A stretch of 64,000 bases of DNA from Narcine bancroftii (lineage: Eukaryota): positions 127,224,001 through 127,288,000 of the forward strand of contig NC_091472.1 of NCBI RefSeq assembly GCF_036971445.1. The letters run 5' to 3'. The position numbers were made by a program, and so were the translations under genes. This document shows positions 1 through 64,000 of the stretch, one piece after another (the stretch's first letter is position 1; each line of letters begins with the position of its first letter). The notes below the pieces were generated by a model. That model did not search any database and had not been told where the DNA came from. It saw nothing but the letters and a program-made list of their open reading frames with translations.

Positions 1-585
1 ATGGTGCACCTGCCAACTGGAACCATTTCTATCTATCTGTTCTGCTAGTTCTTCCTCAAATGATTGCTTCAGGCATTATCCTGACTACAGATGTTAAGCT
101 AATTGGCCTATAATTACCTTCCTTTCCCTTCAATCCATTTTAAAAAAAAAAGTGGTTTGATATTTGTTGACTTCCAAGCTGCTGGAACCTGCTCAAAGCA
201 TTGCAGTAAATGATCACAAATCCCTCTACTAAAGCCTGCCATTTCGTTCAGTAGCCTGGGATGCATTCTATCAACATATCTAGCTTTAGGCCAACTAGTT
301 TGCCCAAGAGTACTTCTAGAGGTAGCAATTGTATTAAGGTCCCATTGAATCAGATTGCACAATGCCAAGTTGGGGCCTGCAACCAGGAGCAAAACTGCAC
401 AGAGAAACAGACAAAGGTTCAGGTTAATTACCTCACCAGAACTGAAATGTGAGAAATCAATTTTAACACTGAGAAAGAGGTATTAGAGGGAAGATGGATG
501 TCTTAGACAGGGTGAAGACTAAACATTGGAGGAAACAAAATACTTTAAATTCCAAAAGAACTAAGACAAAAGGAAACGTCATTAC

Positions 586-834
586 CCAATATTGTTGACT
601 TCAGTCGTCCAGAGAGCTGCAATGGACCTAAGATGAAGTACTTTTCCTTTTGTTCTCTCATTGGCCTGATATGCCGAGAGGGATGGAGAATTTAAGTGAC
701 TGGCATCTAGAAATTCAGTCACTCCTGCAGACCAACTAGAGCTGATCTGCAATGTGGACATCAAACCTGCATTTGGCTTCTCCACTGTCGAGACCATGTT
801 TTGAACAGATTTCATTGGCACTGGTATTGTACTT
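586..834 (-). other. Exon-like segment of unknown affiliation
   Basis: Branch point/pyrimidine tract acceptor tgactaaaaactttttttttctgtag|; 249 nt open in one frame; donor GG|gtaatg. Confidence 0.4.
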
Positions 835-1261
835 CTACAGAAAAAAAAAGTTTTTAGTCAATTATAGACCTCAGAGGGAGATAAGAAATGAGCAACACAA
901 CATAGCCTTGTTAGTGACATGTGTTCCATAATGAACTTTGGGAGGGAACAAAAATTGACAGATAGTAGCAATATCATGGACAAAAGGCTTAAATTACTTG
1001 ATGAAATCATTTTTCCAGTAGTACATCATTATCTACAGAGATTTGGGAAGCAAACGGGATCTTTGTTGTATCCTTGCTTTCCCAACTATATTTTATCTGT
1101 TTCTGGCAATAATCACTCCAACTAACTTTGAAAGTATGAAATATTGAAGGAAGTAATGTGCAGTTGAAGAGGACAGAGTTTTCACAGAAGCCCTTACCAT
1201 TTCAGCACAGAATAAATTTTAATCTCCGACAAAGCCCTGCCCTTGCTCTTGATGGTTCTTT

Positions 1262-1674
1262 GGTTAGACCCTGTCAAATCACCATGTAACTGGGTCATGC
1301 TGGCAGAGCAGTTCCAGTGGCGTGAGGGATTATGGGTAAGGAAGATGGCCATTGCTCCCGCATTGAACCGTTGCTGCGAACTGGAGAGGTGTTTTGAAGC
1401 AGCAACACATCGCAATTCCCCCCAATCGCGGCTCCATTCCACTCCACCACGGAAGCAGGCACCTGAGTAACTGGGTCAGCAATTTCCCTTTTCAGATCAC
1501 CAGAGCAAGACGCCCAGGTAATTTTTACTGGATTCCCGGACCATCTCTGAGGTAGGCCAGCGATCCAATTGGGTTCTGACTGGGTTGACCCAGTCAAATC
1601 GCCATGTAACTGGGTCGCTAACTGTGCAAGTTGCCCAGTTAACCCCATTTTACATGGCAGTTTGAAAGGGCCTA
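1262..1674. mobile_element. Non-autonomous DNA element remnant, possibly Harbinger-like
   Basis: Internal direct repeat GACCC(T/A)GTCAAATC(A/G)CCATGTAACTGGGTC at about 1267 and 1587; end CAGTTTGAAAGGGCC resembles Harbinger-type TIRs. Confidence 0.35.
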
Positions 1675-3051
1675 GAGTCTCACATTTAATCATTAAACTT
1701 CCACATTTCATTTTTGCCTTTTATTTTCTTCCTATAAAAATCACTAATTCTCTGCACAGTAAATTTATTTAAATTTTACCCCTGTTTAGGTATAATCATC
1801 TTCTGTACTCAAATTTTTAATCATTCTAGTGTCAAGGATCAAGCCATACTGCTGGCAAGGTCCATCTTTCTAAATGGATTTGTCTTCCGAGGAGAGAATT
1901 AAATTGACTGGTCTTGTGCAAGTTTAGAAGAATGAACCAATTGAATGTGCTATGAAAAATGTGGCTTCACAGGGTGGATGCAAAAATGGAATTTAAAACT
2001 GAGGGGGGGGGGGGGAAACAGGAAAAGACATTCCCAGAGCAAGGACTGAGACAGGAGGCTTTTCATTCTGAATAGCAAATCTTAGAATTCCCTGTCCAAG
2101 GGCTGTGGCAGCTCAACTGCCCACTACAATCAAGATGAGTCGATAGCAAGGGATATGGGATTAATAGCTGAGAGAAGAACAGAGGTGCAGTAAAGTAGTA
2201 AAGAGAGTAGTACATTGGGGGTCTCTGCGGCTGAGGGACCAGTGCATGCAGTGGGCTGCTGGCAACTCGAGGTGAGGAACACGCAGACTGCTGAAGACTG
2301 GCTCGAGGGGTACCAGGCATTAGACTGGAATGAGAGGAGCCAAGGGCACTGAAAGGTTCCTGACTGTTCGGACGAGGAACTCAGGTTGCCAATGGTTTGG
2401 ACAGCAAGAGCACTGGAGATGAATCTACAGGCACTTGGGGAGGGGAAAAAGACACTCTTTTGCTCCTCTCTGTGTCTAAATGTGAATGTAAAAGGCGATT
2501 AGGCAATTCCTGCTAGTGGTGAATCTGTCCACCTTGCAGCAGGCATAAAGAAATTTCATGTAATATGCACACTATGATAATAAATTGAATCTTGAAAGAA
2601 TAGCTGTGTCTTCACAGAATGATGGAATGGAACTGAATGGCCTATTCCAATTTCCATCTTAAATTAGAAATCTTTCTTTATGCAGCTGTCCAAGATTCAG
2701 AATTCAAATATGACGTGAGCTTCAATTAAAATGCTCACCAGAAGCAAACTGAAGACATCGTTGATCAGGACACTAAAACAGTTTAACCTGTTATCTCCCC
2801 TTTCCAACTATATCAGTATCATAAAACCCATCTCCCCAAAAAGCTTTCTCCCCTTCTGGGCTATCTGGATATGGATCACGTTTCTGCTTTACAAAAGTAA
2901 GAGACCAGAGGTCCTCCAACTCTGCAGTGCTACCATGTTATCATCTCTAAGTACTGTAGGTATACAGCTGGAACATTTATTTCCCTTGGGCCTCTTAAAT
3001 TTCAATTCCTAACCCACCGAAGTTAGACATAATGAAACATTTTGCCCATTT

Positions 3052-3057
3052 TTTATT
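3052..3057 (-). terminator. Candidate polyadenylation signal (AATAAA) of the RABGEF1-like gene
   Basis: TTTATT on the + strand about 125 nt downstream of the stop codon. Confidence 0.4.
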
Positions 3058-3179
3058 GGCATTTCAGCCTATAAAATTCTTTCTTTTTGTGCCATCTAAT
3101 GACAATTATTGTACAAAGTTTGATTCTCAAAAAATAATTGAACAGTCACAGTTACACAGATTGTACCTTCCAAAGTACC

Positions 3180-3506
3180 TCATTCTGTATTTAAAGTGCT
3201 TTGGAGTGGAAACTTTTCAATGGTCTCCTCCACCTTCTCCTCAACCGAACGTTTCCATTGTAGAACCTCTTGTTCCAATTTCTTTGCCTCACTAATAATA
3301 CGGTCCTGCCTCTCCCATACTTGAGAAAAGAGCAGCTGGAGATTCTTGTGCATCTGCTGGATTCCAGGGTCTGCAGCGTGGAGGGGGGGGGAGCTCTGAA
3401 TCTTACTAACTGGTAGTTTGTCACCTTGCAGATATTGTTCAAATTCTTCATGGGAGAGATTGAGAGAGGGACCATTCAACTTCTCGATAAAGGTGACTGC
3501 ACAGCA
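3180..3506 (-). CDS. RABGEF1: RABGEF1-like last coding exon (VPS9 end and coiled coil)
   Basis: Acceptor tttgcattccag|TGC; [26 protein letters not shown]...QMHKNLQLL...[14 protein letters not shown]...EKFPL; TGA at 3182-3180. Confidence 0.94.
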   Translation of the reverse strand, partial: CCAVTFIEKLNGPSLNLSHEEFEQYLQGDKLPVSKIQSSPPLHAADPGIQQMHKNLQLLFSQVWERQDRIISEAKKLEQEVLQWKRSVEEKVEETIEKFPLQSTLNTE

Positions 3507-6500
3507 CTGGAATGCAAAGAATACAATCGCAAAATAAGAAAATAAAATTCCTTTGATTCTTCTGCTCAATATCATAAAACTTGCAGTTTTCTCAGATTTA
3601 TTGTTAGAGTACATACATGACATCTCATACAACCCTGAGATTTCTTTCTCCTGCAGGCACAGCAGAATGATTGGTAGTGCAAAGATAACAAATGTAAACA
3701 AACTGCAATACAGAGAGAACAAAAGTAAATCAATAAAGTGGACAAGCAAGTCCTTAAATGAATCTCTGATTGACTTTGTCGTTGAAGAGGGGTAGCAGCT
3801 GTTCCTGAACCTGGTGGTGTGAGTCTTGTTGCTCCTATACCTCTTTCTTGATGGCAGCAGTGAGAGAAAAGAGCGTGGGCTGGGTGGTGTTGTTCCTTGA
3901 TGATTGCTGCTGCCCTCCGACAGCAGTGTTCCCTGTAGATGTACTCAATAGTGGAGAGGGTTTTGCCTGTAATGTCCGCACTATTTTTGGAGGGTTTTAC
4001 ACTCGGGGTATTGGTGTTCCCATACCAGACTGTGATGCAGCCAGTCAGCACACCTCAGTAGAAATTTGCCAGGATTTCTGGTGTCATACCAAACCTCCAC
4101 AAACTCCAGTTTAAAAAAACAAGTTGGAGAAGTGTCAAGAAATTGATCCCTTTCCCTGTGTAATACATTTACCAAATCGAAGTTTACATAATAGAAAAAG
4201 TGAGCAATTGGTTCTTGCTGGAGAAGTCCAAAACTATCACCACGCGGTTACTCATTCATGTGTCTATTTGTCAGATATTTGTCCCCTGACTATGCAATAA
4301 CTACTGGCTTACAACTGTTACTAGCATATGCCACTGAATTAACAGTGACAACTGGACAGTACAGTGAGGCTACAAGTAGTGTTCCTGCTTCATTGCTCTG
4401 GTGACAGGTTCAATTCTAACCTTTGACACTGTCCGTGTAGAGTTTGCACTGTCCAGTGTTCATTTTTCCTTGACCATTTCGATTTCCTCCCACACCCCCA
4501 AAACCAATTGGCCAGTAATTGGCCGCCATAAAATACCCCTAGTGTTTTTTTTTAAATATAATGGGGAGGGTGTGGAAGAATAGCTTTTGAGGATACAATC
4601 AGGTTGGTGGGATTAATTGCTGAGAGTGGCATGACAGGCTGAACTGTCTCCTTCCCCATTATAAGAAAACAAATCTTTGAGCCGAGCATCATTTCTTGTG
4701 TGGGTGACAGTAGAAGCTAAGGGCAACTGTAGCTCAGATTCTCAGACTGATCTTAGACCAAGTTACAAGCACAAGGAAAGCATTAAAAACATCTTCCATA
4801 GAGTGTTTTGGTGAACAACAAGATGTAGTTCTGCAATAGCAAGACCCAGAGTCAAAAGAACAGCTCAGGGTTTGTAGGACATCATTTGTAGTGTGATCCC
4901 ATCAGACAGTCAGATCTGCTTAAGGTCTGGTCAGGAGACTACAAATTAGCAGCTTTTAGAAACTGGGAACTTATTTCAAATTCTCTCAGCAATGTCAGCA
5001 CCCAATCTCAAACACAACTCCTTGTCGAAGTACTTAGCTAAGAATTCCGGTTTTTTTCCCCATTTTAACAATACAGCACAGTAGAAGGCCCTTCGGCCCA
5101 TTACACCCAATTGATCTAAAATATCGGATGCACACAGAGGCATTGAAGGGCATTCACACAAATAGATGAGTTTCTTTTTTTTTGCCAAAATTTTGTAAAA
5201 TGCCAATTACTGCAGAGCCATTGAGATACAACAAGCCAGTGGACAACAGCCCCAAACATTTGGAGAAGTTATGGAGCCTACAGGTATTGGAGAATTATAC
5301 CATCCACTGTGCAGGAATAGCAATGCTCTCAGATCTCAACTGCAGAGAGATCACTTTAAATGGTAGTTAGTTGAAGGCAATGGTCTGAAACAGTTTCTCC
5401 AGGTGGGAGTAGGAGAGATGGAATCATTGATGTGTGTTAAATGGTCATTTATCTGGGTGGAATGTTCACCAATGGCTAATGAGAGCAGTGCTCTGCTCCA
5501 GACACAATGATCCCAGTAACAGAGTGAAAGCTGTTTGAAAAGGATTAAAAAAACTTTAAATAATTTACACCCAAAAAACAAATTCAATAAATTACTCAGT
5601 GACAAAAAATAACCGCTGTTAACAAGTCATCAATGCTCCCATGTTTTCAACTGGGCTTACTCCACTCACTCTGCTCAATGCATCAGAATATTAGTCAAAT
5701 GAGCAGAAGCTGCCACTTACCAGATTGGTAAAGTAGTAACCTGCCTCGCCTGTCAGCAGTCGCTTGGGGTGGCAAAAGCGGATAATATACTGGATGTTGG
5801 AATGCAGCCGGGGAGGGTTCACCTTCAGCACCACATGAATCAAGCTGGAGAGAAAGTCATCTGCAGCCGCTGGCCTGTCATTGGAGGTCTGGATTGCAGA
5901 AAAAATGTGCCGGCTGCATTTTGAGATACAGGCCAGCTTATCCAGTGGAGCTCGCTTTGAATCCATCTTAACGATTGCTAATGTTTTAAGAAAGAAAATA
6001 TATATATTTTTTTAAAGTTCAGATTTATTGTTGAAGTATAAGTACTCACCAACTTACGACGAAAGGATCGGTCATATCTCGAAATGGACTCAAGTCGGAA
6101 TTTTCCCCACGCATGTGGAATGCCAAAGTCTTAAAGCAAACTTTTTAAATCAAATGTTGTATTTGACAAATTATAACAAGGATACAGGGCATGTAAGAGC
6201 CAAAATGTGCATACCTACCTTGTTAGACGGCGTCCCGGGGTCAATGACCAACAAGGTAAGTACACACATTTTGGCTCTTACATGCCCCATATCCCTGTTA
6301 CAGCTTGTGAAATACAACATAAACATTATTATATTTTTTCCTATATACATTTTTTTTTAAAATTAGGTCGCAAGTGCAGATGGATGCAAGTCACATAGGT
6401 TGCAAGTTGGAAAGTACCTGTACATACATGACAACACATACAACCCTGAGATGATTCTTCCTGCGAGCTAGGCAGAATTTCTACTTACTGGTTGTGCAAA

Positions 6501-9500
6501 AAAAGTACTCAAGAGAGAAATGTAAACAAAGAAAAATATAAATAAAATGATTGTGGAGTACAGAAAATAAATATTCAATAATAAATGTGCATTATCAAAT
6601 AAATATCTGAACTCATCAACAGTGGGCTGAAGGGCCTATACTGTGCTGCAATGTTCTATGCCCGAATGCAATTGGACCTAGTCTGTAGCTCATTTCAGGA
6701 CACCTGGTTTTCTATATAGAAACCAAATGTACACCTCAATTATATTCCAATCTGTCACTTGGACTTAGGTGGCAGATACCTGTCATTTCAAAACTCTCTA
6801 TGGCATCACTGAGTGAACCACAAGTTAGGAGTGGGTTTAGGATTCACAGTAGACAATATTTTTTAAAAAGTCTAATTAAACAGCATCCTACACAAGCGGT
6901 CTAAATTCTATGTAAAAGTTCCTATAATCGGCAGCACAGAGAACTCATGATTTAAAACATGACAGCAAAGTCCCCCAATAAGAGGAAGACTTCTCCAGTA
7001 AAATGTAGAATGGAGGATGCATACAAACATGTATGGTGGGAAATTCAATCCCAGTCATACAGAAGTGGTAGGCTTCAGGAGTGACTAACTAGAGAAATGC
7101 CCAATCATGTGTATTCCGGTTGCAAATAGTGATTTGTAACCACGTCTGCAATTTCAAAAAGCAGAATGTCTCCTAGCATGGAGGCACGTTTGGTGTAGCA
7201 GTTAGTGCAATGCCTTTACAGCGCCAGTTTCAAATCCCATACTGTGAGGAGTTTGTACGTTATCCGTGTGTCTGCATGGGTTTTCCCCAGGAGCTCCAGT
7301 TTCCTCCCACCATTCGAAACGTACCAGGGGCTGTAGGTTAATTGGGTGTACAGTAATTGGGCAGCACAGACTCGTGGGCCGAAATAGCCTGTAACCGTGC
7401 TAGATGTCTAAATTTTTTTTAAATTAAATTTAACATTCCACCGTCCTTTATTCCTTGCCAGAAGGCTTGCACACCATTATTTGGATCACTGGGTCTACCT
7501 GGAGCAGATCAGATAGTCCAAAATTGCAGCCATAGGGATGCATTGCAATGCAACGGGTACACAGAGTCAAATGCAACAAATAAAGGGTTACAAGTTTTGT
7601 ATTTAAATGCACACAGCACAAGAAATAAAGTGTATGACCTTGTAGTACAGCTACAAATTGGCAGGTATGATGTGGCCTTCCTGGAGTCATGGCTAAAGGA
7701 TGGATGTCGTTGGGAGCTAAATGTCCAAGAATACAAAGGGTTTCTAAAGGATAGGTCATGGGCAACAACATAATAAATCATTAGAAATAAGTTATATGGG
7801 ATTTGAAGATATAGAATCATGGTGGGTTGAGTTAAGAAATGGCAAGGGTAAAAATACACTATTAGCTATTATATACAGATCTCCAAAAAGTAGCCATGAT
7901 GTGGACAAAAATTTGCTGCAGCAGATAGAAAAGGCAGGTCAGAAGTGCATTATTATTGTAGTCAAGGGAGTTTTTAACATGCAAGTAGATTAGGAAAACC
8001 AGGTTGAGCCTAGATCTCAAGAGAGTTTGTAGAAAGCCTTCAAGATGACTTTTTAAGAGCAGCGTTGATGACCCCACTAGAGGTTCTGGTGTACTGGATA
8101 GGAGCATTAGAAAATGACCCTGGAGAATTAATAATGGGAGACAAGAAAATGGCAGAAGAGCTAAATGAGTATTTTAGATCAGACTTCATTGTGGAAGACT
8201 TTAGCAGTGCCAGATGTCAAAGGGTATCAAGGAAGGGAAGTGAGTGCTGTTACTATTTCAAGGGAGAAGAAACCCAGAAAGTTGCATGATCTAAGGGTGG
8301 ACCAGATGCACCCTTGGGCTCTGAAAGAAGTAGCGGTAGCAATTGAGGTAATGATCTTTCAGGAATCAATGGACTTTCAGGAATCAATGGAATCTGGTAT
8401 GGTCCCAGAGAACTGGGGGAGAAAAAATTACAAAAGTCAACACACTATTCAAGAAGGGAGGGAGGCAGCAGAAAGGAAATAATGGACTAGTTAGCCTGAC
8501 AACACCGGTTGAAAAGATGTTGGAGTCAATTGTCAAGGATGAAGTTACAGAGTACTTGGAGGCACATGACAAGATAGGCCAAAGCCAGGATAGTTTCCTA
8601 AAGGGGAAATCTTGCTTGACAAATCTATTGGAATTCTTTGAAGAAATGACAAGCAGGCTGGTTAAAGGAGATGCAGTGGATGCTGTAAATTTCGATTTTC
8701 AGGCCTTTGACAAGGTGCCACACATGAGGTGACTTAAGAGCCCATGGTATTACAGGAAATATACTAATGTTGGTAGAGCATTGGATGATTGGCAGGAAGC
8801 AAAGAGTTGGAATACAGGGTTCATATTCTGGTTGGCTGCCATTTGCTAGTGGTGGTCCACAGGGGTCTGTGTTGGAGGCACTTCTTTTTATGCTGTACAT
8901 TAATGATTCGGATTATGTATGAATGGCTCAGTGGCCATGTTTGCAGATGTAGATGGAGGAGCAAGTAGTATTAAGGAAATTAGGTAGACTGGGACTTTAT
9001 TCATTGGAGTGTAGAAGGTTGAGAGGGTATTTAAAATTATGAAGGGAATAAATAGAGTAGATGTGAATAGCCTCTTTCCCCTGAGGGTAGGGGAAATTGG
9101 AACAAGGAGTCATAAGTGTTAAGGGGCAAAACTTTAGGAGTAATATAAAAGGATGCTCCTTCACTCAGAGAGTGGTGGCTGAGTGGAATGATCTTCCGGA
9201 AGAGGTAGTTGCGGCAGGGACAATTTTATCATTTAAGATGAGGTTAGATGAGTACATGGATGTGAGGGGGTTGGAGGGTTATGGGCAAGGGACTGGGTAG
9301 TGGAACTAGTGGAGTTTCACGTAAATTGGTGCAGACTAGAAGGGCTGATATGGCCTGTTTCCGTACTGTAAAATGTTATATGGTTATAGGGATGGTGCAG
9401 AAAAACTTGGGATGGACTAGGAGAATGGACATATGTAATGGAGGATTTAGACCATGCTTTTGCTTATACAAGTTTAAGTATCAGTAACCTACTTTGAGAA

Positions 9501-12500
9501 TAATGTATGAAGCAGACATAATCTAAATTCCACCATGGGGCCCAGAGATGCAGTTGTCTTTTGTTGGTCGCAGACTGTCAGGAGACCTTGAAGATAAGTA
9601 AATAATTTATTCAGGGTTATGGGCTATAAGTAAACAATTTTTGAGTAATATAAGCCATGGTCCCGCTGCTGAAGTTTCAGACTCTCTGAGGGGTGGAAAC
9701 GTCTTTCAACAAGAGGAAGAACTAGAGTTCAACCAATGTCCTGGTCAGGGGAGGTGGAGAAGCTGCTACCGGCGCCCCAACAACCTACTACAAGTGTGCG
9801 GTCGTTGCCTCACTTCGGCAGTTGGGACCAGTCCAGGCGTTGATAAGTATAATTGGGAAGGACTTGTATATTGTACTTTGAAATCAGCTTTAGATTTAGT
9901 AATAAAGATTTGTATAAACTGAAGTGCTCTCGGCGTGTGTCTCTGTTTTCTTTCGGTAGCTCGAACACTGACCAACCTAAAATGAACAAAGTGAGACGTA
10001 CAAGTTTACCAGAACAATTGGCGCTGCAAGCAGGGTTGGTCTCAAGATGTTTTGCCGAAAGAAAGAGGTGAGCCCTGAGCAGTTCTTGATTCCAGGATGG
10101 ACTTCCAAAGACGATGGGTTTGGCATGTTGGCCAATACCCTGTCTTTGTTGGGACCACCCATTAGTTGGGATGAGAGGTTAGATCCATCAACTGCGCCTC
10201 TGGGAGAGTGGGTTGCCACTCTCCTTCGAGAAAGTAAATTTCCTGATAAAAAGGGGACACTGACGGACGGTTTTTGGCTGCTGGCCACAGCCTTACGCCA
10301 CGCTGTTCAGCGTGAAGCAGAATTAGTTCAGCGAGAAGTAGAATCCCAGCACAAGAGAGAGCAACTAGAGGAGGAGATAGAAGCTGTTCCATGATGAGCG
10401 AAATTGTTCGCACCAATCAGGACTGAGTCGAAGAATGGGATAAGCACGTCCAAACGATCTGCCTTAATATTAAACTTTGGCAGCAGCTCTGTGCAGATAA
10501 GGAAAAGCAAGGGGTAGAACCCGATGCACATCGTATTCATGCCATGATAAGGAATGGTGATGATCCTGATGTAATTGATGATTGGGACAGGAATATCTGG
10601 TATGATGTAATGGTAGAGATTGAAGGGATAGATGCCCCGGCCTCCCAAGCGGACCTAGGGGAAGGTACCCGAACCCCTGCTTATGTTCTATGGCCCCCCC
10701 TTCTATGGGATGGCCCAGGCCATCCCTATAACCCATCATCAGTAGATTGGGATTTACATTTGCAGAACAATTGGGGCACCCCAGAGGAGGGTATAGCAGT
10801 AATTCGTCAACAGACCCTGGCCTCTGCCTTGTATGCAGGGCGTTTGAGGCTGTGGGTACGTTGGAGGGAGCCCTGACGAAGAGATGTTCACGGCCAGAAT
10901 GCATACCCGATTGGTTCGTTCCGCCCAACCCACTGTACGGGGACTGGTTCTGTCCGTAACTAGTCCGCTAATTGGGCACCCTGTGTCTGTGTCTGAAGGG
11001 TTGATATGGCCTGTTTCCGTACTGTAAAATGTTATATGGTTATAGGAATGGTGCAGAAAAACTTGGGATGGACTAGGAGAATGGACATAGAAGTGGCAAA
11101 TGAAATAATGTCAGAAAGTGTAGAGTCATGCACTTTGGTAGAAAAACAAACATGGGCAGACTATTTTTTAAAATGGAGAGAAAATTTTAAATACCCAGAC
11201 ACAAAGGAAACTGGGAGTCCTTGTGCAGGATAACCTGAAAGTAAATGTGCACTCAGTGCTGAAGAAGTCAAATGAAATGCTGGCATTTATGTCAAGAGGA
11301 ATAGAATACAAGAGCAAGGATGTGATGTTGAGGATTTACAAGGTCCTGGTGAGACCTCACTTGGAGTATTGTGAATAGTTTTGGCATCCTCATTAAAAGG
11401 AAAAGGCTGTGCTGACATTAGAGAGGGTTTAGAGGAGGCTCACAAAGATGACTCCACGAATGAAAGGGATGTAATGTGAGGAGCACTTGACAGCTCTTGG
11501 CCTGTACTCATTGAAATTTTGGAGAATGAGGGGATCTCATGGAAATATTTCAAATGTTCGATGTAGAAAGGTTGTTTCTCATGTTGGGAGAGTCTAGGAC
11601 AAGAGGGCACAACTTCTGGATTGAAGGGCATCCGCTTAGAACAGAGATGGAGGAATTTCTTCAGGCAGATGTGGAAAATCTGTGGAATTTGTTGACACAG
11701 GCAGTTGCTGTGTGTACAAATGGCAGAGATTGATCAGTTCTTGATTAACCAGAGCATCAAAGGCTATGGGGAGAAGGCTGGGCAGTGGTGCTGAATGGGA
11801 AAGTGTTTCAGCTCGTGATTAAATAGTGGGGCAGACTTGATGGGGCGATTAGCCTATCACTACTACCCCTCCATAAATCTTCGTCCACGAAGCCAAGCCA
11901 AAGGAGGACTCCAATGTCTCATGGTCTCATTATCAATTCCCGACCCACACAAGCCAAGCCACACTAAAACAATCTAAAACGCTGAACTGTGCAGAGCTAA
12001 ACATGAACAAGAACCAGTCCTCACAAATACCTCCTAATTTATTGTTAGCTACAAGCAGCAGTTAATCAAAAGGTAGCTGTATGAACAAAACTCTCCATCA
12101 ACATAAAAGCTTTGCAAACAAAACCACTCCCATAAAAAGTCATATTTAAACCAACAGCTGCAAAAGCTCAGACCATAAACAACTTGACATCTTTGGTATT
12201 CAAGAAACTGTGCTCCTATCCCTCAAGAATAACAAAAACAGTGTGATGTCACTTCTATTATCCAATCCCCACAGAACTGAGGTGTTGTTGCTTAGAAGTC
12301 TACATCTTATTGGAAAGTAGCATGCAATAGATGACGACAGTTAATTAAGAAAGATGAAATTAATATCATAACGATGGTTTTGTGCATTATTCAGCCCAAA
12401 TATCCTTCCTCTACAACACCAAAAATTGAGCAGTGTATAGAACCCAACACCCACCATTTAGGCAAAACTGAAGGATGGCAACATTGGAAACCCTATGTGT

Positions 12501-15500
12501 TAGAGACATCACCGAGCATTTCACAGCTACCTGGGTTCCCTGCCACAATGTGCAACATAGTCATGTGAAAGAGCCTTACCCTATCCTAGGCACTGACCTG
12601 TGATAGAGGACACAAGTTGCTCAGTGACCTCTGGCTTGCTCTCATCAAGGGGAACTCGAAGCATTTCAGGCGTCACCCAGTGAAGAGCCCTGCAAGCACA
12701 AAGAAAGTGTTGATTTCAACTTCCACTGGAGATAGGCTATGGTCAGAATTCCATCAGTTGGTTTTGGGCTTAAAGCATTGCATTAATCACAGTCAGTCCA
12801 TTTCTACAATGTACACAGATCATTCATTTAATCACTACTCCTTACCCTCGAACTCAGGGGATGTCCAATATCCCTCATACCAACACCAATCTCAACATGG
12901 ACCCATCTACTGACACTTCCATGGAGGGTGGGCAGGAGGTGCTGAGCTCCAAAGAAGGTGCTGGGAAAGTCCAAAGCCTACTTGGGAAGTTGAGGGACAA
13001 AGACTGGAGGAGAATCAAAGGTTGGTGAGGCAGTCAAATGCAAAACCAATGTTTTTTTAAAAAAAAAAATTTGAAGAGCATTGGGAGAAATGTGGAAGAC
13101 CAGACCAAATACAGAGAGTAACAGAGACCAGACAGTGAGATTTTTTATCAATAATCACATCTGCAGTGCACAATGGGCATAGGAGAATGGGAAACGGTCA
13201 GAGCTGGGAGTCAAAGCAGAGCCAACAGAAAGATATCACAGGAGTGAAGGTAGAGACTGAAGTTATCAGGGAAGTGATAAAGATCTCAGCCAAACTTCTA
13301 TGGGATGAGGAAGTTACGAATGGTCAGATGGAGAAATGACACCTTAAACATAGAATAAAGGACTAAGTAATAAAAGCTAGATCTGAACTTCATCCAGTTC
13401 CTGAGAGATACTTGTGTTGGTGACTGGAGCAGTCACTCCTTTCATAGGCAAAATGTCAACTTACTCACAAGTGACAACATCATGGGTAAATGTTTTGGAC
13501 AGTCATTTATAGAAAAGGTAGCATCAGTCAACCTGTCAGTGGGACTCAGGTAAAGAGTGATCTCATTAAAAACATGACCAAGATGCCTGAAAGTGCAACA
13601 TTTCAACACAATAGGGGTACACAGGCAGCCGAGAAAGTGTGCACATCAAAAGATGTACCCAAAGGCTTAGACACAACACCTTTCCACTAAAGCAGAATCG
13701 AATGTTAAAGAAAGCAGACCTAAACAATGAACCAACTCCAGAGAAGGTCACTTTCATTTTAAATACACAAAAGTGCTGGAGTAGCTCAGCAGGTCCTGCA
13801 GTGTCCATAGGAGCCCACGCTATATAACCAACATTTTGGGCCCGAGCTCTTCATCAAGGAATTTCTTTTAACACTTTGTAAATGTATTCCCTACTATACC
13901 TACAGGTTCTGGGCAAAAAAGTGACACCTTCATATTGCCAAAGCCTCCAATGGAAAGATCCTGTCTAAACCTGGGATGGAGCTCCTAATGTTCAATATTC
14001 TAGATCAAGGGACTGTGGTTAGTGTTCAATTTTGTTGAATTATTACATGGAATGCATCAAAAGATTGCAGGACCTTCCTATCTAAAACCAAAGTATTTTT
14101 AAAGCAAAACTCACCGTATACGCTGCTGTAATGCTAAATCCTTGTGTTCATCCTCAGAGCTATCAGGGCAGAACACCGTTTTATATAGCTGGGTCATGAT
14201 AAATTTCTCAATGTTATCCATCATCCTATCCTTTTGCTCAGATGACAAACCTGCATCAAAAGGAAACCGAGGGGTCATGGTCAAGAGCTTCACAGTTCCA
14301 ATAAAGACAGGAACATCCCAATTCCCCCACTCCTAGTAATACAGGGACCAAGAACCTCTACAATTCAATGGCTCCAGCGAGTACTGACTCGCCACAATGG
14401 ATCAAATGACCTAAACTTAAGGAGAGATTCTTCTGCCTGTCAAAATGATGTCACCAGTTGAACCGTCCCTTCCTATTCATGTCTTTTTCTGCTACTCTCT
14501 GGACTCCCTACATTAACTCCTGACTTGCAAACACAACTTCTGCACCAGAAGAGTACCTGCCATTCAAGACTAATATTCAGCAGCTCAGAGCAGATCACTG
14601 TGCTGACATGAGTTAGCTGTGCTGACACTTTGCCAACTGGCAAGATGAGGTGGTCAGCATCTCATTGCTTCCCAGTTCCTTAAACTGCCACAGGGCAGCG
14701 CTTTCAGCATCAATGCACAATGTGTTAACCCGAGAGCTAATCCTCAGCCACCAATTCCTCAAAAATATTATCCCACCATTACAGAAACAAGATAAACTGT
14801 TGGGATCCAGACTTACCAAATGGAGTTGCAACAGGAATATGTTACTTCACTGTGATCAATAATTACTGTTATAATTCAAAATTGAGCACAATTCTGGTTG
14901 AGAGGAAAATAAAACAAACCAGCAGGAAGTGGAAGTTGACAGCCACCTGCCCTTCCCTTCTCCCGCCACTGTCAGAGTACTCGAGTGTATCAGGTATAAT
15001 ATCCACTCATTTAAGTGTCATGGGGGTTCCATTCAAAGTCTCAATGAAATCCAAACATTCACTGCTGGGAAAGCCTTTGGTCTGAGAGTGCACATACCCA
15101 AAAAAGAGCTTGTTATAGCTCTCCAGGAGAGGACTATACTAGTGACAACTAAGTAGATGAGAGTAGGATAAAGATATGATCAATGCTCTCTGCACACAGC
15201 CTGTATCCTACATGCCTGCATCTCCTTGCCAACTGTTGAAAGCTACACATTCCTGTGATTTGGCCCAGTCAAAAAGAGAAGGCAGTAACCCTATTGGTGC
15301 AGAGGGATTTCCTTTCATCTAAAATTTCATCTACTTTCCTCCTCTCAAATATAAAAATTAGAAATGGCTTCTTGCCGTTCACTGATCTCTTTGTGTAAAA
15401 CTTGTGCACTCACCATTGAAGTGTACAGCAATGTTCTGGTAAAAGTCATGTGCTAGCTCAGACTGTGCCTGGACAGTCAAATCCTGGAAGACAAAATATT

Positions 15501-18500
15501 ATCAACTGTGTGGGAAAGAAAATTCCAGGCCCCACATTTCAACTCATCCCATAAGCCATCTCACAACATCAAAATTCCTTAAATCCCCAGAGCCAGCACC
15601 TCGGCCATAATTTAGGGCGAAACCAGTTTTGAGCTACATTTTCCCAGATATGTCAAGTGGTCAGTCCATCTTTTGCCTCCTTCTTCAGTTCCCAACTTCA
15701 CAGAAGCCAATTTTCAGCCAATTATGCTTGTTCCAGGTGAGAAAGAAACAGAGTGTACCAGGGAGAATAAAGACAACATTCCCAGCTGTAGAGCCAGCTG
15801 TCTTCAGCTGTTTTACCAATGATCTTGTAGCAGTTGTGCTCCACATGGTTCTAGTATTACAACAGCTCCTACCCCAATAACATGGAAAATTGTCCTGCTT
15901 TTAAGTGGTCATTTGGAAATGAATTCAACCTATAGCCCATTCTCAAACATAACCATAACCATATAACCATTTACGGAGTGGAAACAGGCCATGTTGGCCT
16001 TTCGAGTCCGCACCGGGTCACTGATTTTGTGCGCCCTCTTCAGGCATTGGTCCTGGTAGATCTTCATTCAATAACGATGGACGAATTCAATACAGGTGGA
16101 ATCAGTTCTAAGAGATGACTGGAGCGTTGACAGTGTAATCCAGTGCCACCTGCTCAGTCATGGTTCTACCAAGCATGGCACTTCTCTAGCACATCAACTT
16201 AAACTGTGAACACCGAGGAATAAATGTGTTCATTCCACACAAGCAGCGCAAGCTCTTCAGCACCACAGTATGTGCAGCATGGAGAAGGTGACTGAGAAGT
16301 GAGAAAGCAGAAGATTAAACACGAGCCAGGGATTGACAAAGTTCTTCATTACCTGCTGTGTCTGAAGATGCTCAATAAATTGAATGCAGCGTTTCTGGAC
16401 AATCTGAATAGAGGGCTTCCGCAATGATTTTAGAAAATCTGTGAAATCGCCAGAATGCACTGGTGTGGACGCTGGAAGGCTGATGACTGGGAATTGCTGG
16501 ATCTCTAGGATAAACAGCAGGGACAGAGGTTAGAGATTGAGATCTAATAGAAACACATTCATCAAAGCCCTTTCATATCTAGAAGAGTAACAGGCAACGT
16601 GAGAATTCAGCAGTCTGTCCCAACCATAGGCTTGCATGAAAACATCAGATTCAGCTTTCAGATTTAATGTCCAAGTACATACATGACGTCACATTCAACC
16701 TTGAGATTCTTTTTTCTGTGGGTGGAGGAGAATTACCACTTATTGGTAGTGCATGTAAATAAATAAAGAACTGCAAACAGATAACAAATGTAAATAAACT
16801 GTGCAATATAGAAATAATTTTTTTTTTAAATCAATAAAATGCACAAGAGTCCTTAAATGAGTCCCTGATTGAGTTTATTGTTGAGAAGTCTGATGGTGGA
16901 GGGGTAGCAGCTGTTCCTGAACCTGGTGGTGCCAGCTTTGTTTGGCAAACAACTTCAGGATACAATACTGGAACAGCCACAAATTCTTACAAATAATTAT
17001 TGGTTAAGGAATTTTTTTTTAAGGAAAGCAAAAAAATGCTGGCAGTAGTCAGCAAATTAGGTTACATCTATGGGCGGAAACAGCTTTTAAGTGACACCTA
17101 GACCTCTTTCCTGATGGTAGCAGTGAGAACAGAGAGTGTGCTGGGTCTGGGCGGTGTGAATGCTTAATGATTTCTGCTGCCCTCCAATGGCAGCGTTTCC
17201 TGCAGTGGGGAGGGTTTTGCCTGTGACATCCTGGGCTGTGTCCATTACCTTTTGGAGGGCTTTACACTCAGGGGTATTGGTGTCCCCATACCAGACCATG
17301 ATGCAGCCACCAGACATCTTTTAAAATTTTTGGGTTGCTGGTGTCATACTAAGCTTCCACAAACTCCTGAGGAAGTAGAGGTGCTGACATGCTTTCTTCA
17401 CAATCCTATAAGTGTGTTGGGTCCAGGAAAGATCCTCTGAGATAGTGATTCCCAATAACTATCTCAGAGGATAAGCATACATATCATACAGCATGAAAAC
17501 AGTCCAATGGGCAAAACATGCACACTGACCAGTGGGCCCCTTCTTAAACTAGGTCCATAGCCTTCGATGCCCAGATAATTCCTGTCTTCTTTCAGGTATT
17601 TCTGACAGTGACCCAGCCCAATCACTCTCAGGAAGTGCATTCCAAGTACTTTCCACTGAAGAAGATGCCCCCACATGTCCCCTCTAAAATTCTTCCCTCT
17701 TATCCAAATCCAGTATGGATAAAGGTTTCCTGCAGTCTGATCTATCTATATTCCTCAATTTTATGTCTCAATCGTGACTCCCTCTTAACCTCCTCCACTC
17801 TCGGTGGAGCAGAACTAGCTTCTCCAGTTTCCCTGATAACTGAACTACTCCATCCCAGGCACATCCTGGTGAACCTACCCTATCACATCCTTTCTATGCC
17901 TAATGGCTTAATTCCCCCTTTGATGCAGGAGTCTGCTGAGGCTCAACTGATAGAGAGGAGTCAGAAGCTAATGGGGGTCAGGTCTTACTCTAAAAACCTG
18001 ATCAAGAAAAACAGACTCACAGCACAGAGGGATGTGTGCACTGCTGGATACTATGGCACTAATACAAACAATCTGTGGTGTTAAAGGTTCACTTGATTGT
18101 GAGAGCTGGCTGTGCTCAAATTGGATATTTCCAACACAACCATGGCAAGTATTTAATTGGCTGAACTTTATGACATCCTGAAAGTGCTGTGAAAGACAAA
18201 TCCAAATCTTTCATTTAAGGCATTCCTTAAAACCCTCCACATTAAACTTTGCTCACATCATCAGGTGTAGGGATAGAACATTTTATCCGAACGCACTGCG
18301 GCTTGCTTTGGGACCATACCTTGACTGGTTGTCGTTTTGTAGCCAAATAGTTTCTTTACTGTGCTCACTCGACGGCCCTTCTCACTGCTCCTCCTCTTCT
18401 CAAACCTAGAAAAGTTGAACAGCAAGCTGGTGGCCCCTGCAACCAGGGAGCTTGTGGGCCCTTCATTGTTCATCCTATGAAGAAACTGTAAGTTACACAT

Positions 18501-21500
18501 CCTTGGAGAAGTGAACAATAGAGCCTCCAGAATGACTCAGGTTAAAATACTGAAGTAAACACCATGAAAAAAATAAGGCAAGAAAAAATAATTTTTTTAC
18601 TCAGTGATTTCTTCCTAACTGCAAGCTAGAAATTACACACATTGGAAAAAAAGTCCCAAATTCAGATTCTTGGACCCACTTCAGCAAACTCAAAGCTAAC
18701 AGAAGACGAGTTGTATTTCACACTTCCTGCCAATGCGTTGCTAATCCGAGATCTCCTTTCTTTTCATGAAAGTGATACAAACAGGCAAAAGTATCTCAGT
18801 AAATGTAATTTTTAATAAAAAAATTGTGCTGTACCCAATTTGAAATCCCTGAATGATATCACTATTAGATCCAACCAACTCACACCAGCAATGGGAGGGG
18901 ATGACAAATAGATAACTGTGGAACAGGTGAAAACCCATGTGGGGACATACCCATGGAAATTCTTTCTCCTTCAAGATAGCTACATACACGTAGGAAACAG
19001 GATATGTGATTTAAATCTCATGACGGCTAGTACTCTGTCAGTCCTCTTGTGACAAGTTAGTCACTGCCTCAGCTTCATGTTTAATTGATACTTTTTACAT
19101 TGGCAATGCAATTTGCCTCCAAAAATCAAAGCAAACTTTCTGCACTTACAAATATTTCAGTGCTATTCAATTCAATTACAAGACGTGGGGGAATTCAAGT
19201 GATGTTGTAGAGTCAGGATATACAATTCCAACTCTCCCGGAAATTAGTAAAAAGTGCTAATTAGGTAAAGTGTAGTTAACCAAACTTATTAAAAACTGCT
19301 TCAGAATCCTTTTACAATGTTTTAGCCGTCACGAACACAGACAGGACAACGACAAGTTAAAGAAAAAAGGCCTACCATTTCCATGGATCCAGGGGGTGAG
19401 TTGACAGCTCATCCAAAGGCAAGTCGTGGCCCTATAGGGGTCGTTCGACACTCCACAGCGCCATCACAACCGTCTCTCCAGGGTGATGGCATTGTGGAAG
19501 AAGTCGAACTGCTCATGCACGGGGAAATGTGCATGCACAGACCGGAAGAGCTCAAAGATGTCACTGGAGCCAGCAGTGTTTCTGCTGGCTCTGATATATA
19601 CAGGAACAAGAGATTTCTGTGTCTGATTCACAGGCCAGTGATAAAGAAGAAGACAAGACAGATGAAAGTTTGTTTTTTTTTTAAAACAGATAAGGGCAAG
19701 GGTAAGAAACTTAAAATGCTACAAGAGGAAGAATGTACAAATGCCTAATTACTTAAAGAACTGATGGAAATAAAAACAAATACAAAAAATTCAGATAAGC
19801 GAATGAAGTAGTATTTTGTTACTGTATAGAAATTGCAAAGAAAATTAGACCATGCGGATGAAAGAGTCAAAACTGTGAAGGCCAATATGGTAGATGTACA
19901 GGATAGAATGGTGAAAGTGAAGACTGATATGGATGCAAGGGCCACTGAAAAGAAGCAACTTGGGAGAAAGTTGATCTACTAGAGAATTTTAGTAGGAGAA
20001 ACATTATTAAAATCATTGGTCTTAAAGAAGGTGAGGAGGGTGATCACACGATAAGTTTTTTTTTCCAGGGATGAATTCCAGAGGTCCTGGACCAGATAAA
20101 TAAAAATTATTGAAATTGAAAGGGCACGTAGAGACTTGAGATCGCAACCTCCTCCAGATCAGAAAACAAGATCTATACTTATAAAATGTCTCCAACATTA
20201 AGATAAAGAGAAAATATTGGCTCTAGCAGCACAAGGTGCTAAAGATGGCCAAGGTCCATTGGAATTTCATGGAATGAAGATATCTTTCTGTCCTGATACA
20301 AGTTTGGAGTTGTTGAAGAGAAGGAAAACATTTAACATGGTGAAACATGCCCCATGGCTAAAGGGTTATCAGTTTATTCTGTGCCATCCAGTTACTTTGA
20401 ATATTTTCCTGCGAGGAGAGTACAAGTTTTTTTTAAAAACAGGTCATGTATGTACGGAAGAATTTATTGAAACGCTACCAGTTCGGCAGCAAGAGGAAGT
20501 TTGAAAATGTTTTAATATTTAGCGTACTTTACTTTTTACTTTTTGCATAGACGAGATTGATCATGGTAAACATCTGGCAGGGCTGGGGAATTGGAGGTTT
20601 TACAGAGTGACCGCTATCAACTTGTGTGTATTTGTGGCATGTGCTACAACCCATAAAGTGGAAGGGGTGGGGGGGGGGGGGAAGGAAGATAATGTTGTAT
20701 ATTATTTAAACAACATTAAATGGGTTATTTATTTATTTTATTTTGGAATATTTTTACTGTTATAAAGTTAAATCATTTATCTATGATTTATCTTTCTTTT
20801 TCTATCTGGATTTCCTAGGAGGATGATCCTTAACACATATGCAATACATATTTGGATGACCAAGGAGGTACAGGGAGAGAGGTGAAGGGGCAAGGTCATT
20901 GGATTTGAACAAAAGTTAACATTAATGAGTAATTTATTGAGCTTTCTTAGATTTAATGTTAATGGGCTGAATGGACATGTGAAGAGGAATATAATATTGA
21001 CACATTAAAAAATGAATATAGCATTTTTTTTAAAACAAGAGACTCATTTAACTGAAATAGAACATCAGAAATTAAAAAGAGACTGGGTGGGATATGTTTA
21101 AATAAAAGTTATAATACAAAATGTAGTGACTGATCCTGTAGGAAGATATGTTATAGTACATGGTCAAGTTTTTTTTCAGAATTCTGGACTTTTTTGAATG
21201 TATATGCACCAGCTCTGAATGATTAAAAATTTATACAAGAAACATTTCTCAATTTGGCAGGACCACATCAGAGTATTTTAATAGCTTGGGATTTAAATTT
21301 TTGTCTATATCCAGTTTTAGATAGATCAACTAGAACAGTAACAAGAGCAAAGGCAGCAAAAACCACCTTAACATTAATTAAAGATTTGAATTAAATAGAT
21401 ATTTAGAGAAGAATTCATCCAAGAGAGAGATTACTCTTTTTATTTAAATAGGCATGATTCTTATTCAAAGATAGATCTATTTTTAATGTCAGCACATCTT

Positions 21501-24500
21501 CAAGCTAGAGTCAATCAAGTTGACTATAAAGCAAGAATTTTATCTGATCATTCACCTTTATTAATGACATTTACAATGTTAAAGATCAATCCATTTATAG
21601 ATGGAGATTTAATTCAATGTTATTAAAAAGACCAGATTTTTGTAGAAGGCAAATTTAGATTTTCTTTCAGACTAATCTAATTCGATTAATGATGAATTTA
21701 TTTTATGGGATGCAATGAAAGCATATTTAAGGGGACAAATGATAAATAATTCTTTTAAAATTTAGAAGGACTATATGAAAGAATTGGATCAACTGGAAAA
21801 AAGTGATAACAAGTTTAGGAAAGGACTTACAAAGATGGGTTTCCGAGGAAAAATGTAAGCGGCTTATAAATAAGAAACCTCAGTATTAAAAAAATACAAA
21901 CAGGGAAAGCATTAATGAAAACTAAGCAGAGATACTATGAGTTAGGTGAAAGGGCTCACAAGATTCTTGCTTGGCAATTGAAAACAGAACAAGTTTCAAG
22001 ATCTATTAATGCAATTAAAACAGTCAAATGCGATTACTTAATGAAACTCAAATAATTTTACACTCAGTTATATAAATCTGAGTCAGAGAGAGATGATAAT
22101 AAAATGGAAGATTTTTGTCACAAACAAAGTAACTAATAACTTTGCAAGAGCAAAGGGAGTTGGATGCCCCTTTCGCATCAATGGAGGTGGATGAAACATT
22201 GAGCTCATTACAAAGTAATAAATCTCCAGAAGATGGTTTCTCACCTGAATTTTATAAAGAATTTAAAGACTTAATACCTCCTTTTATGGAGGTATTAAGA
22301 TAGGTAATGGTAACACATACATTCCTGAAAACATTCTCTACTGTGATGATAACAGTAATACCAAAAAAAGACAGAGACCCTTTAAAACCATCGTTTATAG
22401 ACTAATTTCCTTGTTAAATGTAGGCTACAAGATCATTGCAAAAATCTTAGCTAATAGATTGATGATGTTTTTACCAAAAATTGATAAATGTGGATCAGAC
22501 AGTATTTGTGAAAGAGAGAAAATCTGCAGATAATTAACTAGTATAATACATTTAGCACAAAAGAGGGGAGTGGCAGTGGCTTTGGATGCAGAAAAAGCAT
22601 TTGATAGATTAGAATGGGATTTTTGTTTAATTTGTTTGAGAGATTTGGGATGGGACTAGTATTTATAAATTGGGTGAAAGCAGTGGTTCCCAAACTTTTT
22701 CAGGCTGCCACCCCATTGGTCTCCAGGCCACATCCCAAGTACTCCCCCATACAACAGTGCGGGGGGCTTAGTGGCGGCACTGAGCGGGGGATTGGTGGTG
22801 GCGCTTGAGCAGGGGAGGTAGTGATGCCAATACAACATGGAGGCCACCAAGATCAGCTCTCGCAAGAACGCCTTGGTGCCATTTATTTTGTTCACTACTG
22901 CCACCCCGAGTCTGGACAGAAAATTACTGCAGTGGCTTCTTCATTAAGCCTTTCAGCAAACTGAAGGTTCAGAACGCCCCCTTTTCCATCACAGCCCCCT
23001 TTGATCTTTCCACAGCAAACAGTGGGAGGTGACACCCACTTTGGGAATCACTAGATTAAAGCTTTATATAATAATTCTAAGGCTAATGGGCAGGTTCTGA
23101 CATTGTTTCTGTTAACCAGATCTAGTAGGCAAGGATGCCCGTTATCACCTGCTTCATTTATCTTAGCGATTGAACCCCTTGAAGAATTGATTCCATCTGA
23201 TCCAGATATTAAAGGGTTTAAGGTTAATCAAGAATAATATAAAATTAATTTATTTGCTGATGATGTTTTGATTTACTTGATGGAACCAATAGATTCGCTA
23301 CACAAATTATATTTAAGATTGGAGGAGTATGGCAAGGTTTGTAGATGAAATCTCATGTGAATAGAGTAGTAAAGAAAGCTTTTGGTATGCTGTCCTTTAT
23401 AAATCAAAGCATAAAGAGTTGGGAAGTGATGTTGAGACTATTCAAGGCATTGGTGAGGCCAAATTTAGAATACTGTGTACAGTTCTGGTCCCCAAATTAT
23501 AGGAAGGCCATCAATAAGGTAGAGAGAGTGCAGAGAAGATTTACTAAAATGTTCCCTGGATTTCAGAATCTAGATTTCAAAGAAAGATTGAGCAGATTAG
23601 GTCTTTATTCCTTGAAGCATAGAAGGTTGGGGGGGGGGGGGGGAGGATTTGATAGATGTTTTTAAAATTATGAGGGGGATAGATAGTGTAGATGTGAATA
23701 GACTCTTTCCCTTGAGGGTAGGTGAGATTCAAACAAATGGTCCTGAGTTAAGAGTTGGGGCAAAAGTTTAGAAGTTACATGAGAGGAAACTTCTTCACTC
23801 AGACAATGGTGGCTGAGTGGAGGATGATGCCAATAACATTATTAGGTATGATTAATTTTGTCAAAACAAATACATTTCCTAGGGTACAATATAATTGTAA
23901 TTGTTATATGGTTTATATAGTTTTAGGTTATAATGTGAATTGGGATTAAAGTGAAATTATGCCCCTCACTATAGGGGATTACATCAAGTGTCAACAAGTT
24001 ACCCAATTTAAATGGTCGATGAATGGGATAAAATATTTAGGTATACGGGTAAATAATAAGCTAGAGAATGTATTGTGACAGATTATAGATATGTTTTTGG
24101 GAGATAAATTGAGGCAAGTTTTTTTTTTAAGTGTAAGTCACATACAAACACTTCAAAACAGATCTCATTTTAAATTCTGGAGCTCTGCTCAAGCTAGACA
24201 GGATGGCTCCAAGAGCCTTTGCAAAAGGTTAGGAGAGTGACCAAGAGACTTCACTAATGGATTGTTGTTTTGAAAAGCAACAGATGATGAAAGAACTCGG
24301 AGAAGTAGGTTCAGAGCCGAAGGCTGTCTGGGAGTGCTGTTTGCTGTTCTAAGAGAATCATGTGGTTTTTGCAAGCAGAGAGGGAGTCAAACAGGCTTTT
24401 CTCTTAGAGAAAGAGAGAGAGAGATCAGTTTTACAGTCAGCAGCAGCTGGGACTGGAACAGGACAACCTAATAAGCTTGTGGAAAAACCTCATTTTGAAG

Positions 24501-27500
24501 ATGAATTGTGAGTATTTAGTTCAGCCTGGTCAAACCCCTCGTTTTTCATACAAGAGGAGAGGACTGGCTGCCCAATGTTTCACTTAAAATAAGAGAAACA
24601 AAAAGGAACTCTGTGGTGACCTGAAAGAAAAAGGTTATCATTGGGAAAACGCTGATGGGGCAAGTTTGTTCAGAAAGACACTGACGTGGCTGATTAAAAG
24701 GGATCAGTCTGTGTCCAGGAACAACAAATCTCTCTCTGAAAACTGACAAGAACTTTCCTGAGTGGCAACCATTTACCTTTCAAGTACCAAAGCCTTGTGA
24801 ACTTTATAAATGTTAATTTCTGTGCACAATACAAGAATTGCCTGCAATCAATTGGAATGAAAAGTGAGATTGGACTGTGAATCAAAGAACTTTTCTGAAC
24901 TTACACACACATTACATACACGTGCTTAGAATTAGAAGGGGGTTAAGTTAGGTTAGTTAAGTCAATAGTAACAAGTTAAATTTGATCCTGTTTTCATGCT
25001 TAAAGATAATTAAAAACAACTTTTGTTCAAGTAATCATTTATCTTGTTGAATATCTATTACTGCTGGATTTTGGTGTCCTCTGGGCTCATAACAGTATAT
25101 AAATTGAATTATGTACCTTAAGAAAATTGGTGAGGATTTGAATAAATGAAGGATGTTGCCAATAACATTATTAGATAGGATTAATTTTGTCAAAATGAAT
25201 ACATTGCCTAGGGTACAATATTTATTTCAAACATTACCAATAATGATACCACAAATGTTTTAAAGAATTAAATAAATATTAGAAATTTTCTTTGGAAGGT
25301 TAAGATGTCGAGAGTTTCTTTAGACAAATTGACATGGAAATTTGAGTTAGGAAGTTTGCAATGACTAAACATTAAAAATTATTATAAGGCTGTTCAATTG
25401 AGATTTTTGATCTTTTTTTTGATGAGGAAGTAAAACCAACATGGATTAAAATAGAAATTGATAAAATAGGAGAGAGGAAGTTGGAAGATTTTATATATAA
25501 ATGGGAATCAAAATTATTATCTAGGGAGAGGGAAGTACCCTTGATGAAAAATTTGATTAATATTTTGAGTAAAGTAAATGATGAAATTGGAACAAGGACT
25601 GCTGTCTGATCTAAAATGTCTCTGATACAAAATCAACTTATTCAATTTTCAATGGATAATCAATTTTTAAATATTTGGTCACGTAAAAGAATTAGAAATA
25701 TAGAAGATTGTTTTGAAGGAAGAAATTTAATGTCATTTTAACAATTAAAAAATAAGTTTAGGATACAAATTAATAACCTTTTTTGTTATTATCAAGTACG
25801 GGTTTATTTAAGAGATAAACTGGGTCCAACAATGCTATTATCGAAATGTGGTGACATAGAATTGTTAATATATAGTAGATTCATAGCTGAATTAAATTTC
25901 TTGATGCAGAAGGGGACTTTTAAACAGGGGATGCATCAGTCTAGATAACATTGGGAGACAGATTTAAATACTAACATCGATTAAATAAATTGGTCAGATT
26001 TGTGCTGAGATAGTATGAGATACACTATAAATGTTAGATATAGGTTAGTTCAATATAATTTGTTTTACATCAATTATACCTTAGTTAAATAAGTTGGTCA
26101 GATTTATCTGATCAGTGTTTTCGATGTGGTCAGGAGGTAGGCACATTTTTATATTCTACTTAGTCTTGCCTCAAAGTGAAAGACCTTTTTGGTCAAACTT
26201 GGCAATTCATTTAGGACAGTTTATGGGAATTAAATTTCCACAAAACCCCATGTTATTTTTATTAGGTAATACTGAAGGGATAAGACTGAAATTGAAATTA
26301 TATAAATATCAAAATAAGTTTTAAAGATTGCCTTAGCAGAAGCAAGAAAATGTATAGTAGTAACATGGAAATTGGACTTCCACCTAGGTACAGAGTGTTG
26401 GAACGCAGAGAACCATAGCTGCGTTTCTTTGGAGAAGATCACTTATAATCTGAGAAATAAGTATGATGTATTTTTGAAAATTTGGCACCCATATTTACAA
26501 ATTGAGAGAATTAATTTATAGACCTTTTCCTTAAGCCTCAAACCACTAAATTCCTTGGATGTATTTAAAGATAAATGACTAATGCCGTGAGGTGAGGGGG
26601 ACCCTCCAGCAACCAGGTTTTATTCTCATTTTCTTACCTCTCTTTCTATGTCTTTTTTTGCTTTCATTTAATTTCTTTCCATTTCTTGCAGTTTGTTTGG
26701 AGGGGGGAGGAGGTTGGGGTTTATATAATCATGTAATGGATTTGATATTAACATTTGATCATTACACTTTATATTTGGTTGTGATTACATGTATGGAAAA
26801 CTTTTAAATAAAATTTTCAAAAAGAAAAGAAATTACAAAAGGGGATCACATTGCAAATATTTCTTCAATATCCAACTCAGTATGGTGTAAATCCCAGTAT
26901 TTTAGTTTGTGCTCTATGTAAACCAGAAAATCCACTTTAGTGGGTGAAATGGGTTTCACAACAAATAAGTTTTGGCAATACAGATCAAGTGAGAAAAATT
27001 AACAGAGTCAGAGTGGGTGACTAGAAGCTTGGATGGATTAAAGAGGGGCTTTAAGGAGAGCAAAATAGAGAGGAAGTAAAACATATCACTGGAACACCAG
27101 GGACAGAGGCATTAAAAAAAAAGAGCAAACCTCCCAGGAAATGCACTTCTTCCACCACCACAAGACAAATCCACTACAGTTATTGCCCAGGGTGCTCCCA
27201 CAGCACTTGCCTAACCTGCAAGTTTTACCATCACGAATGATAAAGACAGCAAGCTCCTAGGAATACTACCTCTTGCAAGTACCCTTCCAACTCCTGCACT
27301 GTTTGTTCATCAATGAGTTTATTTCCTAGAACTCCTCTAAACCACCTTGTGGGAAAACCTTTGATAGTGAGCTGACAGCTGTTCAACAGTCACAGTTGGC
27401 ATAGTAGTTATCACAACACCTTTACAGCGCCAGCGATCGGAACTGGGGTTCGAATCCCATGCAGTCTGCAAGGAGTTTGAACGTTCTCCCCATGCCTGCA

Positions 27501-30500
27501 TGGGTTTTCCCCAGGGGGTCCAGATTCTTCCCACCATTCAAAACGTATTAGGGGTGTAGGTTAATTGGGTGTAAACTGGGCAGCACAGACTCGTGGGCTA
27601 AAATGGCCTGTTACCGTGTTGTACCCAAATTTAAATTTTAAAAAGACAGCTCACCTTCTCATAGGCAATGAAGGGTTGGGCAGTAAATACTGGTCTTCCA
27701 AATGACACCTACAACCCCTTATGAAAGAGGTCAAGTGTGCTCTTTACTAACAAGCAGTTCCACCACGGTGAACCTCAAATCACAAACTAAAACTTAGAAT
27801 AGTTAGGAAAAAAACAAAACCAGAAAATTGACAGCTGGTGAAGGGGAAAAACTCGGGATTTCCCAAAGTTGACATTGTTGACTTTTCGTCACAAAATGAA
27901 ACATTTTACAAATTTCCCTCAAAAGATATCTAAATGAGCTGCTACTGAAGCCTAAAATTTTTTTTAAGGTGTCCAAAATAAACAAAAAATATTTGGAGTA
28001 AAATACACTTGCAAGAAAATGCACACAAAGTATAGTCACTTGCCAGGTAACTGTGTGATTCAGTGCAATATTTAATTACGCATGCTCCTTGAAGATCCAC
28101 TAACACTGACCACTTCACGAGGCCCCTACTTCACTTGCTTAACATCCAAAACATTTTATAATGAAGTTTTACATTACCTTAAACTTTGGATGTATAAACA
28201 CTTTCGACTGGACGATACTGTCAAACAGTAGGTAGATAAATAACTGGAGCAATGTTTAGCCTCGTGTCAACAAAGCTTCTTTAACTTGGCAAAACTTTTG
28301 ATGCAAATGACAATAAGCCACACAATAAAAGGGCAGATGACCAAAGCTGAAGAGCTAACTTCAAGGAGCTTTTTAAAAAGAGGAACAACAGCGGGACTTA
28401 AAGAATCCGGAGCTTAGCGCCTTGGATGCTACTTATGCAGAGAGAGCAATTAAAATGGGAAGTGAGCAGAGACCAGAAACAAAGATGAACAGCTAGAAGG
28501 CAAGGACAGATAAAAGCCCACATAAACATGGATGATAAAGTAAAAAAAAAAATCCCTTAATCCAATTGCAGGAGTTAAAGGCAAATCGATCTGTGCAAGT
28601 CCAGCTTAGAAGCAAGGTTTAAGGAAGGATAGTTCCCAGATGGAGTCAGTGGATCAGGAGCATGGTTTATGATAGGAAGCCAAGATTTCAAAGATCTGAA
28701 TTACAGGTAAGATGTACGGAAGGTGTATGGACCCTTGGTTTTCAAGAGATATTGGGATCGTTAAGAAGAAGAACGGGACACACAAAATCAGTGAACCGGT
28801 GCGGACTCGAAAGGCCAACATGGCCTGTTTCCGCTCCGTAAATGGTTATATGATGGCTTAAGCCTTCTCAATCCTTAGTGTTTTTTTGTAATTCTTTATT
28901 TATCGCACTATGAACCATATCAACCAAAATATTTACAGATGCATCTCTTTAAATATACACAGTGACATTTTCTCTTTTTCCCCCATCCCTCCCTCTCCCC
29001 CTTCCCACCCCCTCCATAAACAGTAAATATTGAATCTATAAAATACAATAAAACAACATCTTTATACAAAAGGAAAACAAACAAAAAAGACCTGCCATCT
29101 ACTTGTACACATTAAATCTGATCGTGTTTATCTCATCATTTTAGTTGGTGGAGGTCCGAGGCTGGCTCTTTCTGTTATGTTCCATGTATGGTTCCCAGAT
29201 TTTTTCAAACAATGTAACTTTGTCTTTTAAACTATAAGTGATTTTTTTTCCATTGGAATACACTTATTCATTTCCATGTACCATTGCTGTGCTCAGACTC
29301 TCATCCATTTTCCAAGTTGACATTATACATTTTTTGCTACTGCTAAAGCTATCATAATGAATCTTTTTTGTGCTTTATCCAATTTGAGACCTAATTCTTT
29401 ACTTCTTATGTTATTTAAAAGAAAAATTTCTGGATTTTTGGGTATGTTGTTTTTTTTGTGATTTTATTTAATATCTGGTTTAGTTCTTCTCAAAATGTAT
29501 TCACTTATGAACATGCCCAAATTGCATGTATTGTTCCCATTTCATTTTTACATCGAAAACACCTATCCGATCCCATTCTTTTAATTTTTAAGGAGTGATA
29601 TATACCCTGTGTAACCAATTACATTGTAACATACGTAAACTTGCACTTATTATATTCTTCATAGTTCCAGAACATAACTTTTCCCATGTTTTGTTCTTTA
29701 TATTTAAGTCCTTTTCCCACTTTTGTTTGGGTTTCTACTTTATTTCATCATTTTCCTTGCCTTGTAGCTTAATGTACATATTTGTTATAAATCTTTTAAT
29801 TATCATTGTGTCTGTAATCACATATTCAAAGCTGCTTCCTTCTGGTAATCTCAATCTGTTTCCCAGTTTGTCCTTTAAATAAGCTTTCAGTTGATGGTAT
29901 GCCAACACTGTACTGTGAGTTATTCCATACTTGTCCTTCAACTGTTCATAAATTTTTTTCCCAAAAAACAATTTTCTATTCTCTTGATTCCTTTTCTCTC
30001 CCATTCTCTAAAGGAAAGGTTGTCTATTGTAAAAGGGATTAGTGGATTTTGCGTCAATAGCATTTTTGGTATTTGGTCATTTAATTTTTTTCTTTTCTAC
30101 ATGCATCTTCTTCCATATATTAAGTAAATGATTTAATACTAGTGAACTGTTATATTGCACCAGCTTTTCATCCCATTTATAAAGTATATGTTCCAGTACC
30201 TTCTCTCCTATTTTATCTAGTTCTTAGTCCAATCTAGCTTTTCTCTCGTCTGGTAAAAATCTGATAAGTACCTTAATTGTGCAGCTCTGTAATAATTTCT
30301 GAAGTTTGGTAACTGCAAACCACCTTGACTATACCTCTCTGTTAATTTATCTAGCACTACCCTCAATTTCCCCCCTTTCCACAGGAACTTCCTTATTATT
30401 CTCCTTAGTTCAGCAAAAAAATTCTCCATTAAGAGAATTGGCAGCATTTGAAATAAGTATTGTATCCATGGGAACACGTTCATTTTAATGCAGTTCACCC

Positions 30501-33500
30501 TCCCTATCAATGTTAGCGGTAATTCCTTCCAATGTTTTAAGTCTTTCTGTAATTTCCTTATTAATGGCTGATAATTTAACTTGTACAAGTGGTTTAAGTT
30601 ATTGTCTCTCCTGATACCTAGGTATCGGATTGCTTGTGTTTGCCATTTAAATGGAGATTTTAAAATTTTTTTTAAGTTCTGTATAATCCGCATTACTCAT
30701 TGGCATCACTTCGCTTTTATTTGTGTTGACCTTCTACCCCGATATTTCTTATGCAATTCTTTTATTGATTACTCTGGTTCTGTTAGGTATACTATGATGT
30801 CGTCTGCAAATAAGATGATTTTATTCTCTTTCTCCTTTATTTTTAATCCCATTTATTTTATTTTCCTTTTTTATCAGCTCTGCCAATGGTTCTATTGTTA
30901 AGGGGAACAATGAGGGGGAGAATGGACATCCCTGTCTAGTTGATCTGCTTAGCTTGAACTGGTTCGATACATTTCCTTTGCCAACGGTCCATTATATAAT
31001 GCTCTAAACCAGTTAATATATTTTTCTGGCAGATTGAATTTCTGTAACACTTTAAATAAGTAGTTCCATTCTTCCCTGTCAAACGCTTTTTCTGTGTCTA
31101 AAGCAACTGCCATTGTTGGTTTTTTTATTCCCATGTGCTGCGTGAATTAAATTAATAAGTTTACAGACATTATCTGTTCGCCTTTTCTTAATAAATCCAG
31201 TTTGATCTTGTTTTACTATTTTTGGTACACAGCCGCTAATAATTTTGCTATTATCTTATAATCTGAATTAAGTAAGGATATTGGTCTAAATGATGCTGGT
31301 GTTAATGGATCCTTCCTCATCTTGGGTATTACTGTAATTATTACTGTCTTGCATGATTCTGGTAAGTTTTGTGTTTCTTCTACCTGATTCATTACTTCCA
31401 GGAGAGGAGGAATTAATAACTCTTTAAATGTTTTATAAAATTCTATTGGAAAACCATTCCCTCCTGGTGTTTTATTATTCGGCAGCTTTTTTAATATATT
31501 CTGTATTTCCTCTATTTCAAATGGTTTTTATCAGTTTGCCTTGATCCTCTATTTGCAATTTTGGCAGTTCAGTTTTAGCTAAAATCTCTTCAATTTTATA
31601 ATTTTTCCCCTCATTCTCTGTTTGGTATAATTGTTCATAAAATTCCTTAAAGTTTTCATTTATCTCTGTTGGGTTATATGTGATTTGTTTGTCCTTTTTC
31701 CTTGACGCCAGTACAGTTCTTTTAGCTTGCTCTGTTTTAAGTTGCCAGGCCAATATTTTATGTGCTTTTTCTCCCAATTTGAAATATTTTTGCTTTGTTT
31801 TCATTATGTTCTTCTCCACCTTGTACGTTTGTAATAACTCACATTTTATTTTTTTGTCTGCCAATTCTCTTTTTCTTTATATCATCCCTTTTCACTAGTT
31901 CCTTTTCTGTACTTGCTATCTCCCTTTCCAGCTGCTCTATTTCCCGATTGTATTCCTTTTTCATCTTAGTTACATAACTTATTATCTGCCCTCTAATGAA
32001 GGCTTTCATTGCATCCCATAGCATAAATTTATCTTTAACAGATTCTGTGTTTATTTCAAAATATATTTTAATTTGGTGTTCAATAAACTCTCTAATTTCC
32101 TGCCTTTTAAGTAGCATGGGGTTTAACCTCTGTCTATATGTTCTTGGTGGGATGTCCTCCAGTTCTATTGCTGATAGCAGGGGTGAATGATCTGAAAGTA
32201 GTCTAGCTTTATACTCAGTTTTCCTGACTCTCCCTTGAATATGGGCCGACAACAAAAACATATCAATCCTTGAGTATGTTTTATACCTACTCGAGTAATA
32301 TGAATATGAATATTCCTTCTCTCTTGGGTGCTGTCTCCTCCATAAGTTTCATTTCCTGCATTGATTTAACCATAAATTTGGTTACTTTATTCTTTTTGCT
32401 TGTATTTTTTCCGGTTTTATCCAACACTGTATCCAAATTAAGGTTAAAATCCCCTCCTATCAATATATTTCCTTGCTTATCTGCAATCTTCAAAAAAATA
32501 TCTTGCATAAACTTTTGATCCTCATCATTAGGTGCATATATATTGAGAAAATTCCAAAATTCTGAGTATATCTGACATTTCATCATTACATACCTCCACG
32601 CTGGATCTGTTATTTCCTCCTCTATCTTGATTGGTACATTTTTGTTAACTAATATGGCTATACCTCTAGCTTTTGAGTTATATGATGTTGCCGCTATGTA
32701 TCCTACCCAATCTCTCTTCAATTTGTTATGTTCCACTTCGGTTAGATGTGTTTCCTGCACAAATGGTATATCTATTTTTTCCTTTTTCAGTAAATTTAGT
32801 AGCCTCTTCCTTTTAATTTGGTTATGTAGTCCATTAATGTTTATGGTCATATAGTTCAACGTGGCCATCTTATATCTTTATTTTCACTTCTTTTCTGCCT
32901 CCGCCACCTCCATGCCCTTTTTTCCATTACTGTTCTTTAAATTTTCCTTTTTAATCTCAATATATGACAATGCACTTAAGACATGAAATACCCCAACAAT
33001 CCCCACAAGCAATAACCCTTTAACCCCAAATGAACCCCCCCCCCTTGGGTTGCCCCTTGATGGGCAACCACAACTCTCCCTTCCATTCGGTTTGCAAGTG
33101 TCAACCGATTTCGCAGTGACTGTTATCCTCCCCCCCCAGAGAACACTATTTTCGTATACATATAACAAAGCTCTCTCTCTCTTTTTCCCCCTTCTTCCCC
33201 TTCTCTTTTCCATCTTTAAATCTTTATATATACACATTATCTTTACTTTATATTTTTACATATTTTTGTATATTTTCTTGCCGGTCATCTTTCTTGTCAC
33301 TCTTCCTCCTCTCTTCTCCTGTCCTACAAATGTTCAGCAAATTCTTGGGCTTTCTTCGGGTCCAAGAACAGTCTATTCAGTTCCCCAGGAATAAATATTT
33401 TGAGTACTGCTGGGTGTCTTAATATAAAGTTGTAGCCTTTCTTCCATAAGATTGTTTTTGCCACGTTGAATTACTTCCTCTTCTTTAAAAGTTCAAAGCT

Positions 33501-36500
33501 TATGTCCGGGTAAAAAAATATTTTTTTTGTCCCTTATATTCCAACAGCTTATTGTCTTCTCTAACTTTCTTTCTTGCCTGCTCCAGTATGTTCTCTCTTG
33601 TCGTATATCTTCAAAGTTTTACCAATATGGATCTCGGTTTTTGATGTGGTGGTGGTTTCGGTACTAGTGCTTGATGCATCCTTTCAATTTCTATTTCTTC
33701 ATGTAAATCTGTCAGTTCCAGCAACTTTGGGATCCATCCTTTTATAAATTCCTTCACATCTGACCCTTCTTTGCCTTCTTTCAGGCCCACTATTTTTATG
33801 TTGTTTTGCCCACTGTAGTTTTCCAATACGTCAATATTTTTGTGTCTCCTTAACTTTTTTTTTTTTTTTTTCGCTCTCTTCCAACTTCCCTCTTAAATCA
33901 TTTACATCCATTTCTACAGCAGTTTCTCATTCCTCCACATTTTCTACTCTTTTCCCTATTTCATTCATGACCAACTCTAAGCTTTGCATTCTGTCTTCAG
34001 CTCTTTTCATTTTTCTTTTGAATAAACTAAATTCTAATGATAGCCATTCATTTAATGACCTCATTTGTTCTTCAAAAAAGACTATCTAAATTTTGTCCTT
34101 CTATTTTACCTTCTTTCCTTTGAAGTTCTTGGTCTTCTTCCTCCTCTTCTTCTGTGTCTGTATCTATGTCTATGTCTTCTTCTCTTTGTATCTGTGTATC
34201 TTCAACCTTTTCTGATGAACTGTTTCTGTATTCTTGCTGGGTTTCCCGCTGCGGGTTCGACCCGCTGCTGAGCCTCCTGCTGCAGGTCATCCCCTTGCCG
34301 GTCGCCCTGTTGCTGTTCACCCTCTTCCACTCCTTCATTCTCTTTCTCACCACTCTTCTTCTTTCCTTCGTACTTCCCCCAGCCAAATGCTCTGATGCTG
34401 GGCGTCTCTCAGCTGGCCGCTCCGCACCTGACCGCTCCTCAGCTGAGTCCTCCTCCAGCTGGCATTAACCTTTTCTTTTACTTGTGCAGTTGCGCTAGCG
34501 GGATTTCTCGCACATGTGCAGTTGCGCACCTTAGCTTGCCTTTGGGATCCATTTTTGAAGTGTGACGGTTGGGAGGACACCGCTCCTCCAGGGACTCACC
34601 AACGTCGGAGATCAGCCACTCCTCTCCATGGTGGCTCCCTGCTCTGATGTGCAGGCAAGGCCTTCTTTCTTCGCCGGTGATTTTCCTTCGCCGGTGATTT
34701 TCCTTTGCCGGTGATTTTCCTTCTTCCCTTTTCTCTGTTATTCTTACTTTCTCTCTTTTGGGTGCCATCTTCTGTCTCTTCTCTGTAACTTTATCTTTCT
34801 CTTCCTGTATTTTATGTTTAATGAGCTCTGTTTTTTCAAACTTTTTTTTCCTTTTCTCTGGAGAGGGCTGGTTCTACTCAATTAGCCACTACTCCATCAC
34901 GTGACTCCTCCAGCCTTCTCAATCCTTAGTTGAAGGTAACTTCTGCTTACCCAGTCTTAGATGTCAGACAATAGTTTGACAGAGAGAGTCAGTGGAGGTC
35001 CAAGAGAGGCGAGAACCCCTGTGGAGTTGGGTGGTCCCAACATCTGCATGAAAACTAATGATCCAAGGCACACCATTTAAATGTTAAATTGGAGGAAAAA
35101 CACAAGGTAGATTTACATTGATGGTGTACTGATAGACCAAGAGGCACATTGTTGATTTTAGGATGAGGAGGCAGAAGATCCATACATCCGTTCCCATTGA
35201 TTGGAGTGAGGTAGATAGTGTTAGGACTTTCAAGTTCCTGAGAAGACTTCTCCCGGGGCAAGCACATCGAGGCAACAGTAAAAAGGAATACCAATAGCTC
35301 TGCTTTCTAAGGTATCTGAGGAAATACCCTAACATCTACGAGTGTACTGTGAAAAGTACACTGGCTACATTACAGCCCAATTTGGAAATTTGAATGCCCA
35401 GAAACACAGAGACTCCAGAAAGTAACAAACATACCTGATCCATCACAGGCCCCAACTTCCCATCTATTGATTACATCTATGAGAGGCGATGCCGTCAGCA
35501 TCATAAAGGACCTCATTATCCTGGTCACAACTGCTTCTCACTACTACATTCAGACAGAAAGTAAAGAAGCCTGAAGACCAGCACCTCTTATTTCGAGAGC
35601 TGTTTCCAACAGCCATGAGGTTTTTGAACTTCCCCTTGTTACACTAATTATGGACTGTTCAGACACCACATAAGGATTATCTGCACTACTGCAAAGTCAA
35701 TATTTTTGGACCAGGACAAGAGTGAATTTTTTTTTGCATTTATAATCTTTTCTAATAAGTTAAATTAAGCATACTGTTGTAGTTTTTTTTAAAAAAAGGT
35801 TGTTTTGTAGGTTTTGCTAAATATTCATTCAGCTGCAGCAAGTGTAAAAGTTTTAGTGCATATGTATATTGTATAAAGTATATGACAATAGAATCATTAT
35901 ATAGAATTATACCTTTTGATCTTCCAGAAGTAACAGCTAAAATTGAGCCATGAGACAGTCTCCATTGACAGCCATCAGTTGGCTCAAGGGTTCCGGTCGT
36001 TCTACATGGGCAGCATGGCAGGCACAATGCTATTACAGCACCAGATACACTGGTTTAAATCTGACACTGTCTGTAAGGAGTTTGCATGTTCTCCCCAGGT
36101 GGCCCATTTCCTTCCACCTTCCAAAACATATGGGGCCGGCAGGTTAATTGGTGGCCAAGGCTTCAGAACGACTAGCCCTGCAGCCCGTGCCGGCCGTCCA
36201 TCCGCTGCAGCCCACATCGGCCATTCCAACCACTAATGCTCACGCCCGCCGCCCCACAGTGTGGGGACTGATATCAGGCTGTTGGGAGAGAGTGGGGCAG
36301 CGGGATGAGTGTGGGGACGTCCCTGCGCTGACAGCCCACACTGGCTGCCCCTGCCCTGATGCCCCGCGCCAGGGAGGGGGGGAAGGGGCAGCTGGGAGAG
36401 GAGCTTGCTTTCAGGTGGCTACATTCATATGGCTGGGGAGGCAACTGTGCTGCGGTGATTATCCCTCTCGGAGGAGGCTTACAAAGTTCACCTCGCAGGC

Positions 36501-37199
36501 ACCTCCTGTGCATTCACATGGCCTCCCGACAGCTGCATATTGCCAAAATATGTGGCTTTACAAGCGGAGCAATTGGCCACCTGAAAGTCCCTACTGTTGT
36601 CCAGGCTTAATTCTACCACTGGACCATGACAAAGTTATTCTGAGACCAGTAACAATGGGTGTATTCTGCAATGCTTAGCAAAGAGGCTGGACTTGTGTTA
36701 CTTTTCCAAAAAATAACCCCAAAAGCTTCCAACTCAATGGAACGCAGAGTCAGGTGATCAGCAATGAATTTTGAATCCACTGAAGGCCATTTTCAGGGTG
36801 GGGTGCAGAGCTCACTGGCAGTTTAGTCCTCGTACCTCTAGGTTTATTTGCAATGCAGATTTAAAGACACCCTTCTGCCTGCTGTACAGCAATGAGGTCT
36901 GGTAAAATCCCAGTCCACATGGTAAACACAAGTGCACAGAACAATACACATTAAATAAAACCCCAAAACTTGCACTATTCAAGACAGTGCAAACTGATTA
37001 CAAATAGCATCTTCTCCTGGAATCAAACCTACCCTTTATCCAGCTGTTCATTCTGTTTCTGCTGTTTACGATTCCATTCCCTCCAGCATTTCGAGCAGTA
37101 GCCCTGCCAGGCTGGGTTGCCATAGTAACCACAGCCATCTTTACACAGTAGCTCAGTCTGATCAACATGGATTCCTTGGGCCCCGAATTTTACACTCAT
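3180..37199 (-). CDS. RABGEF1: Rab5 GDP/GTP exchange factor (Rabex-5)-like gene, 8 coding exons, 451 aa; probably a RABGEF1 paralog
   Basis: join(37199-37033,18474-18320,16504-16353,15483-15414,14250-14115,12689-12598,5977-5721,3506-3180) = 1356 nt. All introns are GT-AG with matching phases (2,1,0,1,2,1,0). The protein is colinear with human Rabex-5 as recalled ([33 protein letters not shown]; DKLACIxKCSxHIF; NPPRLxSNIQYI; GYYFTNLCCAVxFIEKL). Confidence 0.93.
3590..4110 (-). mobile_element. Rex1/Babar-type LINE 3' fragment
   Basis: [11 protein letters not shown]...[20 protein letters not shown]-terminal motif; tail TGTACTCTAACAATAAATCTGA. Confidence 0.75.
5721..5977 (-). CDS. RABGEF1: RABGEF1-like coding exon 7 (VPS9 catalytic core)
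   Basis: Acceptor aaacattag|; [25 protein letters not shown]...[49 protein letters not shown]; donor CTG|gtaagt; 257 nt. Confidence 0.96.
6039..6420. mobile_element. Tigger/pogo-type (Tc1/mariner) MITE inserted in a Rex tail
   Basis: TA duplications at 6037-6038 and 6421-6422; TIRs TAAGTACTCACCAACTTACGAC / GTTGCAAGTTGGAAAGTACCTG; internal palindrome at about 6153-6320; host Rex tail rejoins across it. Confidence 0.8.
7181..7412 (+). mobile_element. tRNA-derived V-SINE (HE1-like)
   Basis: GGTGTAGCAGTTAG A-box-like head; core GGAGTTTGTACGTT..CCGTGT...GGGTTTTCCCC...CTCCAGTTTCCTCCCAC; related copy at 27390. Confidence 0.8.
7520..8980 (+). mobile_element. Decayed CR1 LINE (endonuclease-RT fragments), 5' part
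   Basis: [49 protein letters not shown] fragments with frameshifts; continues at 11089-11850. Confidence 0.9.
8981..9388 (+). mobile_element. Younger CR1 3' fragment nested in the older CR1
   Basis: [17 protein letters not shown]; tail GGCCTGTTTCCGTACTGTAAAATGTTATATGGTTATA. Confidence 0.8.
9434..10996 (+). mobile_element. Truncated LTR retroelement / endogenous retrovirus: 5' LTR (9434-10016), PBS (10019-10034), decayed gag-like ORF (10047-10876)
   Basis: TG...CA LTR with AATAAA at 9901; TGGCGCTGCAAGCAGG follows 2 nt later; then MFCRK...GPPISW...[10 protein letters not shown] plus coiled coil. Confidence 0.75.
11089..11850 (+). mobile_element. Decayed CR1 LINE, 3' part
   Basis: [18 protein letters not shown] and RTRGHN remnants; continuation of 7520-8980. 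Confidence 0.85.
11864..11910 (+). mobile_element. Very short RTE LINE 3' end
   Basis: ACCCCTCCATAAATCTTCGTCCACGAAGCCAAGCCAAAG is nearly identical to the RTE tails at about 46333 and 53996. Confidence 0.75.
12598..12689 (-). CDS. RABGEF1: RABGEF1-like coding exon 6
   Basis: Acceptor ctttgtgcttgcag|; [30 protein letters not shown] (cf. ALRWVTPQMLCVPVNEDIPEV); donor CAG|gtcagt; 92 nt. Confidence 0.93.
13762..13860 (-). mobile_element. Penelope-like terminal fragment with degenerate hammerhead-like core
   Basis: Minus strand TTGATGAAGAGCTCGGGCCCAAAATGTTGG...GCAGGACCTGCTGAGCTACTCCAGCACTTTTGTGT; similar remnants at about 17025-17085 and 40437-40540. Confidence 0.55.
14115..14250 (-). CDS. RABGEF1: RABGEF1-like coding exon 5
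   Basis: Acceptor ccttttgatgcag|; [44 protein letters not shown]; donor CG|gtgagt. Confidence 0.95.
15414..15483 (-). CDS. RABGEF1: RABGEF1-like coding exon 4
   Basis: Acceptor tttgtcttccag|; [23 protein letters not shown] (cf. DLSIEEQSECAQDFYHNVA); donor G|gtgagt; too short for the ORF track. Confidence 0.92.
15948..16100 (-). mobile_element. CR1-family 3' end with (TGGTTA)-type tail
   Basis: Near-identical to the + strand copy ending at about 28852 (CACAAAATCAGTGA.CCGGTGCGGACTCGAAAGGCCAACATGGCCTGTTTCC). Confidence 0.7.
16353..16504 (-). CDS. RABGEF1: RABGEF1-like coding exon 3 (helical bundle)
   Basis: Acceptor tttatcctag|AG; [51 protein letters not shown]; donor CAG|gtaatg. Confidence 0.9.
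16655..17455 (-). mobile_element. Rex1/Babar-type LINE 3' fragment (interrupted at about 16940-17090)
   Basis: [35 protein letters not shown]; same tail as 3590-4110. Confidence 0.75.
18320..18474 (-). CDS. RABGEF1: RABGEF1-like coding exon 2
   Basis: Acceptor tttcttcatag|G; [25 protein letters not shown] resembles Rabex-5 LTFSKFEEKKTNEKTRKVTTVKKFF; donor CAAG|gtatgg. Confidence 0.9.
22681..23053. mobile_element. hAT (Charlie-like) MITE in L1 ORF2
   Basis: TIRs CAGTGGTTCCCAAA / TTTGGGAATCACTA; 8-bp TSD GGTGAAAG / GATTAAAG (6/8 match). Confidence 0.8.
23342..23920 (+). mobile_element. CR1 3' fragment nested in L1
   Basis: [13 protein letters not shown]...[15 protein letters not shown]...[10 protein letters not shown]; tail AATTGTAATTGTTATATGGTT. 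Confidence 0.85.
24074..25094. mobile_element. Solo LTR (Gypsy-type, 1021 bp)
   Basis: TGTGACA...TAACA termini; perfect 4-bp TSD GTAT (24070-24073 / 25095-25098); removing it restores the L1 frame LENVYKLNY. Confidence 0.88.
27390..27640 (+). mobile_element. tRNA-derived V-SINE (HE1-like)
   Basis: B-box GGTTCGAATCCC; core GGAGTTTGAACGTTCTCCCC; related to the 7181 copy. Confidence 0.8.
28560..28852 (+). mobile_element. CR1-family 3' fragment
   Basis: Ends GGCCTGTTTCCGCTCCGTAAATGGTTATATG; matches 15948-16100. Confidence 0.65.
28880..34911 (-). mobile_element. Full-length (6.0 kb) L1/Tx1-clade LINE, inactivated
   Basis: 19-bp TSD AGCCTTCTCAATCCTTAGT at 28861-28879 and 34912-34930. ORF1 remnants ([17 protein letters not shown]). 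ORF2 starts at 32868 ([40 protein letters not shown]) and is frameshifted. Confidence 0.95.
34670..34722. repeat. Three 17-bp tandem repeats in the L1 5' region
   Basis: (T/C)GCCGGTGATTTTCCTT x3. Confidence 0.8.
35060..35900 (+). mobile_element. Old Rex1/Babar-type LINE fragment
   Basis: Remnants of the RxLQKV / SIIKDPHYPGH motifs and the TGTAT...GACAATA tail. Confidence 0.6.
36008..36150 (+). mobile_element. Degenerate V-SINE
   Basis: CTGTCTGTAAGGAGTTTGCATGTTCTCCCC core. Confidence 0.6.
37033..37199 (-). CDS. RABGEF1: RABGEF1-like coding exon 1: A20-type zinc finger
   Basis: Acceptor ttcctctctcag|G then ATG at 37199; [55 protein letters not shown]; donor GG|gtaggt. Confidence 0.95.
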
Positions 37200-38442
37200 C
37201 CTGAGAGAGGAATACAAGTGGAAGTCATTCTACAAATTGACTGCACAGGTGGAAGGAATTCACAACATCACACTAATACAGCCAGTCTATAACCATGTAT
37301 TTACTGCAAGCCCAATTTCTTTGAAAGTAATGAAAATTTCTTTCTCACTCACCCTCAGATAATGAATTTCAAATCCTCATTCAAAATAAAAACATTTCTC
37401 CAGTCCCACCTCCAATCACCACAAATCTCTTAACACAGTAAAAGAAAATAAATCCTTCCCATTCAGCCTGCTTAGGCCTCATAACTTTATGCACATCAAC
37501 TAAATTCCCCCAACCATCTTTTTAGTTCCAAAATAAAACCATCACTAGTCACTCATGACAGGCTCTCTCTCAAAAAAAATGCCTACACCCATTCTGGCGC
37601 TACCACATTCTTCCCATATGAATACTCTGGCCTAGCATTTTAATCACATCTTTCCTGCACTTGCAATGGAAAAGCTCCGGCAATAAACTCCAAGACATTT
37701 CAAAACCGGCAGGGCAAAAAGCTGTTGGGTTACAGTTTAAAAAAAAAGGAACAGGAATGGGACGTTTGGCCTTTCAAGTCAGTTCCACTAGTTACTAAAA
37801 TTATGGCTGATTATCTACCTCATTGCTGTTTGCCAACAATATCTCCATATCCCTTAAACCCTCTGATATCGATAAATCTATTTTGACACAGACTCCACGG
37901 AGAATGCCCCTCCACAGCCCTAGAGCAGTGAACACTAAAATCCCGAGGAAAGAAATTTCTCATTTCTGATGCAAATATTCATCTCCTGGTTTTGAGAATG
38001 TGACCCCTACCTTACATTCAAGATCATTTGGCCAGCAGAAACATCGGCCCTGTATCTATCCTTTTGGGTAGGACCCCCTTTCCCAATTTAATGGAATTCA
38101 GTCCAGAACCAAAGTTGTTGTGGGACCTGATGCTCAGATGATTGTTGGGGCATTACTACCAATAGGTAGCATTTAAACAGAATTTCAAATGGCCTTTTTT
38201 GAACCCAGCAAATGTAATTTCAAGTTTATTTCCCAGAATAGGATACCTTTTCAAATAACAAACCTCAAGGGACTTCGTTGCCCTGTTGCTTCATCTGCGG
38301 GGAAACGGGCAGGATGAAGGTTCCAGCCCAAGAAAGTTGAGCAGCCAACTAGCCCCAGGAATGGGTCGAATCAGTCTTGTGATGCCAACCCCGGGATGGT
38401 CCCCGCCGTTCCAACCTCGATGAGCAACCCAGCGTTGAGGAC

Positions 38443-38814
38443 GGGTCCCCTCCGCCCCCGCCCGGCCCGGGTCCCCTCCGCCCCCGCCCGGCCCGGGTCC
38501 CCTCCGCCCCCGCCCGGCCCGGGTCCCCTCCGCCCCCGCCCGGCCCGGGTCCCCCGCCCCCGCCCGGCCCGGGTCCCCTCCGCCCCCGCCCGGCCCGGGT
38601 CCCCTCCGCCCCCGCCCGGCCCGGGTCCCCTCCGCCCCCGCCCGGCCCGGGTCCCCTCCGCCCCCGCCCGGCCCGGGTCCCCTCCGCCCCCGCCCGGCCC
38701 GGGTCCCCTCCGCCCCCGCCCGGCCCGGGTCCCCTCCGCCCCCGCCCGGCCCGGGTCCCCTCCGCCCCCGCCCGGCCCGGGTCCCCTCCGCCCCCGCCCG
38801 GCCCGGGTCCCCTC
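38443..38814. repeat. GC-rich minisatellite, 26-bp unit, about 14 copies
   Basis: Unit GGGTCCCCTCCGCCCCCGCCCGGCCC; near-perfect copies, one with a 2-nt deletion. Confidence 0.95.
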
Positions 38815-38859
38815 GACTCTCCACCGCGTTCTCCCTGCTGGCAGTCAGCCCCACCGTAC

Positions 38860-39060
38860 CTTGTGACCGGCCCGGCTACCTGCTCTCAGGGGTCCCACCT
38901 GGAGCCGCGGTCCGTCCTCCCGAGCCTCGCCAACACGGTGCAGGCTTCAAAACAAAACTTCGAGACACCGAGTTCTTCCGACTTCGAGCCGGAAACCTGT
39001 TGAAAGATGGTCCTTGAAGCTGCAGCAGAGAGTCCCAGTCCCAGACTCGCTCAAACAGGA
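38860..39060 (-). other. Putative non-coding first exon of the RABGEF1-like gene in a CpG-rich region
   Basis: CpG-rich. Donor AAG|gtacgg at 38860, with an alternative CAG|gtagcc at 38880. Coding exon 1 has an acceptor 1 nt before its ATG, so an upstream exon is needed. The 5' boundary is uncertain. Confidence 0.6.
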
Positions 39061-39094
39061 AATTGCCCAATGCACATTAATCAGTAACAGTGTC

Positions 39095-39574
39095 TGTCAG
39101 AAATAAAACTTCTCACACATGAGTCTCTTTAAAACTGATGACACGACAAGCTTTATTTACAAGTCTGCAGAGTTGGACTCAACTGGCTTCTCACCAGTTA
39201 AGCCCCGATACATACAGTGCATTGATTTTTATACCCTTATTGTTTGCCCTTCCCCTTCTTATTAATACTGTTTTAATTGGTTAGTATTACAAAAGCATTC
39301 TAAGTATAACTGCATTTTTAATTATCACGTTCGTTACGTACGCTGCGAACTCTACATACACTAAATTCTGTTTCTCACCCTTCTTATCAATCTTTTCTCT
39401 CCTGCATGTCTCTCACTATGACCATGAAAAGATATGTTTTAAAAAAAACATATCCAGCTGAACCTTTTGTCCTTGGCTGCTAGTAAGCTCCCTGTCCGTT
39501 CTGGCTTCCCTTTTTATGATTAATCATCACATTTTAACTTAAGCCATTTTAACCTAAATTCTCTATATATAACA
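39095..39574 (-). mobile_element. Solo LTR (480 bp) immediately upstream of the first exon
   Basis: TG...CA ends; perfect 5-bp TSD GTGTC (39090-39094 / 39575-39579); on the minus strand CCAAT (39276-39280), TATAAAA (39227-39233), AATAAA (39152-39157). Confidence 0.88.
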
Positions 39575-39667
39575 GTGTCGGCGCTCAGGGGAGCAGTGAG
39601 GCCACTCCTGGAACACACCTCAGGACTTTCTGCTTGATTCGAGACCGGTCTCATGTTGGATACTGTT

Positions 39668-40235
39668 TACTCTAACATAAACATAACGTAACAATTACAG
39701 CACGGAAACAGGCCATTAGGCCCTTCTAGTCCGCACCGAACCAAACACCCCTCTCTAGTCCCACCTCCCTCCATCTTCTTCTCATCCATATACCTGCCCA
39801 ACCTTTTCTTAAATAATACAATTGACTCCGCCGCCACTATTTCTCCCGGAAGATCATTCCACACGGCTACCACTCTCTAAGTAAAGAAGTTCCCCCTCAT
39901 GTTACCTCTAAACCTCTGCCCCTTAATTCTTAACTCATGTCCTCTTGTTTTAATCTTTCCTCCTCTTAACGGAAATAGTCTATCAACATCCATTCTGTCT
40001 ATCCCTTTCATAATCTTAAATACTTCTATCAAATCCCCTCTCAACCTTCTACGCTCCAAAGAATAAAGACCCAATCTGTCCAATCTCTCCCCATACTCCA
40101 GATGCTTAAACCCAGGCAACATTCTGGTAAACCTTCTCTGCACTCTCTCCACTCTGTTTATATCCTTCCCATAATTAGGCGACCAGAACTGCACACAGAA
40201 CTCCAAATTAGGACGCACCAACGTCTTATACAAGT
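39668..40235 (-). mobile_element. Young CR1 3' fragment
   Basis: Intact frame LYKTLVRPNLEFCVQFWSP...LERRRLRGDLIEVFKIMKG...TRGHEL; CR1 tail. Confidence 0.92.
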
Positions 40236-42379
40236 GCCTGTCCCCAACATTTCGTAAAAAATCTAAAGAGCAGATTTTTAACAAGTGTTTTAATATGCAG
40301 AAATCGTCTGATGTGACCCAAAGGGAGAGGGTCTCTCCCTGAATAGGACCCCCACCCACCATGACAGCCTCCCAGTTAGAGGGCAACTGTGGAACAAGAT
40401 TTAAGGGGGCGGGGGTGGGGGGGGAATCACACAAGAAAAGGTGTCTAACAAACAACGAGATTCTGGAAGAACTCGGGGGATCAGGCAGCACCCACGGGTA
40501 GAAATGGTCAGTCAACATTCTGGGTCAGGACCCTCTTGAGAGAGTTTAAAGGAGCTCAGTCATTCAGAGACAGCAGGGTCGTGCTACAGTCTGCCGACTG
40601 TTAGCTGAGGACTCCAACGTAATTTATATGAACCTTCCTATTATAATAACCAGTTTCCCAAAAAGTCAACTTTTCCATCACGGGATCTTTACTTGCCTTT
40701 AATAAATTAGATTTTTTTAAAAACCAAAAAATACTTTATTCACAATAAATTATTTACAAACAAGAAAACCGTTCAAGTCTTTTTACACTCAAGACGTCAG
40801 GCTTATCGATACATTCTCATAAATGTACATTGTTACATTTGTCCTCACAATACCCCATTACCACCACTGTGGCACCTTGTCATTCACCCCACCCTCCCCT
40901 CCGTCTCAGCCTGGATCACAGAATTTACTTTGCTGCCATGTAAACTATCAAGAATGCAAGTAACACGTGACTACAGATCAGCAGTCTCCCTCAGACTTAC
41001 TGAAAGCAAAAACAACTAAAGGTCACTTATTCAATCTTCTGTCTAAATTACTATTCTAGGCAATGAGATAGCATATTTCAATGTTCCCCTTCACCTCCCC
41101 ACACATTTCTCAGCTTTGCCAAAAGCTCCAGCATTAATATGAATTCAAAAAGATTCCCTCTCCCTCACAACAAATTAATGAGCAGATTCAAACCAGCTGC
41201 AGCGAGAGGGTAATCGGGGGAAAGGGTTCTCTGAATTTAAAGAGACAGACACCAAGCCACAGCAAAACAAAATCCAAGTTACTTGCTATTATAGAAAAAA
41301 ATAGAATTGTATTTATTTGCCATATTTCTTGCCTTTTTCAGGATGTCTCCAAGCAAGAATTCACTGTCACCAGACAGTTCTACAACAGTGATTAGACTTC
41401 CACTCTCCCAATCATGAGAAAGGAAACACAGGCATCCTTCTAATAACTACTGCTGGCAAAGTGCTGATGGCTGATCTAATGAAGCGCTGATGGCTGAGCC
41501 CCCACGTCGTCATTTCCCTTCAGAAAAATGTATTGGGAGACATTTACAGGCAGTATAGTCTATCGTGGCACGGATGTTGCACCGAAGGCAGCGAGATGGC
41601 GCTAGAGGTCGAACATATAATGTTTCCATATTGGAAACATAGAGGCCACTTTGCACATCAAGACGATCCTGGTTCTCAAAGCAATCTAAACAATGCCCTT
41701 TGCTCACTTTTTCCCTGTAACCCATACTTTCCCACATATCATCAATATCCCCATTTGATTCTCCTCTCACCTACTTATACCAGGGGAAATTCCCTGTAGC
41801 CCGTTGACCTACTGGGACATGGAAGGAAACTGGAGCATCTGGTCACAGAAAGTACTCAACATCAGGATCAAATTTAGGATGCTGGAACTGAGGTAAACTT
41901 CCTAACTCCTTAGAATCTCCCTGCACATCCCTGTTTCTTTATCTATGTTGTTGGTATTATTATGGACCACAACCTCTGGACTTTTCTTCCAGAATTTCCT
42001 GCTTCCTCTCGATCCTATTGCCAGGAATGGGGTGGGTGGTGGGGGGGGGGGGAAGGATTATAGGTTGCAGGACTTGGCCTGTTAGAAACTTCAATTGTGA
42101 TATAATTATTTAAATTTATGCAAAGCTCATTCATAAAAAGATTTAATGATATATACTCAACCTTCTGCTGAGGTCTCTTAATCACTCTTTGTCACTAGTG
42201 CCTAGTGCTTTAGAACAATTGGTAAAAGGTGAATTAGCTCTCTGTGTGACATCATAACTACAACTAATGAATTCTGCACTGCGATTCGACACTGTAATAA
42301 AAGCAGAATGGAACTTGAGGGGAGAATTCTACAATAACCCAATGATCTTAGTTACAAAGAGTATGAGAGAGAGAACGAA

Positions 42380-45300
42380 GGAAACAGAACATTACAGCTC
42401 AGTACAGGCTCTTTGGCCTTCAATATTGTGCCGACCTATATATTCCTAACAAAAAAAGTATTAAACCCTTCCTACCCCATAGCCCTCTATTTTTCTTTCA
42501 TCCATGTGCCTGTCCAGGAGTCTCTTAAATGCCCCTTATGTTTCAGCCTCCATCACCACCCCAGGCAAGGCATTCCAGGTACCCACATTCTTTGTGTAAA
42601 AAAACACCCCTGATGTAAGAAACTTACCCCTTAAACCTTCTCCATTCACTTGGTAGAAATGTCCCCTGGTGTTTGCTCTTCCTGCCCTGGGAGAAAAGTG
42701 CTGGCTGCCCACCTTGTCTATGCCTCTCAGAATCTTATCTCCTCTGCACCCTCTCCATAGCTTCCACATCATACCTATAATGAGGTGACCAAAAGTGAAC
42801 ACAGTACTCTAAGTGTGATCTCATCAGAGATTTGTAGAGTTTCAACATAATCTTTTGACTCAAACTCAGTCCCCCATTAACAAAGCTCAACATCCCATAG
42901 GCTTTCTTAACTATCCTATCAATCTGCACGGCAACCTTGAGAGATGTATAGATTTGGACCCCAGGATCTCTCTGTTCTTCCACATTGTTAAATATCTGAC
43001 CATGAACCCTGTATTTGACCTTACAAAATGCATCATTTCACACGTATCCAGATTGAACTCTTTCTGCCCCCACTTTTCTGTCTAACTCTGCATTCTGTCT
43101 ATATCCTTTTGTGACCTACAACAACCTTCAGCATCATCCACAACTCCTCAAAGCTTCATAGCATCCACAAATTTACTGAACTATCCTCCACCTCTTCATC
43201 TAGGTCATTTATAAAAATCACAAAGAGCAAGGGTTCAGGAACAGATCGCTGTGGAACTCCACTAGTCACTGACCTCCAGGCCAGAATATTTTCTATTCAC
43301 TACTACTCTCTGATTTCTATATGCAAGCCAATTTTTAATCCATACAGCCCAAGTTCAGTAGATTCCATGGCTCATCACTCATGGGGGACCTTTTCAAATG
43401 CCTTTCCAAAATCCATGTAGACCATATCTACTGTCCTACCTTCATCAATTTCTTTTGTTACCTCCTCAAAAAGCTCAATTAAGCTCATGAGGCATGACCT
43501 TCCCTTCACAAACCCATGCTGACTATCCTTGAGTAGACTGTACTTCTCCAAATGCTCATAGATTCTGTCCTTAAGAATCCTCTCCAATAGTTTTCCCACC
43601 ATTGACATAAAATTCACTGGTCTATAACTTGCAGGATTCTCCCTATTACCTTTTTTAACAAGGGGACCATATCTGCCATTCTCCAATCCTCCAGCACCTC
43701 CCTGGCCAAGGAGGATTCAAAGATCATAGCCATTGCTCCAGCTATCTCTTCACTTCCTTCCCACAGCAAGCTGGGGTATAGGGTGTCTGGCCCCAGGGAC
43801 CTATCAATCTTCTTATTTTTAAGAAGGTCCAATTCTTCCTCTTCCTTAATCTCAACATTGACCAGCACATAAGCCTGTTCTATTCTGACCTCACCCTGAT
43901 CAAGGTCCTTTTCTCTTGTGAATAATGAAGCAAAGTATTCATTTAGAATCTCCCCAACCTCCAGGCATGTTGCCTCCTTTATCCTTAAGCAAACCCACTT
44001 TCATTTTCATCATCCTCTGTTCTTCACATACACATAGAATGCCTTGGGGTTCTCCTTAATCCTACTGCCAAGGCCTTCTCATGCCCCCTTCAAGCTCTCC
44101 TAAATCCTTTCATTTTTTTGTGATAATTTATTTATCATTTTAATATATTTAACAATCAACAATCATACCAAATGTAAAACATCAAGAAAGCCCCTCAACA
44201 TTGAGGGTCCCTCCACCCCCTCCCCTCGATATGTCCTATTAAACAGAGAAAGAACAAAGAAAAAACAGATCATCCCATTGTCAGTGTGTGCAGTAAAACA
44301 TATGGAGACACATTATTACCACATTGTTAAAATCTTTACAGAAGTCTGCTGGCTAGCCAGTTGCGATTGTAACTCCATATTGGTGCTGGTGAGGTACCTA
44401 TATGCTCTAAATAAGGCTGCCAGATTTTTAGAGAAGTGTTATATTCCTTCCTGAGATTGTATGTGACCTATTTAAGTGGGATGCAACTATTCATCTCTGA
44501 AGACCACCTATATATGAGTAGATTGAATCAGACTTCCATGTTACTGCTATGAACTTCCTGGCCACACATAAAGCAATTTTGGTGAATTTAATTTGAGAAT
44601 TAGTTCGTGATCTACTAACCATGGTAAAGTTCCCCAGAAGAAAGCTCTATGTCTACTGGGAAGGTGACTACCATGATCTTGATTAGGGTATTACAGAGGT
44701 CATACCAGAAGGACCTCATGTTCATGCAAAGTCAGGTAGAATGTAAAAATGAACCAACCTCTATACCACACCTAAAACACATCTCTGATAATTCAGGTTT
44801 ATATTCCTAAATCCTTTCCTAAGTTCCTTCCTGGCTACCATATAATTCTCATGAGCCCTTCCTGCTTCCTGCTTTCTAAATCTATTGTATGCTTCCTTCT
44901 TAAATAGCTGCCTCACCTTCTTTGTCAACCACTGTTCCCTTTTCCTGCCATCCTTTCCCTGTCCCAGTAGGACAAACATATCCTGAACTCAGCACAAGTG
45001 ACCCCGAAACTTCCTCTACATTAGTTCTGTGCTTTCTCCCGTAAACATCTGTTTCCAATTGAGTCTCGCTAGTTCCTGTCTCATCTCATGTAATTAACCT
45101 TTCCTCAATTAAACACTTTCATATTTTGTCTCCTTTTACCCTTGTCTATAGCTATGCTAAAGCTCAGGGAGTTGTGGTCACTGTCACCGAAATACTCCCC
45201 CACCAAGAGGTCCTCCTCCTGGCCAGGTTCATTACCCAGTACTAGATCCAGTGTGGCCTCTCCTCCTGTCAGCTGGTCCACAAACTGTGTGAGGAATCCT

Positions 45301-45480
45301 TTTTGGACCCACCTACCAAATTCAGCCCCATCTATCCCTCTTGCAGTCAGGAAGTGCCAGTCAATATTATGGGAGTTGAATTCTCCCATAACAACAACCC
45401 TGTAATTTCTGTGATATTCCAAAATCATCCTGCTTATCTGTTCCTTGGTGTCCCAAGGGCAACTTGGGGACCCATACACT
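42380..45480 (-). mobile_element. Decayed CR1 LINE (endonuclease to 3' end) with a nested L1
   Basis: TLDLVLGNEP, DSDHNS, SYRPVN, SQHGFVKGRSC, MDFGKAFEKVPH fragments. Confidence 0.9.
44112..44804 (-). mobile_element. 5'-truncated L1 3' end nested in CR1
   Basis: 14-bp TSD TCCTAAATCCTTTC (44098-44111 / 44805-44818); poly(T) at the left end; ORF2 C-terminal remnants. Confidence 0.85.
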
Positions 45481-45491
45481 ACTCTCTTCCT

Positions 45492-48400
45492 ATTTTTTAA
45501 AAAATGCTTTAAAAAAAATGTTCATTAAAAATTTAACAATTATAACATTTCAATAAAAATATACATAAACTATATGTATATGTATATAAAAAATATATAA
45601 AATTTTATATAAAACAAAAAAAATCACACATACAAAAAACCCTAACTCTAGCCACTTCTGTTCCCCCCCCCCCCCCCCCCACTTTATTAAATACCTTTTC
45701 GTACACCTTCAGAGCTCACAGTTTAAATTAACCTCACGATTCAGGGAGAGATCACTTTTTAAATTTAGCAACATTATTAGAATTGGGTACCAACATGTTC
45801 AAATATGGTCGCCATATTTTATCATACTTGTTCCTTAAATTGTATGTTATCCATTGGAGCGCTTACATCCCTAACGTCGAAGTACTCGAGATGGCAGAGG
45901 TCGACAGCATCGAGTCCACGCTGCTGAAGATCCAGCTGCGCTGGATGGGTCACGTCTCCAGAATGGAGGACCATCGCCTTCCCAAGATCGTGTTATATGG
46001 CGAGCTCTCCACTGGCCACCGTGACAGAGGTGCACCAAAGAAAAGGTACAAGGACTGCCTAAAGAAATCTCTTGGTGCCTGCCACATTGACCACCGCCAG
46101 TGGGCTGATAACGCCTCAAACCGTGCATTTTGGCGCCTCACAGTTTGGTGGGCAGCAACCTCCTTTGAAGAAGACCGCAGAGCCCACCTCACTGACAAAA
46201 GGCAAAGGAGGAAAAACCCAACACCCAACCCCAACCAACCAATTTTCCCCTGCAACCGCTGCAATCGTGTCTGCCTGTCCCGCATCGGACTTGTCAGCCA
46301 CAAACGAGCCTGCAGCTGACGTGGACTTTTTACCCCCTCCATAAATCTTCGTCCGCGAAGCCAAGCCAAAGAAGAAGAAGAAGATGTTATTTTTTCCATT
46401 GGTATACAACTATCCATCTCTGCTCTCCAACTCGCCAAGATAACTGGAGAGTCCGATTTCCACGTGATTGTAATGCACTCTTTGGCCACTGCTAGTGTAA
46501 TTTTAACAAATGAAATTTGAAACTCTGTAATTACAGATTATTACTTATGTCTATAAAATTGCCTAACAAATAAAGTTCTGGATCACCTGGGAAGGTCACC
46601 CTTGTAATTATTGTTAATAATTCTGAAATTTCTTGCCAAAAAGATCTAACCTTCACACATGACCAAGTTGAATGAAAGAATGTTCCTTCCTCTATTTCAC
46701 AACTAAAACACAGTTCTGGCATTTCTGGCTTAGATCTGTGCAACTTCTGTGGAGTGAGATACAGCTGATGTAAAAAAATTATATTGAACCAACTCATATT
46801 TTGCATTAATAGTTAAAGTTACACTAACCACACACCATTCAGACCAGGATTGTTCTGGTATTGCAACACCTAAGTCGGACTCCCACCTTTCTCTTGATCT
46901 CTGCAGATCAGGTTTAGCACTTTCTAACTGAATAGCAAATTACATTCTGGTAATAAATTTGGGCATGTTACCCATCCAAAGCATTCATCCCATTTCACTA
47001 ACTCCCAAAGGAGTTAATGCCTGTCCCCATCGTTCCCTTAAGAAAGCTCTCAGTTGAAGAAAACATAAAAAAGTTCCATTAGGTACACCATAGGTCTGTC
47101 TCATTTTTTCAAATGACATTAAAACACCATCTTTATAACTGTCCGCTATACACTGTATACCCTTTTGTAACCATATGTTTGAAATTCTGTTACCTATATT
47201 CGTAGGATATGGAGCTCTTAGCGAAATGCACACTTTTTTTTCTGACACATTAATTAATTTCTTGCCATATTTTTACCATATGTACCAAGCTAAGATCACT
47301 TGTCTTCCTTTTTATTGATTTAATGCTCCATTTATAAATAAAGTCTTTAGCTTTTGGTTCATTCATGGAATGTAGCCCCATATAAACTCAGCTTAGTGAA
47401 TTCCTTTCAAAAGAAATGCTAAAACTCTTGCTTGTGCAGCCAGATAATATTTTTTAAAGTCTGAAATTCTCAGCCCTCCTAATTTATAATCCCAGGTTAG
47501 TTTTTTCAACGCAATTCTTGGCACTTTGTTATTCCATAAGAACTGTCTTACTTGATTGTTTAACAATTTGAAAAAATTCTTCGGTAAAGCTCTAGGTCAT
47601 AATCAGAACAAGTATTGAAGTCTCGGCATCACTTTCATCTCTACCCAACTCTCTCTTCCTACTAGTGTTATCGGTAAATCCTTCCATTTTTGTAAGTCTT
47701 GTTCTATTTTACTAATCAGAGGAACATAATTAAGCTGAAACAAATTTTGTAAATTGTTCTTTGTTACTACTTGCAAATATTTAACCCATCTGTTTTCCAT
47801 TTAAACCTGCTGCCTCTTTTATATCTTTCATGGTCTTGGTTTGTTAAGGGCATTATTTCACTTTTGTCTATATTAACCTTATAACCAGAAACTCTACCAT
47901 ATTTTCTGAGAGTCTCCTGTAACTTTTCTAAGGACCCTTCTGGATCTGACAAATATAATAATACATCATCCCAAAATAAACTAATTTTATGCTCATCTTG
48001 TCCGATCACCAAGTCCTTATTTTCAGGATCTCTTCTAATAACTTCAGCGAGATGTTCAATTGCTATAATAAACAATGCTGGAGACAGAGGACATCATTGC
48101 CTACTCGACCTACTCAAAGGGAACACTGTCGACATTTGACTATTCATAATTATCTTTGCCTACGGACTGTGATATACTGCCTTAATCTGATTAATAAATC
48201 CCCTTCCTACACCAAATTTCTCCAATGTTTCAAACAAAAACAGCAATTCTAATCAGTCGAATGTCTTTTCTGCATCCAGAGAAATTTATACTTGGATTAT
48301 ACCCCGATTTTGCCATGTGTATTATTTTAAACAGTCTAGCTAGATTATTCGGTAAATGTCTACCCTTTACAAATCCCACCTGGTCCGGATGTATTAACTT

Positions 48401-48660
48401 TGGTAGATATTTCCCCAATCTATTGACTAACTTTTTGCTACAATTTTATAGTCAGCATTAAGAGAAATTGGCCTATATGACGGCATTTTTGATGGATCTC
48501 TATTCTTTTTGGGTAATACCATAATTATCGCCATTGAAAAAGATTCCGGAAGTGTCTGTGTCTCCACTGCTTGATCCAATTCATCAATCAGTAATGGCAT
48601 TAACATATCTTTAAATTCTTTATAGAACTCAGGTGGAAACCCATACTCTCCCGGAGACTT
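45492..48660 (-). mobile_element. 5'-truncated L1/Tx1 LINE (RT to 3' end)
   Basis: SPGEYGFPPEFYK, SYRPISL, LIHPDQVGFVKGR, ISLFWDDVLL, CIPMEKITYNL; A-rich tail. Confidence 0.9.
45851..46383 (+). mobile_element. RTE (BovB-like) LINE 3' fragment
   Basis: QLRWMGHVSRMEDHRLPKIVLYGEL...CNRCNRVCLSRIGLVSH; (GAA)n tail; TSD ATGTTAT. Confidence 0.92.
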
Positions 48661-51600
48661 GTAAACTTGCCAGTGAGGGATGGGAAGGCCCATGGATATT
48701 AAGGCTAGTAGTACTGCCTTCCAGACCATGCAGTTCTCCTGCTCCACCTGGCCATTCCTTTTGGAGTTATAGCTGGTGGTCCGGCTAGAGGCAATGCCCT
48801 TGGACAAGAAATATTGCTGCAGCTCGTCGTTCATGAAGGACAAACCCCTATCGATGTAGCAGGGGTATCTAAAAATAGTGAACAGGTTGTTCATAGCCTT
48901 TATGATGGTAGCTACAGACACGTCCAGGCATGGGATGGCAAAGGGGAACCGTGAGTACTCATTGATGATGTTGATGAAGTATACGTTGCAGTTCATGGAG
49001 GGCAGGGGTCCTTTGAAGTCCATACTCAGACATTCAAAGGTGTGACTGATCGGGATGGTAGAAGCACGGTTTGCACTCCGCACAGACCCAGCAATTTTTG
49101 ATCAGCGTCCTGATGTCCTCAGTGGAGTTGGGAGATTATGGGCCTTGGTGAAGTGAAAAAAACGGGTGATCCCAAGGTGGCAGAGTCTGTCGTGCAGTGC
49201 CTGCAACTGGTCCATCTGTGCACTGGCGCAAATGCCCCGAGACAGGGTGTCCAAGAGCACATTGAGCTTTCCGAGCCAGTACAGAATGTCATAATTGTAG
49301 GTGGAGAGCTCAATTCTCCACCTCAGGATTTTGTTGTTTTTGATTTTACCCCACTGCTGATTGTTGAACATGAAGGTGACTGCCCATTGGTCAGTCAGCA
49401 GGGTAAAATGGTTACCAGTGAGGTAATGTCTCCACTTCAAAAATAGCCTGGGTCTCTTTCTTGATGGAAGAGTGCCGGAACTCAGGGCCCTGGAGGGTGC
49501 ACAATAAAACTCTACAGGCCTGATGGCCTGGTTAAGTGTGGCCATCAAGGCAAAGTTTGATGCATCACTCTCCACCTGGAACGGGATGGATTCATCCATT
49601 TTGTGCATCGTGGCCTTTGCAATGTCGGCTTTGATATAGTAGAATGCCTCGCGGGCTTCTGCCGACGGGGAAAATGATGGCCTTGATGAGGGGTCGGGCC
49701 TTCTCTGTGTAGCTGGGGACCCATTGAGCGTAATAAGAGAAAAACCCGAGGCACCTTTTCAGGGCCTTGAGGTATTTGGGAAGTAGAAGTTCTAACAGGG
49801 AGTGAATGCGGTCAGGTTCGGGGCTGATGACTCCATTCTCCACAACACAGCCTAGTATAGCCAGGTTATGTGTGCTGAAAACACACTTCCCTGTGTTGTA
49901 CGTCAGATTGAGGCGTTTTGCGGCGTGGATGAATTTTTGGATGTTCCATTCATGGTTCTGCTGATCATGGTCGCAGATAGTAACATTGTCGAAGTATGGG
50001 AAAGTGGCCCGCAGTCTGTGTTCGCCATCATCCGATTCATCTCCCTTTAAAAGATAGACATCCCATTCATAACCTCAAAAAGGTCTCTCAGGAAATGGTA
50101 CAGTCGGCCATCTGCCTCGAAGGCAGTGTTCTGGTGGTCTTTGAGTGGATGGGGAGCTGGTGATAAACGGACTTAAGATCTTTGGTCAAGAACACCCTGT
50201 ATTGTGTGATTCAGTTCACCATGTCAGCTATGCTGGGCAGGGGGTAGGCATCCAGCTGGGTGAACTTATTGATGGTCTGGGAGTAATCGGTGACCATCTG
50301 GTATTTCTTCCCACTCTTCATCACCATTACCTGGGCTCTCCATGGGCTCATACTCTGCTCTATCACCCCTCAGCAAGGAGGCATCTTACCTCTGACTTAA
50401 AAATGCCCTGTCCCTGGCACTATATCTTCGACTTTTAGGTGCTATGGGGTTACAGTTGGAGGTGAGATTGGTGAACGGGGTGGGGGAGGGGGATCCGGAG
50501 CGTGGAGAGGCACATGTCGGCTATAGAGATTGGGTTTGAGGCTGCTGGTTGGCCCTGTGGGTTTGGGGCTGCTGGTTGGCTATGTGGTGAGAGAGGGGTG
50601 GGCAGTCCATAAAATGTTTGTTACAGACCATGAGAGGAGGGTGGAGTCCATTGTACTCCATGGTGACGCTCTTTAAGTTGCCCTGAAAGTCTAATCCCAG
50701 TAGCATGGGTGCACAGAACTGTGGCAGTACTAGGAACATAAAGTTACGGTAGACTGTGCCTTGGACAGTCAGTTTCACAGTACAACTGTCACGAACTTTA
50801 GCAGAGTGAGATTGGGATGCTAGAGAGACACTATGTTTAGCAGGCTTCACCCCAAGGGAGTAGTGCTGTACAGTGTTTGGGTGAATGAAGCTCTCAGTGC
50901 TCCCACTGTCAAATAGGCAAGTGGTGGGGCAGCTGTTTACCTGGTCATCCATCATGGCCCTGGAGAGTTGATGCGGTCTGTGTTGATTCAGGATTATCAA
51001 TGCCAGCGTCAACTCATCTTCCGAGGAGTTCCATTGGCTGCTGGCAGTCCAGTAAGATGGCAATCGAGATGGCGGCCCCCATGGTGCAAACGCAGCCCCA
51101 TCATCGTTCACTGGAAGAGAAGAGGGAGGAGATGGAAATGACATCATCGCAGTTGGTGATCTCCGTGGTGAATGTGCGCGGGCGCCCAAGGTCCTAAGAA
51201 GTGATGGCGGAAGTGACTGCATCAAAGATGGCAGCCCCACTCGCATGTGATGCTGCTGGCCTTGGGGGCTTGCTTAGACTTACAGACCTTCGCAAAGTGT
51301 CCCTTCTTCTGCAGTTGGAGCAGATGGCCTCCTTGGCAGGGCAGCATTTCCTCAGATGCTTGCCCTGCCCACAGAAGTAGCACATCGGGTGGTTACTAAC
51401 GGCAGTGGAGGTCATCTCAGGTGCCTGCATGTCTGGCTTCAGCCAAGCTTTTGTATTTTAAATGAGATGTGATGTGTAAGTATCTGTTTGTGAAGTGACC
51501 TACCCTAAATCCACCACAATCTATCTCTTTTAAAGACATATTTATATAAAATATAATATAAAAAATAACCCATAAAAACAGACTTCATTCACTGTACCTT

Positions 51601-52088
51601 GTACTGGTCTTTCAGGGTGTTCATGGCATCTCTGTAGGTCTGGCAGTCCTGGATCATCTGGTAGATTCAATGCCCGATGTACGGAAATAGCAGGTGGATT
51701 TTGTCTTCATCACCCTGGATCGCAGCTGCAGAGGCCATGAGGAACTTTTCAAAGCAGCAGCGACAGACTACGAGTTTGTCAGCTGCTTTGAGTTCTCTCC
51801 GGTTGATTTTGAGGCGGTCCAACTTCAAGTATTTGTCCATGTTCCGAGGGAAACATAATCTCGCTAATAAAATTGATGCACGATCAATTATGCAAAGACT
51901 GAAGTTATTGGAAACTGAAGGCTTTTATTAGCAAGAGATGGACCGCATCCCTTGTGTTGCTGGCTCACACCGACCCAGACTCAAACTGGGACCAGAGTTG
52001 TGGCATGACAGCCTTTATGGGGAGAAAGGGGACCAGTCACGAGCCAGCCAGTGAGAGCACGGTCATGTACAATAGTGGTTTCACCACA
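48661..52088 (-). mobile_element. Gypsy LTR retrotransposon, 3'-truncated: LTR 51874-52088, gag (CCHC), protease, RT, RNase H, integrase
   Basis: CYFCGQGKH..C, LFDSGSTESF, ESDASNFA, LLTDQ, RWRIELSTY, MDFKGPLP, NGQVEQEN; TG..CA LTR. Confidence 0.93.
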
Positions 52089-52383
52089 GTTGTTCCAGAC
52101 TCCAGAACTAGCACTCACCTGTGTGGCTCCCAGTTCAGCAATGTATCTCTAAAATACAAATGAAAACTGTGCATTTAAGAATCAAATCAGAGGTAAGATC
52201 ATTATTAATTCTGCAGTGAGGTGGAAGCTTCTGTGCATAAACTGGATGCTGTGTTTCCTGCATAACAACAGGGAACAAAATGGATGTGATCTTCACTGAT
52301 TAAGAACAGCTGGAGAGAAATGCAAGGTACAGCAACAAGTGCTATACATACACAGCCTTTCTTTAACATTTAAGCCTTTGACA

Positions 52384-54928
52384 TGGGGGGGGGGGCCGTG
52401 CCATGTGATGATGTAGGGTTGGACTGGTAATCCCTGCTCTTGAAAAAGTTGAGAAAAAGTGATAAAAAAAGACTATAAAAGTTACAGACACTATAAGGAA
52501 GAAGACATTAACAATGCTAGCAAAGAAAGATAAAGGTCTTACTGCAATAAAGAACAAGAAAAGGAAGAGAGGCCTACCTTGAGAAAGGATCCTGGAGCTG
52601 TCCGCAAGGTAATATCCAATGGAGAGAGGCCAGAAGCTGGGGAAACCTTGGACACTGTTGCACAAGGTCTCCCCCGACAATGGCCGCCGACATCAGGTGA
52701 AGAGATTACTCCTCGCGCATGCGCAGAGCACGAAAAAAACTGATATTTTAAAAAAGATACAAGTCACCCACAGCTCCAGCGATGATGAAGAGGACTTGGA
52801 AAAGCAAAGGTAAGATCAAGAATGACCTACAATCAAGAAAAAAGCAGAGAAAGGTACAGAAGCTTCTTCATCTTCTGGAGAAATGAAGCAGTTTTTGGGT
52901 TCTTTTCGACTATCTATGGAAGTATTAACTGATGAAGTGCGGAAGAATGGTGACAAGATAGAATGATTAATGCCACAAGTTGACACAAAATTTGAAAGAG
53001 TGGATGGGAAAATTAAAGGGAATGAACTTGAAATTCAAAATATTAAAGGTCAAATGAAGAAAGTACAAGCAGAGGCAGCTGCCAAGAACGATCAGTTAAT
53101 GCAAAAAGTAGATATTTTGGAAAATTTTAGTTGATGGAATAATATCAAGAAGGGGATGAAGATCAAGATTTGAAAAAGTTTTTGCAACAATGCATACTGG
53201 AATCTTTGGGTAAGGCTGAATTTCAAGGTGATTTGGAAGTTGAGCAAGCCCAAAGGGCATTGAAACCTAAACCTCAGCCTGACCAAAGGTCCCATTAAGT
53301 ACTTGTCAGATTTCTTCGATATGAAGTAAGAGAGAAGATATTGGAGCTGGCAGCGAAACAAGCTAAAGAAAATCACCATTGATTTATAATGGAAATAAGA
53401 TTTTCTTTTATCTAGACATAAGTTTTGATTTGTTTAAAAAAGAGAAAAGAGTTTAATCCGGTTAAAGATGTGTTATGGAAAAAAGGCTATGCCTTTGTTT
53501 TGAGATACCCAGGTGTATTGAAAGTATTTGTCCTGTGAGGGAGGAATAGATTTTTTACAGAGCCTAATGAAGCAAAGGTATATGCCGATTCATTGCCTGC
53601 TAAAGACCAATAGGCAGTGTTGATACTTGAGTTAATTACATAACTGAAAGAATTTTACTGTAACTGAAATTACATTGTGTTTTGAGAGAGTTTAAAGGGG
53701 GAGGAAGGTTTAACCAAAGAGGTAGGAAATTTTTTTACATGCAATTTGGCAATGTGAAAAAGTAGAAAATTTTTGGGAAGATATAAGTATTTTATTGGGA
53801 CAAGTTATGAAGATGCAAATTCTGAAAGATCCAAAAATATTTTTTGTTAGGGGATATTTATGATTTGAAGTTAGATATTTATCAGAAGTTTGTAAGTGTA
53901 GCAATAGCAATAGCAAAGAAATGTATAGCCGTAACATGAAAACTAGATAATAACGTGGGTTTGAATAGATGGCAAGTAGAATTACAAAATTGTATCTTCT
54001 TTGGCTTGGCTTCGCGGACGAAGATTTATGGAGGGGTAATGTCCACGTCAGCTGCAGGCTCATTTGTGGCTGACAAGTCCGATGCGGGACAGGCAGACGC
54101 GGTTGCAGCGGTTGCAAGGGAAAATTAGTGGGTTGGGGTTGGGTGTTGGGTTTTTCCTCCTTTGTCTTTTGTCAGTGAGGTGGGCCTTGTGGTCTTCTTC
54201 AAAGGAGGTTGCTGCCCGCCGAACTGTGAGGCGCCAAGATACACGGTTTGAGGCGATATCAGCCCACTGGCGGTGGTCAATGTGGCAGGCACCAAGAGAT
54301 TTCTTTAGGCAGTCCTTGTACCTCTTCTTTGGTGCACCTCTGTCATGGTGGCCAGGGGAGAGCTCGCCATATAACACGATCTTGGGAAGGCGATGGTCCT
54401 CCATTCTGGAGACGTGACCTACCCAGCGCGGTTGGATCTTCAGCAGCGTGGATTCGATGCTGTCGGCCTCTGCCATCTCGAGTACTTTGATGTTAGGGAT
54501 GAAGTTGCTCCAATGAATGTTGAGGATGGAGTGGAGACAACGCTGGTGGAAGCGTTCTAGGAGCCGTAGTATTGTATACCATTAGAGAAAATAACATATA
54601 ATTTATGGAATCAACCAGAAAAATATAATAAGATTTGGAAACCTTGTATGGATTTTATTGGTAAGAGTTCATCTGTGGGGTCCGCTGCTCCCACCCTAAC
54701 TCACCTTAATTAATTTAAGGCAAAGGTATTTGAAATTCAATTAATCAATGAAAGATATATGATCAATTCAAGCAGGCTTTTTCTTTTTCTTTTTTTTCTT
54801 ACTTTTTTGGGGAGGGAGAAAATATAAAATTATGTATTCTTCTTACAACTTTTTAAAATTCTGTATGATTACAGATAAATACTGTATTTGTTATTGATGC
54901 AAATGAAAAATAACATTTTCAGAAAAAA
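52384..54928 (+). mobile_element. Internally deleted L1 (ORF1 plus ORF2 C-terminus only)
   Basis: 12-bp TSD AAGCCTTTGACA (52372-52383 / 54929-54940); ORF1 remnants at about 52500-53610; then only the ORF2 end ([11 protein letters not shown]) and A tail. Confidence 0.85.
53996..54570 (-). mobile_element. RTE (BovB-like) LINE 3' fragment
   Basis: Near-identical to 45851-46383; TSD ATTGTAT (53989-53995 / 54571-54577). Confidence 0.92.
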
Positions 54929-55066
54929 AAGCCTTTGACACCCTTAATTACAAGGGATTGTTGTGCACTGTTCTCTAATCTGGATCCTTGCAAAAGTCTG
55001 TCTCTATTTTACATTTGATCTATGATGCCATGGTCCTATCCAACAAGGCAATGGCAGAGCCAATCA

Positions 55067-55277
55067 CAGTGGAGACTGCTAGCAGAAAAGGCCCAAACAT
55101 TTTCTTTTCAATCTTCTTCATTGCAGTGCTGCGCCTTTAGAGTGGAACTAATCTTCAGAATGAATGGGAAAGCAGTGGAGACTGCTAGCAGAAAAGGCCC
55201 AAACATTTTCTTTTCAATCTTCTTCATTGCAGTGCTGCGCCTTTAGAGTGGAACTAATCTTCAGAATGAATGGGAAA
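55067..55277. repeat. Two-copy tandem duplication of about 106 bp
   Basis: CAGTGGAGACTGCTAGCAGAAAAGG...GAATGAATGGGAAA starting at 55067 and 55173. Confidence 0.92.
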
Positions 55278-56891
55278 TCATGCAATCTTTGATACCTACA
55301 CTCTAAACCAAGATCATTCTGAGCTGCAGGATGTAGGCAATGCTTGATTTAATTGGGTGCAGAGCTTTAGATCCAAGACATGGATCAGTTGAAGCCCATA
55401 GCAGTCTCCACTGTGCCATATAGCCCCTCAAAAAATGTGAAACACTTTCCATATTTCAGGAACCACCACTTGTCAAAGACAAAAGATTTCTTCAATGTAT
55501 CAGCACAGCCTTTATTTGATTGAGAAAAATTATGTTTGAAGATCAAGAGAATTAGATTCAGTAATCAAATTTGGAGAGGTGGATCAAACTTGCCGTAGAT
55601 TCACCTGAAACCTAGAGAACATGCATAAAGGACTGCTCACTTTGTGAAATGTCAAAAAAAAAGCTGAGCTGCTGTATCAAATCTGCTCATAATTCCAGGG
55701 TCATCTCTCTTTCTACTGTAAGCAGTCTTGTTAAACCTTATTCCTCAGCTCCTCCTGTTACTTCCAGTAGTACAAGGAGCCCATGGACTTCTTTGTCATT
55801 CTGATAACAATCATCAGTCAGCTACCGTTGCCACCTCGTTGCCTCACTCACCCTCACTTCTCAGCTCATCCATCCAAACTTAAAATGTTCCTTCCAGCTC
55901 TGATCCCAGACTCGCATCTTTTTCTACTTTCATCTCCCTTTCATCCTTCCCAACAGGGTTGTCCTCTAGCCCATCTTTCTGTTCCCTCAACTCTGTTCCC
56001 AAATAATTATTCCCGTCTTTCCTTCCTACTCACCAGGTGAACTGATTTTGTTAATGGTTCCATCTCTATCAATCCACTCCTCTAAAGGACTCAACATTTC
56101 ACTCTTTCCTTCTGCCATCTATTCTTCCATCTCCAGTTTTTCTTTTCTCTCTTATATTCTGGGCTACGGAAGAAGCCTCCTTTCAGTTTCATGCTCTTCT
56201 TACCAAGTGTTTCTAGTTTTATTCCTCCCTGTTCCAGTTCCAAAACCTTTTCTTCCCACAGGCTCAAGAATGGTATGCTCCAAAAAAGCAACACAGGATT
56301 TTGATGCGTGGTTAATTCTAAGTGAATGCAAGATGTGATTTTCATTTTTCTGCTTACTAAACTAATCTATTTTTTTAAAGCACAGCAGGACACCTCTAAA
56401 ATGAATGCACTTCCTGAACTTTGTGGGAACTTTAAATTGTGTCTAAGGCAATTTCATAGGTGCAGGAATTGTCATCAGCTGAGCTCTATGTTTTGGAGCT
56501 TGAGCAATATCTGATATCACTATGGTCCATCTGTGGATAGCATGTGATCAGCCTGCAGGGAGCACAGGGAGCAGGCAACTCTAAACTAATCCAAAAGAGT
56601 CTGGACCAGCCTGCCTCAATCTACCTTCATTCAAGAAGTCATCCAAAGATGCTACCAGCATCTTATCTCACCAATGATCTATATTGGTACCTATCCAAGC
56701 AACAACTCAGTTTAAAAATTTTCACCCTTGTTTGCAAAGGCCATTCCTGATTTCTGTAATCTCCCCCAGCCATTCAGCCTTCACCTTAAATAACAACTCT
56801 TTTTGTGGTTTGTTGTCAAATTAGAAGGTGGTGATGGTGCTATAAATGGAATATAACTGCAATAAACAAGTGTACAAATGAATATAACACA

Positions 56892-57631
56892 NNNNNNNNN
56901 NNNNNNNNNNNNNNNNNNNNNNNNNNNNNNNNNNNNNNNNNNNNNNNNNNNNNNNNNNNNNNNNNNNNNNNNNNNNNNNNNNNNNNNNNNNNNNNNNNNN
57001 NNNNNNNNNNNNNNNNNNNNCTGTGTGTGTGTCTGCCTGTATCTATGTGTGTGTCTGTCTGTTTNNNNNNNNNNNNNNNNNNNNNNNNNNNNNNNNNNNN
57101 NNNNNNNNNNNNNNNNNNNNNNNNNNNNNNNNNNNNNNNNNNNNNNNNNNNNNNNNNNNNNNNNNNNNNNNNNNNNNNNNNNNNNNNNNNNNNNNNNNNN
57201 CTGTCTGTGTCTAGGTGTCTGTGTGTGTGTGTCTGTCTGTTTCTATGTGTGTGTGTCTGTTTGTGTGTGTTTGTCTGTGTCTAGGTGTCTGCATGTGTGT
57301 GTGTCTGTCTGTTTCTATGTGTGTCTGTGTGTGTGTGTCTGTGTCTATGTGTGTGTGTCTGTTTGTTTCTATGTGTCTATGCGTGTGTGTGTGTCTGTGT
57401 CCATGTATATGTGTGNNNNNNNNNNNNNNNNNNNNNNNNNNNNNNNNNNNNNNNNNNNNNNNNNNNNNNNNNNNNNNNNNNNNNNNNNNNNNNNNNNNNN
57501 NNNNNNNNNNNNNNNNNNNNNNNNNNNNNNNNNNNNNNNNNNNNNNNNNNNNNNNNNNNNNNNNGTGTGTCTGTCTGTTTCTATGTGTGTGTGTGTGTGT
57601 CTTTGTCTATGTGTGTGTGTGTCTGTGTCTA

Positions 57632-57662
<31 letters not shown>

Positions 57663-57770
57663 CTGTTTGTTTCTATGTGTCTGTGTCTATTTGTCTGTCT
57701 GTGTGTCTGTTTATATGTGTGTGTGTGTGTTTGTCTGTGTCTATGTGTCTGTGTGTGTGTGTGTGTGTGC
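56892..57770. repeat. Compound (TG)/(TGTC) microsatellite with N gaps
   Basis: TG-rich low-complexity tract with three N runs. Confidence 0.95.
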
Positions 57771-57840
57771 CTAAGAAGTGTTTCCAACTCTAACAGCACT
57801 TTTATAAATGGGTTATTGTTGAACTGAGAAATTGAAACTG

Positions 57841-57858
57841 GGCAGTAGATGGCGCTCT
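57841..57858 (+). promoter_or_regulatory. Candidate CTCF binding site
   Basis: GGCAGTAGATGGCGCT is close to the CTCF core CCACYAGRKGGCRS. Confidence 0.45.
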
Positions 57859-58939
57859 AAGACTGAGGAGTCACAAGCTGAATTTTGCCCTGTATCCAAT
57901 TTGTTTGTTCATCAACCTCATAATTTTAATGTATTCTTAAGCTTCAAAAAATATGCTATGGTAAATGTCTGAACAACTCATGGTACTCTAAGGAACACTC
58001 CAGGGCTGCAGACTAAAAGCAGCAGAAAAGGCGGAAAATGATCCTGAGCATTCAAGAGTGCAGGGTCCAAGAAACAAGAGGAAGGAGAAGGGAAAAAGAA
58101 AGGAAAATTAAACCACAGCTTAACCACGCATGAAGCAAAAACAGCCATTCCTGCCCACTCCTCCATTCAATAAGAACATGGTCAATCTTATACCTCAGCA
58201 TCACCTTCCTGAACTAATCCCATATCCTTGATTCTTTTAATATCCATAGATTACTCAATCTCTGCTTTAAATGTAGTCAGTGACTGAATTCATAGAGTGA
58301 AGAAATGTCTTATTACCTCCGTCCTGATTGGCAGGTCAATTATTTTGAAAATATGTCTCTGGATTCTATCCACCCAAGCCAAGGCAATATTGTCTTCCCT
58401 GCCAAGCTACGGGTGGTGTGAACCTGAGTTCAAATGCCATGCTTTACTGTCAAACCAGCATTGGTTGGTATTTCTGGTCACATTCAGTGTCTATCCTCCA
58501 GCCAACTTTTGATTATTCTTGCTAAAAACCAGGGAGGTATTTAAGGAATTATTTATTCCACATGGTGTAGAAAGAAAAGAGCTGGGAAAATAAAACCTAA
58601 ACGGAGACTTAATTTGCATGGAGAGACTGAACAAAGATAAGCATGACTTCACCCTTGCTCATACATGGCAACTGTAAGTATTATAACCTGGCTGCTTTTC
58701 AAATCACATGTTTGAGTTGAAATGTTTTTTTTCTCCCCTGACTGGGACATATATTGGTCCAAAGTTAGATCAGATTAAGCTGTGTGTGGTGCTGGCAGAT
58801 CAAAGCAGTTCATTTGGAAAGAAATAGATGTGCAGTTGGATCTGGTAATCTAGCATAATCAATCAGAGAGGCAGAAAGAATTCTGTTTGATTTGGTGATG
58901 TAACTTTATGTTCTCTCTGCTGAAGCCACATAAGTAAAA

Positions 58940-60494
58940 GCTGTCCATCTGTACGCTGGTGCACGTCCCCCTGGAGAGCGCGTCATTGAGCTTACCAAGC
59001 CGGTACAGGATGTCATAGTTAAAGGTGGAGAGTTCGATTCTCCATCTGGCGATTTTGTCGTTTTTTATCTTATCTCGCAGGGTGTTGCTGAACATGAAGG
59101 AGACCGCGCGTTGATCAGTCAACAGTGTAAAGCGCCTCCCAGCAAGATAATGTCTCCAACAACGCACCGCTTCAACTATGGCCTGGGCCTCCTTCTCGAC
59201 CGAGGAGTGTCTACTCTCTGGACCCTGGAGGGTTCTGGAGGAGAAGGCTACAGGCCGACCGTCCTGGTTCAAGGTGGCTGCCAGGGCAAAGTCAGATGCA
59301 TCGCTCTCGACTTGAAATGGGACAGACTCATTGATCGCGTGCAGCGTTGCAGCGGCGATGTCGGATTTGATTTGATTGAAAGCCGCTCTGGCTTCGGTCG
59401 AGAGGGGAAAGGAGGTGGTCTTGATAAGAGGACGCGCCTTGTCGGCGTAGTGTGGAACCCATTGGGTGTAATTAAGAGAAAAAGCCCTGGCAGCGTTTGA
59501 GCGCTTTCTGGAAATGGTGGGGGGGGGGGGGGAAGTAAGTCCATTAGGGGACGCATGCGGTCAGGATCTGGCATCACTACCCCGTTCTCCACCACGCAAC
59601 CTAGAATAGCAAGTCGTGTGGTCCGGAAGACACACTTGTCAAAATTGTAGGTCAGGCTCAGCTGACCGGCAGTTTGAAGAAATTTGTCTAGGTTGGCATC
59701 ATGGTCCTACGTGTCATGGCCGCAGATGGTGACATTGTCCAGATATGGGAAGGTAGCGGTTAGCCCATTCTGGTCCACCATCTGGTCCATTTCCCGCTGG
59801 AAGACCGCGACACCATTCGTGACCCCGAATGGTACCCTGAGAAATTGATACAGCCGCCCATTCACTTCGAAGGCCGTGAATGGTCGGTCCTCACAGCGGA
59901 TCGGGAGCTGGTGGTAGGCCGAACGTAGGTCAATGGTGGAGAATATGCGGTATTGGGCGATCTGGTTCACCACATCCATGATGCTCTATCCGCTCCCTCC
60001 TATATACCGCAACAAATGCCACCCCCCACGAAAGGATGTTCTCTTAGACTCTCAAGGACACCATAGACAGCAATGCTGTTAGATGCTGGTTATCCTCCTC
60101 CACCTCAATGAGCCTTAGGAAGTTTTCAAAGTTCAACAGCCAGAACTTAAAGGCTTTGAAGGCTGTAGCTGACTGTGGGTCGATGTCAAGTTTTTCTGGC
60201 CGAGTCAGACGCTCCGTCCCTTTTTAAAAAAAATTATTTTTGCTAATAAAATTGTAGAACTCCTCGAAAGAACCAAAGACTTGTTGATCCAAACCAAGGC
60301 TTTTATTAGCAAAAGACAGGAGCTCTTCACAGGTGGCTGACCAGTCCGGAATGATCCGACCTGGCTAAGGACACAACCCTTTAAGGCCCAGACAGTAGGC
60401 GTGGCTAAGCTCTCAGCCAATCGCTGTAAGCACAGTCATTACATGCTCTAGATACTGTAACTATATACATTGGTGATAGGTCTGTACTATCACA
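58940..60494 (-). mobile_element. Second Gypsy family, deleted: LTR 60253-60494, gag start, RT-RNase H fragment 58940-59980
   Basis: IDLRSAYHQL...PFGVTNG...YLDNVTI, VAFSSRTL..EKEAQAI..LLTDQ; gag start RPEKLDIDPQSATAFK; TG..CA LTR. Confidence 0.9.
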
Positions 60495-61340
60495 GTATCA
60501 ATCCCTGTACCTCCAAATATTTGTAAATTCCATCCCTCAGAACACTTTCCATCAACTTACCCACCACAGACGTCAGACTCACGGGCCTATAATTCCTAGG
60601 TTTACATTTGGACCCTTTCTTAAACAGCGGAACCACATGCGCCACCCTCCAATCCTTTGGCATTACCCCCGTAACCAATGACATCCTAAATATCTCTGTT
60701 AATGGCCCCACTATCTGTTCACAAGCCTCCCTGAGTGTTCTTGGGAATATTTTGTCCGGTCCCGGAGATTTATCCACCTTTATCTTTTTCAACACAGCCA
60801 TCACTACTTCCTCGGTTATCCTTATATGCTTCATGACCTCCCCACTATTTTTCTTTACTTCAACTGGTTCAATAATTTTTTCCCTAGTGAATAACGAGGC
60901 AAAGAAATCATTCAAAATTTCCCCCATTTCCTCTGACTTCTCACTCAGCCTACCTTCGCTATCTACAAGGGGTCCAATTTTATCCCTCACTAATCTTTTA
61001 CTTTTAATGTACCTATAGAAACCCTTTGGATTTATTTTTACTCTGTCTGCCAAAGCCTCTTCATGCCTTTTTTTGGCCTTTCTAATTTCTTTCTTACGAT
61101 TCCTTCTACACTCCTTGTAGTCCTCCTTCAAACTCTCAGCTCCCTGCTCTTTATACCTCTTGGTCACCTCCCTTTTTCTCCTAACCAAATTTCCAATATT
61201 CCTCAAAAACCAAGCCTTCCTATGACTTCCAGCCTTTCCTTTGATCCTCACTGGGATGTATCTACTTTGTACCCTCAAAATTTCTTTTTTGAATATCCTC
61301 CATTTTTCATTTACATCCTTACCTGAAAATATCCTGTTAT
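60495..61340 (-). mobile_element. CR1 LINE ORF2 fragment, cut by the Gypsy LTR
   Basis: Intact frame NPKGFYRYIKSKR...KSPGPDKI...NYRPVSLTSVVGKLME. Confidence 0.92.
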
Positions 61341-62273
61341 GTTCGGGCTTTTTCACTACATGAAAGGGCCTACAGATATAGTGGATGGAGCAATTGATGA
61401 CTGTTGCACAATAACTGATGAAAAGCTCTTGGTATTTGCCTCATTGGCAATCTCCTTCCATTGCCAACAATACAGGACTACTCTTGGTGATATCATTTTC
61501 TACAAGTATTCTGAAAGCAAGGTTTCTAAAGCAGTGCTCCTACTCACATTACAGGACTGCCTTGATGCCTCCAAGACATTCAGTGAGTACCTTAAGAGGT
61601 CTAGGCATGACCAATCAGCTGCTGTTAGTTCAGCTGGCACACAGCACTCTTGAAATTGGCCCCTGTCAATACAGAAAGCAACTTGATTGGCACCGTCTAT
61701 ATTCAGGACCTAATGCACTATTTTATACTTCAGTTTCTTGTGCTAATAGCACCAGGACAAACTATTTTATCTCCTCATTTTAAATTGCACTTGAAGGAAT
61801 GGTTCCTAGCACATGTGAATTTCTGCTCTCAACATTTCAGAAATATTATAAAATCATTTTTCTGATTGGGCCTGATTGAAAGGCTCTTTTTGAAGCAGTC
61901 AGTTCCAGTTTCTTCCAAAAATTTAGAGATCCCAGAGATATTAACCATTCTGCCTGCTGTAATAATGCACAAATTCTCAGTGACACACTGAATAAGTGAA
62001 GACCACAGGCCATTATTCTGGCTGGAAAAATAATGGTGATTTTGTCAGATAGTTAACAAGTCGTTTGGAGGACTGATATTTGCTGCAACATCTTTCGTTC
62101 ATAGTAATAAATCAGAGGCTTGATTATGCAGATAAAGTATCTATCCTGCAAGTTTTCTCAGATACGTTTTAAATCAATGATGCACTCTTTGTAATATAGG
62201 TATAATTGAATACGGTGCTTAATTAAAAGACTGATTTGCAATTAAAATTTCAACATAGGATTGCTCCCAAGGG

Positions 62274-62481
62274 TGTAGCGTAGTTAAAAGCTCACACTCG
62301 ACTGGAGGGAGAACTAACGCTTTTATTAGCTTACAACACAGGTAGGGTTCACGAAAAGGCTTCAGAGGGTTTCAGGGTTTAGGCAGGAAACCAGGGTTAT
62401 ATATGGGCCTCTGGGGAAGGAGCCGAGAGGCGGGACCAATCGTCAGTACGAGACACTTCTAGTGTCTCCCAGTTCACTACA
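62274..62481 (-). mobile_element. Short solo LTR related to the Gypsy LTRs
   Basis: TGTAG...CTACA termini; minus-strand TATATAA and GCTAATAAAAGC; imperfect AAGG flanks. Confidence 0.75.
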
Positions 62482-64000
62482 CAAGGTGAGTTCATCAGCT
62501 GTCTCTAAGCTGCAAGATGTGGTTTCAAGTTTTAGTCCAGAGGCTTGGATACAAAGCTTTAGTTTGCACTCCTGTGAACTGCAATGTCTTAATCAGTGTC
62601 TTTCACATGAAAACCTAAAGCAGAATCCTGTCAATTCTTGCATGTGGATGGAAAAGATACCACATCACTGTATTGAACAAGAGCAGTAGATATATTTCTG
62701 GTATGCAAGCCAATATTAGTCCTTCACTCTGCCTGATTGGAAGAGATAATCTGGTTATTATCAAAGAGCTGTTTGTCAAAGCTTGCTTTGTGTAAATTCA
62801 CTGCAGAGTTTCCTGTATTAACAGTGACCACACTTTAAAAAGACTTAATTGTTAAGTACTTTGTGATGTGATGAAAACCCTTATTTACCTGGTTTCCTTC
62901 GAACAGATTTTTCTCCTGTTAAATCTTTCCCAAATCCTGATTCAACCTCTTTCCACTTTGGAAAGTATTCCAATCCTTTCCTTATGAGGTGAATGTTAGA
63001 TATTTTAAAATAATGGTTGGGATTATTGGCAAGCTTGATAACATGTTGCATTATGGTCTTAGCATTTCACTACCCCTCCCCCTTTTCACCATTCACACTC
63101 TACACTCTCTTTAATAGATCTGAGCCCATTTACTTCTAAAGAGAATGTTGATTCTTTCAGAAGCAACTTCTGACAGGAGTGTGTTCAAACCCTTTGAAAG
63201 AAGCCACATTGAACAAGTCAACATTGTGTGCAACTCCCTTCTGAAGCCAAAATAAACGAACGAAGCAAGGCCGAAAAATGTGTCTCCAAGGATACGCGGA
63301 CCTCAGGAAATCCCTGACAGCTGGCTTGCTTTGGAATAAAAGTCTTTATCTTTGAGCGGTGAGACTGGGTGATTTTTTTTTCAAATCTCGCTCCATTCTG
63401 TTTGGATACCAGTCCCTTCCTGAGGAAGGCAAGGAAGGTGGCTGCAAGCCGAGTTCTCGGCACAGAGAAACCCCAATGCACACAGGTCCCCTTTATTAGG
63501 AGAAATCAACAAACGCAAGTCAGAAAGGGTGGCTCAGGAGAAGAGGAAGCCACTTGTCAACACAGACCAGATATGCCTGATTTTTATTTTGTAGAAAGTC
63601 AGCAGATTTCTAAACAAACTTTGCTGAACTTTTGTCTGTGATTATTCTCACTTCAATTAGCCTGAGGTAGAATGTGAAGGGCCTGCTGAAGGCGTGTGAT
63701 CATGAATGGAGCTAAAAACAGTCTCTGTTTGTATTAAATTAAGTGCTTGGTAGCCAAATTCTTCGACATCTGTCTCTAGAAAGGAAGTGGCCTCAATTTA
63801 TGTGGTTCTTTGCCCATTTTATGAAAGGAATGATGATTATTCAGGACTCTGCAGGGAAAGCCCCACACTATTCCTGAAACAAATTATTTAAAATTATTTT
63901 TTAATCTTTCTCTCTTTATCTGCCCTGTTGGTTTGAGGATGACCTGCTTCCATTCTCTGCTTTCACCTCCCCAAAACCCCTCCTCCTGCTGGACACAGTA

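Follow-up and report, generated by a model that had tools for sequence, protein, structure and literature searches.

Priming of reverse transcription by an element's own RNA has been shown by experiment in Tf1, where pairing involves the first 11 bases and RNase H cleaves between positions 11 and 12 (PMC7175516), and has been regarded as characteristic of the Tf1/sushi group and of a few lineages in plants. By definition, the members of the Tf1/sushi group are chromoviruses whose leader forms three duplexes (PMC10085805). Under the criterion of Neumann et al. 2019, self-priming is predicted where at least 10 bp of the LTR can pair with a stretch that begins 0-5 bp past the 5' LTR (PMC6317226). 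In HIV-1, both RNA ends carry a poly(A) hairpin, the effect of which is overcome by enhancers at the 3' end (PMC2645353). A scheme for the order of hairpin and tRNA priming has been put forward (PMC3601003), and further literature for comparison includes PMC6934838.

The element described here lies on the minus strand of a 64,000-nt stretch of Narcine bancroftii DNA, referred to as the window. Its 5' LTR (Gypsy family A; 51874..52088, minus strand) runs from TGTGG to CATCA and measures 215 bp here and about 240 bp in other copies. The end of the LTR is fixed independently by the 3' LTRs of other family A copies (L307, L308, L310), which end in CATCA and are followed by flanking DNA; a 3' LTR of the window copy is absent within the window. 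A single spacer A at 51873 separates the LTR from a 14-mer, TTTTATTAGCGAGA (51859..51872, minus strand), that occupies the position of a primer-binding site one base past the CA of the LTR, and the gag start lies about 18 nt beyond this 14-mer. The original prediction, that CATCA plus A is followed by no TGG-type primer-binding site, was confirmed at these positions. Read on the minus strand, TTTTATTAGCGAGA (51872-51859) forms 13 Watson-Crick pairs and one G-U pair with TCTTGCTAATAAAA (51936-51923), an LTR arm (51923..51936, minus strand) that includes the poly(A) hexamer and is likely to represent the 3' part of a self-primer. In 100 shuffles of the 200 nt upstream, the mean was 8.3 pairs and 13 pairs were never reached, which bears out the proposed pairing with an AATAAA-holding arm. 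The G-U pair that was part of the same proposal holds for the window copy but not for most of the family: 80 of 84 exact family A junctions genome-wide have the A that gives 14/14 pairs, and four have the G-U state. Among 30 family A loci, 14 of 14 positions pair in nine, 13 in 14, 12 in six and 10 in one. With its partner beyond the LTR, at the primer site, the arm can form a stem at the 5' end only, as had been proposed.

Upstream of the arm, a TATA-like CATAAA (52014..52019, minus strand) is a promoter element predicted from the sequence, and the initiator-like CCCAGTTT (51983..51990, minus strand), assigned by its spacing and by analogy with the stop wall of families B and D described below, would place the start of family A RNA at A 51987, with the arm 51 nt downstream. 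The decayed gag-PR-RT-RH-IN region (48665..51841, minus strand, ends approximate) contains stops and frameshifts, and its integrase part is cut by a LINE fragment. The named proteins closest to the window element are from rays and sharks, with 61-67% identity between its RT stretch and elasmobranch proteins. The LINE fragment in the integrase is L1-like (window about 46380-48660, minus strand), with related fragments at 22235-23269 and 31243-31467. Two inverted, 93% identical copies of a LINE 3' end, RTE-like by eye, flank family A (45849-46375 and 53995-54518), and the same tail interrupts U3 in two other loci (L374 and L434). Other repeats in the window are an inverted repeat at 6154-6320 (71-nt arms, 86% complementary, 25 nt spacing), a 26-bp minisatellite (38371-38888), a 106-bp tandem duplication (55067-55278) and a CA-rich array with N stretches (56860-57790).

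Two other families are represented in the window. The family B 5' LTR (60253..60494, minus strand, 242 bp) has the arm TTTTGCTAATAAAA at 60314-60301 and is followed by the 14-mer TTTTATTAGCAAAA (60238..60251, minus strand), which is compensated relative to family A. Deleted and broken internal fragments comprising the gag start and RT-RH lie at 58940..60220 (minus strand, ends approximate); by eye, the gag start matches a Narcine protein. Contigs of four sets of uncertain kind span the family B LTR, and the start, end and strand of the RNA are not resolvable from them. Family C is present as a solo LTR (62274..62481, minus strand) with the arm GTAAGCTAATAAAA at 62334-62321. The partner expected for it, TTTTATTAGCTTAC, was written down as a prediction beforehand and was found after the 5' LTRs of other copies.

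Copies are numerous in the genome (2208 first-look candidates, of which 40 were scored). A sample blind to the pairing was obtained by using the gag stretch of another species as query and taking the best 30 of 150 matches. An LTR end could be found in 26 of the 30, and 22 of these 26 form at least 11 of 14 pairs. The remaining four pair at only 8-9 positions (decayed or rearranged). Pairing with the locus's own arm averaged 12.1, as against 10.4 with permuted arms and a maximum of 11.2 over 2000 permutations. In well-paired loci, the arm is found 46-54 nt ahead of the LTR end, in most cases with GC after it. A metagenome scan returned 80 loci; 23 of the closer ones were examined and nine had a whole 5' junction. 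All nine pair at 12-14 of 14 positions, some with stems of up to 17-19 bp, while the most divergent member of the clade (L097) had no readable LTR junction. In an alignment of 18 representative families, 96.8% of 252 cells are paired, nine of the 14 pairs are changed on both sides, and the covariation score is 0.535 versus 0.146 when shuffled and at most 0.09 when slid; the rows of this alignment were hand-picked, one per variant, and the arms chosen by best pairing, so that the shuffle control favours structure and the gag-selected sample is the fairer test. No relative of the element was found among viral contigs. By these sequence comparisons, arm and site covary across families, as the original prediction required, and the stem is a clade-wide feature of the families of this genome and of their metagenome relatives. 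None of the 37 post-LTR sites scored starts with TGG. In the pairing scores, the LTR end of L095 had been placed one base too far, so that its count is lowered to 12. The core shared by the A, B and C sites resembles the anticodon loop of tRNA-Ile(AAU), a point taken up below.

Evidence of another kind comes from integrated DNA. Two palindromic loci (L078, L046) consist of an LTR, the site and then the LTR reversed from the arm. With an exact pattern for such fold-back junctions, family B gave 145 against 1715 LTR/site junctions, or 8.5%, where the denominator includes close sister families and some of the fold-back junctions were copied later from a single event. Family D, with B one of two young sister families, gave 192, and family A one against 84 junctions; reversed-pattern controls gave none. 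Family C has two true fold-backs, L046 and L305; the second is one of four matches of a family C search, the other three of which were rejected, L304 and L306 being normal junctions minus one base and L303 extending 6 nt only. L305 ends at a CA within the reversed arm and has a 5-bp target duplication, as if integrase had taken a look-alike end.

The loci analysed further were 97 of family B (96 covering 100 of the 145 places, plus L078) and 88 of the 192 of family D. Whole U3-to-U3 palindromes account for 22 of the 97, and 20 of these 22 have a 5-bp target duplication with no more than one mismatch; family D has 11 among its 88 loci, six of them with the duplication. Because the target duplication surrounds two U3 ends, we infer that the molecule was made before integration. 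The fold-backs thus pre-date integration, and the stem therefore acts in reverse transcription. Such joins arise when a site-ended strand primes on the arm, or an arm-ended strand on the site. Plus-strand strong-stop DNA of retroviruses and Ty3 ends in a copy of the primer site; the 14-mer therefore behaves as a primer site, whichever strand primed. Among the 63 junctions with C or T next, 30 loci were checked for jumps right at the end of the site; 27 are normal, one is a fold-back and two have such a jump. Simple inversion between two arms fits one family D locus (L396), in which U5 is inverted exactly between arm and primer site and a normal gag start follows; it fails for the duplication-flanked palindromes and for jumps onto internal sequence.

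Some loci show more complex arrangements. An extra, partly inverted U5 follows the arm in 16 of the 97 family B LTR loci (L182, L208-L210, L222, L233, L240, L243, L249, L252, L253, L256, L265, L267, L270, L272), most of them with target duplications, and the picture in family D is similar. Since within each locus a variant base is common to both U5 copies, these LTRs arose repeatedly or spread as a sub-lineage. Tandem arrays with units of about 278 bp and about 333 bp that include the fold-back junction are present in families D (L377-L379, L418, L444) and B (L260, L261). Fold-back insertions give rise to palindromes of 400-450 bp and to tandem arrays in the genome, and the arrays may mark a route from aberrant cDNA to satellite DNA.

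The points at which backward copies end bear on the RNA template. In the family B LTR, a TATA-like motif lies at position 110, an initiator-like A at 143 and the arm at 181-194, a spacing that was noted before endpoints were measured. In 21 of the 97 family B loci, the backward copy stops at 132-175 and then jumps, mostly onto the same element and with short overlaps. About 10 of 20 independent stops (the compound junction of L234 being excluded) fall within 137-150 (P ~2e-4 after correction). In L231, the backward LTR copy stops at 143, the initiator-like A itself, and then runs into a copied poly(A) stretch, as a jump onto the tail of another RNA would produce. A narrow start window predicted for family D, written down beforehand, held for three stops only (-3, +2, +4), with five further stops at +11 to +18. 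When own-element switches of B and D are taken together, 21 of 22 stop at, or 3' of, a border 11 nt before the initiator-like A and one lies beyond it. With the border set from B, this wall was replicated in D, where one of eight stops lies beyond it versus 5.9 expected (P = 6e-4); the family D stops in U3 (-82 to -93) adjoin LINEs or other elements and were counted as later disruptions rather than template switches. Of the 22 switches, 17 have their stop 22-51 nt upstream of the arm, with hardly any beyond that distance. Going upstream, the stop rates per base are 0.25, 0.57 and 0.008, which is a drop and not a smooth decay. The wall points to an RNA that begins about 40 nt before the arm, near the predicted start, which suggests a primer roughly 50 nt long, compared with 11 nt in Tf1. 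An imperfect hairpin whose tip is near that position in family B could shape the stops. The wall could also come from plus-strand DNA jumping onto the 5' end of any packaged RNA, in which case it would not identify the primer.

At the other end, strands of family B that copy U5 backwards and then jump stop at the last A of the arm in 5 of 22 independent cases (P ~0.0015, corrected), as if the template began there. The corresponding single-cut prediction for family D, also written beforehand, failed, with 0 of 35 stops on the predicted bases; 8 of the 35 are 1-3 nt deeper in the A-run, in a window picked afterwards, and 24 lie within -7 to +9. Minus-side stops near the start site in three loci (L411, L375, L225) imply that some templates were uncut. 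The combined stops of B and D are compatible with either a cut placed loosely within the A-run or a separate primer that was trimmed.

Altogether, the sequences show the stem, its position one base after the CA, its covariation and, in hundreds of integrated DNAs, a join at the stem. The 14 bases after the LTR are likely to be the binding site for a primer derived from the element's own RNA rather than from a tRNA. We are confident that the element primes itself in some form, and lean, with much less assurance, towards a long primer taken from the RNA 5' end. By this scheme, transcription would start 40-50 nt upstream of the arm, and a loop of about 50 nt would separate the arm from the post-LTR site with which it pairs. 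An RNA 3' end would be formed within the A-run of the arm, most likely through a cut by the element's RNase H as in Tf1, to yield a capped primer of about 50 nt of which only the last 13-14 bases are paired. Minus-strand DNA would then begin at the 3' end of the arm. Plus-strand strong-stop DNA would terminate in a copied site that is complementary to the LTR of the same molecule; it could be extended along the unpaired part of the primer to the cap, and would often fold back or jump, with integrase inserting the products. Masking of the 5' poly(A) signal may be a side benefit where the arm holds the hexamer.

The alternative that best survives leaves the genomic RNA uncut: a separate arm-ended primer would be trimmed from its 3' end by a nuclease until the duplex with the site stops the trimming, its source being either a short LTR-only transcript ended at the LTR poly(A) signal or the 3' R end of genomic RNA. 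Such a primer would explain why the arm usually holds a hexamer (AATAAA or ATTAAA in 21 of the 26 gag-selected loci and 6 of the 9 metagenome loci), why family D lacks a single cut base and why minus strands reach the start site in the three loci named above; its 3'-end form would also explain why most fold-backs reach the start of U3, a reach for which DNA fold-back accounts as well. The peak at the last A of the arm in family B argues instead for templates that begin there, and three metagenome arms have no hexamer. We judge a separate primer to be unlikely, while giving it some weight.

The exact geometry of Tf1, with transcription starting at the arm and the first 13-14 bases serving as primer, is the only self-priming arrangement shown by experiment (PMC7175516), and the two plus strands out of 30 that jump at the very end of the site would fit it. 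However, the TATA-like motifs of families A, B and C are 70-85 nt upstream of the arm and not 30, and the 17 of 22 switches that stop 22-51 nt upstream of it are not predicted by this geometry, which seems to us quite improbable here.

We regard as very improbable the proposal that the stem mainly hides the 5' poly(A) signal while priming is by a host RNA yet to be found. Structural repression has a precedent in HIV-1 (PMC2645353), most arms hold the hexamer, and when real copies are folded from the predicted start, the probability that AAUAAA is unpaired at the 5' end is 0.01 in each of A, B and C. With the LTR folded alone, the value is 0.92 in A and 0.66 in B but 0.12 in C, so that in family C the signal is hidden by the LTR alone too. 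In addition, L091 has a retained stem whose loop contains AATAAA, and the arms of L092 and L093 contain no hexamer. A partner that always begins one base after the CA is not needed for masking, and more than 10 different site sequences cannot be followed by a host primer. The suggestion that the stem conceals the signal is therefore retained, as a plausible prediction from folding, for families A and B and set aside for C and for three of the nine metagenome relatives. Masking is plausible for many families but secondary, and cannot be the reason why the stem is kept or why its start is invariably one base after the CA.

A last reading, in which the 5' half of tRNA-Ile(AAU) primes as in the half-tRNA-Ile case described for Bianca (PMC6317226) and the LTR arm merely resembles its anticodon loop, is hardly credible and is already largely refuted by the pairing scores: in a comparison confined to the Ile(AAU) type, host Ile(AAT) genes, fetched and confirmed, give a run of 8-9 pairs with the A, B and C sites, but over 37 sites the tRNA forms 6-10 Watson-Crick pairs and the own arm 11-14 in 33, the match is not conserved, its core being altered in sister families where the LTR compensates (GCTAATAA, GTTAATAA, GTGAATTA, GCAAATAA, GCTAGTTA), and the fold-back junctions are left unexplained. 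Three Ile(AAT) genes and one Ser(CGA) gene form a tRNA cluster near 190.43 Mb of contig G000:C11 (L172-L174). A longer match to the tRNA-Ile anticodon arm in the flank before a family C LTR (L041) lies at the end of another repeat and not at a primer site, and is probably due to chance. Covariation, the poorer fit of tRNA-Ile(AAU) and the integrated fold-backs joined at the stem lend good support to the tRNA-independent priming that had been proposed for this locus.

The fold-backs provide genomic evidence of the stem acting in reverse transcription, as well as testable coordinates for the RNA start and the primer end. A wider reading, possible though we would not call it probable, is that self-priming arose independently in a large Gypsy clade of animals that has no relation to chromoviruses; that the primer of this clade is a long capped piece of its leader ending in its own poly(A) signal, possibly made by host 3'-end machinery on LTR-only transcripts; and that roughly one in ten of its insertions is a folded-back intermediate of reverse transcription, two-ended LTR palindromes among them. 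If this were true, the fold-backs would be a readable fossil record of where the primer begins and ends. A self-priming clade without chromodomain and with another geometry would mean a further origin of the mechanism or a much older one, and bears on whether hairpin priming preceded tRNA priming (scheme in PMC3601003). Control by tRNA fragments would not reach such elements, and annotation that relies on a tRNA site would overlook them. Neither self-priming in a non-chromovirus animal Gypsy clade nor integrated fold-backs at a self-primer were found in the literature covered; most subscription journals, Repbase and GyDB lay outside this coverage and may contain a mention of either.

The clade polyproteins show, by Pfam, the Ty3/Gypsy order protease-RT-RNase H-integrase, and their best solved relative is Ty3 Gag-Pol. 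Paired TG...CA LTRs were present in 13 of 20 fetched stretches; of the other seven, six have none and the match in L320 is a flanking repeat. Most stretches have a polypurine tract before the 3' LTR, and 5-bp duplications are present. Identity with Saci2 elements was ruled out, as these have 4-bp duplications and tRNA sites (PMC12471100), and the RT motifs of the clade were not found in five text supplements of a mollusc survey (PMC6238403). A chromodomain and a Tf2-type SH3 domain following the integrase core are found in 0 of 9 clade polyproteins versus 6 of 6 control elements, and RT-RH is 29-37% identical to that of chromodomain-bearing elements. In an RT tree rooted at the midpoint, with no outgroup and no named Tf1/sushi element, the 19 clade rows stand apart from 14 others, six of them with a shown chromodomain, with a support of 100/100.

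Compared with the systems outlined at the beginning, the 14 bp starting 1 bp after the LTR place the element within the self-priming class of Neumann et al. 2019. Tcn1 and the TAR elements (Houba, Osr-1), predicted self-primers of plants, pass the same operational test (PMC6317226); they are chromoviruses or copia elements, whereas the clade described here is a non-chromovirus Gypsy group of elasmobranchs and metagenome contigs. As in Bianca, the anticodon loop of tRNA-Ile(AAU) is matched over 8-9 nt in three clade families, but most sister families lose this match and keep the pairing with the LTR. What is shared with HIV-1 is the predicted pairing of AAUAAA at the 5' end; the HIV-1 hairpin, however, is wholly within the repeat and present at both RNA ends, while the partner in the clade is outside the LTR and restricts the stem to the 5' end. 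With Tf1/Tf2 of S. pombe, Tj1 and the Tf1/sushi group, the clade shares the Ty3/Gypsy domain order, the absence of a tRNA site and a primer site complementary to its own LTR (PMC7175516, PMC10085805, PMC4600332). The parallel drawn with Tf1/sushi in the original prediction thus stands for the primer site. It does not extend to the chromodomain or the Tf2-type SH3, both absent from the clade, which forms a separate RT-RH branch in the tree described above, nor, probably, to the position of the arm, which would lie 40-50 nt into the transcript and in most cases covers the poly(A) hexamer. The stem is 13-19 bp long instead of 11, and there is no clear three-duplex "pretzel": the leaders of three real copies are predicted to fold with a central stem (pair probability 0.75-0.96) and U5 hairpins, and with no common flanking pair of duplexes. 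In conclusion, the likeness of this clade, with its lack of a chromodomain, to Tf1/sushi is one of mechanism and not of membership.
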